The notes: a model not told the origin generated them from the sequence alone. A stretch of DNA of 64,000 nt from an uncultured Polyangiaceae bacterium (GCA_964392575.1 CAYMQT010000002.1:21832-85831); one strand, 5' to 3'; positions 1 to 64,000 are shown, counted from the first letter of the stretch. Numbers and translations: made by a program.

Positions 1-124
1 GAGCTTGGCTGCATATGTGGTGTCGCCGGAATTCATAGCGGAAGGGGTCTCAGATCCTGTGCTGTCTCCCTACCAAATTCGGCCAAGACTGGACCTTGGG
101 ATGCATTTTCGAGTGTTCTGACTT

Positions 125-787
125 TTGTTCCGACCGTGTTCTCCAAAAAGTGCATTTATAAATAAGGTGCATGTGGCGAGTTTGGTGGACACGCAGGTTT
201 TAGAAGACCCGGACGTTTCCGAGAATCGGGACAAGGATCAACTCCTGATGCGTCGCGTCGCCGCTCGCGACCGGGAGGCGCAAAAGGTGTTGGCGGGACG
301 CCTTGTCGGTCGCGTGCGTCGCTTGTGCCGCACGCTGATGGATGACCTCAGCGAAGCGGATGATGCGTCTCAGCAAGCCCTCGTCGAGATCCTTCAGTCA
401 GCGGGAAACTTTCGAGAGCCAGGAAACCTGGAAGCGTGGGCGGACACGATCACCGTGCGTACGGCCCTTCGGATGTCTCGTCGCTTGCGCTCCAATCGTT
501 CTTGGATCGAGCAAGTGGCGCTACCGGAAAGACTGGCTCATTTTGCCAGCGACATGAGGAGGAAAGACATCACTTCTGGCCAACTGGAGGCATACCTGGA
601 CCGAATCGCGCTTCTGAAGCGCCAGGCTTTCGTGCTCCACCACGCTTTGGGTTACACGGTGGATGAAATAGCCGTACTTTCGGACAGTCCCACAGGGACG
701 GTGAAGGACAGGCTTGTTTCGGCAAGGAAAGAGCTGCGAAAAATGATCGCGCGCGAGATGGCTTCCGCGAGCAAGGGGAGCGCATGA
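125..787 (+). CDS. ECF-type RNA polymerase sigma-70 family factor
   Basis: 220-aa ORF with a region-2-like segment (DDASQQALVEILQ...LEAWADTITVRTAL) and a region-4 HTH (GYTVDEIAVLSDSPTGTVKDRLVSARKEL). Its stop overlaps the next start (ATGA at 784-787). The true start is probably an internal GTG at 167 or 173, after an AT-rich patch. Confidence 0.85.
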   Translation: MFRPCSPKSAFINKVHVASLVDTQVLEDPDVSENRDKDQLLMRRVAARDREAQKVLAGRLVGRVRRLCRTLMDDLSEADDASQQALVEILQSAGNFREPGNLEAWADTITVRTALRMSRRLRSNRSWIEQVALPERLAHFASDMRRKDITSGQLEAYLDRIALLKRQAFVLHHALGYTVDEIAVLSDSPTGTVKDRLVSARKELRKMIAREMASASKGSA

Positions 788-2457
788 GCCGCGACACGTA
801 TCAAGAATTTTGTGGCCTCAGCGACAAGAAAGCCGCAGGAAAGTCTTTGTCTTTGGCCGAGGAAGCGCGTCTTTTGGAGCTGGGGACCACCGACGTTGTT
901 TGTCAAAAAGACCGAGATATCTTTCGAAGGCTGACAGAACTCGACGTGGAGGTGTCGAGCACCCGTGACGAGACAATCCTCTCTCGAGCGCTTTCGACGG
1001 TCGCTCACGAGGAAAAAGTGGTGCCTCTTCGTCGGCAGGGGGACGTTCGACAAGCGTCGCAGAACCAAGCGTCGCAGAACCAACCGAAGCACCAAGGTAC
1101 AGAAAGTAGTGCGCGAGGTCGGAGACGAATGCGCTCTGCGTTGGTCGGTGTGGTAGCCGCGGCGGTCTTGGCGCTTGCCTTTGTTCGCCTTGAAGGGACG
1201 AACGACGCAGCGTCACCTCCACAAAAAATGGTGACTCAGGGCGCGCGCTCGGTCGAAACGGTCGAGCTGACGTTTACCTCGGGGGAAGTCTTGGTCGACG
1301 GAAAGCGAGAAGTCGTGGGACCAGATGCCCTTGGTCCAGAGAGTGTGATCGAAGTTCGTGAAGGTGGCGCATGCTTCTCGATCGAAAAGGCGACAGACGT
1401 GTGTCTTGCCGCTCATTCAAAATTGCGTCTCGACGCGCTCCGAGCAGGAAAGCGTGAAGTCACGCTCCTCGCTGGCAGAGCGGTGGCGGCACTTTTACCT
1501 CGCGCACCCGAGCGCGCGTTCAGCATCGTCTCCGAAGGGACCCGAGCCACGGCTATTGGAACGATGTACGCAGTGGAGCGGCTGAGTTCCGCAAAAACTC
1601 AGGTCACGGTGCTCGAAGGGATCGTGGAGGTCCAAGGATCTTCTCAGGCGAAACGTATTGCCAAGGACCAAAACGTTTTAGTGAGCGGCGGGGAGGTCGC
1701 GGCGCCTTCGCCGACGACGCGCTCGGAACTCGCAAAACATGAAGCGACCGTCGCACCCCGCGCGCTTTGGCAGGCAAAAAGCGTTGGGGTTTTGCACGTT
1801 GCGAGCGAGCCCGAAGGAGCCCAGGTTTTCTTATCCGGCGTAGCAGTGGGATCCGCGCCTGTGAGCATCCTTCTAGGTATCGGGGTGCACGAGATTTCCC
1901 TCGAGTCCGAGGGGTATGAATCAGCGAAGAGCGCACCGAGACTCACTCCGGGCGAGGTGCAACGCATGGTCGTGCCTTTGAAGAGGACTCCCGCTCCAGA
2001 GCTCGCGCAAAAGGACGCTCACGTTGGAGCGATGAATCCAGGCAGTCCCGTGACGGGCAATCCCGTGAATGATCAGCCGGCGACCATCCTCGCGCGGCTT
2101 TCGCGGGCCCGCGAAGCCATGAAGGCAGGAAAATGGCAGGAAGCTGCATCGATCTATGAGTCCCTTCGTCATGCGTACCCGGGGAGCGCGGAAAGTCACA
2201 CCGTGCTCGTCACTCTTGGTCAACTTCAACTCGACCGATTGAAACAGCCGAGTCAGGCACTGCGCTCCTTTCGCGCGTATCTGTCGGTCGGTGGGCCTCT
2301 GTCTCAGGAAGCTCAGTTCGGAAAGATCCGCGCTCTCCGGCAGCTGGGGCAGGGCGCGGAAGAACGCGAGGCGATTTCTGAATATCTCTCAAAGTTCTCG
2401 GGGAGCGCGGATGCGACGAATCTCCGTGTAAGACTTTCTGAGTTGTCGAAGAAATGA
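784..2457 (+). CDS. Membrane anti-sigma factor candidate with FecR-like, PEGA and TPR-like periplasmic domains
   Basis: Translationally coupled to the ECF sigma. Single TM segment (ALVGVVAAAVLALAFV), FecR-like stretch (TRATAIGTMYAVER...VTVLEGIVEVQ), PEGA-like stretch (LHVASEPEGAQVFLSGVAVGSAPV) and a helical TPR-like C-terminus. Confidence 0.7.
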   Translation: MSRDTYQEFCGLSDKKAAGKSLSLAEEARLLELGTTDVVCQKDRDIFRRLTELDVEVSSTRDETILSRALSTVAHEEKVVPLRRQGDVRQASQNQASQNQPKHQGTESSARGRRRMRSALVGVVAAAVLALAFVRLEGTNDAASPPQKMVTQGARSVETVELTFTSGEVLVDGKREVVGPDALGPESVIEVREGGACFSIEKATDVCLAAHSKLRLDALRAGKREVTLLAGRAVAALLPRAPERAFSIVSEGTRATAIGTMYAVERLSSAKTQVTVLEGIVEVQGSSQAKRIAKDQNVLVSGGEVAAPSPTTRSELAKHEATVAPRALWQAKSVGVLHVASEPEGAQVFLSGVAVGSAPVSILLGIGVHEISLESEGYESAKSAPRLTPGEVQRMVVPLKRTPAPELAQKDAHVGAMNPGSPVTGNPVNDQPATILARLSRAREAMKAGKWQEAASIYESLRHAYPGSAESHTVLVTLGQLQLDRLKQPSQALRSFRAYLSVGGPLSQEAQFGKIRALRQLGQGAEEREAISEYLSKFSGSADATNLRVRLSELSKK

Positions 2458-4118
2458 GTTCGAGCGTCCGTAGGCATGGGGCGCGTGTCACGTTCGCTTG
2501 GGCGAGTTTGTTTGCTTGTCTTGGGTTCGGGTGCGAGAGAAAAACAGATACCGTTTTTTATCCCCTGTATGTAGGATTTGAGACGAGCACCTCTGAGTCT
2601 TCTGAAGGGGCTAGCGACTTTTTGGTAGCGCTGACCATGAACGCGCCGAGCGATGCAGAAGTCGTCGTGCACATCGCTCTCGACGGAGGTACGGCGAGCA
2701 TGCACGACGATTGTGGAAGTCGCGACTATTCGGCTCCAGAAACGACGGTGGTCTTTGCACCGGGGCAAACCACGCAGACGGTGTCCTTACGGCAACTCAA
2801 TGATGAGAGCGCGGAAGCGGACGAGACTATTTTCTTGCGCATCGAGTCCGTAACAGGAGCCAGCATTGGAAAAAGGGCCTCTCATACGCATACGATTTTG
2901 GATGACGATCGAGGGGTGCTCTTGGACGTCGCGGCAGATTTCGGAGCCGTCGGTGATGGCGCCACTGACGACACGGACGCCATTCAGCGCGCGATCGATC
3001 GGGCGCGTTTGAGCGAGAATGCTGTCGTTTTTTTTCCGCCCGGCAGGTATCTCGTGACCCAATTGACGCTTTCGGAAGGGGTCAGTTACGTGGGGTATGA
3101 AGCCACAATCCTTCAAGCAGAAGGTCGCCCCAGAGACGCTCAGCTTTTGACCGTATCTCACCGAGGAGCAAGCGATTCGCGCGCGACCCTTGTGCAGGGT
3201 TTGACGATCGATGGACAAAGAGACTTGCAGGGTGCGTTTGCCGACAGACAGCGAGAAGCCAGTACTCTCTTGAGCGCCTTTGCTCATCCTGGAGAAGCTG
3301 GACGTTTGCGCTTGGTGATGGAAGACGTCACCATGCAGTTTGCTGGGGGGAACGGTCTGGTGCTGGGAACCAACACCGACGCAGTCGTTTGCCGCATGAG
3401 CGGTGAGGACGTCTTTACCGATCTGGTGAAACTGTCGGGCGGAAATTCATCGCTGACCGTGCGGCAGCTAGAAGCAGACGGAACGGTGGGCACCACCGGG
3501 ATTGCTCTCACGGGTCTCATTCCTGGATTTTTAGGCTCCCAGGCGGTGGATGTGACCCTCTCCGGTCTTCTACTCAGGACGGGCGATCTGGAGATCGACG
3601 TGCAAGAAGGGGCGTTCGTCTATGGGGAAGACATCGTCATGAGCACTCCCCCGCTTTATTTGCGTGCCGTAAGATCTGAGATTCATTTGGTGGATTCTGA
3701 TCTGCGCATCGGACCGCCGCGTCTTCGGGAAAATCGTATCGTGGCGCCGTCCAACGTGCTCCTTGAAAATTGCGACCTCACCCTGAGTGAAATCATCGAG
3801 CCCAACAGTGAGCCCATCGAAGCCGATCGAGAACTGGTCCTTGCCCACGTCACCTGGGACGATGTTGCTTATGCTTCATTGGAAGGAGAAACGGATCAGA
3901 TGGTTGAGGTCATGTTTGATCAACGGCTGACCTTTCGGGAGTGTCGCTTTCATCTTGCAGACGACATCGATGAGGAGGATGTGACGTTCGTAGGTGGAAC
4001 CCAGGGAGCAGCCGCCGATGAAAGCCAGCTGCTGCTGATTGAGGGGGGCACCATCGATGAGAGGTTTTCGGCGGTCTTCGCTCCTGGTTGCGCTGTGTGT
4101 CAGCAGACTCCTCCCTAA
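2454..4118 (+). CDS. Lipoprotein with a Calx-beta-like domain and a pectate-lyase-superfamily (right-handed beta-helix) domain
   Basis: ATGA overlap with the upstream gene. Lipobox (FACLGFGC), Calx-beta-like segment (TVVFAPGQTTQTVSLRQLNDESAEADETIFLRIESV), and a Pectate_lyase_3-type N-terminal motif (DFGAVGDGATDDTDAIQRAIDRA...VVFFPPGRYLV). Confidence 0.65.
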   Translation: MSSSVRRHGARVTFAWASLFACLGFGCERKTDTVFYPLYVGFETSTSESSEGASDFLVALTMNAPSDAEVVVHIALDGGTASMHDDCGSRDYSAPETTVVFAPGQTTQTVSLRQLNDESAEADETIFLRIESVTGASIGKRASHTHTILDDDRGVLLDVAADFGAVGDGATDDTDAIQRAIDRARLSENAVVFFPPGRYLVTQLTLSEGVSYVGYEATILQAEGRPRDAQLLTVSHRGASDSRATLVQGLTIDGQRDLQGAFADRQREASTLLSAFAHPGEAGRLRLVMEDVTMQFAGGNGLVLGTNTDAVVCRMSGEDVFTDLVKLSGGNSSLTVRQLEADGTVGTTGIALTGLIPGFLGSQAVDVTLSGLLLRTGDLEIDVQEGAFVYGEDIVMSTPPLYLRAVRSEIHLVDSDLRIGPPRLRENRIVAPSNVLLENCDLTLSEIIEPNSEPIEADRELVLAHVTWDDVAYASLEGETDQMVEVMFDQRLTFRECRFHLADDIDEEDVTFVGGTQGAAADESQLLLIEGGTIDERFSAVFAPGCAVCQQTPP

Positions 4119-4624
4119 AAGAGAGCGGCAAGATCACTGGTGAGGGATTGAAGTCTGGCTTTTCCCATGGTTTCGGTGGACGGAAACGGTCGGAAGAAAT
4201 TTGCACAATCGACCGATGCTGTTCAGATCGACCAAGGTCGTTCAGCAAGATCGTTCAGTAGGAGTAGAGAGTTCTCTTGAGGACGGTGCGGTCCACTCGT
4301 TGAGTTTTGTTGCTCGATAAGGCGGAAAAAGCTAAACTCGCAGAGTTCTTCATCGAGTTTTCGTTGTTGCCTCTCCAGTGCAGAACGCTCGATGACAGGG
4401 GTTTTCGTCTATCAAAAGACAACATTCCCCTGAACGAACAGGTGAACCTGGACGGATTTCGAAGGTGTCTCCCTTGAGGCGCCAGGACTCGAACTCTGCG
4501 CGAGCTGCTTCACGAGAGCAGAACGCCTCTGTCACAGACCCATGAAGGTTTGTGCCGTTTGGGATCACGGAAGCGCTGGATGCGAGGTGCGTCTACGCGC
4601 GTTTCTTTGAAGGATGGTGATGAG

Positions 4625-6307
4625 ATGAGAGGCACAATTGCATTCGTCGCGTGCGCGGCACTTTCCGGTTGCACGGGTGAGCTGGGAGCCCCACCGCCTG
4701 GTGAGGAGGATCCAGGTAAAACGGGTCCGGACGACAAGGAGAACGAACTTCCTACGGTTGAAGAATGTGCCGAAGTACAGGAGATCTTGGTGGGACTCAC
4801 CCCTCTGCGGCGCATGACACGGCTCCAGTACAACAATACGGTTCGGGACCTTTTCGGCATCGAGAACGATCCGGCTGAGGCGCTCTCCCCCGACGAAAAG
4901 GTAGGGCCTTTCGTCAGCAACTCGCGCACACCCATCACTGATTTGCTTGTCGAGCAACATCTGGAAGTTGCGGTGTCTCTCGCGGCACAACTCGCGCCCA
5001 CGAGGAATGAAATAGTCGGTTGTGATCTTTCTAGTGGAGCGACCTGTGTCCAGTCTTTCGTCGATACGCTCGGAAAGCGTATTTACCGGCGCCCTTTGGA
5101 GGACAGTGAACGACAGAACTACCTTGCTCTTTTTTCCCGCGGCCAAGAGGAAAGCGTGGAGGCGGGGTTCCGTTTGGTGCTCGAAACGATGCTGCAATCG
5201 CCGTTTTTCCTCTATCATGTGGACGTAGGAGTGTCCGCTGTTCCCCGGGATGGAGCGGAAAGACTCACCGGATACGAACTGGCAAACCGCTTGTCGTATT
5301 TTCTTTGGAACACGATGCCGGATGATGAGCTTTTTGCTCTTGCGGAGGCCGGAACCCTCGATGAGGACAGCGTCCTTGCGGCTCAAGTGGCGCGCATGAT
5401 CGAAGACGAAAAAGCCGCCGATACGATCCCGGGCTTTCACACTCAGTGGCTCCGCGTGGGCGACATGAGTGGCGTTGAAAAGGACGCCACCTTGTTTCCC
5501 GCTTACGGTCCTGACCTCCGGGACGCGATGGTGGCGGAACTCGGTGGCTTTGCGGATCACGTGATCCGTGCCGGCGACGGACTGATGAGCTCGCTGTTTT
5601 TGTCGACCGTTTCGCCGATGCAGGCGCCGCTGTTTTCTGTGTATGGCATGGCACAACCCGCAGGTTTTGTACCCGGTCAGCTCGTCAACTTGGACGGTAC
5701 CGAGCGCGCAGGCATTCTGACTCGGGCGGGGTTTCTGACGGCGCAGGCCCACCGGGACCAGACTTCACCCGTTCATCGCGGTTTGGTGGTTCGAGAGAAC
5801 CTTTTGTGCCAACTGCTCGAAGCGCCGCCGGCCGCAGTCAACAACGTGCCCCCCTCTCCCACTCCGGCTACGACGACAAGAGAAAGATTTGCTGCCCACA
5901 ACGAAGATCCTTCGTGCGGAAACTGTCACCGACTCATGGATCCGATCGGATTGGGATTTGAAAACTACGATCCCGTGGGCGCGTACCGGACTCATGATGG
6001 AGCTTCGGTCGTGGATGCGACGGGTGAGCTTTTGGAAGTGGCAAGCGACGTTTCTGGGGAGTTCGACGGCGCTCTAGAGCTGAGCGAGAAGCTCGCAAAG
6101 AGCCAAGATGTGGCCGATTGCATGGCGAGTCAGTGGTTTCGCTATGCCCTTGGACGAGTCGAATCTCGTGATGATGGCTGCGCGATGGTCATGATTCGCA
6201 AGGGTTTTACGGATTCTGGGCACAACATCCGGACTCTTCTCACGCAAATTGTTTTAAGCGACGCATTTCGCACGGTTCGCCTCGAAGGCGCTCAGGAGCA
6301 AAATTAA
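4625..6307 (+). CDS. DUF1592/DUF1595/DUF1588/DUF1585-family lipoprotein with a CxxCH motif
   Basis: Start placed at ATG 4625, which gives a lipoprotein signal (MRGTIAFVACAALSGC). The C-terminal part carries CGNCH (nt 5915-5929) followed by DPIGLGFENYDPVG, typical of the planctomycete-type DUF1585/1588 proteins that pair with DUF1552. Confidence 0.75.
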   Translation: MRGTIAFVACAALSGCTGELGAPPPGEEDPGKTGPDDKENELPTVEECAEVQEILVGLTPLRRMTRLQYNNTVRDLFGIENDPAEALSPDEKVGPFVSNSRTPITDLLVEQHLEVAVSLAAQLAPTRNEIVGCDLSSGATCVQSFVDTLGKRIYRRPLEDSERQNYLALFSRGQEESVEAGFRLVLETMLQSPFFLYHVDVGVSAVPRDGAERLTGYELANRLSYFLWNTMPDDELFALAEAGTLDEDSVLAAQVARMIEDEKAADTIPGFHTQWLRVGDMSGVEKDATLFPAYGPDLRDAMVAELGGFADHVIRAGDGLMSSLFLSTVSPMQAPLFSVYGMAQPAGFVPGQLVNLDGTERAGILTRAGFLTAQAHRDQTSPVHRGLVVRENLLCQLLEAPPAAVNNVPPSPTPATTTRERFAAHNEDPSCGNCHRLMDPIGLGFENYDPVGAYRTHDGASVVDATGELLEVASDVSGEFDGALELSEKLAKSQDVADCMASQWFRYALGRVESRDDGCAMVMIRKGFTDSGHNIRTLLTQIVLSDAFRTVRLEGAQEQN

Positions 6308-7720
6308 ATGGCACAGCGCAATCGGTTCAGTTTCTCAAGGCGCGATCTGTTGCTCAGCTTGGGCGCGGGAGCCGGGCTTCTTCCCTTCTTGCCGCTCCTG
6401 AATGCGTCGGGTCAGGAAGCGATTTTCCCTAAACGCCTGCTGTTGTTTTTTAGCCCTGACGGGACCGCGGCGATCGATCACGGAGGGGCTTCCTTGGGCT
6501 GGCAACCCACGGGTACGGAGACGGAGTTCACCTTGACCGAGACCCACGCGCCTCTCATCGCAGTACAAAATCGCATCGTCGTCCCCCACGGACTTTCGAT
6601 GAGTGCGGGGGGAGCCGGGCAAGAGCACGCCTTTGGGATGGCGGGCCTTTGGACGGGCGCATCTCTACACCCGCCCCATGAAGGTGCAGATTTTGACGGG
6701 GGCAACGGCCAAAGGACGGGCTGGGGCAGCGGTCCGTCGATTGATCAGATCGTGGCTGCGCAGTTTGGCAGTGGGATGCCCTACGAAAGGGCTCACGATG
6801 ATCCGGCGCCGGAAACGGCATACCGCAGCTTGGAGTTTGGTGTGCAGTGCTCGGATCCCGACAGCAAGCATCGGATGATCTACAAGGCTGACAAGCAGCC
6901 GATCCATCCAGAAACCAATCCCAAGGCGGCTTTCGACCGATTGTTCGCTGGTCTCGATTTGGATCCGATGGACCAGCCCACCGGACCCACACCGGATCAG
7001 GTGCGTCGACAAGCGTCGGTCGATTACCTGATGACCGAAGTGGAGCGTCTCCGTGGTCGCGTCGGTAGTGAAGAGTATGTGAAGATCGAGGCTCACCTAG
7101 AAGGTCTTCGTGCGATTCACCGCCGCGCGAGCGCTCTTCCACCGACTCCCTCCGTCGGTTGTACGATCCCGGCCGAGCCGGCCGCGGCCACATCCAGGTG
7201 GGAAAATAGTGCCACTTTCCCGGATGAAGCGCGGGCCATGATGGATCTTGCGGTACATTCGCTGGCTTGCGATCTCACGCGCGTAGCGAGTGTTCAGCTC
7301 AGCCGTGGATTTAGCAACATCGTCCACGAATGGTTCGGGCATACCCAAGGTCACCACACGATTTCGCACCTCGACGGCGACAACCGCGCGCAGCTTTTAC
7401 AAATCGATCAATGGTACGCGACTCAGTTCGCGTATCTCATCCAAGCGCTGGATTCCGTTCAGGAGGGCAACGGCACGTTGCTCGATAATACGTTGGTTGT
7501 GTGGGGACGCGAGATGGGACAAACGAACCATCGCATGCAGCCGGTGAATTTGATTTTGGCTGGAGGTGCGCGCGGGGCGCTCACGCCCGGACGCTATCTC
7601 AACGTCAACGGGAAAAAGCATGCGGAGCTACTCGTGTCGATAGCTCAGCTGATGGGTCTTGAACTCAACTCGGTCGGCAACATCAACGTGGATTCCGGTC
7701 CTCTCGCCGGTCTCGTTTGA
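6308..7720 (+). CDS. DUF1552-family protein with a twin-arginine signal
   Basis: Starts 1 nt after the upstream stop. Tat-like N-terminus (FSRRDLLLSLGAGAGLLPFLP). Length and position match the usual DUF1592/DUF1552 gene pair. Confidence 0.75.
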   Translation: MAQRNRFSFSRRDLLLSLGAGAGLLPFLPLLNASGQEAIFPKRLLLFFSPDGTAAIDHGGASLGWQPTGTETEFTLTETHAPLIAVQNRIVVPHGLSMSAGGAGQEHAFGMAGLWTGASLHPPHEGADFDGGNGQRTGWGSGPSIDQIVAAQFGSGMPYERAHDDPAPETAYRSLEFGVQCSDPDSKHRMIYKADKQPIHPETNPKAAFDRLFAGLDLDPMDQPTGPTPDQVRRQASVDYLMTEVERLRGRVGSEEYVKIEAHLEGLRAIHRRASALPPTPSVGCTIPAEPAAATSRWENSATFPDEARAMMDLAVHSLACDLTRVASVQLSRGFSNIVHEWFGHTQGHHTISHLDGDNRAQLLQIDQWYATQFAYLIQALDSVQEGNGTLLDNTLVVWGREMGQTNHRMQPVNLILAGGARGALTPGRYLNVNGKKHAELLVSIAQLMGLELNSVGNINVDSGPLAGLV

Positions 7721-7801
7721 TGAAAGTGAGCTTTCTTCGGATAGGATTCGGCTCAAATGCGAGGCTTGCCGTGGAATTCGGTAGGGTGTATATATAGGCG
7801 T

Positions 7802-8050
7802 ATGTCGCGCATGCAGGTCTATTTGCCCGAGGCGATGTACAAACAGGTCAAGGCCCGCGGCCTTCCCGTCTCGGAGCTTCTTCAGCGAGCGATTGAAGCC
7901 GAACTTCGCCGTCAGGAGCTACTCGCCGAGACGGATCGTTACTTGGCAGAACTCATCGCCGAAGTGGGCGAGCCCAGCGCCCGTGAACGTGCGCGCGTGC
8001 AAGCGGCTGTTCGGCGTGTGGCGCGGGGTAGGGTTCGCAAGGTAGGTTGA
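7802..8050 (+). CDS. Ribbon-helix-helix antitoxin-like protein
   Basis: Small ORF (MSRMQVYLPEAMYKQVKARGLPVSELLQRAIEAELRRQE...) resembling RHH antitoxins found upstream of PIN toxins. The start could be ATG 7802 or 7811. TTGA overlap with the next ORF. Confidence 0.5.
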   Translation: MSRMQVYLPEAMYKQVKARGLPVSELLQRAIEAELRRQELLAETDRYLAELIAEVGEPSARERARVQAAVRRVARGRVRKVG

Positions 8051-8259
8051 CGTGGAAGACGTGCGAGGTCGTTGAATACGTCCCCGAACTACTTGCTCGC
8101 CGTGCAGCACAACTTCGCCGTCTTGCTCGCAGGGGCTCTGCAGTTGACGCACTCGTCATCGCACTTGCTGAGCCAGGCGGTGCGGTTTTGACCTCCGATC
8201 CCAAAGACTTAGAATCGCTCGCTGCACACGCAGCACAGGTTTCGATCTTGCGAGCGTGA
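8047..8259 (+). pseudogene. Truncated PIN-domain toxin remnant (C-terminal part only)
   Basis: 70-aa ORF with a TTG start. Its end (DALVIALAEPGGAVLTSDPKDLESL) resembles the C-terminal third of PIN/VapC-like toxins. It is too short to hold the N-terminal acidic residues of a PIN fold. Confidence 0.35.
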
Positions 8260-8454
8260 TCGCCTCTTCGGAGACTGTAGGTGCGGTGCAGGTGGGTGTG
8301 CCTGACGAAACCACCTACGAGTCATGTGGGTAAAGGTCGGACGAAGCTCCTCATAGACGCACAAAATCACTCCGAAACGCCCGGGTTTCATCGCGCGACA
8401 GTTAAAATCCAAGGTATACTAGAGCTTCAGAGATCTTTCGCCTTTCCCCGTCCG

Positions 8455-9015
8455 ATGAAGTCAAATCGCTTTTTGGGTCCCGCCCTTTTGTCCTTGGTGT
8501 TTGCTGGTTGCGCTACCGTAACCGTAGACGAGCCTGAAACCGGCGACGGGGATGGGGACCCCATGCTGCCGTCGGGCGGCAGTCCTGGAAATGGCGCGGG
8601 CGGTACGGTGATCAGCACCGGGAACGGTGGCACCCCCTCCGGGAGTGGTGGCGCTCAAGGTGATGGCGATGGCGATCTCGTGGGCGATGGCGACCTTGTG
8701 GGCGATGGCGATGGCGACCTTGTGGGCGATGGCGATGGTGACGCAGGGACGGGAGGCACCGGGAGTGGTGGTTCTTCGTCGGGGGGTAGTGGCTCAGGGG
8801 GAGGCACGAGCAGCTGCGCACCCTGCACAGCCTGGACAACCTTCAACTATAGCGCCGGTGTTTATCCATCCATTGGTCAATGTATAACAGCCATCGACGG
8901 GAAGAATTACATCTACGAATCAGGCAAGACAACAGAGCTCGAATGCGGCCCACCTGGACCTCAGCGGCCCGGTTGGTGTACGAATACGAACTCAACGTTT
9001 GTACTCTGCAACTAG
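8455..9015 (+). CDS. Secreted lipoprotein with a GDGDLV-repeat linker and a Cys-rich C-terminal domain
   Basis: Start placed at ATG 8455, giving the signal MKSNRFLGPALLSLVFAGC. G/D-rich repeats are encoded at about 8659-8742. The C-terminal domain has 6 Cys residues. Confidence 0.65.
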   Translation: MKSNRFLGPALLSLVFAGCATVTVDEPETGDGDGDPMLPSGGSPGNGAGGTVISTGNGGTPSGSGGAQGDGDGDLVGDGDLVGDGDGDLVGDGDGDAGTGGTGSGGSSSGGSGSGGGTSSCAPCTAWTTFNYSAGVYPSIGQCITAIDGKNYIYESGKTTELECGPPGPQRPGWCTNTNSTFVLCN

Positions 9016-9077
9016 AGTGTACCCTGCAACTAGAGTGTACCCTGCAACTAGAGTGTACCCTGCAACTAGAGCGCACC
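9006..9077. repeat. Four tandem 18-bp units (CTGCAACTAGAGTGTACC) starting inside the stop codon region of the upstream gene
   Basis: Read directly: units at 9006-9023, 9024-9041, 9042-9059 and 9060-9077 (the last is degenerate). Each carries an in-frame TAG. Confidence 0.9.
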
Positions 9078-9149
9078 TACGTGTCTGTGACTGAAGCCGA
9101 GGAGAAAAAAGTACCAATTCTTGGCCCGTGAGGGACGGGGTCTGTCAAA

Positions 9150-9494
9150 ATGCGAAGGGCTAGGGGCCCTATCTCGGGGCTTCGACCATCATCGAAGACG
9201 GGACTCGCCGTGACGGACGTATCAGAAATCGAAGAGCTGCGGGCGCAGCTCGAAGTATTGCAGGCGCGCGTCAAGCGAGGCGCCCAGCGCTTTTCGGGGG
9301 ACGCATCGAGTGATGCGGGATCTCCTCTGGAGCAAGCTCGTGAGTTCGCACAAGAGTGGAACCTCCCCGAAGCGTCTCAGAAGCTCGCTGAATTTCTGGG
9401 AGGCTTGGGAGAGGACATCAAGGAGTCGAAGCCACGGGCACTGGTGAGTGCCTTCCTCGCGGGCTTCATCGCCGGGAAGGTTCTCGGACGATGA
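9150..9494 (+). CDS. DUF883/ElaB-YqjD-like membrane-anchored protein
   Basis: Helical N-terminal part and a C-terminal anchor (PRALVSAFLAGFIAGKVLGR) as in ElaB/YqjD-type proteins. The start is uncertain. Confidence 0.4.
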   Translation: MRRARGPISGLRPSSKTGLAVTDVSEIEELRAQLEVLQARVKRGAQRFSGDASSDAGSPLEQAREFAQEWNLPEASQKLAEFLGGLGEDIKESKPRALVSAFLAGFIAGKVLGR

Positions 9495-10021
9495 GCGCGC
9501 GCCCTACAGAACATGCGGCAAGTGAAAGCCTCAAGCGGGTGCAGCTCATCTTGAAGGCCCAAAAGACCGTGGCCAAGGCGCAGGTACGGCGCACGCTGCG
9601 CGCCCTTGCGCTTGCCATTCTCAGCCTTACGTTTCTGATCTCCGCGGCGGCTGCGCTCCATCTGGCTGGATACATTGCCCTTCAGGCGTCCTACGGATCC
9701 GTGCGCGCCGCTCTCGTCGTGGGAGCTGTCGACTTCTTTCTGGCGATGGCGTTACTTTTGGGCGCGCTTTCTTCTCCGCCCGAGTCCGATGTCGAGCAAC
9801 TTGCGCGCGAGGTCACCCAGGCGTCTCTCGAATCCCTTGGGGACGACGTGGAGGATCTACGCGACGAATTCCGCGGCCTCATCGGCGATGTGCATCATCT
9901 ACGAGACGCCGTCAGCCTGGTGCGGAGCGCGCTCGGAGCGCCACTCCAGATGCTCTTCCGTTACGTGTTCGATGGCTCAAGGTTCGATGGCTCAAGGCGC
10001 GCGCCCACTGACGAAACCTAG
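9491..10021 (+). CDS. Holin-X/DUF1469-like two-TM membrane protein
   Basis: ATGA overlap with the upstream ORF. Two hydrophobic helices (LALAILSLTFLISAAAALHLAGYIAL; ALVVGAVDFFLAMALLLGAL) in the usual DUF1469 layout. Contains a 2x15-bp duplication (FDGSRFDGSR). Confidence 0.4.
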   Translation: MSARPTEHAASESLKRVQLILKAQKTVAKAQVRRTLRALALAILSLTFLISAAAALHLAGYIALQASYGSVRAALVVGAVDFFLAMALLLGALSSPPESDVEQLAREVTQASLESLGDDVEDLRDEFRGLIGDVHHLRDAVSLVRSALGAPLQMLFRYVFDGSRFDGSRRAPTDET

Positions 10022-10049
10022 CACTGCCGCCCAAATCTAGCACCGCCGA

Positions 10050-11981
10050 TCAGTCTTCGAGCGGGACTCTCAGGCCCACTCGCTGCATCAAGCGGAGAGC
10101 GTTGCCTGAGGTGACCGGACCTTCACGCAGGGTATAGTCGAAGGTCATCTCGCCCTTGTTTTCGTCTTCGCGGAAATGATGCTGCCGGACGAGTTGCATC
10201 AGGTGGTCCGGAAGGCGGCAGAGTTCCATGTCGTGCGTCGTAATGACACCAAAAGCACCCATCCGAAGCAGCTCCGCCAGGACCCAACGGGCGCCGACCT
10301 GCCGCTCTCTCGAATTCGTGCCGTGCAGCACTTCATCAAGGAGGAAAAGGACGGGAAGGCCGCCGGACTCGGCGAGTCGTACGACGTCTGCGAGCTTTTT
10401 CACCTCTGCATAGAAGTGACTGACACCGCTCTTGAGAGAATCCGAGACGCGGATACTGGTGCCCATCAAGCAGAGGGGTAGGGTCATCTCGCGCGCCATC
10501 ACCGGTCCGCCCGCAAGAGCAAGTACGCAGTTGGTTCCGAGGGCGCGGAGAAAGGTGCTCTTGCCGGACATGTTGGATCCGGTGATCAAGAGTGCATGTC
10601 CGAGGGCGAGGGGTGAGAGGTCATTTTTTACGCGATTTTCTGCGGAAATCAGCGGATGACCGAGAGCGAGGGCGGAAATGCCTAATGCGGTTTCATTGCC
10701 TGGAAGAGCGGTTTCATCTCCGGAAAGAATGCGCGGCAGACTCGAGTCTGGCTCGTCGGCGTAGAGCCCGGCGAGGGAGGACAGAGCTTCGTAATCTCCG
10801 ATGACCTCAAACCAACGGTCGAGATCCTGGCCCGCGTCCGCTTTCCACTTCTCGAGCGCCCGGGTCATATGAATGTCCCAGAGCAAAAGCGCGTTCACGA
10901 CCGGGTAGATCATGCCGTTGTGACGCAGATCGAACCAGCTCACGAGGAAGCGGAAGCGCCGCATGACTTCGCTCGGCTTTTTCCCCGTGCGCGCCAAGAG
11001 CCGTTCCCGTCGCTCTTTGAGCCACGGGGACTTGGCCTCGTAGGTTTCAAGAATTTCGAGCAAGCGTCCATAGCGGAGAAAGGCTCCTTCCGTCGTGGAG
11101 ACAGCCCCGAAGGCCTCTGCGCAGTCCTTCTTGGTGAGCGAGAGGAGCGCCAGACCACAGAGCAGGGGCGCGAGCCAATAGGTAGGCGGCGTTCTGAGGA
11201 AGATCTGCGCCCAGATCCCAGCGAGCATGAGGACGGGAAGGAGCCATGCAAGAACCGCGACGCCTATCCTGCCGCTGAGCTTGCCCTCCGCGGCGACCCA
11301 GGTGAGCAAGCGCAGCGGGTTGGGTCCGTCGGTGATCTGTGTGGCGCGGCCCCGTTTTTTCTCCACCAAGGCCATGCCTTCGGCTTCTAGCTCCTGACGA
11401 AAGCTGAGCTGATCTGCGAGTTCGAGGACCGCTTCTTGACGGGCCAGAATCTCAGAGAGTTCCGCGGGTGCGGAGAGCCAAGCCGCCAGTGTCGTCTGGC
11501 CGTAACGGGTGTGCGCAACGCTCACGCGCTGATACAGCGAGCTGACGCCAAACAAGTCGAGATCGTCGGCCGACAAGTGTCCCTCCGGAGCAAATGTGGC
11601 TCCGGTCCGGGGCAGCCCTTGAAAGTTCCCACGCAGGCGCATCTGAGCGTGCTCATTGACGATGGCGAAGCGCTTTTGATGCGCTTCTTTTTCAAGCACC
11701 CGGCCATGATGGGAAATCAAAAGGAGGAAGGCGACGAATGCGAGAGCCCCGAGGACGCCACCGAGGGTCGAGTCCTCTGCGAGATAGTAGCCGCAGCCGA
11801 TGACCGCAGCGGCGAAGGTCACGCCCCGGAAGTTTTCGAGGAGACGGCTTTGTTTTGCGAACGCATCAGCCTTCTGACCGAAGCTCGTATGGAGCTGTTG
11901 ATAGCGCTTGAGGGAATCGGCGATGGGCCGCCGGGATTCGCTTTCTCCGAGAGTCACGGCGGGGGGTATACGCCGGAGCAC
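10050..11981 (-). CDS. Membrane-associated MutS-related ATPase (MutS domain V only)
   Basis: C-terminal MutS-type ABC ATPase motifs (LLITGSNMSGKSTFLRALG; LFLLDEVLHGTNSRER). The N-terminal half has hydrophobic TM segments. No mismatch-binding domain or Smr domain is apparent. Confidence 0.8.
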   Translation of the reverse strand: MLRRIPPAVTLGESESRRPIADSLKRYQQLHTSFGQKADAFAKQSRLLENFRGVTFAAAVIGCGYYLAEDSTLGGVLGALAFVAFLLLISHHGRVLEKEAHQKRFAIVNEHAQMRLRGNFQGLPRTGATFAPEGHLSADDLDLFGVSSLYQRVSVAHTRYGQTTLAAWLSAPAELSEILARQEAVLELADQLSFRQELEAEGMALVEKKRGRATQITDGPNPLRLLTWVAAEGKLSGRIGVAVLAWLLPVLMLAGIWAQIFLRTPPTYWLAPLLCGLALLSLTKKDCAEAFGAVSTTEGAFLRYGRLLEILETYEAKSPWLKERRERLLARTGKKPSEVMRRFRFLVSWFDLRHNGMIYPVVNALLLWDIHMTRALEKWKADAGQDLDRWFEVIGDYEALSSLAGLYADEPDSSLPRILSGDETALPGNETALGISALALGHPLISAENRVKNDLSPLALGHALLITGSNMSGKSTFLRALGTNCVLALAGGPVMAREMTLPLCLMGTSIRVSDSLKSGVSHFYAEVKKLADVVRLAESGGLPVLFLLDEVLHGTNSRERQVGARWVLAELLRMGAFGVITTHDMELCRLPDHLMQLVRQHHFREDENKGEMTFDYTLREGPVTSGNALRLMQRVGLRVPLED

Positions 11982-12006
11982 TAGTCACATCTACAAAAAG
12001 CCACCG

Positions 12007-12669
12007 CTACTTGGTTTCCGTGATGGTGAAAGTCAGCTTGGCGCCCGTCATGGGCACAGTGATGGCGCCGACTTGCCTTCGGTCCACGACATCGGCGATG
12101 CATTGAGCTGTGGCCTTTTCTACGCCACGAAAGGAACTCACGGTCGCTCCTTCTGCTCGAACGCGATCCGCCTGCACGATGAACTTGACGACCACCTCCG
12201 CGCTAGCTGCGCTGAGCCCGCCCCCGCTGACCACGCACGCTTGGTAGCGGTCCATCGGTGCGTCGAGGCGTCCGAGGGTGATGTCACCCGTGTCGGCGAC
12301 GATCGGACCGAGGGCGACGTTGATGCTCGTGGGCAGAGGTTTCTTTTCTGGTTTCGTTTCTTCGGGTGCGGCAGTGCTTGGTTTGGTGGCAGTGCTGGAT
12401 TTGGCAGCAGTGCTGGGCGTACTTTTTTCAGAGCGCTTCTTCTCTGCGGTAACGAGGCGTTTCGCTTCCGCTTGACTGAGACAGCGGTGAAGGACGCCCT
12501 TGCCGTTCGAGAGTCGTCCCCAAGGACAAGCGGGATCGTACGGATAGCGGGTCTCAGAATCCGAACCAGCGAGGCCCACTGCGGGCAGAAGAAGCAGGCA
12601 ACTGAGGGTCAGAAAGGTCGACCAAGGGGTCGTGGGCCGACCGCGACGTTCCGAAGGCGCGTGTCTCAT
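12007..12669 (-). CDS. Secreted hypothetical protein with a Lys/Thr/Ser-rich linker
   Basis: Start placed at ATG 12669, giving a signal-like segment (FLTLSCLLLLPAVGLAG). Ends 25 nt upstream of the MutS-related gene on the same strand. Confidence 0.5.
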   Translation of the reverse strand: MRHAPSERRGRPTTPWSTFLTLSCLLLLPAVGLAGSDSETRYPYDPACPWGRLSNGKGVLHRCLSQAEAKRLVTAEKKRSEKSTPSTAAKSSTATKPSTAAPEETKPEKKPLPTSINVALGPIVADTGDITLGRLDAPMDRYQACVVSGGGLSAASAEVVVKFIVQADRVRAEGATVSSFRGVEKATAQCIADVVDRRQVGAITVPMTGAKLTFTITETK

Positions 12670-12746
12670 GCTCCTGGCTTGTGCCATAAACTTGCTCAAG
12701 TGCCCAAGAAACCCGCACGCGGTCATTTGTGATAGCTTCCCGCCCG

Positions 12747-13631
12747 ATGAACAGCCCTTTGGTCCTCAGGTCTGGCTCCCTGGAAATGACCGTCGATCCC
12801 CGGATTTCCGGTCGGATCACCGCTCTCACCTTTCAGGGCCGACGGCTGCTTTCCGGACCGGAGCGGCATGCCGACAACTGGGGAGCGACCTATTGGACCA
12901 GTCCTCAGAGTGATTGGGGTTGGCCTCCGCTCCTGGGCGTCGATGGAGAGCCGTACCGCATAGAACCTTCAGCGTCAGGCATTCACTTGGTGGGACCTTC
13001 TGTGAGCCTGGGAGCACGCCGCTTTCGGATTGAGAAGAAGTTTGACAGAGCCATGGTGCCCGGTGCCATGGTGCCCGACGCCATCGACGCCACTTATGTG
13101 ATCCGAAACGAAGGAGAGGGGACGTTTTCCATGGCGAGCTGGGAGATCTCGCGGGTGGAGGCGGGAGGACTGACCTTCTTTCCTTCGGGAGCTGCTTCTC
13201 TCACCCCGATCCCTCCTCATGCAGAGTTGGTTTGTGAAGAAGTCCACGAGACCACCTTCTATGATCACTCCACGTTCGAGATCGGAGCGTGTCGCAAACT
13301 CCACGCGGACGGCAAGGGAGGGTATCTCGCGCACCTCAGTGGGGATCTTCTGATGCTGAAGGTGTTTGAAGATTCCCTGCCTGAAGAGCAGGCTCCCGGA
13401 GAGGGGGAGTGCGAGATCTTTGCCAATGAGGACGGAAAGTACGTGGAAGTAGAGGTTCAGGGTCCCTATCGATCGATAGGTTCGGGCCAAGCCAGCTCAT
13501 TTTCGCTTCGTACTGCGGTCTTGCTCCTGCCCCCTTCCCTCACGCACAAGGATCGGGCGGGACTCCGAGCCTTTGCGGATGAGTGGGTCGCACGCCTTTC
13601 GCCTCCGGCTCAAGAAGGGGAGGACGGATGA
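12747..13631 (+). CDS. DUF4380-like (mutarotase-like beta-sandwich) protein
   Basis: N-terminal pattern (LEMTVDPRISGRITALTFQGRRLL...YWTSPQSDWGWPP) resembles DUF4380. Start taken as ATG 12747. Stop overlaps the next start (ATGA at 13628-13631). Confidence 0.5.
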   Translation: MNSPLVLRSGSLEMTVDPRISGRITALTFQGRRLLSGPERHADNWGATYWTSPQSDWGWPPLLGVDGEPYRIEPSASGIHLVGPSVSLGARRFRIEKKFDRAMVPGAMVPDAIDATYVIRNEGEGTFSMASWEISRVEAGGLTFFPSGAASLTPIPPHAELVCEEVHETTFYDHSTFEIGACRKLHADGKGGYLAHLSGDLLMLKVFEDSLPEEQAPGEGECEIFANEDGKYVEVEVQGPYRSIGSGQASSFSLRTAVLLLPPSLTHKDRAGLRAFADEWVARLSPPAQEGEDG

Positions 13632-14815
13632 CCGTTGAACCGTCCGTACGACCTCCTTCGGTCGCCGAGGGGGTGCTTCAATTTTTAAGTAGCCTCGGGC
13701 AGCGCTCGGAAGCAGAGTTGTACCTGCGGCTGTTTCGCGACCTTCCGGAGCGGCGTTTCGCCGTTCTCATTCCTACGGTCGAAGTTCTGCGTCAAAGCTC
13801 AGGCACTCTCGCCGATCAGCTCCGTTTCCTTTTGGATCTTGGACTCTATCCGACAGTCCTTTTGGGTGCGCTCGATCCCCTGTCGTCGGAGATCAGAGAG
13901 CACTTCTTGGCTGCGCTCGAAGAGGCAGACGTCCGTTACTCCGCGCGCCTGGCGAGCGGGGAGAATGTTTCTTCGCCCTCGGATCGTGGAGCGGTCCTCG
14001 TTCTTACGGTCTCGACGCCGGAGGCTGAGAGCGTAGTGGAGATTGTTGGTGCTTTGGCCCCGAAAAGGACGCTTTTTTTGCGTCGTGGGGGCGGCCTTGG
14101 ACCTCATCGAGATCGAGTGCTGGAGCTTTCTCCGGGGCATGTGCTCAAGAGCGATCGAAGCGGGATCGGGGTCATCAATCTACGCAGCGATGCGGAAGAG
14201 CTGCGGAGCCTTGACCTCTTCTCAGAGCAAGATCGCACTTATTTAGATCTCGCGTCCCGTATCTTGGACGGGCCGCTCAAGGTGGACGCTCGTGCCACTG
14301 TTTCGGTAGCTTCCCCCCTTTCCCTCATTCGAGAACTCTTCACCGTTTCAGGGGAAGGAACTCTCATCAAGCTGGGATCTCAGGTCAAGGCCTTCGACGT
14401 TCTCGACGGCGTTGATTCTGCGCGCATGTACGCACTCATCGAGGAGAGCTTTGGACGAGTCCTTTCGCCCGCGTTCCTTTCCCGCTTGCCCCTCAAGATC
14501 TATCTCGAATCAGATTACCGCGGGGTCGCCTTCCTGGAGAGGGGCGAGCAAGCGGCATTTTTGAGCAAGTTTGCCGTCCTGCCCGTGGCCCGAGGGGAAG
14601 GCTTGGGGCAGGATCTTTGGTGGTCATTGACGCGCGATTTTTCGTCGCTGTACTTCCGCGCGCGACCCGACAACCCCATCAACGCTTGGTATGGATCTGT
14701 CTGCCACGGAGTGCATCGCACGCCGGAGTGGAACGTCTACTGGCTGGGAGTGGAGCCGGACCGCTTGCCTGCCATTATTTCCGATGCGCTGAATCGTCCG
14801 TTGGATTTGTTGTAG
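13628..14815 (+). CDS. Vertebrate-like N-acetylglutamate synthase homolog (AAK-like domain plus DUF619 NAT domain)
   Basis: The C-terminal segment (FLSKFAVLPVARGEGLGQDLWWSLTRDF..YFRARPDNPINAWY) matches the NAGS/NAGS-K NAT domain as I recall it. The N-terminal AAK-like part lacks an obvious K-x-G-G motif. Confidence 0.55.
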   Translation: MTVEPSVRPPSVAEGVLQFLSSLGQRSEAELYLRLFRDLPERRFAVLIPTVEVLRQSSGTLADQLRFLLDLGLYPTVLLGALDPLSSEIREHFLAALEEADVRYSARLASGENVSSPSDRGAVLVLTVSTPEAESVVEIVGALAPKRTLFLRRGGGLGPHRDRVLELSPGHVLKSDRSGIGVINLRSDAEELRSLDLFSEQDRTYLDLASRILDGPLKVDARATVSVASPLSLIRELFTVSGEGTLIKLGSQVKAFDVLDGVDSARMYALIEESFGRVLSPAFLSRLPLKIYLESDYRGVAFLERGEQAAFLSKFAVLPVARGEGLGQDLWWSLTRDFSSLYFRARPDNPINAWYGSVCHGVHRTPEWNVYWLGVEPDRLPAIISDALNRPLDLL

Positions 14816-14955
14816 CACGTCCGAAAACCCTGCTGCGCGCCCTGTTGGTCTCTCAACGCGCCCTCTCGGTCGTCGTCCTCAGATGCCATTTATAATTTAT
14901 ATGTCGGCGTCTTCCTCCCTAGTCAGAGGGCGCTCGCGACGCTTTTCGGACGTGC
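14815..14955. repeat. Nested inverted-repeat element filling the gap between two convergent genes
   Basis: The outer 13-bp perfect IR is GCACGTCCGAAAA (14815-14827) with TTTTCGGACGTGC (14943-14955). The inner 9-bp IR is GCGCCCTCT (14858-14866) with AGAGGGCGC (14925-14933). The centre is AT-rich (CATTTATAATTTATATG). Confidence 0.8.
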
Positions 14956-14957
14956 GC

Positions 14958-15767
14958 TTAGCCTTCCAGGTAGGTTTTCCGTTCCTGCTCGCTAAGGCCC
15001 AAGGACTGAGCGGTTTCTTCTCTGAGTTGGCTTTTTACGTGCGGCATGAATTCATCGAACTCTTCGAGATCACCGTACTCCGCGTGCAGGTTGGTCGCGT
15101 AGAGGTGGAGCACTCCGCCTTCGTTTCGATCTGAGGAGAATCGACACAGCGCCCGGGGATCGACCCCTTCCTTCACTTCCGCTTCCGAGGGCAGAGGCAA
15201 GACGCTGAGGCGAGGCCGGATGGTCTGTGGGAGCCCTTGCAGGGTGCGAAGGGCTTCCTCTTTGATGCGGCGAAGCAGTTCGCTTTCCGGGTGGGAGGCG
15301 TCGAGATCGGCGCGATCGAGGCTGAGGGTCCTGAGAAAGTGCAACGTGGCCTCTTCGGTTCTGCCCAGATCTTCCAGAAGATCGCCGGCCAGGTGATGCG
15401 CGTCGGCGTTTTCATCGTTCTCGGAGAGGACCCGAAGCGTGATCTCGACCGCGGCCTCTAGCTGTCCCAGAGTCTGATGAGCGCGCGCCAGGGTGAGCTG
15501 AAAATCTGGGAGTGCTTGGACCGGCTCTGGCAAGGAATCGAACATCGCGAGCGCTTCTTCGGGATCGTCGAGTGCCAACTCGTCCAGGGCGAGCAGGGCT
15601 TCATCGAGTTCCGGTCGGAGTCTCTGCTCGAGGTCTTCGCTTGCGGAATCTTCGGATCCAGTGTCCTTCGTCACGACAAGAACCCTACGCCGGATCGGGC
15701 TGGGCGCTAGAGGGCGCGGTTTCTTGCGGGACGTCCCCCAAACGGACACACTCCCGCCCGTGCTCAC
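14958..15767 (-). CDS. Acidic TPR-like hypothetical protein
   Basis: 269-aa ORF with coding-like composition and a TPR-like helical segment (LARAHQTLGQLEAAVEITLRVLSENDENADAHHLAGDLLEDLG). No catalytic motif recognised. Confidence 0.5.
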   Translation of the reverse strand: MSTGGSVSVWGTSRKKPRPLAPSPIRRRVLVVTKDTGSEDSASEDLEQRLRPELDEALLALDELALDDPEEALAMFDSLPEPVQALPDFQLTLARAHQTLGQLEAAVEITLRVLSENDENADAHHLAGDLLEDLGRTEEATLHFLRTLSLDRADLDASHPESELLRRIKEEALRTLQGLPQTIRPRLSVLPLPSEAEVKEGVDPRALCRFSSDRNEGGVLHLYATNLHAEYGDLEEFDEFMPHVKSQLREETAQSLGLSEQERKTYLEG

Positions 15768-16074
15768 CCTCTATCTATTCATCTTGGGTGTCGGTGCCGT
15801 GGGCGCCCTGGCCTATATGATGCTTTTCCTTTCCCACGTTCCAGGGGCCAAGGACGAGCGCTTTGGAAAGCTCGAAGCGCTGCCGGCGGACTTGCAAAAA
15901 TGGATTCAAACTCCGGAGCCTTCTGGCGACGGTCTCGTGCGGGAGCAGCGCCACCTTCTCGAAGAGGGGAGTGGAAGACTCATTTTGCAGGTGCGTTTTC
16001 GAGACCCCAAGACCCAAGAGATCGTGCGCGTCCTGCCCGAAGAATTCGTGAAAAGACGCCGCATTCGCAATTGA
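15760..16074 (+). CDS. Small single-TM hypothetical protein
   Basis: In-frame GTG at 15760 gives VLTLYLFILGVGAVGALAYMMLF (TM) followed by a soluble tail. The longer 15661 start would overlap the divergent gene. Confidence 0.35.
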   Translation: MLTLYLFILGVGAVGALAYMMLFLSHVPGAKDERFGKLEALPADLQKWIQTPEPSGDGLVREQRHLLEEGSGRLILQVRFRDPKTQEIVRVLPEEFVKRRRIRN

Positions 16075-16114
16075 GTCGGGGGTGTTCCGCCGCCGCTCGC
16101 CCTCGGGTCATTCA

Positions 16115-18799
16115 TCACTCCTTTGCGCCGACCGAGAACGTGTGCGGGCGCATGATTGTGTCGGAGCCGTAAAGCCGGGTTTGTTCGGCGCCGGTTCCCG
16201 GTGGAGTCGGTGTGCCGGCCCGCTCGACGAGCGAGGGCGGATGGGAGCCTCGGTCCAAGTCGACGACGAGATCGCATCCCAGGTCGACGAGGAGTTGAGC
16301 GAGAGGGGCAGGCGTGTCGTGCTCCATCCGGGCGATGAGGAGGGAGCCGCTCCTATCGATGCAGAGGGCCGCCCGGCGCCGCACGCCGCCGAGCTCCCTC
16401 GATTCAGGCAGGAGAGCCCCGTCACGCGCCAGGACCGGAAGCTGAACCACAGTCTGACCGTCCTTTTCCACCTGGGGCTCTCCGGGCGGTAAGAGAGAAA
16501 GGTCTCCGTCGGTGAGGATCAGACTTGCGTAGTTTCTTTTGAGCGGGACCACGACCTGCCTGCCGATGCTGAGCCCGGTGCGGCTGCCTCGTGTTCCATG
16601 TCCCATGCCCCACGCGATCAGCGGACGCACAGGAGGAGCGGGAAGCGACCCGCTCGCATTCCCTTCTCCTGAACCCACCTCGATGGAGAAGGCGAGCCTC
16701 CCAGCGTCCACTCGGTCGATGGTCACCGGGATCTGCGCAATGGTCTTGTCGCCGAAGAAGAGCCCGGGGATGTTTGGGGGGCTGGGGGAGTCGCCGGGGG
16801 CCACCCGCCAACTCACGCCTTCGGAGTGTGGCAGGCTGCTTTTCTTCATCACGTAGAAGAAGTCCTTCGGCGACCAGCGTACGTAGCGGGTGGGGTTTAC
16901 GTTCATACGCGGATCGAGCGGTCTCCCGCGCGCGGAGAAGGGCTCGACGGAGTCGACTTGATTGAGGAGGAACGCGCAGTGCCCTGGGTTCATGTCGAGG
17001 TGGACGGCGTAGGTGCATCCCGCTCCGGAGAGTCCCTGCGCCAGCGCCTCACCCGTGGCCTCCGTCGCCCATGCGTAGAGGAGATGTCCCGTTTCGTGCA
17101 GACAAAGAGCGGTTCTTTGCACCGCCACCCCTGCGCCATAGAGGTGTTCGCCCCAGACTTTGCGCCCGCTCGGGTTGGGTTTTCCGTCCTTGACGAGAGG
17201 ATCGAGATTTTGACGGAACGCGAGGAAGTCCGCTTGATCCATCTCTCGCGTCCACGTTCCAAACCCCACTCGTTCGCGCTTGTCGATCAGTACACTCGCT
17301 GCACCCTCGACGGGAGGAACAAGGACGCGGCCCTCGGCCTTCATCCCGTAGCGCCCGTGAGTGGCCTTGAAAGCTCCGTTGAAGGTAGCCACGACGCGGC
17401 GAGCGATCTTGGGATCTCGCGGCAGATGACCGCTGCCCGGCGGGCCTGTGTCCGGATGCGGATCCTCATACCCTGCGCCGATGCCCAGAGAGAGTCGACG
17501 CATGTCCATCGCCACCAGATGGATCTCTGCGTACGGACGTTCGGCATCGGTGTGCAGGACTGTGCGATAGAAAGAGGGTACAGGCTCCTTTTCCAGGTAG
17601 ACGAGCGGCGTCCATCGGCCGTCCCCTTCGTCGAGACCGGAGGTGAGGGGTGGTGGAGGCCAGGACGGTTGGTCCTTGGGTGGTGGCGTAGGTTTGGGCG
17701 GAGCGGTCTTTGCGGGGCCTCGGTGGTTTGCGGGGGCCCGGTGGCTTGCGTGATAGGTGGCGCGCGTGAGTCCGTCGGCCAAGGAAAAGGTGCGACCTTC
17801 CACCCAAGCGACCACGCCTGGTCCGGCGAATCTTCGGCCAGCGTCCGCCAGGAAATGGAGCCAGGGCACCGGCGTGGTGACCCGCGGATTGAGGCTGATT
17901 CCCGCCTGATCGAGCAGGGGAGCGAGGCGCCCTGAATCTTGCTGCAAGAAGTTTGTGGTCTCGTCCCGGACCTCGCCCCCGGGGTAGGACACGCGAAGCG
18001 TTCCATTCGTGAGCTTTGCGATCACCGGTCCTGGAACTGTTTCGGAGAAGATGAGATCGCTCCTTTGGAGCCCTGACGAGCGCCCCGTCGACAAGTAGTT
18101 GCGAAGGGCGATCTGCAATCGGCCGAGAAGAGTTTCTTTGGCTAAAGCAGGTGAAGAGAAGGAGAGCACGGTCAAGCTCTGCGGCCCCAGCTTGGCTTCG
18201 GTGGCAAACATGGCGAAGCTCCCGTTCCCGGTCAGGCCGTACTCGTGTGCGGCCTCGGTTTCTGTCAGATTTCTCGCTGTGCCAATACTGAGCACGCGAC
18301 CCTCCTTCGATACGCGAACGCTAGAAAAGAATACTTCGCCCGCGTCGCCCTTGGATCCGCGCGAGGAGCCTTCAAACAGAAGGGGTCGTCCTATCAGGTA
18401 GTCTGTCAGTACTCCTTGGCTCTTGCCCCAGACGAAAGCGTCTGTTTCGCAGTCGCACGCTTGTCCTAGAGCGGCTTTCAAGCTCTCTTCATCCGAGACG
18501 CGGGGTCCTGAACTCAGAGAAACCGACGCTATGGCCGCGGCGGCCGCAAACCCCAAGAGCGGCGCACGAGCTTTCAGGTATCCTTGAGGAAGGGGCACGG
18601 GTTCCGGGTTAGAACGTGCCTCCGGGTGTGGCAAGACGAGCCCGACTTGTGACAGGGCATTCCTGCTGTTACTCGACCGCGTGAACGAATCGTCCTCCCA
18701 GGGCTTAGACGACGTCCGAGAGAACCCGCTCCCCGAAGCCGCTGGGAACGGGTCCCCCGCGGTCAAGAGTCCAAGCAACCTGGCGGTTCGTCTCCTCAC
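16115..18799 (-). CDS. Large exported protein with phosphodiester glycosidase (DUF2233)-like domains
   Basis: Two DUF2233-like segments (ALAQGLSGAGCTYAVHLDMNPGH; PLAQLLVDLGCDLVVDLDRGSH) and a Pro-rich linker. The 5' end is uncertain: GTG 18799 overlaps cdsA by 119 nt, and an alternative TTG lies near 18634. Confidence 0.6.
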   Translation of the reverse strand: MRRRTARLLGLLTAGDPFPAASGSGFSRTSSKPWEDDSFTRSSNSRNALSQVGLVLPHPEARSNPEPVPLPQGYLKARAPLLGFAAAAAIASVSLSSGPRVSDEESLKAALGQACDCETDAFVWGKSQGVLTDYLIGRPLLFEGSSRGSKGDAGEVFFSSVRVSKEGRVLSIGTARNLTETEAAHEYGLTGNGSFAMFATEAKLGPQSLTVLSFSSPALAKETLLGRLQIALRNYLSTGRSSGLQRSDLIFSETVPGPVIAKLTNGTLRVSYPGGEVRDETTNFLQQDSGRLAPLLDQAGISLNPRVTTPVPWLHFLADAGRRFAGPGVVAWVEGRTFSLADGLTRATYHASHRAPANHRGPAKTAPPKPTPPPKDQPSWPPPPLTSGLDEGDGRWTPLVYLEKEPVPSFYRTVLHTDAERPYAEIHLVAMDMRRLSLGIGAGYEDPHPDTGPPGSGHLPRDPKIARRVVATFNGAFKATHGRYGMKAEGRVLVPPVEGAASVLIDKRERVGFGTWTREMDQADFLAFRQNLDPLVKDGKPNPSGRKVWGEHLYGAGVAVQRTALCLHETGHLLYAWATEATGEALAQGLSGAGCTYAVHLDMNPGHCAFLLNQVDSVEPFSARGRPLDPRMNVNPTRYVRWSPKDFFYVMKKSSLPHSEGVSWRVAPGDSPSPPNIPGLFFGDKTIAQIPVTIDRVDAGRLAFSIEVGSGEGNASGSLPAPPVRPLIAWGMGHGTRGSRTGLSIGRQVVVPLKRNYASLILTDGDLSLLPPGEPQVEKDGQTVVQLPVLARDGALLPESRELGGVRRRAALCIDRSGSLLIARMEHDTPAPLAQLLVDLGCDLVVDLDRGSHPPSLVERAGTPTPPGTGAEQTRLYGSDTIMRPHTFSVGAKE

Positions 18800-19574
18800 G
18801 ACAGCGGTTCTCGGCCCTCTTTTGCTCGTGCTGCTTTTCTATGGCCCTGCCTGGGGCTGGGCGGTGTTCATTTGCCTGTCCTCGGTGCAAGTCGCTCGGG
18901 AGATGTTGGCCATGAGTCATCCGGAGGACACCGTTTCTCAATGGGTGGGAGCTTTGAGCGCGGGCGCAATCACGGGTATGACCTACCTTGCCAAGGACGA
19001 CCCGCGCCTGTTCATGACCGGTGTGATCCTTTCTCTGTTCTTGAGTGCGCTCCTTTCGCTCGTGCGCTTGGGACAGATCGAGACCGCAGCCTTGCGCCTC
19101 CTTGGGGGGATGTCTGGCCCCCTGTACATCGGCGTGATGCTGGCCAGCTTGGCCCTTCTCAGATCTCAGGACCACGGCTCCCAGTATGTCCTGCTCACGC
19201 TCTTCATCGCCTGGATGGGTGACACCGGAGGCTATGTTTTTGGGCGTCTCTTCGGGAAGACGAAACTTTACCCTGCGGTCAGTCCCAAGAAGACGCGCGA
19301 GGGCCTTTTGGGTTCGGTCGTCTTTTCTACCGTGTCTTCAGGAGCAACGAGCCTGCTTTGGCTCGATTCGCTTCCGTTGGTCCACGCCCTATTCTTGGGG
19401 GCGGTAGGGGCCGTTCTGGGGACGGCCGGAGATCTCGTCGAATCTCTGCTCAAGCGGTCCACCGGAGTCAAGGACTCCGGATCCATTCTGCCCGGACATG
19501 GTGGTCTGTTCGACCGCGTGGACGCGCTGGTCGTGGTAGGACCGTTCGTTTATCTTTACACCTTATGGTTGTGA
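18681..19574 (+). CDS. cdsA: Phosphatidate cytidylyltransferase (CDP-diglyceride synthase)
   Basis: Multi-TM protein with the CdsA signature region (WMGDTGGYVFGRLFGKTKLYPAVSPKKTREG ... GHGGLFDRVDAL). GTG start. Confidence 0.85.
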   Translation: MNESSSQGLDDVRENPLPEAAGNGSPAVKSPSNLAVRLLTTAVLGPLLLVLLFYGPAWGWAVFICLSSVQVAREMLAMSHPEDTVSQWVGALSAGAITGMTYLAKDDPRLFMTGVILSLFLSALLSLVRLGQIETAALRLLGGMSGPLYIGVMLASLALLRSQDHGSQYVLLTLFIAWMGDTGGYVFGRLFGKTKLYPAVSPKKTREGLLGSVVFSTVSSGATSLLWLDSLPLVHALFLGAVGAVLGTAGDLVESLLKRSTGVKDSGSILPGHGGLFDRVDALVVVGPFVYLYTLWL

Positions 19575-19648
19575 ACCGCCCTTAGGTGTAACCCTGGATG
19601 TGAACCGTCCTTGGATATGACCGCCCCCCATTAGGAAAGCCCAACGCC

Positions 19649-20932
19649 GTGACAGCACAAGACCCGAATGATCCACAAGCCTTTCAGTTCTTCAATGTGG
19701 TTCAGGGATACGTGGACGAGGCAGCGAGACTCATCGAGCTGCCAGAATATCTACGCAAGATCCTTCCCGAGACCGAGAGCGAAATCATCGTTCATTTTCC
19801 GGTTAAACTCGATAACGGTGACGTCGAAGTCTTCAAGGGTTACCGCATTCAGCACAACGACATTCTGGGTCCCTACAAGGGCGGTCTTCGCTTCCATCCT
19901 CATGCTGGGCTCGATGATTTCAAGGCTCTCGCTTCGTTGATGACCTGGAAGTGTTCGCTCATCGGGGTTCCTTTTGGGGGAGCGAAGGGCGGGATTAAGT
20001 ACGACCCTCGTCAGTATTCTGCGACGGAAAATGAGCGCATCACCCGCCGTTTCATCCATTCGCTGGGAGCCAACATCGGGCCTGATCGCGACATTCCGGC
20101 GCCCGACGTCGGTACGAGCGAGCAGACGATGGCGTGGGCGATGGACACGTTCGTAAATACGCAAGGCAGTGGCGGAAATCAGGCGAACCGGGGCGTCGTC
20201 ACAGGGAAACCGATCGCCACGGGAGGGTCAGCTGGTCGTACGAAGGCCACCGGGCAAGGCGTCGTCCATTGCATCTTGGACTGGGCTGATCGCAATGGAT
20301 TTGAGCTCGAAGGGAAGAAGCTCATGGTTCAGGGCTTCGGGAACGTGGGGAGTCACGCGGCCGTCCTTCTCAGTCAGCTGGGGGTCTCGGTCGTGGCCGT
20401 CGGTGATCATACGGGGTATCTCTGTAACGCTGAAGGGTTCAACGCCTACCGTCTGCAGGACTACGTGAGAAGCCACGGTTCGATCTCCGGCTACCCCAAC
20501 GGTCAGGCCATCGAGCGGGAAGAGTTTTTCGGTCTCGACGCCGATATTTTTATCCCTGCCGCACTCGAGAATCAGGTGAGAGAGCCTGAGGCTCGGGCGC
20601 TCAAAGTGCGGCTGGTGGCCGAAGGTGCCAACGGTCCGTGCACCCCGGCTGCTGAGAAAATTCTCGAAGAGCGTGGCATTTGTGTGCTCCCGGACATTCT
20701 GGTCAATGCGGGGGGGGTGACCGTCAGCTACTACGAATGGGTGCAGAATCGGCGCAGTGAGACGTGGACCCTCGCTGAGGTGGAGCAGCGCCTAGAAAAG
20801 GCGATGCACCAGGGCTCTCAACTGATGCACGACGTGGCGGGGCGCTACAAATGTGGCTTTCGAATCGCTTGTTACGCTGCTGCTCTGGAAAGACTCCGGA
20901 CGGTCTATGAGCAGCGCGGTATCTTTCCCTGA
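19649..20932 (+). CDS. gdhA: Glutamate dehydrogenase
   Basis: Glu/Leu/Phe/Val dehydrogenase motifs (KGGLRFHP; GVPFGGAKGGI; GFGNVG Rossmann). Confidence 0.95.
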   Translation: MTAQDPNDPQAFQFFNVVQGYVDEAARLIELPEYLRKILPETESEIIVHFPVKLDNGDVEVFKGYRIQHNDILGPYKGGLRFHPHAGLDDFKALASLMTWKCSLIGVPFGGAKGGIKYDPRQYSATENERITRRFIHSLGANIGPDRDIPAPDVGTSEQTMAWAMDTFVNTQGSGGNQANRGVVTGKPIATGGSAGRTKATGQGVVHCILDWADRNGFELEGKKLMVQGFGNVGSHAAVLLSQLGVSVVAVGDHTGYLCNAEGFNAYRLQDYVRSHGSISGYPNGQAIEREEFFGLDADIFIPAALENQVREPEARALKVRLVAEGANGPCTPAAEKILEERGICVLPDILVNAGGVTVSYYEWVQNRRSETWTLAEVEQRLEKAMHQGSQLMHDVAGRYKCGFRIACYAAALERLRTVYEQRGIFP

Positions 20933-20946
20933 AGCAATCGGTAGTT

Positions 20947-21585
20947 TCAGTATTCGATTTCCCAGGCAAGCTGCTGCCCGGTGAGGTTGCCATCGATCTT
21001 GACGTAGTACGGCGATCCGTGCGGCATCGCTACGGAGTTGCTGCGCTCGAGATCCAAGATGGCCGTTTGCGCGTTCACGCTGGAGATGTCGCCGAAGCTC
21101 TTCGTATAGTTAGTTCCTGCCACTGACACAGTGCCGGCGACGTTGCCGTCGTTGTTCTGAATTTTGATCTTGACCGTGACGTACACGTAATCGGGAACCA
21201 CAACCTTCATGCAAGGAACGGCTGGGATGGTGGTCCAGTCGCCCGCTACAGCCACGGTCGAGTTGCTGTCATTGCAATCTCCGGCCACTGTTGAACCGCC
21301 AGCTCCCGCAACATCACCACCAGAACCGAGGGTGCTTCCGCCAGAATCGAAGGTGCTGCCACCAGAACCGAGGGTGCTTCCGCCAGAACCGAGGGTGCTT
21401 CCGCCAGAACCGAGGGTGCTGCCTCCGCTGCCGTCACCTGTATTTCCTCCGGTGGTGAGAGAATCGCCATCTCCGTCTCCACCCTTGCTGTCGTCCTCTG
21501 AGACGTCAGCGTCTTCTTCTTCACCAATCGTGGCGCAGGCAGACAAGAAGGAAAGGCAGAACAGACTCGTTGTGTATAGCTTCAT
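20947..21585 (-). CDS. Secreted lipoprotein with a (GGSTLGS)n linker and a beta-rich C-terminal domain
   Basis: Start placed at ATG 21585, preceded by AGGAG, giving the lipoprotein signal MKLYTTSLFCLSFLSAC. The Gly/Ser repeat is encoded by the 21-bp tandem repeats. Confidence 0.65.
   Translation of the reverse strand: MKLYTTSLFCLSFLSACATIGEEEDADVSEDDSKGGDGDGDSLTTGGNTGDGSGGSTLGSGGSTLGSGGSTLGSGGSTFDSGGSTLGSGGDVAGAGGSTVAGDCNDSNSTVAVAGDWTTIPAVPCMKVVVPDYVYVTVKIKIQNNDGNVAGTVSVAGTNYTKSFGDISSVNAQTAILDLERSNSVAMPHGSPYYVKIDGNLTGQQLAWEIEY
21320..21424. repeat. Five tandem 21-bp units (CCAGAACCGAGGGTGCTTCCG), coding on the minus strand
   Basis: Read directly. Units start at 21320, 21341, 21362, 21383 and 21404. 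They encode GGSTLGS repeats. Confidence 0.9.
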
Positions 21586-21913
21586 GGGTGCTCCTAATTT
21601 TGCGAAGGCAACAGGCGCACGCGCGCCACGTGAATGCGTGAGAGGCACATGACAGCTGCGGCACTCTTGTGCTGCGCAATAGAGTTCAACGACCTGTTCG
21701 TTTCGGCTCACAATTTCCTGCCTCATGTCCGTTCCGTTTCTGGAACATCAAGAAGGCGCTTTCATTTTCGCACTACAACAATTGAGCACTCTAAGCGGTA
21801 CGAGCGTGGACAATGACGACAATCGACCAGGGTTGTTTGTGAAAGCGGAACCAAAGGATCGGCATCGTGCAAACGGTTGAGCCGTTTGCCCTCACCGGCG
21901 TACACTTCAGCGT

Positions 21914-23281
21914 GTGATGACGCGACCCAATCTCCTCTGGTGCTGCTTGTTCAGCCTGACCTCGGTCACTTGTGCCTGCGGGGCAGAACCCACGACGAAC
22001 CAGAGCGAGGACACACCGAGCACCGGCTCTTCCGCTGCGATGAGCACAGGTGGCTCTACAGGGGATGGGGATGCTACGGGCGGCACAGTCGGCTCTGGAG
22101 GATCTCCCCTGAGCAGTGGGGGCGCCCCTGCTGCGACGGGTGGTGCCGAGCCTTTACCTGACGTTTCTTTCTGTAAAACCGCACTCGATGCGGCCGAAGC
22201 CCAGCTCGCTGGCTTCCGGACTGCTTATGGTAGCAACAATAAGTCGAATGCCATTCCGCGCGCGTTCAACGGAGTGAGCACAGATACAAGAAATGCCTAC
22301 GACTGGACGAGCGGATTCGTCGCAGGGACTCTTTGGTACCTCTACGAGTACACAGAGGACGCAGACGTGCTCGAAGAGGCGAGAGAGTGGACCGAAGCGC
22401 TATCGAGTCAACAATACTACGCTGGTGACCACGATCTCGGTTTCAAGATGAACAATACTTACGGTCACGGTTATCGAATGGCGGGGATTGAGGAATATCT
22501 CCCCGTGATCCTGCAGACCTCGGATACGCTTCTCACCCGCTATTCGGTCGCGACGGGAGTCATCGAGTCCTGGGATTCATTTGGGGCGATTGCTTATCCA
22601 GTCATCATCGACAACATGATGAACCTAGAGATGCTCTTCTTCGCCACAAAGAGTGGAGGAAAGGAAGAATTTGCGGCCGCGGCCATCAGTCACGCGGACA
22701 AGACACTTGCCAACCACTTCCGGGAAGATGGCAGCAGTTACCATGTGCTCGGTTACGACCCCTCCTCCGGAGCTGTCACCCATAGGGTGACGGCTCAAGG
22801 TTTGGCCGACGAGTCTGCCTGGGCACGAGGTCAAGCGTGGGGGCTCTACGGCTTCGTGATGTCCTACCGCGAAACGGGCGACGTGAAGTACCTGGAGCAA
22901 GCGCAAAAGATTGCCAACTTCCTGATCGACCATGAGGACACCCCGGAAGATGGCGTGTTTTATTTTGACTTTGATGCGCCTCATCGCGACGACGTTCAAA
23001 ATCATCGCGATGCTTCGGCAGCCGCCATTTCAGCGAGTGCCTTGTTAGAACTTTTTGATAGGGTCGAGGGAAGCAACAGGGAAAAATACCGCGACTTCGC
23101 CCTCCATCAACTCAAGAGTCTCACTTCGCCCGACTACGCAGCTCCCCTCGGTACCAATGGTCACTTCCTGCTGCGGCATTCGGTGGGACACTATCCGGCA
23201 AGTTCAGAAGTCGATGTCGCTATCAACTACGCGGACTATTACTACATGGAAGCTCTACTGCGCTGCGCTCGTCTGCAATAG
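21914..23281 (+). CDS. Glycoside hydrolase family 88 (unsaturated glucuronyl hydrolase-like) lipoprotein
   Basis: Signal/lipobox followed by a G/S/D linker, then GH88-type motifs (WTSGFVAGTLWYLYEYT; DHDLGFKM; ARGQAWGLYGF). Confidence 0.85.
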   Translation: MMTRPNLLWCCLFSLTSVTCACGAEPTTNQSEDTPSTGSSAAMSTGGSTGDGDATGGTVGSGGSPLSSGGAPAATGGAEPLPDVSFCKTALDAAEAQLAGFRTAYGSNNKSNAIPRAFNGVSTDTRNAYDWTSGFVAGTLWYLYEYTEDADVLEEAREWTEALSSQQYYAGDHDLGFKMNNTYGHGYRMAGIEEYLPVILQTSDTLLTRYSVATGVIESWDSFGAIAYPVIIDNMMNLEMLFFATKSGGKEEFAAAAISHADKTLANHFREDGSSYHVLGYDPSSGAVTHRVTAQGLADESAWARGQAWGLYGFVMSYRETGDVKYLEQAQKIANFLIDHEDTPEDGVFYFDFDAPHRDDVQNHRDASAAAISASALLELFDRVEGSNREKYRDFALHQLKSLTSPDYAAPLGTNGHFLLRHSVGHYPASSEVDVAINYADYYYMEALLRCARLQ

Positions 23282-23314
23282 CTGCGGACATTACCGAGGC
23301 AGGCGCGACATGAC

Positions 23315-23989
23315 GTGTGCCTAGTTGTGCCCGATCTCACGCCCAACACCGCGCTCATCGAGTTGCGAGGTGAGTCAGCAGCACCCAGCGCCAAGGTCGA
23401 TGCGTATCTCTTGAACGAGGATTCTCCCCTCGTCACCGTTTACAACATCAGCGTTGCCGAGCACGAAAATTACTTTGCCGGGGGTGTCCTCGTGCATAAC
23501 AAGAGTGGAGGGGTGGCCAGCTACTGTGCGCTTTCATCTTGGCAAGGAGACTGCACGGAACTCGCTTGCACAGCTTTGGGCGGTGCCGGGGCCGGGGGGC
23601 TGGGTCCGGAAGATCTCGATCCGGTGAGCAGCTTGGTCTTGGAGATGCTCGTGTGTGATGCGGCTTCTCTTACAACGCCCCTCCACCTGACATTTGATGC
23701 GCTCGGGTTTATTAAAGGTACGGTGTATCGAGGTGATGCATGCTTGGGTTCTCTCGTGGGAACCGTATCGAGAGTCTGGCGCGGAGCGAGTGACCCAGAA
23801 GGCGACTCAGAATGGCAGACGTACTGTTTCACCATGCCCAATCACCAGAGCGGTGAGTATGTGGCGCTGGTCGGGAGCGAAGGTTCGGAGCTCGCAAACC
23901 TGCGCCAAGTCGATAGTTGTACCTGCACAGCCGAGACACAGTTCAGCGTTTGTTATACCGGTCAAACTACCAGCTGCGTTCCTGAGTAG
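23315..23989 (+). CDS. Orphan fragment: Hint/intein C-terminal motif plus a Cys-rich C-terminal module
   Basis: The ORF opens with only the last ~45 aa of a Hint domain (PLVTVYNISVAEHENYFAGGVLVHN), followed by ~165 aa with 10 Cys. No N-terminal Hint half or carrier protein lies upstream. GTG start. Confidence 0.4.
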   Translation: MCLVVPDLTPNTALIELRGESAAPSAKVDAYLLNEDSPLVTVYNISVAEHENYFAGGVLVHNKSGGVASYCALSSWQGDCTELACTALGGAGAGGLGPEDLDPVSSLVLEMLVCDAASLTTPLHLTFDALGFIKGTVYRGDACLGSLVGTVSRVWRGASDPEGDSEWQTYCFTMPNHQSGEYVALVGSEGSELANLRQVDSCTCTAETQFSVCYTGQTTSCVPE

Positions 23990-24023
23990 CTACAGAACAG
24001 CAACGTCTTATTGGACGGCATGC

Positions 24024-24171
24024 CTAGAACATATCTCATAACTGGTAAGGGCGTAGCCGCCGCCCACCCCAAATGGGTGAGGCGAGCGTCGGCGGAGCCA
24101 AATCTACAGGTCTGCTCGATGCGTAGATGTGTCTGTTTGGAGCGTATCTCAGGTTATGAGATGCGCTCTAG
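24024..24171. repeat. Repeat element copy A (about 148 bp, imperfect 19-bp terminal inverted repeats, MITE/REP-like)
   Basis: The left end CTAGAACATATCTCATAAC (24024-24042) matches the reverse complement of the right end GTTATGAGATGCGCTCTAG (24153-24171) at 16/19. The core 24024-24100 is about 85-90 percent identical to the reverse complement of 57513-57589. Confidence 0.6.
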
Positions 24172-24758
24172 CTTCCGCATCCCATCCGCGCCTTGAACGA
24201 CCAACGGGTCGACATCCCCACCGTGGTCGAGGTGACGTGTCCTTCTGCATCGAGGAAATAGTTCGTGGGGAATATCGTGATTCGGTACTGGTCGATGATG
24301 GCGTCACTGCCAAGCAGAACCGGGTAGCGGACGCCACGCTCACGCATGAAGGTCTGGACCGCATCGCGATCATGGCCATTGGCGACCACCGTGAGCAGCA
24401 CTTGGTCTTCGTCGAGGGAATCAAGCAGCGCGTTCAGAGTGCCGACTTCTTGGCGGCAAACTCCACACCAAGTGGCCCAGAAATGGAGAAGCACCGATTT
24501 ACCCTGATAGTCGCTGAGACGCACCACACGACCTTCGAGGTCAGAGAGCGCAAATTGCGGGGCCAGCGTTTCACCATGAGGGAGCAGGTCCCGCGTCTGC
24601 CAGTGACTTACCGTCAAGAACACGCCGAGCACGATCAGCGCCTGTAGTACCCAGCGACGCACACGCCGCCACCAAGAGTCGTTCGGAGGCGTACCCTCCG
24701 GGTTGGACAATTCATTTTTCCGCAAGATTGAAGCCATTGGTTTCGTGCTCACGTTCAA
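24168..24758 (-). CDS. TlpA/ResA-like thiol:disulfide oxidoreductase (redoxin, membrane-anchored)
   Basis: N-terminal TM anchor and a thioredoxin-fold CxxC motif (HFWATWCGVCRQE). Confidence 0.8.
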   Translation of the reverse strand: MNVSTKPMASILRKNELSNPEGTPPNDSWWRRVRRWVLQALIVLGVFLTVSHWQTRDLLPHGETLAPQFALSDLEGRVVRLSDYQGKSVLLHFWATWCGVCRQEVGTLNALLDSLDEDQVLLTVVANGHDRDAVQTFMRERGVRYPVLLGSDAIIDQYRITIFPTNYFLDAEGHVTSTTVGMSTRWSFKARMGCGS

Positions 24759-24861
24759 TCTGAATGCACGATCCGACTCTACAGCACCAGCTCAAAAATG
24801 GTGAGGGCTCCGCCGCCGCCCCCAAAACGGGTGAAGTAAGCCCGGCCAAAGTGAGTGCCTA

Positions 24862-25323
24862 TTATGGGTTTTCTACTCGCTGCCTCAACCACCCGGCGAG
24901 ATCGACCGTTGCCTGCCGGCAGCGAGTCAAGTGTTCACATTGGTTGTTCGGGTATGAGGGTCTCTGGTACGTCGGAACTACGAGCCCTTCAAGCTGTTCG
25001 TCTTCGTCGAGAATGACTGCCAGGTTTACCCGCTCCGGCGCAGAAGGAATGGAGATCTCCTCTGCAAGCGACTGCACTTCAGGGCTGTCGCATCTCAGAA
25101 CTGCTTCTGAGGTTGCCCCTGCGGCCCCTGCGGGGATCTGCTCACATCTCACCCGGTGCTCATCGAACTCGAAATGGATGATCCGAATGCGCTCCAGAAG
25201 AGGGTCCTCTGCGTCAAATGTGAAGGAGAGATGATCAAGGCACGGGAGCAACGGACAAATTTCGATGCAGCTCACAAGGGACAGGAGCACTAGAGAGAAG
25301 AACGCCTGGCGGAAGAGCGACAC
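24862..25323 (-). CDS. Hypothetical lipoprotein
   Basis: Signal with lipobox (MSLFRQAFFSLVLLSLVSC). No recognisable domain. Confidence 0.4.
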   Translation of the reverse strand: MSLFRQAFFSLVLLSLVSCIEICPLLPCLDHLSFTFDAEDPLLERIRIIHFEFDEHRVRCEQIPAGAAGATSEAVLRCDSPEVQSLAEEISIPSAPERVNLAVILDEDEQLEGLVVPTYQRPSYPNNQCEHLTRCRQATVDLAGWLRQRVENP

Positions 25324-25649
25324 CCGTCAAAGGTACGCCTTCTGTGGGCGGTCCGCTACGGAGGCTCGCTCTTTTCGTGCTTCGACTGTTCAGATAAAAG
25401 CGCTTGCCGCGAAACAGGGAGTTGGCAGTCGAGACGACCGTCCAGTAAAAGCCAGAGCGCTCTCCGCGGCCCCCACTATCCATCCCGTTCTGCTCGAACG
25501 TGTCGGAGCAATCTAAAACGTGCCGCCCTGTTGCCCAGCGTTTTCAGCCAGTTTGTGGAAGGCAGACCGGTGTCGACAGTGGCGCACGTCGGATTGCGTC
25601 ACTGTCGCGGAGGAACCCGGGTCGGATTGCGGATTGCGATGATTGACCT

Positions 25650-27833
25650 CTAAAAGTCAGGCTCGCTGATGGGGTCTTCTCGCACGGCTTCGAGCTGCCA
25701 CTCGTGATCGCTGGCCGGAGCAATCAAAGGGTGAGGAGTGGGCGCCAGAGGGTTGGGGACGAGGGTGAGCGTGACGCAGGGCTCGGTCTCGAAATCGACG
25801 CGAGGGCCAGAGTAGGGGCTCGGTTGATCTCTTTCGGTGATCTCGAAGCCGGATCGTCCGGCGTGGATGCGTACGGGGATCTTATCGTTCGGTCCCCCCA
25901 GGGGCGTCAGCTCGAGCGCCGCGGAAATGGGCCGCGCTCCTCCCTTGGCGTCGGTGACGATCAGACGTCCACTTCCGGATCCCGTCACGCACACGGTGTC
26001 CTCGTCCCGCGTAAAGTTGAGCTTGCCCGAGATTTTGGCGGACATTTGCGTGTCGGAGAGGACAAGCACGTTGCTGTCCCTCTTGTCGCTGTTGGGCTCG
26101 ACTTCAAACGTTGAGTCGAGGTCGCGTTTTTCCAGACGCAAGTGATACTCGTCAGAGACGTTTTCGTAGATGTAGCCGGGTTCATCCTCCTGGCGGCCGA
26201 GGTCTTGCTTGATCGCGATGAGATAGCGTCCCGGGCGTAGGCTGAGCTGCTCGATCCGTAGATCGACGCCTGGGGCTCCGGAGCAATAGCTCGCAAGCGG
26301 ACTTTCGGAACCGCTGGCGAAGAGGTAGGCGCAGGTTTTCATGTTGGGCAGGCTGGTGAGCGAGAGGGTGGTCGTGGTGCGCTCGGCACTGCCTGGAACG
26401 AGGAGAGAGAAGTTGTCTTGGTCTCCTCGTCCTTCGTTGATGCGCTTGCCCAGCTTTCCGCTCACCGTAGCTCCGAAGGGGACGACAGTGGCCGTGTTGA
26501 CGTCGTGGTTGGGCTCTTGCTCCATGCCGGAAAATTCCGGAGGTCGGTGCGCCCTTTCGTAGAGAGCGTAGGCGCCGTAACCGAGGGCAGAAAGAGCGAC
26601 AATGGCTATGAACTTGGTCAAGTCGGCCCGTCTTTGCAGGCTCTTTTCGTAAGCAAAAACTTCGTCCCGATTCGCCATCGACTCATCATCGGGCGTGCGG
26701 AATGTGCCAGATTCCGGCAGGGGAAGGCTCACTTGGCTGGTGTCATGGAGCTGAGATCGCAAGGCGTCTTCGAGCTCGGCTACGGTTTGATAACGGTCGT
26801 CCGGATCCTTCTCGAGTCCCTTGAGGATGAGGCGGCTCACGCTCTCTCTGATGTTGAGCTTCGGGACTCTTTCATGGGGTGGCTGGGGTCTCTCTTTGAC
26901 TTGCTTGGTCAAGACGCCCACATGGTTGGGGGCTTCAAACAAATGGGTGGCGGTGAGACAGGTATACATGACCGCGCAAAGCGCATAGATGTCGCTACGG
27001 GCGTCGACTTCTTCTCCCCGCACTTGTTCGGGCGGCATGTAGTAGGGCGTGCCGACGATGTTTCCCGTCATCGTGATTTGGTGGTCGCGCCTCTCCTGTA
27101 GTTTGGCCAGCCCAAAGTCGAGGACCTTCACCGTTTCCTCTCCGCGCGCGCCGCGAGTCAAAAAGATGTTCTCCGGCTTGAGGTCTCGGTGGACCATGCC
27201 CACCCCGTGCGCTTCTCGCAGGGCGCCGCAGACCTGGATGACGATCTTGGCGATCTGAGAAAACGGGAGCGGTCCGTGATTTTCGACGAGATCCCCGAGA
27301 TCCTGGCCGCTCAGATACTCCATAGCCAGATAGGTCAGCCCGTCGGCGCTGCCATAATCGAAGACCTGTACCGTGTTGGGGTGCGAGAGCTTACTGACCA
27401 TGAGCGCTTCTCGCTTGAAGCGCTGAACGGTGTCCTTGTTCCTGGCAAGCTCTCCCGTGAGCAGCTTGAGGGCCATGATCTTTCCGATCTTGGCATGCTC
27501 CACTTTGTACACCACACCCATGCCTCCTCGGCCGATCATGCTGAGGATGTGATAGCGGTCGGCGACGGTGGCCCCGATGAGTGGATCGGCGTTGACCTGA
27601 GGCTGAGTCTTCTCGAGCTGCGGCACTCCGCTCAAAGGTCTTGTAGAGAGCAGCGGTCCTGGAGAGGGCAGCGGTTCTGTAGGGAGCAATGCGGCGTGGG
27701 CTTTTCGGCCACATTGGGAGCAGAACTCCGCGTCGAGGGGCAATTCGGCGCCACAGGCCCTGCACTGGGCTACGGTATTTGCGGGACTCTGCGGCATCAA
27801 CCTACTGTACAGGTCGGGCGCGCTATCGCCCAC
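25650..27833 (-). CDS. Ser/Thr protein kinase with an N-terminal zinc ribbon, one TM segment and an extracytoplasmic beta-rich sensor region
   Basis: Zinc ribbon (CRACGAELPLDAEFCSQCG) and Hanks kinase motifs (GRGGMGVVYK; HRDLKPENIFL; DFGLAK; GTPYYMPPE). TM segment (FIAIVALSALGYGAYALY) followed by about 290 aa outside the membrane. Confidence 0.9.
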   Translation of the reverse strand: MGDSAPDLYSRLMPQSPANTVAQCRACGAELPLDAEFCSQCGRKAHAALLPTEPLPSPGPLLSTRPLSGVPQLEKTQPQVNADPLIGATVADRYHILSMIGRGGMGVVYKVEHAKIGKIMALKLLTGELARNKDTVQRFKREALMVSKLSHPNTVQVFDYGSADGLTYLAMEYLSGQDLGDLVENHGPLPFSQIAKIVIQVCGALREAHGVGMVHRDLKPENIFLTRGARGEETVKVLDFGLAKLQERRDHQITMTGNIVGTPYYMPPEQVRGEEVDARSDIYALCAVMYTCLTATHLFEAPNHVGVLTKQVKERPQPPHERVPKLNIRESVSRLILKGLEKDPDDRYQTVAELEDALRSQLHDTSQVSLPLPESGTFRTPDDESMANRDEVFAYEKSLQRRADLTKFIAIVALSALGYGAYALYERAHRPPEFSGMEQEPNHDVNTATVVPFGATVSGKLGKRINEGRGDQDNFSLLVPGSAERTTTTLSLTSLPNMKTCAYLFASGSESPLASYCSGAPGVDLRIEQLSLRPGRYLIAIKQDLGRQEDEPGYIYENVSDEYHLRLEKRDLDSTFEVEPNSDKRDSNVLVLSDTQMSAKISGKLNFTRDEDTVCVTGSGSGRLIVTDAKGGARPISAALELTPLGGPNDKIPVRIHAGRSGFEITERDQPSPYSGPRVDFETEPCVTLTLVPNPLAPTPHPLIAPASDHEWQLEAVREDPISEPDF

Positions 27834-27876
27834 TTCTGGCCCCCCAAAGCCTAGGATGCGTTGGGGAGGCTTCGGG

Positions 27877-28650
27877 TCACGCGGCCTGCTCTTCGCTGAT
27901 CAGCGTACGCAGGCGGCGCATGGCGCGTGAGTGGAGCTGAGAAACGCGGGGTTCACTCACGCCCAGTTCGATACCTAGTTCCTTGAACCGCACCCCGTGA
28001 AAATAGTGCGCGGCTACGATGTGGCGCTCACGCGCGGGTAATTCGCTGACGGCGCGAGTGAGCGCTTCCGTGTGGCGCTTCTGAATCAAGCTGGCTTCGG
28101 CGTTGTCCGCACAGGCGGTGGCCAGGCATTTCCCTTGCTCCAAGACGCTGACGTCTTCAAACCTTACGATGGCCGGGGCGACGGAGCGGGTGTGATCTCC
28201 GCGTTCTTCTGCCTTCACGGCTGCACTCCTGGCGCGGCGGCTCAGCCAGTCCTGGGACCTCAACTCGTCGAGAATGGCTCCACGAATGCGCATGCGGACG
28301 TAGCTTTCGAAGCGCTCATTGGGCATGTCGAGTTGGCGGCGGACGGCGTCCCAGAGACCGCTCATTCCCGCGGCGATCAAGTCATCACGCTCCACGCTGC
28401 TGGGGAGCTTCTTCTGAAAACCACCGGCGATTTGCTTTACGACGGGCATGTAGTTGGCCATGAGCTCGGCTTCGGTCCGTCCTTCCTTGACTGAAATCGA
28501 GGGATGCACCCGTCGACTGATGTTGGTCCGTTTCGCTGTGCGCTTCGCTGTGGTCCTCAGGGTCTGAGGGGTCCACCCGGTGGCCGTCTGGAAGGACTCG
28601 AGCGAGGAATGTGAAAAAGAACCGCTTGAAAATTGTACCTGATCCATCAT
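27877..28650 (-). CDS. Group-3 sigma-70 family factor (FliA/WhiG-like)
   Basis: Region 2 (DDLIAAGMSGLWDAVRR), region 3 (RIRGAILDELR) and region 4 (ERHIVAAHYFHGVRFKELGIELGVSEPRVSQLHSRAMRRLR). GGGAG lies 8 nt upstream of ATG 28650. Confidence 0.8.
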   Translation of the reverse strand: MMDQVQFSSGSFSHSSLESFQTATGWTPQTLRTTAKRTAKRTNISRRVHPSISVKEGRTEAELMANYMPVVKQIAGGFQKKLPSSVERDDLIAAGMSGLWDAVRRQLDMPNERFESYVRMRIRGAILDELRSQDWLSRRARSAAVKAEERGDHTRSVAPAIVRFEDVSVLEQGKCLATACADNAEASLIQKRHTEALTRAVSELPARERHIVAAHYFHGVRFKELGIELGVSEPRVSQLHSRAMRRLRTLISEEQAA

Positions 28651-28705
28651 GAAGTAACTCCCACTTGGAGTGCCCTAGAGCAGGAGTCGTGCCAGAGGAG
28701 CGATT

Positions 28706-28721
28706 CAGCTGAATTCAGCTG
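28706..28721. promoter_or_regulatory. Perfect 16-bp palindrome CAGCTGAATTCAGCTG in the divergent sigma/pilM control region
   Basis: Read directly. It lies 56 nt upstream of the sigma factor start codon. An operator role is inference. Confidence 0.35.
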
Positions 28722-29033
28722 CAACATGGCGATCAGGCTGTCGCGGATGAGTCATCTTTGACCCCGGCTGACTTCGGCGCCATATCGACCAGAAGCCAAT
28801 GGCGCGGGAAATCGACACCCGTAGGCCGACCTGGCTAGAAAGTGTCATAAAATACCCAGGGTCATTTATTACCCATTTCGGGTGAAGAGGCCTCCCGCCG
28901 TCGGGCTGAGTTCGTACGCTGCTTTCAAACCGGCGTTTTCTTGGCTGGTTTGCCGCGGGGGTGCGAGGATCCTTTGCAAGGTCCCGGAAGGCCTTCCGAA
29001 ACACTCGGAATTTGAACGGTCTCTGACACCGGG

Positions 29034-30104
29034 GTGGCTAGAAAAGCGATGCGAGAAGGAAAAAACCTGATCGGAGTGGATATTGGGACCACGTCAATCA
29101 AGGTCTGCCAGATCAAGCACGGCAGGAAAGGCCTTGAGCTTTCACGCTTTGGCTACGAGCCGCTGGCGTCGCAGGTTGTGGTCGACGGGCAGGTCATGGA
29201 CGCCAAGGTCGTGACCGAACTGCTCCAGAAGATCTTCAAGGAGTCGAAGATCGGTCAGAGGGACGTGGCGGTGAGTGTCGCAGGTCAGGCAGCGATCATT
29301 CGAAAGATCTCCGTCCCTTTGATGACGAATGCGGAGTTGGATGAGCAGATTCAGTGGGAAGCGGAACAGCACATTCCCTTCGACATCAAAGATGTTCAGG
29401 TCGACCACCAGGTGCTTCATCGCAACCCGGATGAGGGGCAGATGGAAGTTCTTCTGGTAGCCGCCAAGCGGGACCAGATCGAGGATTACGCGCAGATCAT
29501 ACGTGCAGCGAAGCTCAGGCCTCTGGTGTGCGACATCGATGCCTTCTGTGTGCAGAACCTTTTTGAAGCAACGCGCGGTCTCGACCCCAGCCAGACGTTC
29601 GCGGTGGTGAACGTGGGTGCGACTCTGGCGAGCCTCAACGTCATCGCCAACGGAACGAGCGCTTTTTCGCGAGAAATTGCCAATGGCGGGAACGCGGTGT
29701 CCGAGGAAATCCAGCGCACCATGAACGTCCCGTTCGAGCAGGCAGAGGCCTACAAATGCGGTGATGGCCACGATGGAATCGTCCCTGAACAGGTGCTTCA
29801 AATCGTCGAAGGTAGCTGTGATTCGATTGCCGCTGAGATCCAGCGCAGCCTCGACTTTTTTATGGCGACGAGCGGCGACACGTCCATCAGCAGGCTTTAC
29901 CTGACCGGCGGCTGCTCCAACCTGGGGCCCCTAGCGCAGGCGGTCGAACACCGTTCGAGGATCCCCGTCGAGACGTGGGTCCCGACAGAAGCGCTCTCGG
30001 CGGTGGGCAAGGATGTCAACCAAGACAAGTTGGTTCGTCACGGGCTTCAGCTTTCGGTGGCTCTGGGTCTAGCGCTCCGGAAGGACCGTGAGGTGCGCGC
30101 ATGA
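29034..30104 (+). CDS. pilM: Type IV pilus assembly protein PilM
   Basis: Actin-like ATPase fold N-terminus (LIGVDIGTTSIKVCQIK). First gene of a pilMNOPQ array. Start is GTG 29034 or ATG 29049. Confidence 0.9.
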   Translation: MARKAMREGKNLIGVDIGTTSIKVCQIKHGRKGLELSRFGYEPLASQVVVDGQVMDAKVVTELLQKIFKESKIGQRDVAVSVAGQAAIIRKISVPLMTNAELDEQIQWEAEQHIPFDIKDVQVDHQVLHRNPDEGQMEVLLVAAKRDQIEDYAQIIRAAKLRPLVCDIDAFCVQNLFEATRGLDPSQTFAVVNVGATLASLNVIANGTSAFSREIANGGNAVSEEIQRTMNVPFEQAEAYKCGDGHDGIVPEQVLQIVEGSCDSIAAEIQRSLDFFMATSGDTSISRLYLTGGCSNLGPLAQAVEHRSRIPVETWVPTEALSAVGKDVNQDKLVRHGLQLSVALGLALRKDREVRA

Positions 30105-30742
30105 TCAGGATCAACCTCCTCCCTCAGAAAAGACGCCGCGTTGAAACCGGTGGCGGCGGGGAAATGTGGGTTCTGGCCGCGGTGGGTGTGCTGGCACTCG
30201 AGATCGTGGGCCTGTTTTTCTACCACAACACCCTAGAAGCTCAGCTGCAGGACGAGCAGCAGAAAAATAAGCAGCTGAGCGCCAAGATCGAGGCCTCCAA
30301 GGAGTCGGTCAAGAATCACAAGAACGTTCTCTCCGAGCTCGAACGCATGCGAGCGCGTGAGGACGCCATCGCAAAGCTTCAGTCCGCCCGCACCGGACCG
30401 ACGGCTGTGCTGCTTGAAACGGCGCGCCTCCTCACTCCGGGGCGTGGGCCGAGTGTAGACCCGGAAAAGCTTGCTCAAGTGAGGAAGGACAACCCTCTTG
30501 CGGCCTTCAACCCCACTTGGGACACCCGGCGCCTTTGGGTCGAATCCTTCGCCGAGGAAAGCCGAGTCTTGCAGATTTCTGGTGTGGCGCGGGACGGGGA
30601 AGACGTGAGTGAGCTCGCGAAGCGCATGAACCTTTCCGATTACTTTGGCTCCGTTCGCATTCTGCCCGGGCAGAGAACCAGGGACAGTGCCTCTGGTCTA
30701 GAGCTCGTGAAATTCTCCCTCGAGGCGGAGGTAAAATACTGA
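30101..30742 (+). CDS. pilN: Type IV pilus assembly protein PilN
   Basis: ATGA overlap with pilM. Canonical N-terminus MIRINLLPQKRR followed by a TM segment. Confidence 0.85.
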   Translation: MIRINLLPQKRRRVETGGGGEMWVLAAVGVLALEIVGLFFYHNTLEAQLQDEQQKNKQLSAKIEASKESVKNHKNVLSELERMRAREDAIAKLQSARTGPTAVLLETARLLTPGRGPSVDPEKLAQVRKDNPLAAFNPTWDTRRLWVESFAEESRVLQISGVARDGEDVSELAKRMNLSDYFGSVRILPGQRTRDSASGLELVKFSLEAEVKY

Positions 30743-31341
30743 TGGCTGACAGTGCTCTTTCCAGAATGCCGCTCCCGGCGAGAATTGGCATCACGGTCTG
30801 CCTTCTCGTGCTCGGAGGACTGGCCTATTATGTGCTGTTTTTCAGCGAAACTTCGGGCCAAATCGAGACTACGGTGGCGGCCCGCTCGAAACTCGAAAGT
30901 GATTTGAAGGACGCCAAGCAAGCGGAGTCCCTCTATCAGAAGGATCTGGAGGAGTTGGCCAAGCGCCGCGAGCGTGAGCGCGAACTCAACAAAGTGTTGC
31001 CTCAGACGACCGAGTACCCGGCGTTTCTTTCCTCGGTGCAGTCCGTGGCCAACGCATCCGGAGTGGATCTGACCGCTTGGACCCCGCAGCCTGAAGTGCG
31101 CGCGGAATACTACGCCAAGCTCCCGATGAAGGTTCAGCTCACGGGACGCTTTCACCAGATTGCCAAGTTCTTTTATGGGATCGGACAAAACGACCGAATC
31201 ATGAACATGGAGAACATTTCTCTATCGAGTCCGCGGGTGGTCGACCAGGACATCTATTTGAAGGTGGAAGGCCTCGCGACCGCCTTCCGAGCACTCGGCT
31301 CTGAGGAAGCTGAAGCAGCCGAAAAGAAGAGGAAGCGCTAA
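30742..31341 (+). CDS. pilO: Type IV pilus assembly protein PilO
   Basis: 1-nt overlap with pilN. TM segment, coiled coil and a PilO-like C-terminal part (LPMKVQLTGRFHQIAKFFYGIGQNDRIMNMENISL). Confidence 0.85.
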   Translation: MADSALSRMPLPARIGITVCLLVLGGLAYYVLFFSETSGQIETTVAARSKLESDLKDAKQAESLYQKDLEELAKRRERERELNKVLPQTTEYPAFLSSVQSVANASGVDLTAWTPQPEVRAEYYAKLPMKVQLTGRFHQIAKFFYGIGQNDRIMNMENISLSSPRVVDQDIYLKVEGLATAFRALGSEEAEAAEKKRKR

Positions 31342-31342
31342 G

Positions 31343-32047
31343 ATGAAAAAGCTAGCCGCCGCCTCCCTTGCGCTTGCCCTTCTCGGGTGTGAAGAAGAGC
31401 CCGCTCTTCAGTTTGGACAGCCGTCGCCTCCTGCGGGCGGGCGTTCCGCCAAAACGGCAGCCCCAGAAGCGGAAAAAGCCAGCGATTTACCACCTGCGGT
31501 CGATTTTCAGGAGACGGCCTTCAATGAATCTGAGCGCAGTCGCGACCCGTTTCGGAACTATGCCAGGGCTTTCGTCGACGAAGCCCGCGGGCAGGTGACT
31601 TCCCAGCGTGAGGTCCTTTTGGATCAGTATGCCATCGAAGAGCTCAAGCTGGTCGCTCTGATTCAGCGCATCGAGCCCGCGCGAGCCATGCTGGTCGACC
31701 CGTCCGGGGTAGGTCATGTGGTCCAGCGAGGGCAGTTCATTGGCCGCGCCTCTGTCGTTCAGCCGACGGGAGGTGTGGGTGCTGCCTACGAGGTGAACTG
31801 GCGAGTGGACCGCATCCGCGAGGGAGATTTGGTGCTCGTGCGGGATGACCCCTCGAACCCTGATGTTCCGAGTGCCACCCGGGTGCTGCCCCTCAGGACC
31901 GGGGAAATTACCGCCACAGGGGAGAAGAAGGATGGCCAGTCCGAGGGCGGCCTCGAAAGTGAGCTCAGGAAGATGCAGGAGCGTCTGGCAGCCTTGGCGG
32001 CAGCCGAGGCGGCGAAGCAGCGGCAAGAGCAAGGGGAAAAACCCTAA
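31343..32047 (+). CDS. pilP: Type IV pilus assembly lipoprotein PilP
   Basis: Lipobox (LALALLGC) and a PilP-like beta domain (LKLVALIQ...AMLVDPSGVGHVVQRGQFIG). Position between pilO and pilQ. Confidence 0.75.
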   Translation: MKKLAAASLALALLGCEEEPALQFGQPSPPAGGRSAKTAAPEAEKASDLPPAVDFQETAFNESERSRDPFRNYARAFVDEARGQVTSQREVLLDQYAIEELKLVALIQRIEPARAMLVDPSGVGHVVQRGQFIGRASVVQPTGGVGAAYEVNWRVDRIREGDLVLVRDDPSNPDVPSATRVLPLRTGEITATGEKKDGQSEGGLESELRKMQERLAALAAAEAAKQRQEQGEKP

Positions 32048-32130
32048 GAATTTGTTCCTTTGATCGACACCGAAGTAGAGTCCTCCATCATGCCGCGAAA
32101 ATGCCGCGGACCGCAGGACGGAGACAGCGG

Positions 32131-34419
32131 ATGCGCCCGACTTTCATGAGAACTCATCGACAACTCACCAGCTTCTTCTTGGCGGCTAGCTTGTTTTTCG
32201 CTCAATCTGCTTGGGCTGGTGAAGGAGCCGAGGTCACGGACGTCCGCCTGACTGATGGTGAGAACGAGATGGGTGCCGTCGAGATCGAGCTGACGGGTGT
32301 TCCGACCTACACCGCTCGCCTCGACGAGAACGCCAAGAGGTTGATCATCGATCTCACAGGTTCTCGGTTGAAAGGTGCTCCTGAGGCCCTTGTTTCTGGC
32401 CGGGGAGTCGTCGGCGGGGTGACCACCCAGGCGTTTGAATCGGGCGAAAGCACCACGACCCGGGTTTCGATTTCTCTTCTGAAAGAGGCTCGTTACGGGG
32501 TTTCGGTAGAAGGGAATCGCCTCAGGGTTCGCTTTGAGAAGGGAAAGTTTGGGGCGCTGTCCGCTCTCGACCGGCGCGCTCTCGCCGCACAGATACGCAC
32601 GACGACGGAGTCGGCCGTGTCTGGTCTGCATTTTGACCACAAGACCGGCAGAGACGTGCTCGAAATCGTGCTCGACTCGCGGGCCCGCTTTCGTGTGGAA
32701 AATACGAGCAAAGGCCGCAGCATATTGATCCTGCGCGACACCGTTTTGCCCAAGGAATTGTCCCGGGTGCTCGATGTCGACGCTTACGACGGCGACGTGC
32801 ACAAGATCTCGGCCTTTTCAAAAGGGGGAGATGTGATCCTCGAGGCCAAGCGCAACACGCATGTCACCAGTTCGGTGGAGCGCAAGGGCAACACTCTGCT
32901 CTGGACGTTCTATCAGCCCGGAAGCCTCCACTCGAGCCTCACGGGCATGGGCAAGGACGGGGGCGCTGCACGCAAATCCCGCACCATCTCTACGGACGCG
33001 CCGCTTTTGGAGCTTCCCGAGATCCACACCGGCATGGAAAGTCTCATCGACGCCACCACGGCCGAGTCGGACGAGGCCGCTGCCTTCGGTCCTGCGGTCA
33101 TGGGTCAGGCGCGTGGTTACTCAGGACGGCGCATCGATCTGGATTTGAAGGACGCCGATATCCATAACGTTCTGCGTTTGATCGGGGACGTTTCGCGGCG
33201 CAACATCGTTGTCGCCGATGACGTAGGCGGTACCGTAACGATTCGTTTGCGCAACGTCCCTTGGGATCAAGCGCTGGCCGTGATCCTTCAGTCCAAGAAG
33301 CTGGGTATGGTGGAGCAGGGCAACCTGCTCCGGATTGCTCCGCTCGACACTCTGCAGCGAGAGCGTGAGCAGGAGATCGAGCGCCGCAAGATGGAAGTGG
33401 AGCTTGCGCCCATCGAAACCCGCCTCATTCCCGTCAGCTACGCCAGTGCCAGCGAGCTTCAGTCCCGCGTCGCGCCGTTGCTCTCGGATCGCGGGAGCCT
33501 CACGACCGATGAAAGAACGAACACGCTCATCGTTCGGGACGTGAGTGCATCGCTGGATCAGGTGGAGGAACTTTCCCGTGCTCTCGACACACAGACTCCC
33601 CAGGTGTTGGTAGAAGCGCGCATCATTGAAGCGACGAGCACCTATTCACGCGACGTCGGTATTCAGTGGGGCGGTTCTGGAACCGTGTCTTCGACCACAG
33701 GCAATCCGACCGGACTCGCGTTTCCGAGTTCCATTGGCGTAGCCGGTGGCGCCACGGACGGTCAGACCCCGACCCAGGGTCTTAGCCCGTTCACCCCCAC
33801 CGTTGCCAACCCCAACTTCGCCGTCAACATGCCGGCCGCGGTCGGTACGGGTCGAGGTGGCGCGCTCGGTCTCACTTTTGGCTCGATCGACAACAATGTG
33901 AATCTGGCGCTCCGTCTCTCGGCGGCTGAGTCGAGCGGTATGCTCCGCATTCTTTCCAGTCCGCGCATTCTGACCATGGACAACATGGAAGCGAAGATCA
34001 GCCAAGGTACGATGATCCCGTTTTCCCAGGTTTCAGCCCAGGGCGTGCAGACGGTCTTTCAGAATGCCACCCTCGAACTCAACGTGACGCCGCATGTGAC
34101 CGCCGACGGCTCCGTGCAGATGGAAGTGAAGATCAGCAGAGACGAGCCCGACTTCAACCAGACGTCTGCTCGTGGTGATCCAACCATTCTCAAGCGTGAA
34201 GCCAACACCCAGCTGCTCGTCATGGATGGTCACACGGCGGTGATCGGCGGCATCTTCGTTCGCAACACGGGTCGCAACGTGGACCAGGTACCGTTCTTCG
34301 GAGACATTCCTATCCTTGGGATCCTTTTCCAGCGGCGGCGAGCGACGGATACCCGCGGTGAGCTCGTGATCTTCATCACTCCGCGCATCGTCAACCGCGC
34401 AGAAGCGCTCGGTCGCTGA
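32131..34419 (+). CDS. pilQ: Type IV pilus secretin PilQ
   Basis: AMIN-like N-terminal domains, a secretin N domain (DADIHNVLRLIGDVSRRNIVVADDVGGTVTIRLRNVPWDQAL) and a secretin C domain (VPFFGDIPILGILFQ). Start taken at ATG 32131 before the signal peptide; the ORF opens at 32101. Confidence 0.9.
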   Translation: MRPTFMRTHRQLTSFFLAASLFFAQSAWAGEGAEVTDVRLTDGENEMGAVEIELTGVPTYTARLDENAKRLIIDLTGSRLKGAPEALVSGRGVVGGVTTQAFESGESTTTRVSISLLKEARYGVSVEGNRLRVRFEKGKFGALSALDRRALAAQIRTTTESAVSGLHFDHKTGRDVLEIVLDSRARFRVENTSKGRSILILRDTVLPKELSRVLDVDAYDGDVHKISAFSKGGDVILEAKRNTHVTSSVERKGNTLLWTFYQPGSLHSSLTGMGKDGGAARKSRTISTDAPLLELPEIHTGMESLIDATTAESDEAAAFGPAVMGQARGYSGRRIDLDLKDADIHNVLRLIGDVSRRNIVVADDVGGTVTIRLRNVPWDQALAVILQSKKLGMVEQGNLLRIAPLDTLQREREQEIERRKMEVELAPIETRLIPVSYASASELQSRVAPLLSDRGSLTTDERTNTLIVRDVSASLDQVEELSRALDTQTPQVLVEARIIEATSTYSRDVGIQWGGSGTVSSTTGNPTGLAFPSSIGVAGGATDGQTPTQGLSPFTPTVANPNFAVNMPAAVGTGRGGALGLTFGSIDNNVNLALRLSAAESSGMLRILSSPRILTMDNMEAKISQGTMIPFSQVSAQGVQTVFQNATLELNVTPHVTADGSVQMEVKISRDEPDFNQTSARGDPTILKREANTQLLVMDGHTAVIGGIFVRNTGRNVDQVPFFGDIPILGILFQRRRATDTRGELVIFITPRIVNRAEALGR

Positions 34420-34445
34420 TCGACTGGGTCGCTCTCGACCTTCCA

Positions 34446-34474
34446 ACGCCCCCGACGAAAGTAGGGGGCGTTTT
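34446..34474 (+). terminator. Rho-independent terminator candidate after pilQ
   Basis: Stem ACGCCCCC/GGGGGCGT (8 bp), 10-nt loop, then TTT(T)G. Confidence 0.6.
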
Positions 34475-34648
34475 GCGTCGTCTTCGCCGCCAGGGAGGCT
34501 TTTCCGTCCGCCTGGGTGAAGAAAACTGCTTGAAATCGACGGTCGCGCTCGAAGGCAAAGCGCTTTGAAGCAGGACAACGCGCTTCAAATGGCCAATATG
34601 TAAAGATGACAAGACAAATTGATAGATCGGACAGTAGAAGCAACCCCA

Positions 34649-34677
34649 TTGACACTTGCCAATATTGAGCGGATATT
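34649..34677 (+). promoter_or_regulatory. Sigma-70-like promoter candidate (TTGACA-N17-GATATT)
   Basis: Read directly in an AT-richer patch. The -10 element ends only 6 nt before the GTG at 34684, so either the mRNA is near-leaderless or the true start codon lies further downstream. Confidence 0.3.
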
Positions 34678-34683
34678 TGATAG

Positions 34684-37600
34684 GTGGAGAGGTCCGCCAC
34701 AAAGTCAACCAAGTTGTCACTTGGCGCCTCTGGCTCAGTGCGAGGCGAAGAGCTGCCTCCGCTCGTCTCGTCAGAGGAACTGGCGGGGCTTCCCCTCGGG
34801 ACCCTTTTGGGCCGCGGCGAGTCGGCGGAGGTCTATGGGGCCAGGGCGGACAGTGGAACCCCGCTTGCTCTGAAGATCGCCCGTCCGGGTGCAGAGGAGG
34901 CCCTCCTTCGGGAAGCGCGCCTTCTGGCTCTGGTGGAGGGGGCGCCGGTCCCACAACTCTTGGGTGTAGCTAGGCGTGATGGCCGCGTCGTACTCGCCTT
35001 GTCTCTTGCAGCCGGAGAGTCGCTCGATCAGATCCTAGCGCGCGACCCTTCTCAAGAAGAGCGCGCGACCCTCGCTCGTTTGCTGCTCTCGGTCGCTCCG
35101 CGCGCTCTTGCGCATCTGCACGCCTTTCGTCGTGCTCACGGTGACGTGAAACCGGAGAATCTCTTCGTCGACACGGTGTCCGGCTCTGTGACCCTGATCG
35201 ATCTGGGTCTTTCGGATCCAGGGGGCGAGATCCGGGGAGGGACGCCGCGGTATTTACCTCCGGAAGTGAAAAGCGGAAGTGTCGTGGCTCAGGCGGCGGC
35301 TGATGTTTACGCGCTCGGTGTGGTTCTTCTTGAGGTCTTGGCCCCAGAGGTAGGCGACGAAGTGCCTGAACTTTGGCATCTGAAGAATCTTGCGCCTGCG
35401 TGGGGAAAGCTTCTCAGCGTGATGCTCCTGGGTGCGCCCGGACTCAGGCCCACGATGGATTTCGTGTCTGAGGAAGCACGCTGGCTGGGTCTCGTTCCGT
35501 TCGAGAGTGAAACGGGCGGACTTTCGGTTCTGCGCCGCCACTACATCGCCGTCCGGGCGCTCGATTTTTTGAGTACAAGGGGCGCGAGCGGTCGGAATTT
35601 TCCGGAGGGCCTTCCCGGCGCTTGGCTCAGGCGACTGGTGGAGCTGGAAGACCGCATCTTAGAAGTGGAGAGCGGGCGCGGAGTGACGTCTCGGCGGGGG
35701 ACTTCCGTTTCGACGGAGGGGATTTCTTGCGAATTGTCAGCGCACGATCGAAGTCGTTTTCTTGCGCGCCTCATTGGGCCTCACGCGGCGGATTATCGCA
35801 TCGCGGTCGCCCGCGACGAAGAGCTGATAGAGACGCTGCTTTCGGTCGGGAAGGGCAGAGATTTTCGCTCGCTCATCCGCGCGGACTTCGAGAGGGAAAA
35901 CGGAGCCGGGGAAGAAGCGGTCGGTGACGGCCCGATTGAGTGGGCTCTGAGCCTGGGGAGGAGTCCGGTTTCTCGCGTCCTCTTACGGCGGATTTTGGAG
36001 TCGAAGGAGGCGCCGGACGTGGTGCGTCTCAAGGCGGCTCGTAAAGCACGTCAACAGGGAGATCTTCGTCTCGCAAGTCAGCTGCTTCTGCCTTTGGAAG
36101 GTCCGGAGGCCGTCCTTGCGCGAGCGCTCGTCTTGAACCGTTCGGGCGCTTCCGCAAAGATCGCGGATCTCCTTGAATCCGTGCTTGAAAGCACAGATCT
36201 TCCTCAAGTCTCGTCGCGCGCGGCCGCCCTGCTCGCCCGTGGGCGTCTCGATGCAGGTGATGCAGAGGGAGCGCTGCACTTGTTAGAGAGCCGGGCACCG
36301 ACGGCAAGTTCTTGCGAAGTGATGGCTTTGTCATTCTTGGCGCTCACCGATCCAGAGCGCGCTCTTGCGTGTGTGCGGAGCGGTGAGGCGTTTGCGACCG
36401 ACGATGAAGAGACCGCCCGTCTTTTTGGAGTGCGGGGAATGATTGAACATCAACAGGGAGAAGCGCAGGCGGCGCTCTTGAGTTTCAGTCGGGCGGTAGC
36501 CTTGGCGAGTCGAGAGGGGGCGGCTCTTGAAGAAGCGACCTATTTGACCGGGGTGGCTGCCGCTGCTGCAGACGCCGGACAGACCGCCGATGCTTTGGCA
36601 GCGAGTGAGCGAGCGGAGGTGCTTTTTGAATCCCTCGAAAAGGGCATGCACACGGCGCGCGCGCTGCTATCCCGGGCCGCTGTTTTGTCCCGTCTGGGTG
36701 CGGAAGTGGAACTTGCTTCGGTGGTGCGCCGGGGTTCCGCCCTGGCCCAGAGCGTGGGCGATCAACTGTGCGAGGCTTATTTGGCCCTCGCTTGGGCGGA
36801 TGGATCGTCAGAGAGGGTGACGAGCGAGCAGGCGGCGCGCCGTGCCTCGGAACTCATCGGCACTGGTAGCCTTGAGGATCGTTTGCGCGTTGGTGCACGA
36901 TTGCTTTTTCACGGCATCGTCCCCGAGGGCGCGACGGACGAGTCGGCAGAAAAGTCCGCGTCTCGCGAAGCGGCGTTTGACTGGTGGGCGGCACGGACGC
37001 GCGCCGTTGAGGAGGTCGAGCGGGGGGGGCGTACCGAGACGTCCCACGCCGAGAGTCAGTACCTGATAGGTCGTCTGCTCTCCTTTTCTGTGGATGAGAT
37101 CTCCCCTGCTGTCCTTGGTCCGGGCATGGTGGCGGGCGCGCATCTCGCCCTTCGCGTGGGATTGAGCGAGGAAGCGCGGGCCTTGTTTTCAAGAGCCCGG
37201 GTGACGGCGGAGCGCTTTTTGTCGACGGTTCCTGAGGCGTACCGCACGCAGTGTGAGGACCTTCTGTGGGTGAAGCAAGCGCGCGGGAGCCGGGCGGACG
37301 GTCCCACCGGATCGACCAAGTTGGAGGACGTTGAAGCGCTTCTGCGCGCTCTTAGTCAGCGCAGAGGTTTCCGCGCATTGCTCGATCAGGTGCTCGACAT
37401 GCTGCTGCTTTGGACCGGAGTCGAGCGGGGACTCCTGCTGCTCCCGGCTCCGGGCGACAAGTTGGTCGTGCGAGCGGCCCGCAACCTGGACCGAAGGAGT
37501 CTCACGGAAGAGCAGAGGACGCTCAGCTTCTCCATGGCTCGACGGGCTTTATCCGAAGGCCGGCCGGTCGTGGCCGTGGACGCTATGCATGATCTTTCGC

Positions 37601-38913
37601 AGATTCATAAAAGCGTTCATGCGCTCAATCTGCGTAGTGTGCTGGCGGTTCCTTTGGCCGCACGCGGTAAGGTCGTGGGAGTTGCTTACCTGGATGATCG
37701 TATTCGGCGGGGAGCCTTCGGGGAGGCCGAGCTTTCTTGGGTGAGTTTGATTGCGACCGTTGCTGCGCTGGCGATTTCCGACGAGAGAGATCGGATCCAG
37801 CTGCGGAGGGCCGTAGGGCGCGCCGAGCGTGCGGAGCGGTCACTGGAGAAGAAACTGTCGAACCGGGAGGTGCAACTGGAAGTCGCCGAGCGAGAAATTT
37901 CTCGCATTCGAGGTGAGGGCGCGCTGCGCGGAACCTATGACCAGATCATCGGCCGCAGCCCCAAGATGATGGATGTGCTTCGACTCGTGGATCGCGTGTC
38001 TCAAGCGGACGTTCCGGTCATGATTTATGGCGAATCAGGGACCGGGAAGGAGCTGGTCGCTCGCGCCATTGCGCAAACGGGAGGGCGAAAGGAGCGGCCG
38101 TTCGTGGCGGAGAATTGTGCCTCCGTTCCGGAAAGCTTGCTCGAATCGGCCCTCTTTGGTCACAAGAGAGGCTCCTTTACGGGCGCCACCCGTGATCAAC
38201 CTGGTTTGTTTGAGTTGGCGCATGGCGGCACGCTGTTCCTCGATGAAATCGGGGACATGCCGTTGACCATGCAGGCGAAGCTTCTCCGTGTCCTTGCGGA
38301 CGGAGAGGTACGGCCCCTGGGTGCAGCGCGGTCAATCAAGGTCGATGTACGCTTGATCGTGGCGACCCATCGCGACCTGGAAATTTTGGCGAAGGAGGGA
38401 CAGTTTCGCGAAGATTTGTATTATCGTCTCAAGGTCGTCAGCGTATTTGTGCCGCCGCTGCGCGAAAGAAGAGAAGACATTCCCGTCTTGGTTGCTCACT
38501 TTGTGAAGAGGTATGGGGGCGGGCGCGAGCGACCTCTTTCGCCTGCCGCGCTTTCACGGCTCTGTAATTTTTCCTGGCCCGGCAACGTCCGTCAGCTTGA
38601 AAATGAGATTCGTCGCTTGCTCGTGCTCGGCGGGCAAGAACTCACAGCAGCAGATCTCAGCCCAGAGGTTCTCAGTGATTCAAGCGATCTCCCGCAGGCG
38701 CGCACTTTGCGGGAGAAGGTAGATGCTCTTGAAAGGCGGCTCGTAGTCGAGGCTCTTGAGCAAGCTCGTGGGAATCAGACTCGGGCGGCTGAAGCGCTCG
38801 GGCTCAGTCGCTTTGGCCTCTCTAAAATGACCCAGAGATTGGCCATCGATGTGTCCAAAAGCCGGCTGAAGGCTGGACGGATCCAGCAGCGCGGGTTAGA
38901 CGATTCCAGATGA
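34684..38913 (+). CDS. Ser/Thr kinase - TPR-like - GAF - sigma-54 AAA+ activator - Fis-type HTH fusion protein
   Basis: 1409-aa uninterrupted ORF. Kinase motifs (LGRGESAEVY; LALKIA; HGDVKPENLF; DLG; GTPRYLPPE). Long helical middle region. GAF-like block (GLLLLPAPGDKLVVRAARN...LAVPLAARGKVVGVAYLD). Sigma-54 interaction domain (GESGTGKELVARAIA; GSFTGA; LFLDEIGDM). C-terminal HTH (NQTRAAEALGLSRFGL). The exact start is uncertain. Confidence 0.85.
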   Translation: MERSATKSTKLSLGASGSVRGEELPPLVSSEELAGLPLGTLLGRGESAEVYGARADSGTPLALKIARPGAEEALLREARLLALVEGAPVPQLLGVARRDGRVVLALSLAAGESLDQILARDPSQEERATLARLLLSVAPRALAHLHAFRRAHGDVKPENLFVDTVSGSVTLIDLGLSDPGGEIRGGTPRYLPPEVKSGSVVAQAAADVYALGVVLLEVLAPEVGDEVPELWHLKNLAPAWGKLLSVMLLGAPGLRPTMDFVSEEARWLGLVPFESETGGLSVLRRHYIAVRALDFLSTRGASGRNFPEGLPGAWLRRLVELEDRILEVESGRGVTSRRGTSVSTEGISCELSAHDRSRFLARLIGPHAADYRIAVARDEELIETLLSVGKGRDFRSLIRADFERENGAGEEAVGDGPIEWALSLGRSPVSRVLLRRILESKEAPDVVRLKAARKARQQGDLRLASQLLLPLEGPEAVLARALVLNRSGASAKIADLLESVLESTDLPQVSSRAAALLARGRLDAGDAEGALHLLESRAPTASSCEVMALSFLALTDPERALACVRSGEAFATDDEETARLFGVRGMIEHQQGEAQAALLSFSRAVALASREGAALEEATYLTGVAAAAADAGQTADALAASERAEVLFESLEKGMHTARALLSRAAVLSRLGAEVELASVVRRGSALAQSVGDQLCEAYLALAWADGSSERVTSEQAARRASELIGTGSLEDRLRVGARLLFHGIVPEGATDESAEKSASREAAFDWWAARTRAVEEVERGGRTETSHAESQYLIGRLLSFSVDEISPAVLGPGMVAGAHLALRVGLSEEARALFSRARVTAERFLSTVPEAYRTQCEDLLWVKQARGSRADGPTGSTKLEDVEALLRALSQRRGFRALLDQVLDMLLLWTGVERGLLLLPAPGDKLVVRAARNLDRRSLTEEQRTLSFSMARRALSEGRPVVAVDAMHDLSQIHKSVHALNLRSVLAVPLAARGKVVGVAYLDDRIRRGAFGEAELSWVSLIATVAALAISDERDRIQLRRAVGRAERAERSLEKKLSNREVQLEVAEREISRIRGEGALRGTYDQIIGRSPKMMDVLRLVDRVSQADVPVMIYGESGTGKELVARAIAQTGGRKERPFVAENCASVPESLLESALFGHKRGSFTGATRDQPGLFELAHGGTLFLDEIGDMPLTMQAKLLRVLADGEVRPLGAARSIKVDVRLIVATHRDLEILAKEGQFREDLYYRLKVVSVFVPPLRERREDIPVLVAHFVKRYGGGRERPLSPAALSRLCNFSWPGNVRQLENEIRRLLVLGGQELTAADLSPEVLSDSSDLPQARTLREKVDALERRLVVEALEQARGNQTRAAEALGLSRFGLSKMTQRLAIDVSKSRLKAGRIQQRGLDDSR

Positions 38914-39803
38914 AATCCGGCGTTGTCGCGGCAGCTCAAGGAGCGTCGCTCTCGCGCCCGCTCTTGAAGTGGGCGGGTGGGAAGCGTCAGCTCTTGCATC
39001 AGATATGCAAGAGGCTACCTTCAAAAATCGAGACCTACTACGAGCCGTTCGTAGGTGGAGGGGCGGTTTTCTTTTCTCTTGCGGCTCAGGGACGATTCCG
39101 ACGCGCGGTCCTGTCGGACCAAAATGAGGAACTGATCGCGACCTATCGTGCGGTCAAACAGGACGTAGAAGCGGTGATCCGAGAACTCAAGAAGATGCGG
39201 CACTCGGAAGAAGATTACTACGAGATCCGCGCCTGGAAGCCCCGACTCTTGGCCAAGCGGGCAGCGCGCATGATTTACTTGAACCGGACCGGGTACAACG
39301 GCCTCTACCGAGTGAATCGTTCCGGTCAGTTCAACGTCCCGTTCGGTCGCTACGTGCGTCCGAACATCTGCGACGAGGATCGGCTCCGTGCGGTCGCCCG
39401 TGCGTTCTCAGGAGTGGACCTTTTGGTGGAGGATTTTTCGGGCGTGGTCTTAAAGAGTCGTCCTGGCGACGCCGTGTATTTCGACCCGCCTTACGTTCCT
39501 GTGTCAGCCACAGCGAAGTTCGCTGAGTATCACAAGAAGGCTTTTGGTGATGAGGAGCAAGAAGAACTCGTTCGCGTTTATGAGAGCCTGACTGAACGCG
39601 GGGTTTCGGCCGTCTTGTCCAATTCCGACACCCCGCGCACACGCGCCTTGTATCGCCACCTGTGCTACGAGCGGGTGAGCGCCCGTCGCAACATCAACTC
39701 TGCCGCTGATCGTCGGGGACCCACGACCGAGCTGCTCGTGTACAGCTCGCCCTCGGCGAGCCAGCTCGCGGTGCCTCGAAAGGTCGTTTTGGGGGGCCGT
39801 TAG
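38910..39803 (+). CDS. dam: DNA adenine methyltransferase (Dam/D12 class)
   Basis: LLKWAGGKRQLL, EPFVGGGAVFF (AdoMet motif) and VYFDPPY (catalytic DPPY). ATGA overlap with the upstream gene. Confidence 0.9.
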   Translation: MKSGVVAAAQGASLSRPLLKWAGGKRQLLHQICKRLPSKIETYYEPFVGGGAVFFSLAAQGRFRRAVLSDQNEELIATYRAVKQDVEAVIRELKKMRHSEEDYYEIRAWKPRLLAKRAARMIYLNRTGYNGLYRVNRSGQFNVPFGRYVRPNICDEDRLRAVARAFSGVDLLVEDFSGVVLKSRPGDAVYFDPPYVPVSATAKFAEYHKKAFGDEEQEELVRVYESLTERGVSAVLSNSDTPRTRALYRHLCYERVSARRNINSAADRRGPTTELLVYSSPSASQLAVPRKVVLGGR

Positions 39804-40688
39804 ATGGGCAAGGTGAGCGAGCAGCAGGCGCCTCAGAGCAAGCAGGCGCCTCAGAGCAAGCAGGCGCTTCAGAGCAAGCAGGCGCTTCAGATCAAGCAGA
39901 GTGAGGAGGTTTCTCTCGGGCGCGTGGGAATCATCGCTTTGTTCGGTTTCGTCATCGGCGTGGTTTGGCCTCGCCTTGCTGGGGTCAGTCTGGTGCCCGA
40001 AGCACCGGTGGAAAAAGGCGCACTCAGTTCACCGGAGGAGGAAACAAGTACGCCGACACCCGACACGGAGCCGGAGGTGATTGAGCTGACTCCCGAGGAT
40101 AGGCTCGCCATCAGCCCGCCCAAGATCACGAGTTGTATGGACTCCGAGGGAAAGAAGAGCAACTCCTGCGATGACGTGGATGTGGACTCGGTGGTCCACT
40201 CAGCTTTGATTTCGCTCTTGGGGTGTCCTTCGGCGACGGGGGTCTTCGGTAACCTGTCTTTGGGCTTCAAGCTCAATTTCGACAAGGGCAAGGTTCTGAG
40301 TCCAGAGAGCGGTCGCAGTACGGATCTGCCTGAGTTCACGACAAAAGAACTGCTGTTGTGTGCTGAGAAAGAGTTTTCTTTGATTCAGGTGAAGCCGCTC
40401 CCGCACAAGTACGCCGAGTACCAGGTGTACTATCAGATGGAATTCAAAACTCCGGAGGCTGCCGCGGAGGAGAAAACGTCGGTGACCGCCGCAAGTGGAC
40501 AAGCCACCGTGCGCTGGCAGGTCGCTCAAATCAGAAAGGAAGCCGACACGGAGGCGGAAGTGTTGACCCGGCTTCTCGCCGGCGCGCGAGTGATCGTCAC
40601 AGGTAGGATGGGGAAATGGTACCGCGTGAAATTTGACGCCAAAGGGCGCGAAGGTTGGGTGCATGGGGCCGCCCTTGGCTTCAAGTAA
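39804..40688 (+). CDS. Single-TM protein with an N-terminal QAPQSK repeat and a C-terminal SH3b-like domain
   Basis: The ATG immediately follows the dam stop. TM segment (VGIIALFGFVIGVVW). The C-terminus (VLTRLLAGARVIVTGRMGKWYRVKFDAKGREGWVHGAAL) looks like a bacterial SH3_3 domain. Confidence 0.6.
   Translation: MGKVSEQQAPQSKQAPQSKQALQSKQALQIKQSEEVSLGRVGIIALFGFVIGVVWPRLAGVSLVPEAPVEKGALSSPEEETSTPTPDTEPEVIELTPEDRLAISPPKITSCMDSEGKKSNSCDDVDVDSVVHSALISLLGCPSATGVFGNLSLGFKLNFDKGKVLSPESGRSTDLPEFTTKELLLCAEKEFSLIQVKPLPHKYAEYQVYYQMEFKTPEAAAEEKTSVTAASGQATVRWQVAQIRKEADTEAEVLTRLLAGARVIVTGRMGKWYRVKFDAKGREGWVHGAALGFK
39825..39896 (+). repeat. Four tandem 18-bp units (CAGGCGCCTCAGAGCAAG) encoding QAPQSK
   Basis: Read directly. 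Units start at 39825, 39843, 39861 and 39879. Confidence 0.9.
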
Positions 40689-40739
40689 GGTTGCTTGCAG
40701 AATGCGTGCATTGTGGCAGCCTAGGAGGAGCTTCTTGCC

Positions 40740-41153
40740 ATGACTGACGACAGCTCCCGGCCCCCAGCGGATCCCTCCGAGGCGAGCTCTTCAAAAGAGG
40801 ATGTCGTGTTGGTTCATGGGGTGACGACAGATCGGAAGGGCCTCATGGTGCTCCGGAAGAGGGACGACCGCATCGAGGCTGGCGAAGTGCGTCCGGTGAT
40901 TCCCGGAGCGCCACTCTATGGTGATATCGTCAAACTTCGGCCGCGAGAGGATCGCCCCTACTTGTGTGACGTGGAGACACAGTTTTCCTTACCCACTGAG
41001 CCCGGGAAGGGCGATTCGAGAGCCCAGGTCGAGTCTGGAGTGCGCTTCGCGGGCCATGGACCGCCGCAGGTCGCCACGAGCAACTACCGGGACAACTGGG
41101 ATAAGATTTGGTCGCGGGATGGAGAAGATCTCAAGAAGGAGGAGTGGAACTGA
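40740..41153 (+). CDS. Hypothetical protein
   Basis: 137-aa ORF with AGGAGG 11 nt upstream of the ATG and coding-like composition. No domain recognised. Confidence 0.5.
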   Translation: MTDDSSRPPADPSEASSSKEDVVLVHGVTTDRKGLMVLRKRDDRIEAGEVRPVIPGAPLYGDIVKLRPREDRPYLCDVETQFSLPTEPGKGDSRAQVESGVRFAGHGPPQVATSNYRDNWDKIWSRDGEDLKKEEWN

Positions 41154-41195
41154 GGTTTCGTGGTAGCGCGAGCTTGTGAGTTCGTGTGCAAGGTC

Positions 41196-43373
41196 TCAAA
41201 ACAAACGGTCGAGCTGTTCGAGACTTGCCGTTTGGACGAAAAAGGTCGTGGAAGCGTCGCTTTGCCACAACATTTCGGCGCTCTGGCCCATCCATGCGGT
41301 CACTCCTCCGAGCGAAATTTTGAAGGGCTCGGGCTGACCATCGGGACCCTTTCGTTCTCCAGAGAGTTGCATACGCGGGCTCTGCATCCGTGAAAGTGGC
41401 GCCTCCGAAGGCGAAGCGGACAGGACGCGCACCGCTCGTAGGGCGTCGATGAGGGAGGCCACCATGTGATCACTTGCCTCGCCACCCGAGGCGCGAAGGA
41501 CACCTGCGCGGAGTTCGAACTCATAGGAGTGCCCCCGCACCTCGACCTGCAAGCGCAAGAGATCGTCGGGTTCGAGGGTGACCGGAGCTCGATCCGTAAA
41601 TGAAACCATCAGACGTCGTTGCGTTTCGAGCGGAAGAACGAACGAGCCTTCCGTGAAATTTGCTGAGGCGAGGATCCCTCCTCGGACGCGGCCGCCGAGA
41701 GCAAGTTCGTAGGATTTTGAGCCGGCGGCGGTGTCGACAGTGAAGCGCACCTTCGTCCTTTCGAGATCTGGACTTGTCTCTTCTTCAAGAAAGCGGACGG
41801 CGCTCAAATGTGCGAGTTCTTCGAAGGCAAACCGCGAGAGTTCGGGATCTGCGGGCGCGGATCCGTTCAAGAAAACACCGTCTTTCGTGCGGGTGAGATG
41901 CTGACGATGCAGGTTCGGAGTCTGCACCTCCATCTCCCGAATCTCCTCGGGCCTCACTTGAAGCAGGGTGCGCTCACGCGCCCAGGCATCCAGTGCCCGA
42001 AACACCCAGCGCCCGCTTTGAGGTACCGAGAAAACGGCGCCGTCGTCTTCGCGAGAGACAAAAAGTTGTCCATCCTTGAGCCGATGCGTCGTCAGTTTCG
42101 CGCGATGGACCTTTGAGCCTGTCGATGGATCTTGGTGGACGAAGGTTTCGGGAAGTTGCCCGGTCACAGTGAGCGTTCCTAGGGGCTGAGCGTCCGCGGG
42201 GAGCGCATTGACCCGTTCCAGCGCCAACTCGGACAGTTGCTGAAGAAATTCGTCTCCGGCGTCGCTCGGGATGCTCTGCCCTTCGCGGCTCGCAAGGATG
42301 TACCCTGCATCTTTGCGCATGAGGTCGAGCTTCTTGTCTTGCTCGGAAATGACGACATGGTCGATCTCATCTGCCTTGAAGAACACGGCGTGCGCTCCGG
42401 GCCAGAGTTTTTCCTCCGTGATGAGTGCGGGGGTGATCGTCCTCGTCACACAGCCTGAAAGAGCATGCGGAGGGCTTCGCACCGCTCCCATGAGCAAGGG
42501 TTCTTCGGGGCACTCGGCGCCTAGGACGACTTCGTACTCCGCCCTTCCCTCTCCGAAAAGGGTGACCGTGACAAGGTCTTTTTCGTGGGGCTTGGGCAGG
42601 GCTGTATCAGCAACGGTATCCACGAACCTTTCCAACTTGGCCCGCGCGAGATGGAAGAACAGAAGATCGACGAGATCGCGATCAGCGAGTGTGCGACTCG
42701 AAGAAGTCTCGACAAAAAACCCGGAGGGCTCAGGGACGAGGGAGATCCAAATGTCGCCGCGACTCATTGTGATCTTGCGAGCGGATTTCCTGCCGATGGG
42801 GAAAAGCAGGTTGCCTTTGAACGACTGTCCGCTGGCCTTGAGAGCCGCGACGAGTTCGGCGGGGATCACTCCGTTCATCTGCGTATTTCCAGGACCACTC
42901 ACCTGCGCGTAGGCGGCGCCCGCAGGGGCGGGGGCGCTTTTGCCGACCAAGAGTCGGAAGGTCCGCGGGCCGGCGAGAATGCGGACCTCCGCTTGAGGCT
43001 CTGAAAGCCCCATGACGCTTGTGTTTTCTTCAGAAAGGACGCGAACGAAGGTCGAAAATTCAAGAACGTTCAAAAGGTCGGTCACGGCTGCGCGATCGGC
43101 CTCGGTCTCTTCGCCCTCCCCCAGAAAGTATTCATCGGTGGCTTCTGCGGTCGCTCCGCCTTTTCGCCTGAGCAAGGTGCCAAGCTGTGGTTCCTCGGGA
43201 GAAGAGAGGCGAATTTCGCTGATGGCGGAGCGCTCAAAGGCCGGGAAAACGTTGTCCTTGCGTGCGATGAGTTCGCTCGATGTGGGGGCTCCGGCAGTCA
43301 AGGCCAGGTAGATGCCGAGGCCGATTGCAACGACAAATAGACTGATGTCGACCCAAGCTTTGCGCGCGGTCAT
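41196..43373 (-). CDS. DUF4340-like protein (last gene of a GldA/F/G-type ABC operon)
   Basis: N-terminal TM anchor and large size. ATGA overlap with the GldG-like gene. DUF4340 proteins typically occupy this position. The call rests mainly on context. Confidence 0.5.
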   Translation of the reverse strand: MTARKAWVDISLFVVAIGLGIYLALTAGAPTSSELIARKDNVFPAFERSAISEIRLSSPEEPQLGTLLRRKGGATAEATDEYFLGEGEETEADRAAVTDLLNVLEFSTFVRVLSEENTSVMGLSEPQAEVRILAGPRTFRLLVGKSAPAPAGAAYAQVSGPGNTQMNGVIPAELVAALKASGQSFKGNLLFPIGRKSARKITMSRGDIWISLVPEPSGFFVETSSSRTLADRDLVDLLFFHLARAKLERFVDTVADTALPKPHEKDLVTVTLFGEGRAEYEVVLGAECPEEPLLMGAVRSPPHALSGCVTRTITPALITEEKLWPGAHAVFFKADEIDHVVISEQDKKLDLMRKDAGYILASREGQSIPSDAGDEFLQQLSELALERVNALPADAQPLGTLTVTGQLPETFVHQDPSTGSKVHRAKLTTHRLKDGQLFVSREDDGAVFSVPQSGRWVFRALDAWARERTLLQVRPEEIREMEVQTPNLHRQHLTRTKDGVFLNGSAPADPELSRFAFEELAHLSAVRFLEEETSPDLERTKVRFTVDTAAGSKSYELALGGRVRGGILASANFTEGSFVLPLETQRRLMVSFTDRAPVTLEPDDLLRLQVEVRGHSYEFELRAGVLRASGGEASDHMVASLIDALRAVRVLSASPSEAPLSRMQSPRMQLSGERKGPDGQPEPFKISLGGVTAWMGQSAEMLWQSDASTTFFVQTASLEQLDRLF

Positions 43374-44869
43374 GACTCAGCTTCCCCTTTCGCGCGCGAG
43401 AGCGCCTCCTTGCGTGAGCGCCGGACGAGAACGATGCCGCCCAGACTGGCCGCGAAGAGAGGCATATAGATGAGGACGTAGCGGAGGACGCCGCTCAGGG
43501 CAGATTCATCCAGGCCGATGCCCGCGTGCTTCACGCTCCTGTCTGTGGTCGATGCGGTTACGGGACGCGACAGGACCCAAGAGAAGGCATTTTCGGTGAA
43601 GATGCGGTTCCCATAATAAGCGGGCTCGCGGAAGGAGGCATTGGAAAGGACGTTGGAACAGCCCACGACGAGAGAGCGGGCGAGGACCCCGGAGCCGTCT
43701 TCGACCCGGGCGGCGGCTAGAGTCAAAGGGGCGCCGCTCTCGGACGTCTTGTCTGCGGCACTTTCCGGTCCGAGATCGGTAAGGACTTCCGCCTTGTCCG
43801 TCGTCGTGAGAAGCGCAGTGGCGCCGCCTCCTTTGCGCAGGGTGAGGGGTCCTGAGGCGCTGAGTACGACTCGGGCATCGGTGCGGGCGGCGGGTTGGCT
43901 CAGACCACGTGTGAGCGGATGAGACTTCACCTCGGGAAAGAAGGCTTCTCCCAGGGCCGAAGGAAAGCGATGAGCGGGATCCTTTTCCAGGACGAAACCC
44001 GGCATGAGCTCCACCCCCAGTCGTGCGGCCACGCGGTTCAGGGAGACTTCGGCCAAACGCCCCTCTTGGTTCACGATGGGGTCCACGAACAACAGAAGCG
44101 CCGCTCCTCGTTCATGAGCATCGAGGAGCGCCTCCTCGTGAGCTTTGGGGAAGGGTCTGGTCGGACCGACGACGACGACGGCATGGCAGCCTTCAAGAGC
44201 TCGTCCTGGATCTGGCACGTCGAGAGGAACGCGCTCGGGCCGAAGGTTGCTCTTGTCGAGGCGATTTCTCAATTCAAGCAATCCCTCCCTCGCACCATCA
44301 TCGAGGCTTGCCTCCCCGTGGCCAGTCACGAAGCAGATCCGCTCTTCCGGTCGACCTCGCACGCGGGTGAGAGCTTCGGTGAGTTCTGCTTCCAGGACCG
44401 GCGCCAAACCTGCTTCACTCGGCCGGAGTCGGTCTGAACGGATGAACCACTTCCTCGATCCCGAACGGATGAGCAGGGCGGCATCAGCAACCAAGGCTGT
44501 TTCGCTGACGTGATCCGTGCCGATGTCGTATTTCTGGGTCAGGGCGAGAAACTCCGCCAAATCCCGATCCGGGTCGATGTAGCGAACGCGGATGAGGGCG
44601 CTCTCGGCGCGGTAGGTTTCCAGGAGTTGCCTCACGGAAGAGAGCCGCGGATCTCCCGAGGAGAGCAAGACGAGCACTTGTGTGTCCGTGCGAAGGTCAG
44701 CAAGAACGCTGCGGGATGCCTCGTTGAGGGTGAAGCTCCTGTCTCTCGATAGATCGATCCGTGTGAAACGCCGCGCCGAGAGCAAGTTCACTTCGCTGAG
44801 GAGTACCCCGGCGCAGAGCACGCCCACAGCACCCCACGCCACGTGATTGGTAAGAAGACTCGACTTCAC
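43370..44869 (-). CDS. GldG-like ABC-transport auxiliary protein
   Basis: Start placed at GTG 44869 (GTGA overlap with the permease stop). N- and C-terminal TM segments and a GldG-like motif (ICFVTGHGE). Confidence 0.65.
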   Translation of the reverse strand: MKSSLLTNHVAWGAVGVLCAGVLLSEVNLLSARRFTRIDLSRDRSFTLNEASRSVLADLRTDTQVLVLLSSGDPRLSSVRQLLETYRAESALIRVRYIDPDRDLAEFLALTQKYDIGTDHVSETALVADAALLIRSGSRKWFIRSDRLRPSEAGLAPVLEAELTEALTRVRGRPEERICFVTGHGEASLDDGAREGLLELRNRLDKSNLRPERVPLDVPDPGRALEGCHAVVVVGPTRPFPKAHEEALLDAHERGAALLLFVDPIVNQEGRLAEVSLNRVAARLGVELMPGFVLEKDPAHRFPSALGEAFFPEVKSHPLTRGLSQPAARTDARVVLSASGPLTLRKGGGATALLTTTDKAEVLTDLGPESAADKTSESGAPLTLAAARVEDGSGVLARSLVVGCSNVLSNASFREPAYYGNRIFTENAFSWVLSRPVTASTTDRSVKHAGIGLDESALSGVLRYVLIYMPLFAASLGGIVLVRRSRKEALSRAKGEAES

Positions 44870-45615
44870 GCGGTCCTCCACGAGGAGACGACGCGGGCAG
44901 AAACGAAGAGCGCCCATACGGTGACCGATACGTGTAAAATGACGCGGCGCGAGTCGATGAGTCCTTTTGACATCTCTTCGAGGAGCGTCGTCAGAGACAC
45001 GTAGCCGCAAAGCTCGCGCAGAGGGCCGGGTTCGAAAATGTACTCACCGATGCCGAGAACAAACAGCCCGAAAAGGGCCGCTGACGTGAGCAGGAGGGCG
45101 ACGAGCTGATTTTTAGACAGGGCGCTCATCAAGACCCCGATCCCAAGGTAGCTCATGCCTACGAGGAAGAGGCCAAAGTAGCTAGAAAAGAGAGCTCCTA
45201 AGTCGACCATACCGGTCTCTCGCAACAAGTAAGCGTAGAGGCTCGTAGGCGCCCAGATCAGGCAGAAGGTGACGAGCGCGCTCGCATACTTGCCTAAAAC
45301 GATCGACCATGGCGCCACGGGCGCGGAAAGCAAACTGTCTATGTTGCCCGTCTTTCGTTCTTCAGCGAGAGTCCTCATGGTGAGGCTGGGGCAGAGTAAG
45401 AGCAGGGTGAACGACATGAGCAGGGATTGCTTTCCGAAGTACGCGCTCAGCGGATCACCCATATCCGCTTCTGATCCGAGAGTGGTAAAGTGTGCAACGA
45501 TGCTATAGAAAACCCCTCCTTGAAGCAGGAGAAACGTCGAAAGGAGAACCCAGGCGAGAGGCGTGACCCAGAGACTGAGGAGTTCTCGCTTGAAGATGGC
45601 CCAAGTCGTGTTCAC
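44866..45615 (-). CDS. ABC-2 type permease (GldF-like)
   Basis: Six-TM ABC-2 permease pattern (MNTTWAIFKRELLSLWVTPLAWVLL...). GTGA overlap with the ATPase gene. Confidence 0.8.
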   Translation of the reverse strand: MNTTWAIFKRELLSLWVTPLAWVLLSTFLLLQGGVFYSIVAHFTTLGSEADMGDPLSAYFGKQSLLMSFTLLLLCPSLTMRTLAEERKTGNIDSLLSAPVAPWSIVLGKYASALVTFCLIWAPTSLYAYLLRETGMVDLGALFSSYFGLFLVGMSYLGIGVLMSALSKNQLVALLLTSAALFGLFVLGIGEYIFEPGPLRELCGYVSLTTLLEEMSKGLIDSRRVILHVSVTVWALFVSARVVSSWRTA

Positions 45616-46586
45616 TCCTCGCTTCCCCCAGCTTCGGTGGTCAGTTGAGAAAACACCTCATCGAGCTTGGCCTTGACGGGTCCCGCCGAGGTGACCGAGA
45701 GGCCCTTTTCGACGAAGAAGGCGACGACTTCGGCGGTCAGATGGGGCCCGTTCGCGAAGCTGACAGAGCTACTGAAGAAGTGAGCGCCTTCCTGCGGTTC
45801 TCTCCGCAAGGACCATTTTCGGGGAGCTGCGGAAATCGCAGCCTCAAACGCAGAGATTGCCGCTTCGGAAGCAGCCGTTTCAGAACCAGTTTGCACGGCA
45901 ACGAAGGCTCTCTTTCCGCTGCGCGAAGTCAGGTCCTCCATGTCCGCTTCTGCCACGAGCGTGCCCTGATGAATGACGATGGCTCGACTGCACGTCGCCT
46001 CGACCTCCGAAAGCACATGTGTTGAAAGGAGGATCGCTCGCTCTTTGGCGAGCCGGCGGATGAGTTTCCTCATGTCGGCGATCTGGTTGGGGTCGAGGCC
46101 TGCCGTGGGTTCGTCCAGGAGCAACGCGGGAGGGTCGTTCAGGAGGGCGTCGGCAAGGGCCACTCGCTGCCTGTAGCCTTTGGAGAGATGCGCGATGCGT
46201 ACGCCATACATGTCGGCGGCGCCTGCTTGCGTGAGGGCATCGTCAATGACCGCCCTCTGCTTTCTCCTTTTGACCCCTTTGAGTTCCGCGCGAAAAAGGA
46301 GGTACTCGTGCACGGTCATTTCCGGATAGAGCGGCGGATTTTCAGGCATGTATCCAAGGAGAGCCTTGGCCTTCAAGGGTGCTTGTTCGAGGTCGTGTTC
46401 GCCGATGCGGATGCTTCCTTTGGTCGGAGCCAAAACGCCCGCCAGCATGCGGAAGGTCGTTGTCTTGCCGGCCCCGTTGGGTCCGAGAAAGCCCACGGCT
46501 TCCCCCCGCTTGACGCGAAAGCTGACACCAGAAACAGCTCTGGTGCGGCCGAAGGATCTTTCGAGCGAACTGGCAACAATCATCAT
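45612..46586 (-). CDS. ABC transporter ATP-binding protein (GldA-like)
   Basis: Walker A (GPNGAGKTT), signature (LSKGYRQR) and Walker B (LLLDEP). Confidence 0.9.
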   Translation of the reverse strand: MMIVASSLERSFGRTRAVSGVSFRVKRGEAVGFLGPNGAGKTTTFRMLAGVLAPTKGSIRIGEHDLEQAPLKAKALLGYMPENPPLYPEMTVHEYLLFRAELKGVKRRKQRAVIDDALTQAGAADMYGVRIAHLSKGYRQRVALADALLNDPPALLLDEPTAGLDPNQIADMRKLIRRLAKERAILLSTHVLSEVEATCSRAIVIHQGTLVAEADMEDLTSRSGKRAFVAVQTGSETAASEAAISAFEAAISAAPRKWSLRREPQEGAHFFSSSVSFANGPHLTAEVVAFFVEKGLSVTSAGPVKAKLDEVFSQLTTEAGGSEE

Positions 46587-46601
46587 TGCCCCCCGGAGGT
46601 T

Positions 46602-49600
46602 TCACTCTTCAAGTTGTGCAGCGGCGCCGTGACACTGCTTGAACTTCTTGCCGGAGCCGCAAGGGCACTGGTCGTTCCGGCCTATTTTTGGTTCTTCGCG
46701 CTTGTGGACTTTCTGGCTGGCTGCTTGCCTGGCGGCTTCGAGCTGAGCGGCGGGAGCGGGGCCGCCCGGTGGGAGCGAGTCTCCTACGTGGCGCGCGACC
46801 GCTCGATCGAGATCCGCGTGATGCTTTTCCTCTGCGACACGCTCCATCTCCGCGATCTGCTCGGGGCGCTCGATTTTCACTTCAAACAGTCGTTCGAGTA
46901 CCTTGCTGGACACATTGGCCATCATGTTCACGAAGAGGGTGTAGCCCTCCTTCTTGTACTCGTTCTTCGGATCCCGTTGTCCGTATCCGCGCAGCCCGAT
47001 GCCGTCGCGCAAGTGCTCCATGTTCTGCAAATGGTCGACCCAAGCTTGATCGATGGCCTGGGTGTAGAGATGACGAAAGACCCGAAGCACCAAATCTACG
47101 CCCATCGCTTCTCGTCGGGCGACCAAGATCTCTTCTGCAGCGAGGTAGAGTTCGCGCACGACAAGCCCTCGCTCGCCCAATTGAGTCACATCTCGCTTCA
47201 GGGGAGCTGAGAACAGATCCCGGAAGGCCGTCTTGATACTACCCCAGTCCCAATCTTCGGGTGGCTTGTTAGCGGAGCAGGCCTCTTCGGTGATGGCTGC
47301 CACGACGCGGTCCATCAGATCCAGGAGCCGTTCGTGCTGTTCGCTGAGTCCACGAACGACTTGCACCGCAAGTTCGTCGTAGATGGTGGCCGGTGTGCGC
47401 TCTTTGCGCGTCTCAAGATCGAGCTTCACGCCCCAGAGTTGGTAGACCTCGTGCTGCAGCTGTTCGAGTTCCTGGAGTTCTCCAGCTTCGGCAAGCTCGT
47501 CGCGCGTGGGAGCGCGGGGCTTGCCGTTGCTTTCGGTTTTGTTGGGCGGATGCTCGGCGAACATGCCTACCAACTGCGCCACCAAGGGAAGCACCTGTGC
47601 CTCGATGTCCTTGTTGATAGGGATTTCTCCGACTCTGCCTGTGGGCTTCCCTAGCTCGTCGAGTTCTTCTGGGGCGTATCGACCGAGACCCAACTGCTGA
47701 CGCAGGCTATAGAGCGTCTTTCGCTGAGCGTTCATCACGTCGTCGTATTCGAGCGTATTCTTGCGGATGTCGAAGTTGCGTTCTTCGACCTTTCGCTGAG
47801 CGTTTTCGACGCTCTTGGTCACCCAGGGATGTTCAATGGGTTCATCGTCGGGCATGCCCATGCGGTCCATCAGGTTCTTCACCCGATCACCGGCGAAGAT
47901 GCGCATCAAGTCGTCTTCGAGGGACAGGTAGAAGCGACTTGAGCCGGCGTCGCCTTGCCGGCCCGCGCGTCCACGGAGCTGGTTGTCGATGCGGCGGGAT
48001 TCGTGACGCTCGGTCCCCAGGATGTGCAGACCGCCGGATTTCAGCACCTTGGCCTGCTCTTCTTTGCAAGCTTTTTCAGAGGCGGTGACGGCTTCCGCGA
48101 ATGCCTCCGGTTCGAGATCGGGGTCGCGCCCCGACTGCGAAAACTCCCAGCGAGCCAGCATTTCTGCGTTGCCACCCAACATGATGTCGGTGCCGCGGCC
48201 CGCCATATTGGTGGAGACGGTGATGGCGCCGGCGCGTCCAGCTTGCGCAACGATGTAGGCTTCGTTCTCGTGGTGCTTCGCATTGAGCACGTGGTGTTTG
48301 ATGTTTTTGCGTTCGAGAATGCGGCTCACGGCCGCGCTCTTTTCGACGCTGGTGGTTCCGACGAGAACCGGGCGTCCTTGTTCGTGCATCTCAAGGATCT
48401 CATGCACGACGGCGGTGAACTTCTCACGCTCCGTCTTGTAGACGATGTCGTGATAGTCGACGCGTGTGATCGGCTTATTGGTCGGGACCGTGACTACGTC
48501 GAGAGAATACGTCGACATGAACTCCGCCGCTTCGGTCTTTGCAGTACCGGTCATGCCTGAGAGCTTCTTGTAGAGCCGGAAGAGATTTTGGAAGGTGATG
48601 GTCGCCATCGTGCGACTCTCTTCCTGAATCTTTACGTTTTCCTTGGCTTCGACAGCCTGATGGAGCCCATCGCTCCAGCGACGGCCGGAAAGTACGCGGC
48701 CCGTAAACTCATCGATGATCATGATCTTGCCGTTCGGGCTGACCATGTATTGCTGATCGCGCTTGTAGAGCGCATGCGCCTTGAGAAGCTGATTCAAGAT
48801 GTGCAAGGACTGCACGTTGATCGGGTCGTAGAGGTTACGGATACCCGTGAGCTGCTGCACGAGTTCGATGCCGTCGTCGGTGAAAGTGGCTGAAAAGCCT
48901 TTTTCGTCGACGTTGTAGTGCTCGTCTTTGACGAGCTTCGTGACCACTTCGTTGAGCGTCTTGTATTTGTCACTCGCCGTTTCAGCAGGACCGCTGATGA
49001 TCAAAGGCGTTCGCGCCTCGTCAATCAAAATAGAATCCACCTCATCAACGATGGCGAAGTGAAGATTTCTCTGTACGTGTTCGAGCGCGCTGTCTTTCAT
49101 ATTGTCGCGCAGGTAATCGAAGCCGAATTCGTTGTTCTGGCCGTAGGTGATGTCACACTTGTAGGCCCGGATCTTCTCCTGCGCGCGCTGGCCGCTCACG
49201 ATGACTCCCGTCGTGAGCCCCATCCAGTTGTAGAGCCGCCCCATCCATTCGGCGTCGCGCTTGGCGAGGTAGTCGTTGACGGTGATGACGTGTGTCCCTC
49301 GTCCTTCCAGAGCGTTCAAGTAGGTCGCCAGGGTTGCCACCAAGGTCTTCCCCTCGCCGGTCCGCATCTCCGCGATCTTCCCTGTGTGCAGGACCATGCC
49401 GCCCAAGAGCTGAACGTCATAGTGGCGCATTCCGAGCACACGCATCGAGGCCTCGCGGCAAACTGCGAACGCTTCGGGTAAGATCTCGTCGAGGGATTCT
49501 CCGTTGTCGATCCTTTGCTTGAAATCGTTGGTCTTTTCTTGGAGCTGTGCATCGGAGAGCTTCTTCAGCCCTTCCTCCAAGGAATTGATACGTTCGACGT

Positions 49601-49670
49601 TCGGCTGCATGCGCTTGATGGCGCGTTCGTCCGAGGTTCCAAAGAGCCTTCTGGCTACCCAAGTCAACAT
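46602..49670 (-). CDS. secA: Preprotein translocase ATPase SecA
   Basis: Full-length SecA ([13 protein letters not shown]; [19 protein letters not shown]; C-terminal zinc motif [14 protein letters not shown]). Confidence 0.97.
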
Positions 49671-49881
49671 GGCGGGGGGGAACCTAGTACATCACCGGAG
49701 GCGAATCGACGTTCGGCCCCAATTTCTGAATGACAGACAAGTGTCTGAAATAATAGAATAAAATTCGATCATTTCTGGTAGATTCTGCTTCGGCTCAAAA
49801 GAGCTCGGCCCCTTTGGGCGTCAATCCCGCCCCAAGCTGTTCGTTTGGGCTGCGCGCTTCTTCACGCTTCCGCCTTCCCAT

Positions 49882-49904
49882 GCGGACGGTTCGGACGTCC
49901 GTTT
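49882..49904 (+). terminator. Plus-strand hairpin plus T-run in the secA/thioesterase intergenic region
   Basis: CGGACG-GTTCGGA-CGTCCG followed by TTTT. It is oriented opposite to both flanking genes. Confidence 0.35.
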
Positions 49905-49949
49905 TGATGGCGCCCGCCTGCCTCAGGGGGTTCTGCCTGCCTGTTCGGG

Positions 49950-50426
49950 TTAGCCCTTTCGTTCACGCAAGCGGTTCTCTTGTCTTTTTTTCCCGGCTTC
50001 ATACTTCGCTCGGTCTTCGTCGTTCTCGATCTCGATCTCGGGCACCGGACTTGGTCGGCCGTTTTCGTCGAGAGCAACGAAAACGAGGTAGGCGGAGTTG
50101 GTGTGGGTGACTTTGCCGCTGATGGGTTCTTCCGCGCTGACCTCGACTGTGATTTCCATCGAGCTTCGGTGCGCGTAGGTCACGTTCGCGCAACACTGGA
50201 CGATCTCACCGATGTGCACGGGCTGCTTGAATGTCATCGAGTCCATTGCCACTGTCACCGCCGGCTTTTGCGCGTGCCGCATCGCGGCAATGGCAGCTGC
50301 TTCATCAGCAAGCTTCATGATGATGCCGCCGTGCACGTTGCCGAAGTGGTTGGCGTGTTCGGGCATCATCAGGGTGTTCAGGGTGATACGACTTGCGCGC
50401 GGGCTTTTCCTGGGCGGGGCTTGCAT
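49950..50426 (-). CDS. Acyl-CoA thioesterase (hotdog fold, YciA/BFIT-like)
   Basis: MPEHANHFGNVHGGIIMKLADEAAAIAA is typical of this family. Confidence 0.8.
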   Translation of the reverse strand: MQAPPRKSPRASRITLNTLMMPEHANHFGNVHGGIIMKLADEAAAIAAMRHAQKPAVTVAMDSMTFKQPVHIGEIVQCCANVTYAHRSSMEITVEVSAEEPISGKVTHTNSAYLVFVALDENGRPSPVPEIEIENDEDRAKYEAGKKRQENRLRERKG

Positions 50427-50600
50427 GGTCTGATCCTACACCTGTTTCGGTTTGGCATCTTCGCCTGAATTTGGGGCACAAATCGTCTCGTGAGAGTGGA
50501 AGCGAATGCTCCTTTGTCGCTTTCTCGAGCGCCGTGATAGCGTTTTTCGCGGCCCGATAAGGCTTCGCGCGACAAAGGCAATTCTCCCGCCGACGTTGTC

Positions 50601-52340
50601 ATGGACTTGCTCTACTTCACCATCCTGATCAGCTCCCTGATCTTCGTGCATGAGCTGGGCCATTTTCTATTTGCCAAGGCGTTCGGGGTGAAGGTGATCA
50701 CCTTCTCCTTGGGGTTTGGTCCCAAGATCTTGCGTCTGAGCGGCAGGGAAACCGAGTACTGTATCTCGCTTCTTCCTCTGGGCGGGTACGTGAAGATGCT
50801 CGAGGAATCCAAAAGCGATCTGGTCATGCCAGAAGATCGGAACCGGACTTTCGAGAGCTTGCCGGTCTACAAGCGAGTGATCGTGGTGCTGGCAGGTCCG
50901 GTGATGAACTTGCTCTTCCCGGTGCTGCTTTACTTTTCTGTCTTCGTCACCGAGGGGCCCTTCGCGCCGCCGACAGTTGGGGTCGTTTTGCCCGAACACC
51001 CGGCGAGCGGTGTGCTGTTTTCTGGTGATCGGATCATGGAGGTGAACGGCGCTCCGGTCGGGACGTTCGATGAAGTCCGTCGCATCGTGGAGCGGAGTCC
51101 CGGGGAAACCCTGCATTTTAAGGTATTTCGCGAGAATCAGCACGTGGACGTGGAGGTGGTCTCGCTCGACCGTCGCCGGAAGCTCGAACTCGACATCGAG
51201 CAGAGATACGGGTCGATTGGCATTCAGCCGAACGCTCCTGCAGCGGTGGTGGGGATCATGGCCGCAGACTCGCCTGCTTATCGAGCCGGCCTTCGTACCT
51301 TTGATGTCATCACCTACGTAGCCGGGCGACCCATCCGCCGTTTCATGGATCTTGAGAAAGAACTTGAAAATACGCGAGGGGTGACTGTGCCCGTGACCTA
51401 CCTCCGTCCTCAGCATGTGCCTGGCGCGCTCGGCGGTCTGAGTGACATGGCGGTTTATGAGGCGGGAGTCGTGTCTCTGACTCCTGACGTCGAGGGAGAA
51501 ACGTTTACCGAGCGCACGGGTATTGAGCTTGCTGATCGCTATGCGGCGGCTGTCCCCAAGGGCAGCTACCTTTATCAGGCTGGCCTTCGGCCCATGGATC
51601 GCATTGTGACGCTCGACAACAAAACGGTCCCTGCCTGGTCCACCTTCGTTGACCGTTTGGCTGAAGCGCCGGACGTGGAACACCAGCTCACCTTCTATTC
51701 GGCTAGGGATGATCGCCTTCGCTCCGGTCGATTCCGAATCCGACGAGAAGACTTCAGTAGTGAGAGCGGGCAACAATTTTCTCGCTATGTCCTGCCCTGT
51801 GGCAGTTGGGCGAATCTGGTTGAGCGTGGAGAGTCGGCCTGCGACGCGAATTCAGTCCGTCAATGGCTCCCCCTTTCGCTCGAAGAGCGTGTCGATCATC
51901 CAAGTCCCATCAGCTACGCTTTCGAGAAGTCGGTGGATCGCACCATCGCTGCCACGCGCTATATTTCTTTGACCTTTGTGAGATTGGCTCAAGGTAGGTT
52001 GAGCCTTCAGGAAATCAGCGGGCCTATTGCCATCTACGAGATCGCAGGCCAGGAGCGGCGCAAGGGAACCGAATACTTCGTATGGGTCATGGCCATGATC
52101 AGCATCAATCTCGGCCTGCTCAACCTCCTGCCCATTCCTGTGCTCGATGGGGGGCACTTCTTGTTCTTTCTCATCGAGGGAGTCATGCGCCGTCCCTTGC
52201 CGATGCGGGTGCGAGAAGTGAGCCATATCTTCGGCATGGCCGTCCTTCTGTTCTTGATGGGGGTTGCTTTCAAAAATGACCTACAGAAGCACGTACATTT
52301 CTTCGCCTCTGGCTCGGATTCGGTGAGCGAAGTCCGATGA
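50601..52340 (+). CDS. rseP: RIP zinc metalloprotease RseP (site-2 protease) with PDZ domains
   Basis: HELGHF zinc motif at the N-terminus, central PDZ-like region, and a C-terminal NLLPIPVLDGGH motif. Confidence 0.85.
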   Translation: MDLLYFTILISSLIFVHELGHFLFAKAFGVKVITFSLGFGPKILRLSGRETEYCISLLPLGGYVKMLEESKSDLVMPEDRNRTFESLPVYKRVIVVLAGPVMNLLFPVLLYFSVFVTEGPFAPPTVGVVLPEHPASGVLFSGDRIMEVNGAPVGTFDEVRRIVERSPGETLHFKVFRENQHVDVEVVSLDRRRKLELDIEQRYGSIGIQPNAPAAVVGIMAADSPAYRAGLRTFDVITYVAGRPIRRFMDLEKELENTRGVTVPVTYLRPQHVPGALGGLSDMAVYEAGVVSLTPDVEGETFTERTGIELADRYAAAVPKGSYLYQAGLRPMDRIVTLDNKTVPAWSTFVDRLAEAPDVEHQLTFYSARDDRLRSGRFRIRREDFSSESGQQFSRYVLPCGSWANLVERGESACDANSVRQWLPLSLEERVDHPSPISYAFEKSVDRTIAATRYISLTFVRLAQGRLSLQEISGPIAIYEIAGQERRKGTEYFVWVMAMISINLGLLNLLPIPVLDGGHFLFFLIEGVMRRPLPMRVREVSHIFGMAVLLFLMGVAFKNDLQKHVHFFASGSDSVSEVR

Positions 52341-53644
52341 CTCAGAAGCAGAGTGCAAGGCGAGTGGCTGCCTGGGTGCTCGTGCGCGTCTTTCGTGATG
52401 ATGCGTTCGCGGCTCCGACTCTCTCTTCCGCACTTGAGCGTTTTGATCTAGCGCCGAAGGACCGCGCGCTCTGTACCGAGATCTGTTACGGAGTGCTGCG
52501 CACGGAGAATCATTTGTCTCGTCTGATTTCTTCTCTGGGCAAGGTGCGCGCGGGAGATCACAGTCTGCGAGCGCACCTCCTGGTCTCAGCGTATCAGATC
52601 GAGTTTCTCGACCGCGTCCCGAAGAGTGCCGCGGTCAGCGAAGCGGTAGAGGCCCTGAAGGAGGAGAAAAATCCGCACGTGGCTGGTTTCGCGAATGCAC
52701 TTTTGCGTCGACTTGCGAGTCGAGAGGATTCGGCGCGCACCCCTCTTTCGGAAGCGATTTTAGCTTCGTCTCCCGCTTGGCTCAGAAAACGTCTTTTGCG
52801 TGACGTTGGTGAAGCCGGTTCGCGAGCCCTTCTCGCTCCTACTCAGCGACCAGGCAATGACCTCCGTCTTCGGGTCGGGCACCGAGAGCCCGACTGGTTC
52901 GCTGAGTTTGCTGAGCCTTGCCCGGGAGTCCCGGGAGCTTACCGGTATCGTGGCGGGGGAGATCCCAGAAGGCGTGTCGGTTACGAGGAGGGGGCGTTTG
53001 TGGTTCAAGAACTTGGAGCGCAGTTGCTGGCTCATGCGCTTGGTGCAAGATCCGGTGAGAGAATTCTGGACGCTTGCGCGGGTAGGGGACAGAAGGCGCT
53101 TTTGCTCTCGGAGCAAGTCGGCAGCGACGGAGAAATCGTCGCCACGGACCTTCACCAGAGCAAAGTGGACGAGCTCGCCGTGCAACTCTCTCGTGGTCCT
53201 GCGCGAGTGGCGACGCAGGCTTTCGATTTTATGAATGCTCCGCCCGAAGTTTGGCAGGGTCGGTTTGACAGGGTTCTGGTGGATGCTCCTTGCACGGGTG
53301 TCGGCACGGTCGTCCGGCGTCCGGAGATTCTGCGCAGGCTCCGTCCGGAGGATCCCGCTCGCCTGTCGGAGATTCAGTTCCGGCTCGTGTGTTCTGCGGC
53401 CCAAGCGCTGAGGCCCGGAGGAACGCTCTTGTTTGCCACTTGCAGTTTGCTTTCCGCCGAAGGCGAGGAGGTTTCCGCGCGCGTGCTTCAAGCGACCCGT
53501 CTCCTTCCTGCTGCCTTCGAAACTCAGGTAGACGGAGCACTGTTTCCGGGTACTGGCTCCGTCTCAAGCTCCTTCAGGCTGGGTCAGGCCTCCCACGGCA
53601 CGGATGGGTACTTTGCGGCCCGCTTTTTCATGCCCTCGACGTGA
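52337..53644 (+). CDS. rsmB: 16S rRNA (cytosine-C5)-methyltransferase RsmB/Sun family
   Basis: NusB-like N-terminal part and methyltransferase motifs (DACAGRGQKA; VLVDAPCTGVGTVVRRPE; ATCS). ATGA overlap with rseP. Confidence 0.85.
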   Translation: MTQKQSARRVAAWVLVRVFRDDAFAAPTLSSALERFDLAPKDRALCTEICYGVLRTENHLSRLISSLGKVRAGDHSLRAHLLVSAYQIEFLDRVPKSAAVSEAVEALKEEKNPHVAGFANALLRRLASREDSARTPLSEAILASSPAWLRKRLLRDVGEAGSRALLAPTQRPGNDLRLRVGHREPDWFAEFAEPCPGVPGAYRYRGGGDPRRRVGYEEGAFVVQELGAQLLAHALGARSGERILDACAGRGQKALLLSEQVGSDGEIVATDLHQSKVDELAVQLSRGPARVATQAFDFMNAPPEVWQGRFDRVLVDAPCTGVGTVVRRPEILRRLRPEDPARLSEIQFRLVCSAAQALRPGGTLLFATCSLLSAEGEEVSARVLQATRLLPAAFETQVDGALFPGTGSVSSSFRLGQASHGTDGYFAARFFMPST

Positions 53645-53688
53645 CGCTCGTTTCCTGGCAAACCCCCGAGCAAATGGCTGCTCTCAGC

Positions 53689-54579
53689 ATGATCGAACGC
53701 CTTCACGGAGTCCTCACCGCACTTGTCACCCCCATGAGCGAGGACGCTCGCTCTCTCGACCTCCCGGCATTTGCCGCCTTGTGTCAGCGACAAGTGGAGG
53801 CTGGCATTTCCGGACTTGTTCCCTGCGGCACGACCGGGGAAACCCCCACTCTCTTGGCCAAGGAAATGCAAGAGCTGATCCGGATCGCAGCGGACACGGC
53901 CCAGGGCAGGATCCCTGTCATCGCGGGGACGGCAAACAACGACACCTGGGATACCATTGAACTTTGCAAGGGCGCGGTCGGTGCTGGAGCTGACATGCTG
54001 ATGATCGTCATGCCCTACTACAGCAAGCCTTCTCAGGCCGGCATGCAACGCCATGTGGAACTGATCTCGCGCGCCATCGATGTGCCCGTGATGCTTTACA
54101 ACGTTCCCGGGAGATCGGCGGTTACTCTTTCGGTGGATACGACGATGAGAATTCTCGAAAGTTGCAAAAATGTCATCGCCGTCAAGGACGCGACTGGGAA
54201 TGTGGCGTATTGCTCGGAACTCTTGCGGAGGGCTGGGAATCGTGTGGCCGTTTTGTCAGGAGATGATGGACTCGTCGTTCCGATGATGAGTTTGGGTGCG
54301 CGCGGGGTCGTGAGTGTGACGAGCAACGTCTTCCCGCGGGAGGTGTTGCGAGTGGTTCAGGCGATGGAAAAGGGAGATCTTTTGGAAGCTCGCCGGGAGC
54401 ACTTGCGCCTCTTGCCCGTCCACGAAGCGATGTTTTCTGAGCCCAATCCTCAGCCGGTGAAGGCCGCCGCCGAGATGCGAGGCTGGATGCGGGCTTCCCT
54501 TCGGCCCCCCATGGTCGAGGTGTCCGAGGAGACGAGGGCACATTTGAAGCAGGTCTTCGAGGAGTACCTGGCCCGATGA
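53689..54579 (+). CDS. dapA: 4-hydroxy-tetrahydrodipicolinate synthase
   Basis: LHGVLTALVTPM...GISGLVPCGTTGE...VPVMLYNVPGR. Start taken as ATG 53689 (alternative 53674). The 53290 ORF extension overlaps rsmB and is not credible. Confidence 0.9.
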   Translation: MIERLHGVLTALVTPMSEDARSLDLPAFAALCQRQVEAGISGLVPCGTTGETPTLLAKEMQELIRIAADTAQGRIPVIAGTANNDTWDTIELCKGAVGAGADMLMIVMPYYSKPSQAGMQRHVELISRAIDVPVMLYNVPGRSAVTLSVDTTMRILESCKNVIAVKDATGNVAYCSELLRRAGNRVAVLSGDDGLVVPMMSLGARGVVSVTSNVFPREVLRVVQAMEKGDLLEARREHLRLLPVHEAMFSEPNPQPVKAAAEMRGWMRASLRPPMVEVSEETRAHLKQVFEEYLAR

Positions 54580-55367
54580 AGCTCGCGGTTTTTGGTGCCA
54601 CTGGTCGCATGGGGCTCGCCGTCGTGCGCCTTACCCAGGCCTCTTCCGACCTTCAGTTGGTCGGAGCGATTGCGGCTCCATCCGATCCGCACCTCGACAG
54701 GGATGTCGGCGAGATCGCTGGGGTAGGGCCCATGGGAGTGGCGGTGAGCGCGGATACGGCCGGGGGACTTTTGGGAGCGGACGTCGTGATTGACTTTTCT
54801 ATCGCCCCCGCAGTTCCGGCATTTTTCCGTGCTTGCGAAAAGCAGGGGGTGGCCGTCGTTTCCGGTACGACGAACTTTGACGACGACTGCATGACCGCTT
54901 TGGAATCTCTGGCCAAGAAGGTCCCCGTCGTTTGGGCACCGAACATGAGCCGAGGGGTGCAAGTTCTAGCTGAGGTTGTGGAACATGCCCTGCGCAGACT
55001 GGGAGCCGACTTCGACGTGGAAATCGTGGAGGTGCACCATAGGAGGAAAGTGGATTCTCCGAGCGGTACCGCGGTGCGGCTTGCGGATGCGGCAAAAAAA
55101 GTGCGCTCTTCATTGAGCGAAGTACGCGGACGTGACGGCAACGTGGGTCCGAGACAAGAGCGCGAGCTAGGGTCGTTTGCCGTGCGGGGGGGCGACGTGA
55201 TCGGCGATCACACGGTCCATCTGCTTGGTGACGGTGAGCGGCTCGAGTTGACACACCGAGCCACCAACCGAGATTTGTTCGCGCGCGGTGCGCTCAGCTC
55301 CGCTCGATTCCTCGTAGGAAAACCGCCGGGGCGCTACACTCTGGCGGATGTTTTAGCCGACGCTTGA
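54576..55367 (+). CDS. dapB: 4-hydroxy-tetrahydrodipicolinate reductase
   Basis: MKLAVFGATGRMG and EIVEVHHRRKVDSPSGTA motifs. ATGA overlap with dapA. Confidence 0.9.
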   Translation: MKLAVFGATGRMGLAVVRLTQASSDLQLVGAIAAPSDPHLDRDVGEIAGVGPMGVAVSADTAGGLLGADVVIDFSIAPAVPAFFRACEKQGVAVVSGTTNFDDDCMTALESLAKKVPVVWAPNMSRGVQVLAEVVEHALRRLGADFDVEIVEVHHRRKVDSPSGTAVRLADAAKKVRSSLSEVRGRDGNVGPRQERELGSFAVRGGDVIGDHTVHLLGDGERLELTHRATNRDLFARGALSSARFLVGKPPGRYTLADVLADA

Positions 55368-55400
55368 TCGCGCTTTCGGTTTCGGCCGGGAGATGACTGT

Positions 55401-56573
55401 TCAGGTCTTTTGATCCGAGCTTGGCGAGCCGCTTTCCTCAGTGTCGCCGTCCTTCTCGTCGTTGGTTTCGTCGTCACCCGCGAGGGCGGCGTCTACATCA
55501 GGATCGTAGAGCTTACCTCGGTCCTCGTCGTCCTCGTCGTCGTCCTTGTCCTCGTTGTCGTCCTCGTTGTCGTCCTCGTCCTCGTCGTCCTCGTCCTCGC
55601 TCACATTCTCATTGGGCCAACCTGCCGGCAGTTTTGCCTTGGTGGTCCAGATCACGCCGACGAGTCCGAGGAAGAATCCAGGAATGGAGAGGATCTGTCC
55701 CGTCGTGAGCAGACTCGTTTCCGGGTCTTGTCCCTGGAACTCCTTGAAGAACTCGATGCAGAACCGGCCGGTGAAGTAGACCAGGAAGAAGATAGAAATG
55801 AGGAGGCCGCGCGGGCGCTTTTCTTCCCCGGTCTTCTTGTCGGCAACATAGAGGCACAGAAGGACGAAAAGCCCCAGAAAGACCTCGTAAATCTGTGTGG
55901 GGTAGCGAAGGGGAACCTCTAAGAGATCGGAGCCCCGATCATGACGGGGAAACCGCACACCCCAGGATTGATCGGGGACTTTGCGTCCCACGATCTCAGA
56001 ATTGAAGAAATTTCCCACACGAACCAGGGTCGCTCCAAGCGCCGCTGAGTAGGAGAAGCGGTCCGCACCTTCAAGGAAGGGCACGCCGCGGCGTTTGGTG
56101 AAGATGTACATGGCGATGATGAGACCCACCACCGCGCCGTGACTGGCGAGGCCCCCCGTCCAGATCTCAAGGATCCAGACAGGATCCTGCAGAGCGTGAT
56201 CCAAATCGTAGAACAGCACATGTCCCAGTCGTGAACCGACGAGAACACCGAGCACGCCGTAGACGATAAAATCCCCGGCAACTTCTTCGCCTCCGCCTCC
56301 GCGCTGGATTTGCCAATCGAGGAACGCATATCCACCAAGGAACACGCCTACGAAAAGCATGCTGTAGTAACGCAGCCCGACCGGGTCCGGGAGGTAGCTC
56401 GAGACCAGCAAGAGCAGCGCGCCCAGAAACAAACCAAAGACGGCTAGATCGGTCTGCTTCTTTGCTAGCCCGAAGACAAACATGAGCGCTGCGAGAGCGC
56501 CGATCACCATCAGCAAAGGTTCTTTGGGGATTTCAACGGCGATGGGAGCCAAGTCCCAAGTAAAATTCGGCAC
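55401..56573 (-). CDS. lgt: Prolipoprotein diacylglyceryl transferase with a poly-acidic C-terminal tail
   Basis: Lgt-like multi-TM core (GGLASHGAVVG; RYPTQIYE) followed by a roughly 90-aa D/E-rich tail (EDEDDEDEDDNEDDNEDKDDDEDDED). GTG start. Confidence 0.85.
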   Translation of the reverse strand: MPNFTWDLAPIAVEIPKEPLLMVIGALAALMFVFGLAKKQTDLAVFGLFLGALLLLVSSYLPDPVGLRYYSMLFVGVFLGGYAFLDWQIQRGGGGEEVAGDFIVYGVLGVLVGSRLGHVLFYDLDHALQDPVWILEIWTGGLASHGAVVGLIIAMYIFTKRRGVPFLEGADRFSYSAALGATLVRVGNFFNSEIVGRKVPDQSWGVRFPRHDRGSDLLEVPLRYPTQIYEVFLGLFVLLCLYVADKKTGEEKRPRGLLISIFFLVYFTGRFCIEFFKEFQGQDPETSLLTTGQILSIPGFFLGLVGVIWTTKAKLPAGWPNENVSEDEDDEDEDDNEDDNEDKDDDEDDEDRGKLYDPDVDAALAGDDETNDEKDGDTEESGSPSSDQKT

Positions 56574-56725
56574 GGCGGACCCTTAACACGCGCCCTTACG
56601 CTGGGGCTAGAGCCGAGTCCGTGTTGAGCGTTCTGCCGATAACCCTATGAAATAATGTGGTTTATGCGGATTTTTTGTGGCGCCTCCCGGAGGTGCACCC
56701 TCGGCGCTCGGCCGTGAAGTGGGTT

Positions 56726-57460
56726 CTACGCGCCTGGAATTTCGATTTTGAGTTCGCGAAATTGTTTGGTCACTTCTTCCGCCCAGCCCCGATTGGCGCG
56801 CGGTGAAGCCGGGCTGGGGTGCAGGATGGTTCCAATGTTGAGAGAGGTCCTATTGAGGGAGGCTTCCGAAAGCGCTTCTTCGGCGCGTTTCATGGCGAAG
56901 GCTCCGACACCAATGACCCACTTTGGCTTGAGCGCTTTCACCGTATCCTTGAGGGCGGTGTCACACACGGAAAAGAGTTTTGCTCGGTACGGGTGCAAAA
57001 GCTTGTCGGGGGTCAGGTTCCGACCGCCCTCGTCCATGAAAACGAGCGGGCAATAGTTGACGACGAAGAAGCGAGCGAAGAAGTCCTCAGGGCTGGAGAA
57101 GCGCGAGCGAGCGAATCCCCACAGGCGTGAGCCACTCACCTCGCTGCGCTTGCAGTCAAATCCCGTGATGGGTCGCTTCACGTGTTCGCGCTCTGGGCGT
57201 GAGACAGGTTCGCAAATGCCCATCCAGTCGCGCACCATCGAAACATCGCCGAAAGGAACTCCTGTCTGTGCCATCCCGAAGGGCCCCGGGTTCATTCCAA
57301 GCAAGAGGACCTCTTTTTCTCCTCCTCCATATCGCTTCAAATAGGCCTCATGGGGGCGCCGCGCGTAAGAAAGCGGATTGTACGTGAAGGCCGCCCCGGG
57401 GGCCTTGGGCAGTGCGTCGGACTCCTGGGCGAGGCGCCGGCTGATGCTGACGAGTGACAT
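56726..57460 (-). CDS. SMUG1-family uracil-DNA glycosylase
   Basis: [17 protein letters not shown] and [13 protein letters not shown] match the SMUG1 (UDG family 3) signature motifs. Confidence 0.8.
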
Positions 57461-57512
57461 GGCTCTTGTGCTTGCCCGAGGAATCTCCTCGTGTCGACAG
57501 ATTCACTTTTTT

Positions 57513-57589
57513 TGGCTTCTCGGGCGCTCGCCTCACCCATTTGGGGTGGGCGGCGGCGGAGCCCTTGCCAGTGATGAGATGCGCTCTAG
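57513..57589. repeat. Repeat element copy B (partial, inverted relative to copy A) in the thiC leader
   Basis: TGGCTTCTCGGGCGCTCGCCTCACCCATTTGGGGTGGGCGGCGGCGGAGCCCTTGCCAGTGATGAGATGCGCTCTAG aligns to the reverse complement of 24024-24100. The second terminal repeat was not found. Confidence 0.6.
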
Positions 57590-57711
57590 AGTTCCTCCAC
57601 CTGCCCATGACTCACACACTCCCTCTCCGTGGCGCCTCCAACCCTTCCACCCACCGCCTGGGCACGAATCCGGGTTCCTTCGCTGAGGCGCCTGATGTGG
57701 GCGGCGCTCGC

Positions 57712-59376
57712 ATGTATTCGTCTCCGGATACTCCCGGAATGCCGGCGCCAAGCACCAAGACGGCGTGGGACTTCTTGCCCGAGGGCTGGGTTCGGAGCGG
57801 TGCGTTCGCTGAGGCACCCCAGGGGTTCGTCGCGAAGACGCAGCTGGAGCACGCTCGGCTCGGGGTGGTGACTCCTGAGATGCGTCGAGTGGCTGAGCGT
57901 GAGCCGCACCTGACGCCTGAACAGGTTCGCGATGAAGTAGCTGCGGGCAGAATGATCATCCCGGCCAATCATCGTCACTTGGCGGGAAAGCTGGATCCGA
58001 TGTGCATCGGCCGAGCCGCCAAGACGAAGGTCAACGCCAACATGGGAGCCTCCCCCGTTTCCTCGGGTCTGCGCGAAGAAGTGGAGAAGCTTGAGTGGGC
58101 CGTCCGCTGGGGCGGTGACACCGTCATGGATCTGTCGACGGGCGGCGATCTCGACGCCACCCGGAGCGCGATCCTTTCCAATTCTACGGTGCCCATCGGA
58201 ACCGTACCCATCTATTCGATGATCATCGGGAAGAAGATCGAGGAGCTCGACCGCGAACTCATTCTTTCTACGTTGAAGCACCAGGCAGAGCAGGGGGTGG
58301 ACTATTTCACCATCCATGCGGGGGTGCTTCGGCAGCACCTACCTCATGTGAAGGAGCGTCTCATCGGCATCGTCAGTCGTGGGGGCTCCCTTTTGGCGAA
58401 ATGGATGCTTGTGCATGACAAGGAAAACCCGATGTACACCTTGTTCGACGAAATCTGTGACGTGATGCGCGAGTATGACGTGTCCTTTTCCCTCGGCGAT
58501 GGTTTGCGTCCGGGTGGCCTAGCGGATGCGTCGGATCGAGCGCAGCTGGGCGAACTCACGGTGCTCGGAGAGCTGACGGAGAAGGCCTGGCGCAAGGGCT
58601 GTCAGGTGATGGTCGAAGGACCCGGGCATGTGCCCTTCGATCAGATCGAATACAATATGAAACTGCAGCGGACCCTCTGCCATGGTGCTCCGTTTTATGT
58701 GCTCGGCCCGCTCGTGACGGACATCTTTCCAGGGTATGATCACATCACGAGCTGCATCGGAGCGACTGCGGCAGGCTTCCACGGGGCCAGCATGCTTTGC
58801 TACGTCACGCCGAAAGAGCACCTTGGTCTGCCCAAAAAGGACGATGTCAAACAGGGGTGCATCGCCTACAAGATCGCCGCTCACGCGGCTGATGTCGCTT
58901 TGGGTATCCCTGGCTCCCGTGACCGCGATGATGAACTCACCAAGGCCCGAGCCGCTCTCAACTGGGAGAAGCACTTCGAGCTATCCTTTGATCCGGACAC
59001 GGCGCGCGCCTTTCACGATGAAGACTTGGATGTCGACACCGACTTTTGTGCCATGTGCGGCCATGACTGGTGCTCGGTCCGTATTTCCAAGGAGATTGTG
59101 GAGTTTCACAGCGGGAAGGATGAAGCCTTTCAGCGCACCCGCGCCCTCAAGAGCCCGGCGCTGACGGACGAACAGCGAGAGATCCTTGAAAAGCGGGGGG
59201 TTCTTTCTCCTGAGGAGATCCACAAGCTGGCTCAGAAGACGAAGAAAGCCGTGGGGGCGCAGGAGGACCGCGCCTCCTGTCATTCTGACTACGTGGACGA
59301 CTCGACGGCTCAGAACATTCAGAGGGACCGGCTTGTTCAGCTTCGGAGTAAGGGCGGCCCGACGGCCGCGGAATAA
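57712..59376 (+). CDS. thiC: Phosphomethylpyrimidine synthase ThiC
   Basis: Radical-SAM ThiC core ([15 protein letters not shown]...VNANMGASP...TIHAGV...C-terminal [10 protein letters not shown] cluster). Start is ATG 57712 or 57739. The 57454 ORF opening overlaps the divergent UDG gene and contains the repeat element. Confidence 0.9.
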
Positions 59377-59401
59377 TCCGACGTCAAAATATTGTGGTGA
59401 G

Positions 59402-59423
59402 GAGGATTTCGGCATAAATCCTC
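59402..59423 (+). promoter_or_regulatory. Hairpin sequestering the Shine-Dalgarno sequence of the downstream OMP gene
   Basis: GAGGATTT-CGGCAT-AAATCCTC (8-bp stem). The 5' arm is part of GAGGAGG and the hairpin ends 3 nt before ATG 59427. Confidence 0.3.
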
Positions 59424-59426
59424 TCC

Positions 59427-59993
59427 ATGGGTATTCAAAGTAAGGGGATTCTCGCAGCGCTTGCCTGCGTGTTGGCTATCACGTTTGCTCCGGTTTCCGC
59501 CCACGCGGTAAAGCCTGTATCCAAGGGGACCTTCGCGCTTTCCGCGGAGCGCCTCGTGGCGAGCAACCTTGTTTTTTATCCGGGTGGGCCCGGCTGGTTC
59601 AATCAGATTCTTGGAGCCCCCGGGGTCCAGACACCGATCGATACGCCGCGACTGGGGGCGGACTACTTCATCATCGATGGTCTCTCGTTGGGCGGGCATG
59701 TGGGCATCGGCCTCTATGTCAACAACAACACTCAGGGCTATCTCGCTCTCGTACCGAGGGTGGGCTATGCGTTTTCCCTGACGGACAAGATCGACTTTTG
59801 GCCGCGCTTGGGGGCTGGGTTCCTGGTGTTCGGGAATGCCACGATCGGACTTCTGGAAGCGGAGGGCATGTTCCTGTTCAATCTCAAGAAGTACTTTGCC
59901 ATCGAGTTCGGACCCGCGCTCTCGGTTCCTTTCGGTGATTCGGGTGTCGACGCCGTACTGGGCGCAAATGCCGGGTTCGTCGTGAAGTTCTGA
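59427..59993 (+). CDS. Small outer-membrane beta-barrel protein candidate
   Basis: Signal peptide (ILAALACVLAITFAPVSAHA), alternating beta-strand pattern and a C-terminal aromatic residue (GFVVKF). Confidence 0.55.
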   Translation: MGIQSKGILAALACVLAITFAPVSAHAVKPVSKGTFALSAERLVASNLVFYPGGPGWFNQILGAPGVQTPIDTPRLGADYFIIDGLSLGGHVGIGLYVNNNTQGYLALVPRVGYAFSLTDKIDFWPRLGAGFLVFGNATIGLLEAEGMFLFNLKKYFAIEFGPALSVPFGDSGVDAVLGANAGFVVKF

Positions 59994-60020
59994 ATCGAGG
60001 GAATCCCTCGAAAAGCTGAA

Positions 60021-60054
60021 AAGGCGTCCCGGCGAGGGACGCCTTTTCTGTTTT
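60021..60054. terminator. Bidirectional rho-independent terminator between convergent genes
   Basis: AAGGCGTCCC-GGCGA-GGGACGCCTT (10-bp stem), flanked by an A-run upstream and a T-rich tract downstream. Confidence 0.65.
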
Positions 60055-60089
60055 GGGCTCGGCTGCTTTTTAAGGTTTGCTGTGTTCTT

Positions 60090-60314
60090 TCAATGAAGAT
60101 CTCGTTCGAGAGCTTCGCCCAGGGCCGCAGCGATGAGCGCGTCCTGCTCTTCGCGAGGGAGCTGTTCGAGTTCTTCAGGCAGCAGTTCGCGGGGCAGGCG
60201 ATAGTTTCCGTCGAGCCAGTTGGCGAGATCCAGCTTTTTGCAGCGAGGGGAGCAGAACGGGCGCACCTCGGGGTCACAGCCTATGACCGATTTCTTGCAG
60301 ATGGGGCAGTTCAT
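60090..60314 (-). CDS. yacG: DNA gyrase inhibitor YacG (zinc finger)
   Basis: CPICKK...RPFCSPRCKKLDLANWL is the YacG zinc-ribbon pattern. Confidence 0.75.
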   Translation of the reverse strand: MNCPICKKSVIGCDPEVRPFCSPRCKKLDLANWLDGNYRLPRELLPEELEQLPREEQDALIAAALGEALERDLH

Positions 60315-60327
60315 TTCGCATACGCTC

Positions 60328-61191
60328 CTAGTTTTCTCGCAGTAGTCCTCTCAGCCGGACGGGCTGAATCGCGTAGTCCTTCAGGCAGTAGTCGCAAGTG
60401 ATCTCCACGGGGTTCCCGTCGTCGACCATGGATTGAATTTCAGTACGATCAAGAGTGGCCAGGGCGCCGAGAAGGCGATCTTCTGAGCACCAGCATGAGA
60501 ACGAGAGCGGTGAGGCATTGAGTTCCGTAAAAGGCATTCCATAGAGCAGTTCGTCTCTGAGCCATTCAGGAGAAAAGTTCTCGTCCGCGACGAGAGCGCG
60601 GATCTCCGGAAAGTCTTCCAAACGTTGGGCCATCACGGCGAGGGGAGAGCGCCCCACCTCAGGCAAGAGTTGTACCAGATAGCCACCGGCCGCCGTGACC
60701 ACCCCTTTTTCAGAAACGATCGTTCCCACCGCCAACATCGTGTCGACTTGTTCGGAGTCTCGCATGTACGCCATCATGCCCTCACTGATCGTATCTCCGA
60801 AATTCACCCGTACGATGCCTTGATTGATGCTCCCGTTGGGGAGAGTTCGCATCATCTGCAGGAGCGCCTCTCCGGACATGTGGTCTCCGGGGGCCTTGCC
60901 CTTCTGCAAGAGCCCGCGAGTGGCGCCTTCGGGGGCGGAGTCAGCGACAAGGGTGCCGAATCCCTTGGGGTCTCGCAAGATCCCTTGGACTCTCAGGTGC
61001 GGGGACATGGTTTCGCGGAAGAGCGCGGTTGCTGTGAGTAGATCTCCGAGGGCGTGCGCGGCACTTCCGGACGCGGCCTGAATGCGGCACACGTCGGCCA
61101 CCATTTGCGTGGAGCGGACGGTCACCACTCGGAAAGCACCGTCGTTGGTCATCGCGCGAACGCTTCGGTCTCGGTCGGTTGGAATCGTCAC
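60328..61191 (-). CDS. hslO: Redox-regulated chaperone Hsp33
   Basis: Hsp33 fold length and the C-terminal zinc centre (CWCS...CDYC). Confidence 0.9.
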   Translation of the reverse strand: MTIPTDRDRSVRAMTNDGAFRVVTVRSTQMVADVCRIQAASGSAAHALGDLLTATALFRETMSPHLRVQGILRDPKGFGTLVADSAPEGATRGLLQKGKAPGDHMSGEALLQMMRTLPNGSINQGIVRVNFGDTISEGMMAYMRDSEQVDTMLAVGTIVSEKGVVTAAGGYLVQLLPEVGRSPLAVMAQRLEDFPEIRALVADENFSPEWLRDELLYGMPFTELNASPLSFSCWCSEDRLLGALATLDRTEIQSMVDDGNPVEITCDYCLKDYAIQPVRLRGLLREN

Positions 61192-61275
61192 GGGCTCCGA
61201 CTGCCTATCACACTCGAACCAGAGGGGTAGGCGGCCTCGCGTCCCCTTTGCCTGAACCTTTTTGCCTGAACGAAG

Positions 61276-61309
61276 AAAAGGCGGTACCCGGCTGAGGGCA
61301 CCGCCTTTT
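61276..61309 (-). terminator. Rho-independent terminator after the PA14 gene
   Basis: AAAAGGCGGTACCC-GGCTGA-GGGCACCGCCTTTT (14-bp stem with one mismatch). T-run on the minus-strand transcript. Confidence 0.6.
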
Positions 61310-61328
61310 CGATACGGAGATTCCTTGC

Positions 61329-62759
61329 TCAGCGGACTGAGAAGATCCCCTCTTTTCCACCGGGTGGAGTTGCGTAGAGCTGCAGATTGATGAGGAAGCG
61401 AGGTCCCTGGAAATATTCAAGAACCATCACGTGGTCCCCCGCCGTAAGATGAACGCTTCCGCTTTTCTCTTCCGGAGGATGGGTGCCATCGTTGTCGATG
61501 ACCAATTTCCCATCAATGTACAGCTTGGCGCCGTCATCACTCGAAATCCGAAACTTGTAGGTTCCTGCTTTTGCGACTCCGAAACTACCCGAATAGCGGA
61601 TGGCAAACCACTCGAAGTAGTCCGCCACACCAGGGAATCCTGTGTCGAACTTGCGCGTCGGGATGTCCCATTCACAAGCATAGAGCACGCTGATTTCTTC
61701 TCGGGCGTCCCAGTCTGTGGGGAGTTTTTGCGTCTGAGACGCGAGGGGGTAGACGAGACCTTCAAAACAGCCGCGGATCGGATCCTCGTAGCCGAAGGCA
61801 TTTTCCGGAGCCTCGTCCGGAGGATCAATGACCTCGACCTCGACCTCTTCTTCGGGCTGAGCGGGATCTGGCTCGACTTCAACGACGGGTGGCTTGACCT
61901 TCTTGTCGGCGTTGGCTTTCTTGTCGGCTTCAGCCTTCTTGTCGGCTTCAGCCTTTTTGTCGGCGTCGGCCTTCTTGTCGGCGTCGGCCTTCTTGTCGGC
62001 TTCAGCCTTTTTGTCGGCTTCGGCCTTCTTGTCGGCTTCAGCCTTCTTGTCGGCGTCGGCCTTCTTGTCGGCGTCGGCCTTTTTGTCGGCTTCAGCCTTT
62101 TTGTCGGCTTCAGCCTTCTTGTCGGCGGACGTCTTCCCGTCAGCTTTTCCGTCGGCCTTTCCGTTGGCACTCCCGCTCGCTGAGACGCTGGCACTACCCT
62201 TGCCCTTGATCTGGTAGCGGTTGGTCGTGGAGAGGCGAATGGAGATCTTCTTTTTGGTTGAGCTAGAGCTGCTGCCCTTGGCATCAGCACTCGCGTTGGC
62301 TTTGGCATCGGCCTTCACTTTGGCAGTGATGTCGGCCAGGGGGTTGACGTAGCCGCCAGCGTTGCCTTTCGCGCTCGCGTTGGCGTTGCCTTTTGCGCTA
62401 CCGTCAAACCGGACGAGTCCTCCGCGAATGACAAAGCGCGCACGGAACTGATCGGAACTCTTGGCGCGTCCGATCCCTTGAGCGCGAGCCTTGGTTCTGA
62501 AGATGAGTTTGAGGTCGGTGGCCATTTTGGCAGAGGCTTTGGCGTTGGCTTTGGCGCGAGCCTTGGTTTTGGCTTTGGCTTTGGCCTCGGCTTTGGCGTT
62601 CGCGTTCGCGTTCGCGTTCGCGTTCGCCTTTCCATCTCCTGAAGACTTCGCCGATCCAGAGGCATGGAACGTACATGCCGGCAGGAGGGCTGCCATAAAC
62701 AGGCTGAACAGGATGATTGAAAGCGGTCTCGGCCGCGGCTCTTTGGGTTTGAAATTCAT
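61329..62759 (-). CDS. Secreted lipoprotein with Lys/Ala/Asp/Glu repeats and a C-terminal PA14 domain
   Basis: Start placed at ATG 62759, preceded by AGGAGAGAGG, giving the signal LSIILFSLFMAALLPAC. Contains (KKA[ED]AD)n repeats and a PA14-like C-terminus (FAIRYSGSFGVAKAGTYKFRISSDDGAKLYIDGKLVIDNDG). Confidence 0.75.
   Translation of the reverse strand: MNFKPKEPRPRPLSIILFSLFMAALLPACTFHASGSAKSSGDGKANANANANANAKAEAKAKAKTKARAKANAKASAKMATDLKLIFRTKARAQGIGRAKSSDQFRARFVIRGGLVRFDGSAKGNANASAKGNAGGYVNPLADITAKVKADAKANASADAKGSSSSSTKKKISIRLSTTNRYQIKGKGSASVSASGSANGKADGKADGKTSADKKAEADKKAEADKKADADKKADADKKAEADKKAEADKKAEADKKADADKKADADKKAEADKKAEADKKANADKKVKPPVVEVEPDPAQPEEEVEVEVIDPPDEAPENAFGYEDPIRGCFEGLVYPLASQTQKLPTDWDAREEISVLYACEWDIPTRKFDTGFPGVADYFEWFAIRYSGSFGVAKAGTYKFRISSDDGAKLYIDGKLVIDNDGTHPPEEKSGSVHLTAGDHVMVLEYFQGPRFLINLQLYATPPGGKEGIFSVR
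61900..62126. repeat. About 12.5 tandem 18-bp units (CTTCTTGTCGGCTTCAGC and variants), coding on the minus strand
   Basis: Read directly. They encode KKAEAD/KKADAD hexapeptides. A separate 5x6-bp GCGTTC run at 62596-62625 encodes ANANAN. Confidence 0.9.
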
Positions 62760-62878
62760 GGGTTTGCCTCTCTCCTGAAATGGGGGCCCACTGTAGTACG
62801 GGACCCGGCGTCTTTGACTTCCCCGGCCTCTTTGAGCCAAAAAAGAGGGTTTAAGTGTTTTTGGGGTGCTCTGAGGGC

Positions 62879-64000
62879 TTAAGGGCCGGCTTCAGCTTCT
62901 CGGAGGGCCTGGGAAAAAGCCTCCAGAGTGGTGCTGATCTCGGTCTCGCCGTGGCTTCCGGAGACAAAAGCAGCCTCGAATTGAGCAGGCGGCCAGTAGA
63001 TGCCACGACGAAGGAGCGCCTGATGCATGCGTCCGAAGGCTTTGGTGTCGCACAATTTCGCGTCATCCCAACAGGTCACGGGCCCTGGATGAAAGAAGAG
63101 CGTCATCATGGACCCCACTCGTTGCACGCAAGTCGGAAGGCGAGAATGTTCGCACAACCGAAGCAGACCCTCGTACAGCGCTTGAGAGGTCGATTCGAGG
63201 CGAGCGTAGAGCTCGTCGTCGAGTTGAGCGAGGCTCGCCAGAGCCGCGGCGATCGAAATCGGATTTCCGCTCAAGGTTCCAGCCTGATAGACGGGACCGA
63301 GAGGCGCGATGTGCTCCATGATCTCGCGCTTACCGCCGTAAACGGCCAGAGGCATGCCGCCTCCCACCACTTTGCCCAAACACGTGAGGTCTGGTCTGAG
63401 CGAGAACCGACCCTGGGCTCCCGAGGGGGAGAGTCGAGAGCCGGTCATCACTTCATCAAAAATACTGACTGCTTGATAGCGCGAGCAAAGGGAGAGGAGA
63501 CCTGAGAGGAAACCTTCGACAGGCGGGACGCATCCCATGTTCCCCGCCACAGGCTCTACGATGACGGCCGCGATCTGGGGGCCGAGGCGAGCAAACAGAT
63601 CTTCGAGGGAGCGGAGGTCGTTGAAGCGCGCGCTGATGGTGTTTTTTGCGATGTCCTCAGGAACGCCTGCCGAATCTGGCGAGCCGAAAGTAGCGGCACC
63701 GCTTCCGGCTTGGACGAGCAAGCCGTCAGAATGTCCATGATAGTTGCCGTCGAACTTGACGATGAGAGGCCGGCCCGTAGAGCCGCGAGCGACGCGCAGA
63801 GCGCTCATCGTGGCCTCCGTGCCGCTACTGACGCAGCGGAGCATTTCGATGGACGGGTAGAGCTCAGCGATTCGTTCCGCAAAAAGAACCTCTGCCTCGG
63901 TAGAGGCGCCGAAGGAAAGGCCCTTTGTTGCCGCTTCCTGCACGGCACTCACAACGCGCGCGTTGGCGTGGCCGAGGATCATCGGGCCCCAGGAGCCGAT
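62879..64000 (-). CDS. hemL: Glutamate-1-semialdehyde 2,1-aminomutase (5' end beyond the window)
   Basis: The HemL pattern (SWGPMILGHA...SGTEATMSALRVARG...) runs off the right edge of the window. Confidence 0.9.
   Translation of the reverse strand: MGSWGPMILGHANARVVSAVQEAATKGLSFGASTEAEVLFAERIAELYPSIEMLRCVSSGTEATMSALRVARGSTGRPLIVKFDGNYHGHSDGLLVQAGSGAATFGSPDSAGVPEDIAKNTISARFNDLRSLEDLFARLGPQIAAVIVEPVAGNMGCVPPVEGFLSGLLSLCSRYQAVSIFDEVMTGSRLSPSGAQGRFSLRPDLTCLGKVVGGGMPLAVYGGKREIMEHIAPLGPVYQAGTLSGNPISIAAALASLAQLDDELYARLESTSQALYEGLLRLCEHSRLPTCVQRVGSMMTLFFHPGPVTCWDDAKLCDTKAFGRMHQALLRRGIYWPPAQFEAAFVSGSHGETEISTTLEAFSQALREAEAGP

Follow-up and report, generated by a model that had tools for sequence, protein, structure and literature searches.

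The window, by which we mean the whole 64,000-nucleotide stretch of DNA analysed here, comes from an uncultured Polyangiaceae bacterium. It holds a gene for a predicted sigma-54 activator (enhancer-binding protein, EBP) with an N-terminal Hanks-type kinase, followed without a gap by genes for a Dam-family methylase and an SH3b membrane protein, and then by a fourth gene that the original prediction had overlooked. The features of the locus are:

29034–34419, + strand: pilM-pilN-pilO-pilP-pilQ, a separate upstream unit (Pfam, synteny)
34445–34476, + strand: intrinsic-terminator-like hairpin after pilQ, a 9-bp G+C-rich stem and then UUUU (folding)
34649–34677, + strand: sigma-70-type promoter-like TTGACA-17-GATATT, just upstream of the EBP start (consensus scan)
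34684–38913, + strand: gene 1, EBP ORF of 1409 aa with a GTG start (ORF calling, Pfam)
38910–39803, + strand: gene 2, dam, Dam-family N6-adenine DNA methyltransferase of 297 aa (Pfam, NCBIfam)
39804–40688, + strand: gene 3, bitopic SH3b membrane protein of 294 aa (Pfam, AlphaFold (AF2) model)
40740–41153, + strand: gene 4, conserved and unannotated, 137 aa (synteny, Shine-Dalgarno)

The EBP stop and the dam ATG share four nucleotides (ATGA, 38910–38913), and the dam stop TAG (39801–39803) is directly followed by the ATG of the SH3b gene at 39804. The three genes therefore look like one putatively translationally coupled unit with its own promoter, as originally proposed, and many diverged relatives have the same geometry at the junctions. 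Gene 4 has a strong Shine-Dalgarno sequence (AGGAGGAG) 8 nt upstream and is the probable fourth member of the operon; its protein has no match in Pfam, NCBIfam or PADLOC. The hairpin and the promoter-like element named by the original prediction are both present, as are pilM, N, O, P and Q further upstream. The hairpin has a dG of -23.7 kcal/mol (z -3.83), with 0 of 200 shuffles equally stable, and the promoter-like element agrees with the consensus at 10 of 12 positions, its TTGACA box recurring at the equivalent position in loci L089, L091, L094 and L095. With only 7 nt between the end of the predicted -10 box and the GTG, one of the two calls, start codon or promoter, must be imprecise. Alignment of orthologues leaves the EBP N-terminus ambiguous over ~10 codons (GTG at 34684 or TTG at 34714), and the ATG of the orthologues pairs with an AAG codon in the window. 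The surroundings are core chromosome (secA, rseP, rsmB, dapAB, lgt, thiC) with flat G+C. With slightly better than even confidence, we regard the unit as a chromosomal operon, conserved in Polyangia-type Myxococcota, whose four genes would be co-transcribed.

Gene 1 has the domain order first described for it: its translation carries all of the quoted motifs (LGRGESAEVY, ALK, HGDVKPEN, DLG, GESGTGKE, GSFTGA and LFLDEIG), and the Pfam domains are significant. Its parts are:

34801–35553, + strand: Hanks-type Ser/Thr kinase domain, aa ~40–290, non-RD (HGD) (Pkinase, 26-orthologue alignment)
35356–37353, + strand: TPR-type all-helical solenoid, aa ~225–890 (~650 aa), family-specific (AF2, Foldseek)
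37369–37779, + strand: GAF domain, aa 896–1032 (Pfam)
37945–38694, + strand: sigma-54 AAA+ module and lid, aa 1088–1337, with Walker A GESGTGKE, GSFTGA loop and Walker B LFLDEIG (Pfam)
38722–38820, + strand: Fis-type HTH, HTH_8 (Pfam)

Pkinase (PF00069) matches aa 40–220 at 2.2e-22, with 80.2 bits against a cut-off of 31.7. The kinase residues K64, E77, H152-G153-D154, N159, D173, T187, D207 and R255 are invariant in all 26 orthologues, and G43, G45 and P193-E194 are kept in at least 90% of them. The domain is thus not degenerate and, with intact motifs under purifying selection, is predicted to be active. HGD replaces the HRD arginine in 26 of 26 orthologues, which makes this a non-RD kinase, an assignment that does not in itself exclude activity. 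For the following region, earlier described as about 600 aa of helical or TPR-like sequence, the Pfam match to TPR_12 stays below threshold (18.5 against 30.1) and a sequence search matched only 171 among 1.84 billion representative proteins. Its AF2 model is all helices (pLDDT 85.3, pTM 0.85) and gives 39 Foldseek matches at E <= 0.001, nearly all to TPR or related helical-repeat proteins; OGT-TPR, LGN, APC/C subunits and DdvA were matched. On this model the middle region is a TPR superhelix of the alpha-solenoid type. The GAF domain (GAF 1.1e-12 at aa 898–1031, GAF_2 1.3e-12) has numerous invariant residues among the 26 orthologues and is followed by a charged linker (aa 1033–1087) that we assume, from its composition, to be helical. 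Sigma54_activat (PF00158) matches aa 1088–1254 at 5.9e-68 (228 bits against a cut-off of 20.2) and AAA_lid_14 at 3.3e-19, and the AAA+ motif and catalytic residues are invariant in 26 of 26 orthologues, so this domain is not degenerate either. The sigma-54 contact loop GSFTGA (aa 1163–1168) varies only at its second residue, an S in the window protein and an A in at least 90% of orthologues; its other five residues are invariant. HTH_8 matches aa 1347–1379 at 4.9e-08 (33 bits against 22) and is near-invariant across the family (N1364...L1386 invariant). With an AAA+ domain, a GAFTGA-type loop and a C-terminal HTH all present, gene 1 is, by its domain content, a predicted sigma-54 activator.

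The core of GAF, AAA+ (Sigma54_activat) and HTH_8 resembles that of the GAF-domain EBPs NifA, NorR and FhlA, in which case intramolecular gating of the AAA+ module by GAF would be the expected logic, and the best NCBIfam match is NifA (aa 879–1318, 1.7e-106). However, all equivalog scores are well under their cut-offs (NifA 357 against 529), hence the protein is none of the named regulators, and unlike them it has an extra ~890-aa N-terminal part of Hanks kinase and TPR solenoid. FHA-domain EBPs of Myxococcus xanthus were reportedly described by Jelsbak, Givskov and Kaiser in 2005. These likewise feed Ser/Thr-kinase signalling into sigma-54 activators in Myxococcota, but there the kinase works in trans on FHA, whereas the window EBP has its kinase in cis and no FHA. 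The combination of N-terminal Ser/Thr kinase, helical-repeat region and transcription-related output is also found in Mycobacterium tuberculosis PknK, a Hanks kinase fused to a MalT-like AAA/TPR regulator (PMC1262709), and several EBP orthologues are auto-named 'PknK' by JGI, although PknK is without the sigma-54 AAA+ module, GAF and Fis HTH. The solenoid of the EBP orthogroup is without an AAA_16/STAND ATPase, which the larger paralogues (P0039–P0095) do have. A covalent kinase-EBP fusion had been called unusual. This is true among characterised EBPs but not overall, given that Pkinase and Sigma54_activat occur together in at least 90 protein clusters (90% identity) from Polyangiaceae, Planctomycetes and others. 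The ~1400-aa orthogroup accounts for about 100–170 representative clusters, labelled mostly Polyangiaceae or Myxococcales.

Gene 2 is assigned to the Dam family, in agreement with the original prediction, by MethyltransfD12 (PF02086; 7.7e-61, 206.5 bits) and TIGR00571 dam (276.7 bits against a cut-off of 114.85), and its translation contains the SAM motif FVGGGAV (FxGxG) and the catalytic FDPPY (DPPY). Matches to DpnM (2e-53) and to E. coli Dam (4e-48) were obtained, and alignment to 2dpm and 2ore/2g1p shows LKWAGGK, YNGL-R, NVPFGRY and DPPY to be conserved, the first three being segments that we take, from Dam-DNA structures, to be DNA/GATC contacts. Judged by these similarities, the enzyme very probably modifies GATC. 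Orthologues are 58–80% identical. Like E. coli Dam and DpnM it belongs to the D12 class (best solved relatives 2dpm and 2g1p), but it misses the E. coli Dam equivalog cut-off (189 against 441) and, unlike either, would have its translation coupled to that of a sigma-54 activator. In PADLOC a type II MTase model scores best (7e-92), slightly ahead of the orphan-MTase model (6e-84), and the nearest solved relative, DpnM, is from the DpnII system, which would suit a restriction-modification or anti-phage role in which dam protects against a GATC restriction system. Such a role is extremely improbable, given that neither the window nor any of more than 10 annotated neighbourhoods of orthologues has a restriction endonuclease gene within 10 kb on either side, that GATC is not depleted (observed/expected 1.0, one site per ~150 bp) and that dam is core and vertically inherited. 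The methylase instead looks like an orphan, as E. coli Dam is, of housekeeping type.

An adenine methyltransferase beside a Hanks kinase also recalls Pgl/BREX type 2, with its PglW kinase and PglX methylase, and MADS. By analogy, the kinase could phosphorylate Dam, or the TPR solenoid bind it, switching its activity. The kinase shows intact motifs and purifying selection, such partners would be expected to be co-translated stoichiometrically, and PADLOC and NCBIfam return matches to mad6 and PglW kinase models. These matches are at the generic kinase-domain level and confined to the catalytic domain, PglZ, PglY/BrxC and other defence components were not found in the window or orthologous loci, the methylase is of another family, and the locus is core chromosome rather than an island, so we consider this control of Dam very unlikely. 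Membership in BREX type 2/Pgl or MADS was rejected, as PADLOC gave generic kinase, AAA+ and MTase matches and no system-specific proteins in the window or orthologous loci.

Gene 3 has the TM helix and SH3b domain first described for it, in the order short cytoplasmic tail, conserved TM helix, 4-Cys alpha/beta domain and C-terminal SH3b (SH3_3 1.5e-12, aa 241–291; 48 bits, with a cut-off of 27). AF2 models aa 38–58 as a helix, and in the same model aa 228–291 resemble the SH3b domains of endolysin, lysostaphin and NlpC/P60, which predicts a C-terminal, extracytoplasmic, peptidoglycan-binding domain.

The EBP-dam operon is conserved in dozens of related genomes, and the EBP-dam-SH3b synteny proposed earlier as a check is kept in relatives. 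Among 64 distinct orthologous loci, dam lies directly downstream on the same strand in 28 (4-nt overlap in 17, other tight junctions in 11), an arrangement that at the sequence level is the one expected of translational coupling; dam is within 7 kb of the EBP in a further nine. From the Dam side, three orthologues (61–71% identity) had the EBP upstream, with a 1–4 nt overlap, in every context returned (these include NCBI assemblies GCA_015075635.1, GCA_020633235.1, GCA_048500035.1 and GCA_029286965.1). Adjacency is scattered throughout the family on a neighbour-joining tree and hence is probably ancestral. It is not universal: in a derived clade unrelated eutBC and dioxygenase genes stand between EBP and dam, so physical coupling is dispensable there, and no dam was found within ~8 kb of the EBP in another clade and in a Polyangiaceae MAG. 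Larger paralogous kinase-EBP proteins never have dam beside them, which makes the association specific to the ~1400-aa orthogroup.

One reading of this pattern is that dam arrived behind the EBP in an ancestor, lost its own translation signals and is retained only since disruption of the overlap would be harmful, with no functional relation between the two proteins. E. coli dam too lies in a functionally mixed operon (aroK-aroB-damX-dam-rpe-gph-trpS), the clade with the metabolic insertion has retained dam, and synteny extends over the entire neighbourhood (SH3b, ORF137, DUF4340/GldG-like ABC, secA), which means that the pair owes part of its conservation to slow rearrangement. We nevertheless find neutral retention rather unlikely: the 4-nt overlap is kept at an EBP identity of ~40% with the upstream neighbourhood replaced, none of the three Dam orthologues looked up is without the EBP, and the larger paralogues do without dam.

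As to what the activator controls, a candidate lies on the other side of the pil genes:

27877–28650, - strand: FliA/WhiG-like sigma-70-family factor gene, divergent from pilM (window ORF scan)
28679–28694, - strand: conserved sigma-54 -24/-12 promoter TGGCACGACTCCTGCT upstream of the FliA/WhiG-like gene (motif scan, synteny)
28750–28763, no strand assigned: palindrome GGTCAAAGATGACT, candidate enhancer, 56 nt upstream of the sigma-54 promoter (motif scan)

The window does not contain rpoN. The conserved TGGCACG-N4-CTGCT promoter, 6 kb away, implies that the organism uses sigma-54. The 13-nt core of the palindrome (GGTCAAAGATGAC, 28751–28763) is the sole GGTCA-N4-TGAC match in 64 kb, where 0.41 would be expected; all four loci that have the FliA/WhiG-like gene contain it once, and a scan of ~80 further loci gave no copy. 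Promoter and palindrome are conserved together in four loci, and no other EBP gene was seen among the large window ORFs scanned. By proximity, they would be the regulator's most likely local target, as a candidate; in clades lacking the pil neighbourhood the sigma gene is not found within 10 kb. The original prediction had looked to the pili themselves, as a possible output of a signalling-plus-epigenetic module, and this finds no support. The pilMNOPQ genes adjoin the operon only in the window's clade, lie 3–5 kb away in others and are missing in several, and the EBP-dam pair persists where xdh genes stand in for the upstream pil genes. No sigma-54 promoter was found upstream of pilM or of the operon, and the upstream regions of the EBP in 53 loci contain no sigma-54 motif.

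The epigenetic part fares no better. It would have Dam methylation of GATC alter how the EBP, or sigma-54 holoenzyme, binds to enhancers or promoters of the regulon. The kinase signal would then be read differently according to whether sites are methylated, hemimethylated or unmethylated, and surface or motility genes would come under phase-variable or cell-cycle-coupled control. Precedents elsewhere are Dam with Lrp or OxyR and CcrM with GcrA. The model for such a circuit is Caulobacter CcrM-CtrA/GcrA, an orphan adenine methylase within a regulatory circuit, although CcrM is of another methylase class, recognizes GANTC and is not co-operonic with the regulators. The pair is anciently and strongly conserved though flanking synteny decays, which suggests selection on the pairing itself, and in another myxobacterium, Myxococcus hansupus, GATC m6A is partial, at 31.9% of sites (PMC4765838), as would fit regulated, non-saturating methylation. 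However, no GATC at a conserved position occurs upstream of the operon in 53 loci, and the GATC between palindrome and sigma-54 promoter is present in the window and L081 but not in L094. With sites at exactly the expected frequency and ~150 bp apart, a single one carries no information, and the pair is split or lost in certain clades. A methylation-dependent switch is, on this evidence, quite unlikely.

The explanation towards which we lean, if only a little, is a sigma-70-driven core operon that co-expresses the regulator and an orphan Dam. Gene content, intact catalytic motifs, the conserved overlap and synteny and the lack of a restriction partner in the vicinity are direct observations; we infer co-transcription, reinitiation, GATC specificity, the logic of gating and which promoter is the target. 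The operon would be transcribed from its own sigma-70-type promoter, with the terminator insulating it from pilQ, and gene 1 would act as a one-component-style sigma-54 activator: the non-RD kinase and the long TPR solenoid may form a sensory, partner-binding input, GAF and linker may gate AAA+ ring assembly or ATPase activity, and the Fis-type HTH would contact the enhancer. Without a ribosome-binding region of its own, dam would be translated through termination-reinitiation at the ATGA overlap, which would make Dam synthesis dependent on regulator translation, in a low fixed ratio. Gene 3 would supply an envelope-anchored, peptidoglycan-binding SH3b protein and gene 4 a small cytoplasmic one. 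At its core, the proposal has a signalling regulator and a housekeeping-type methylase expressed together, or coupled in dosage. Methylation and the regulator may be functionally linked, but none of the sequence comparisons speaks for such a link. It is unlikely, taking together the variants in which GATC state gates the EBP enhancers or regulon and those in which the kinase or TPR solenoid controls Dam, that this lineage hard-wires adenine methylation to Ser/Thr-kinase/sigma-54 signalling, with the kinase-EBP and its co-translated Dam as an epigenetic signalling module. If true, the module would stand at the top of a sigma cascade, from sigma-54 to a FliA-like sigma, beside the type IV pilus genes.

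The kinase-bearing enhancer-binding protein (EBP), the methylase and the SH3b protein are encoded exactly where the original prediction had placed them, and a further gene that it overlooked lies on the same strand:

34684-38913 (+): EBP gene, 1409 aa, GTG start
38910-39803 (+): dam, 297 aa
39804-40688 (+): SH3b gene, 294 aa
40740-41153 (+): ORF137, 137 aa, with Shine-Dalgarno AGGAGGAG

The ATGA at 38910-38913 is common to the EBP stop and the dam start, and the dam stop (TAG, 39801-39803) is followed without a gap by the ATG of the SH3b gene. A strong Shine-Dalgarno stands ahead of ORF137, 51 bases past the SH3b stop, and most orthologous loci keep ORF137 3' of the SH3b gene, so that it is probably the fourth gene of the unit; it has no family match in Pfam, NCBIfam or PADLOC. 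The EBP start could be GTG 34684 or TTG 34714, about 10 codons apart, given that the window has an AAG at the position of the orthologues' ATG. Upstream we found pilM, N, O, P and Q, the predicted hairpin closing them (stable, G+C-rich and followed by UUUU; dG -23.7 kcal/mol, z -3.8) and the promoter-like site TTGACA-17-GATATT at 34649-34677, with a TTGACA box at the equivalent position in four closer relatives. The 64-kb surroundings (secA, an rseP-like M50 protease gene, rsmB, dapA/dapB, lgt, thiC, hsp33 and gdh, at flat G+C) are ordinary core chromosome.

The main result is that the EBP-dam-SH3b arrangement is conserved in the gene-called contexts of EBP orthologues. The full layout of the window, pilMNOPQ - EBP - dam - SH3b - small ORF - convergent DUF4340/GldG-like ABC genes, recurs in L081 (53% identity) and L082-84 (46%), loci numbered from our contig scans. 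In L085 and L088 (41-43% identity), xdh genes replace the pil genes upstream of the EBP gene and a minus-strand Ser/Thr kinase gene is inserted, displacing the SH3b gene; the 4-nt overlap between the EBP stop and dam is retained. One Polyangiaceae MAG has the EBP gene and lacks dam. An earlier scan of contigs, based on the full-length alignment and AAA+ patterns, returned generic EBPs at 79 of 80 loci, L001 alone being useful; a metagenome contig scan with the family-specific TPR segment as query added 76 further loci. Some of the orthologous loci are on contigs 0.9-3.8 Mb long, among them L085 (ERZ25039495), L171 (ERZ25039505) and L001 (MFD05684.bin.1.403), and contigs of this size may stem from long-read assemblies. 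The position of dam was then counted over the 64 distinct loci that include the EBP 3' end.

Position of dam relative to the EBP gene (n = 64 distinct loci)
Immediately downstream, same strand: 28 loci (17 with the 4-nt start/stop overlap, 11 with 1-nt overlaps or short gaps)
0.6-7 kb downstream, same strand: 9 loci
Inverted relative to the EBP gene: 1 locus
No dam within at least 5 kb: 10 loci
No dam within 1-5 kb, a span too short to decide: 10 loci
Uninformative: 6 loci

In a neighbour-joining tree of 47 EBPs the adjacent state is spread throughout the family, the '5-7 kb' state is confined to one derived clade and absence of dam occurs mainly in one other. The derived clade carries unrelated genes, eutB, eutC and a 2OG dioxygenase gene, between EBP and dam. 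In this soil clade (L110, 12449-19020; also L098, L114, L115 and L129) the eut and 2OG-Fe(II) dioxygenase insertion lies on the opposite strand, with eutB (ethanolamine ammonia-lyase) fused to an N-terminal extension; dam there encodes 320 aa, also with an N-terminal extension, and it must have its own expression signals. Longer, paralogous members of the kinase-EBP family had no dam nearby in the two cases looked at. From the tree distribution and these dam-less paralogues we conclude that the association is specific to the orthogroup, probably ancestral and occasionally broken.

Neutral hitch-hiking of dam behind the EBP gene is one alternative, but the overlap persists to approximately 40% identity though the flanks change, and the pairing is exclusive from the Dam side: for the three Dam orthologues looked up (61-71% identity), every context returned, four NCBI assemblies included, has the EBP gene upstream with a 1-4 nt overlap. 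An overlap that outlasts its flanks, together with this exclusivity, points to more than accident, and we regard hitch-hiking as rather unlikely.

Two other neighbours accompany the locus. The DUF4340/GldG-like (ABC_transp_aux, DUF7088)/ABC-2 permease/ABC ATPase genes at 41196-46586 (-) and 46602-49670 (-), adjoining secA, keep their synteny with the operon in nearly every orthologous locus, even where pil genes are missing. A second Hanks kinase, a 727-aa protein that combines a zinc ribbon with the kinase domain (25650-27833, minus strand), also travels with the locus; in the clade of the window its gene lies beyond that of a FliA-like sigma factor, and other clades have, between dam and the SH3b gene, a minus-strand insertion encoding a kinase of 35-40% identity (L001, L085, L088, L148, L150, L154, L162, L163, L165 and L168). 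Orthology between the inserted kinase and that of the window is uncertain.

The domain order proposed for the large protein was recovered with Pfam:

EBP aa 40-220: Pkinase
EBP aa 898-1031: GAF
EBP aa 1088-1254: Sigma54_activat, accompanied by AAA_lid_14
EBP aa 1347-1379: HTH_8

For the C-terminal half the nearest NCBIfam models are NifA, NtrC and NorR, and since every equivalog score falls far under its cut-off the protein is none of these named regulators. Neither the kinase nor the AAA+ module is degenerate: across 26 aligned full-length orthologues (39-53% identity) the Hanks hallmarks K64, E77, H152-G153-D154, N159, D173, T187, D207 and R255 are invariant, as are Walker A and B, F-T-G-A in the GAFTGA loop and the greater part of the HTH. 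The loop reads GSFTGA in the window and GAFTGA in at least 90% of relatives, and the kinase is of the non-RD type, given the HGD catalytic-loop motif in all members. That this kinase might control Dam itself is a reading we consider very improbable. The roughly 650 residues between kinase and GAF give only a sub-threshold TPR_12 match in Pfam, and are modelled confidently by AlphaFold2 as a continuous all-helical solenoid (pLDDT 85.3, pTM 0.85); in the PDB it is matched, with few exceptions, by proteins built of TPR or related helical repeats (OGT, LGN, APC/C subunits and DdvA, the last an M. xanthus anti-sigma factor).

The fusion of kinase and sigma-54 activator is less unusual than was supposed. 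Among 5.8 billion proteins searched, Pkinase and Sigma54_activat occur together in at least 90 clusters, with source names that include Polyangiaceae, Planctomycetes and Coatesbacteria; about 37 share the length (1344-1439 aa) and architecture of the EBP in the window, and the remainder are longer (1500-1760 aa), often with an AAA_16/STAND module. The TPR solenoid is family-specific: among 1.84 billion representative proteins it has just 171 matches (116 at E <= 1e-10), nearly all of them proteins of about 1400 aa or their fragments. Perez et al. (2008, PNAS) and Schneiker et al. (2007, Nat Biotechnol) are said to list kinase-sigma-54 fusion architectures. In the full-text literature searched we found no paper with experimental work on such a fusion or on an EBP-dam operon. 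The closest characterised architecture is PknK of M. tuberculosis, in which a Hanks-type kinase is fused to a MalT-like regulator (PMC1262709). The conserved coupling of kinase-EBP and Dam was likewise not met with in this literature; all its parts belong to known families.

By sequence, the 297-aa protein is a D12-class, Dam-family enzyme (276.7 bits on TIGR00571, cut-off 114.85), and the solved structures closest to it are those of DpnM (2e-53) and E. coli Dam (4e-48). Alignment to these shows FxGxG, DPPY, LKWAGGK, YNGL-R and NVPFGRY to be kept, and since we take the last three segments to carry the GATC contacts in E. coli Dam, GATC specificity is very likely. Close orthologues (58-80% identity) form more than 120 clusters, the named ones being Polyangiaceae or Myxococcales bacterium. 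A role in restriction-modification is extremely improbable: no endonuclease gene occurs in the neighbourhood in the window or in any annotated orthologous neighbourhood, where dam behaves as a core orphan methylase gene. A defence-system reading was also considered and set aside, PADLOC matches being only generic.

The proposal of an epigenetic module controlling pili is not supported. Linkage to the pil genes is variable among clades, no positionally conserved GATC lies upstream of the operon (53 loci) or at the candidate enhancer described below, and the EBP-dam pair is separable, with dam kept. GATC itself, at 439 sites in 64 kb, equals the Markov expectation (O/E 1.02) and is too frequent for single sites to hold information; its O/E is approximately 1.0 in pooled Dam-linked and Dam-less loci alike, so that this comparison is uninformative. 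On this evidence a true methylation-dependent switch is unlikely. The original interpretation is partly supported, as a conserved, probably co-expressed unit and not as an epigenetic module for pili.

To our knowledge, a good understanding of orphan Dam methylation is limited to Gammaproteobacteria, as that of CcrM is to Alphaproteobacteria; the role of orphan Dam in Myxococcota appears essentially unexplored, bar scattered SMRT motif lists, and we know of no functional study of GATC m6A in Myxococcus hansupus or of dam in Archangium gephyra. Partial GATC m6A, at 31.9% of sites, has been found in the former (PMC4765838), and a dam gene has been reported in the latter. A 643-aa protein in the window (10050-11981, minus strand), which matches MutS domain V only and is MutS2-like or a MutS-related ATPase, may bear on the question of whether the lineage has methyl-directed mismatch repair.

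The SH3b protein is one of a family restricted to the lineage (246 clusters), built of a short, variable cytoplasmic tail, a TM helix with a juxtamembrane segment, a variable linker, a four-Cys alpha/beta domain and a C-terminal SH3b domain. The Q/K-rich repeat (QAPQSKQ...) of the tail occurs only in the copy of the window. Across 29 orthologues, residues 38-69, the TM helix and juxtamembrane segment, hardly vary, more conservation than a simple anchor would usually show. AF2 models the protein with confidence from residue ~90 on; the central four-Cys domain (aa 97-235; pLDDT >95) has no significant PDB match, and the SH3b part alone has structural neighbours there, the domains with which endolysins, lysostaphin and NlpC/P60 enzymes bind the cell wall. 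In E. coli damX-dam, the neighbour of dam encodes a bitopic membrane protein whose SPOR domain binds peptidoglycan. The order dam, then a bitopic SH3b membrane protein predicted to bind peptidoglycan, resembles this, although DamX and the SH3b protein are not homologous.

Targets of the activator were sought as -24/-12 promoters, of which none lies upstream of the operon (53 loci) or of pilM in the window. Sigma-54-like matches across the whole window are at chance level (58 vs 59 expected), and for this reason a perfect TGGCAC-N5-TTGC at 62189-62203 (+), antisense in a PA14-domain gene (61329-62840, minus strand), is probably a chance match. One candidate lies before a sigma factor gene:

27877-28650 (-): FliA/WhiG-like sigma gene, divergent from pilM
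28679-28694 (-): putative sigma-54 promoter, TGGCACGACTCCTGCT, ~30 nt before the ATG of the FliA/WhiG-like gene
28750-28763: palindrome (R)GTCA-N4-TGACC, candidate enhancer

The promoter is conserved as TGGCACG-N4-CTGCT in L081, L082 and L094. The palindrome occurs once in each of these and in the window, the four loci with the FliA-like gene, always 56-250 nt upstream of its sigma-54 promoter; the other ~80 loci scanned lack it. In the window its 13-nt core, GGTCA-N4-TGAC, has one match in 64 kb vs 0.41 expected. Together they are, on sequence grounds, a good candidate for a sigma-54 promoter and its enhancer. The large ORFs scanned in the window include no EBP besides the kinase-EBP, whose proximity suggests that it may act here. 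In clades without the pil neighbourhood the FliA-like gene is not within 10 kb. The arrangement resembles an enhancer-promoter pair of a sigma cascade, and flagella would not be expected in this organism.

Coupling of dosage or co-expression is the best explanation of the locus and, on balance, a probable one. The operon would be driven by sigma-70 and would yield a sigma-54 activator, gated by its kinase, TPR and GAF domains, together with a core orphan Dam; dam, lacking translation signals of its own, would probably be made by reinitiation at the ATGA.

In most relatives a highly conserved Dam orthologue (58-80% identity) is tied physically and, probably, translationally to one signalling regulator, and the analysis delimits a compact orthogroup in which sigma-54 activators are fused to a kinase and carry a TPR sensor specific to the family. 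If co-expression is all that the arrangement serves, it would be a clean natural case of a long-kept termination-reinitiation junction. The locus offers a concrete, direct and testable way into the function of orphan Dam in Myxococcota, and raises the question of whether methylase dosage or methylation is part of a kinase/sigma-54 circuit in social, surface-motile bacteria.
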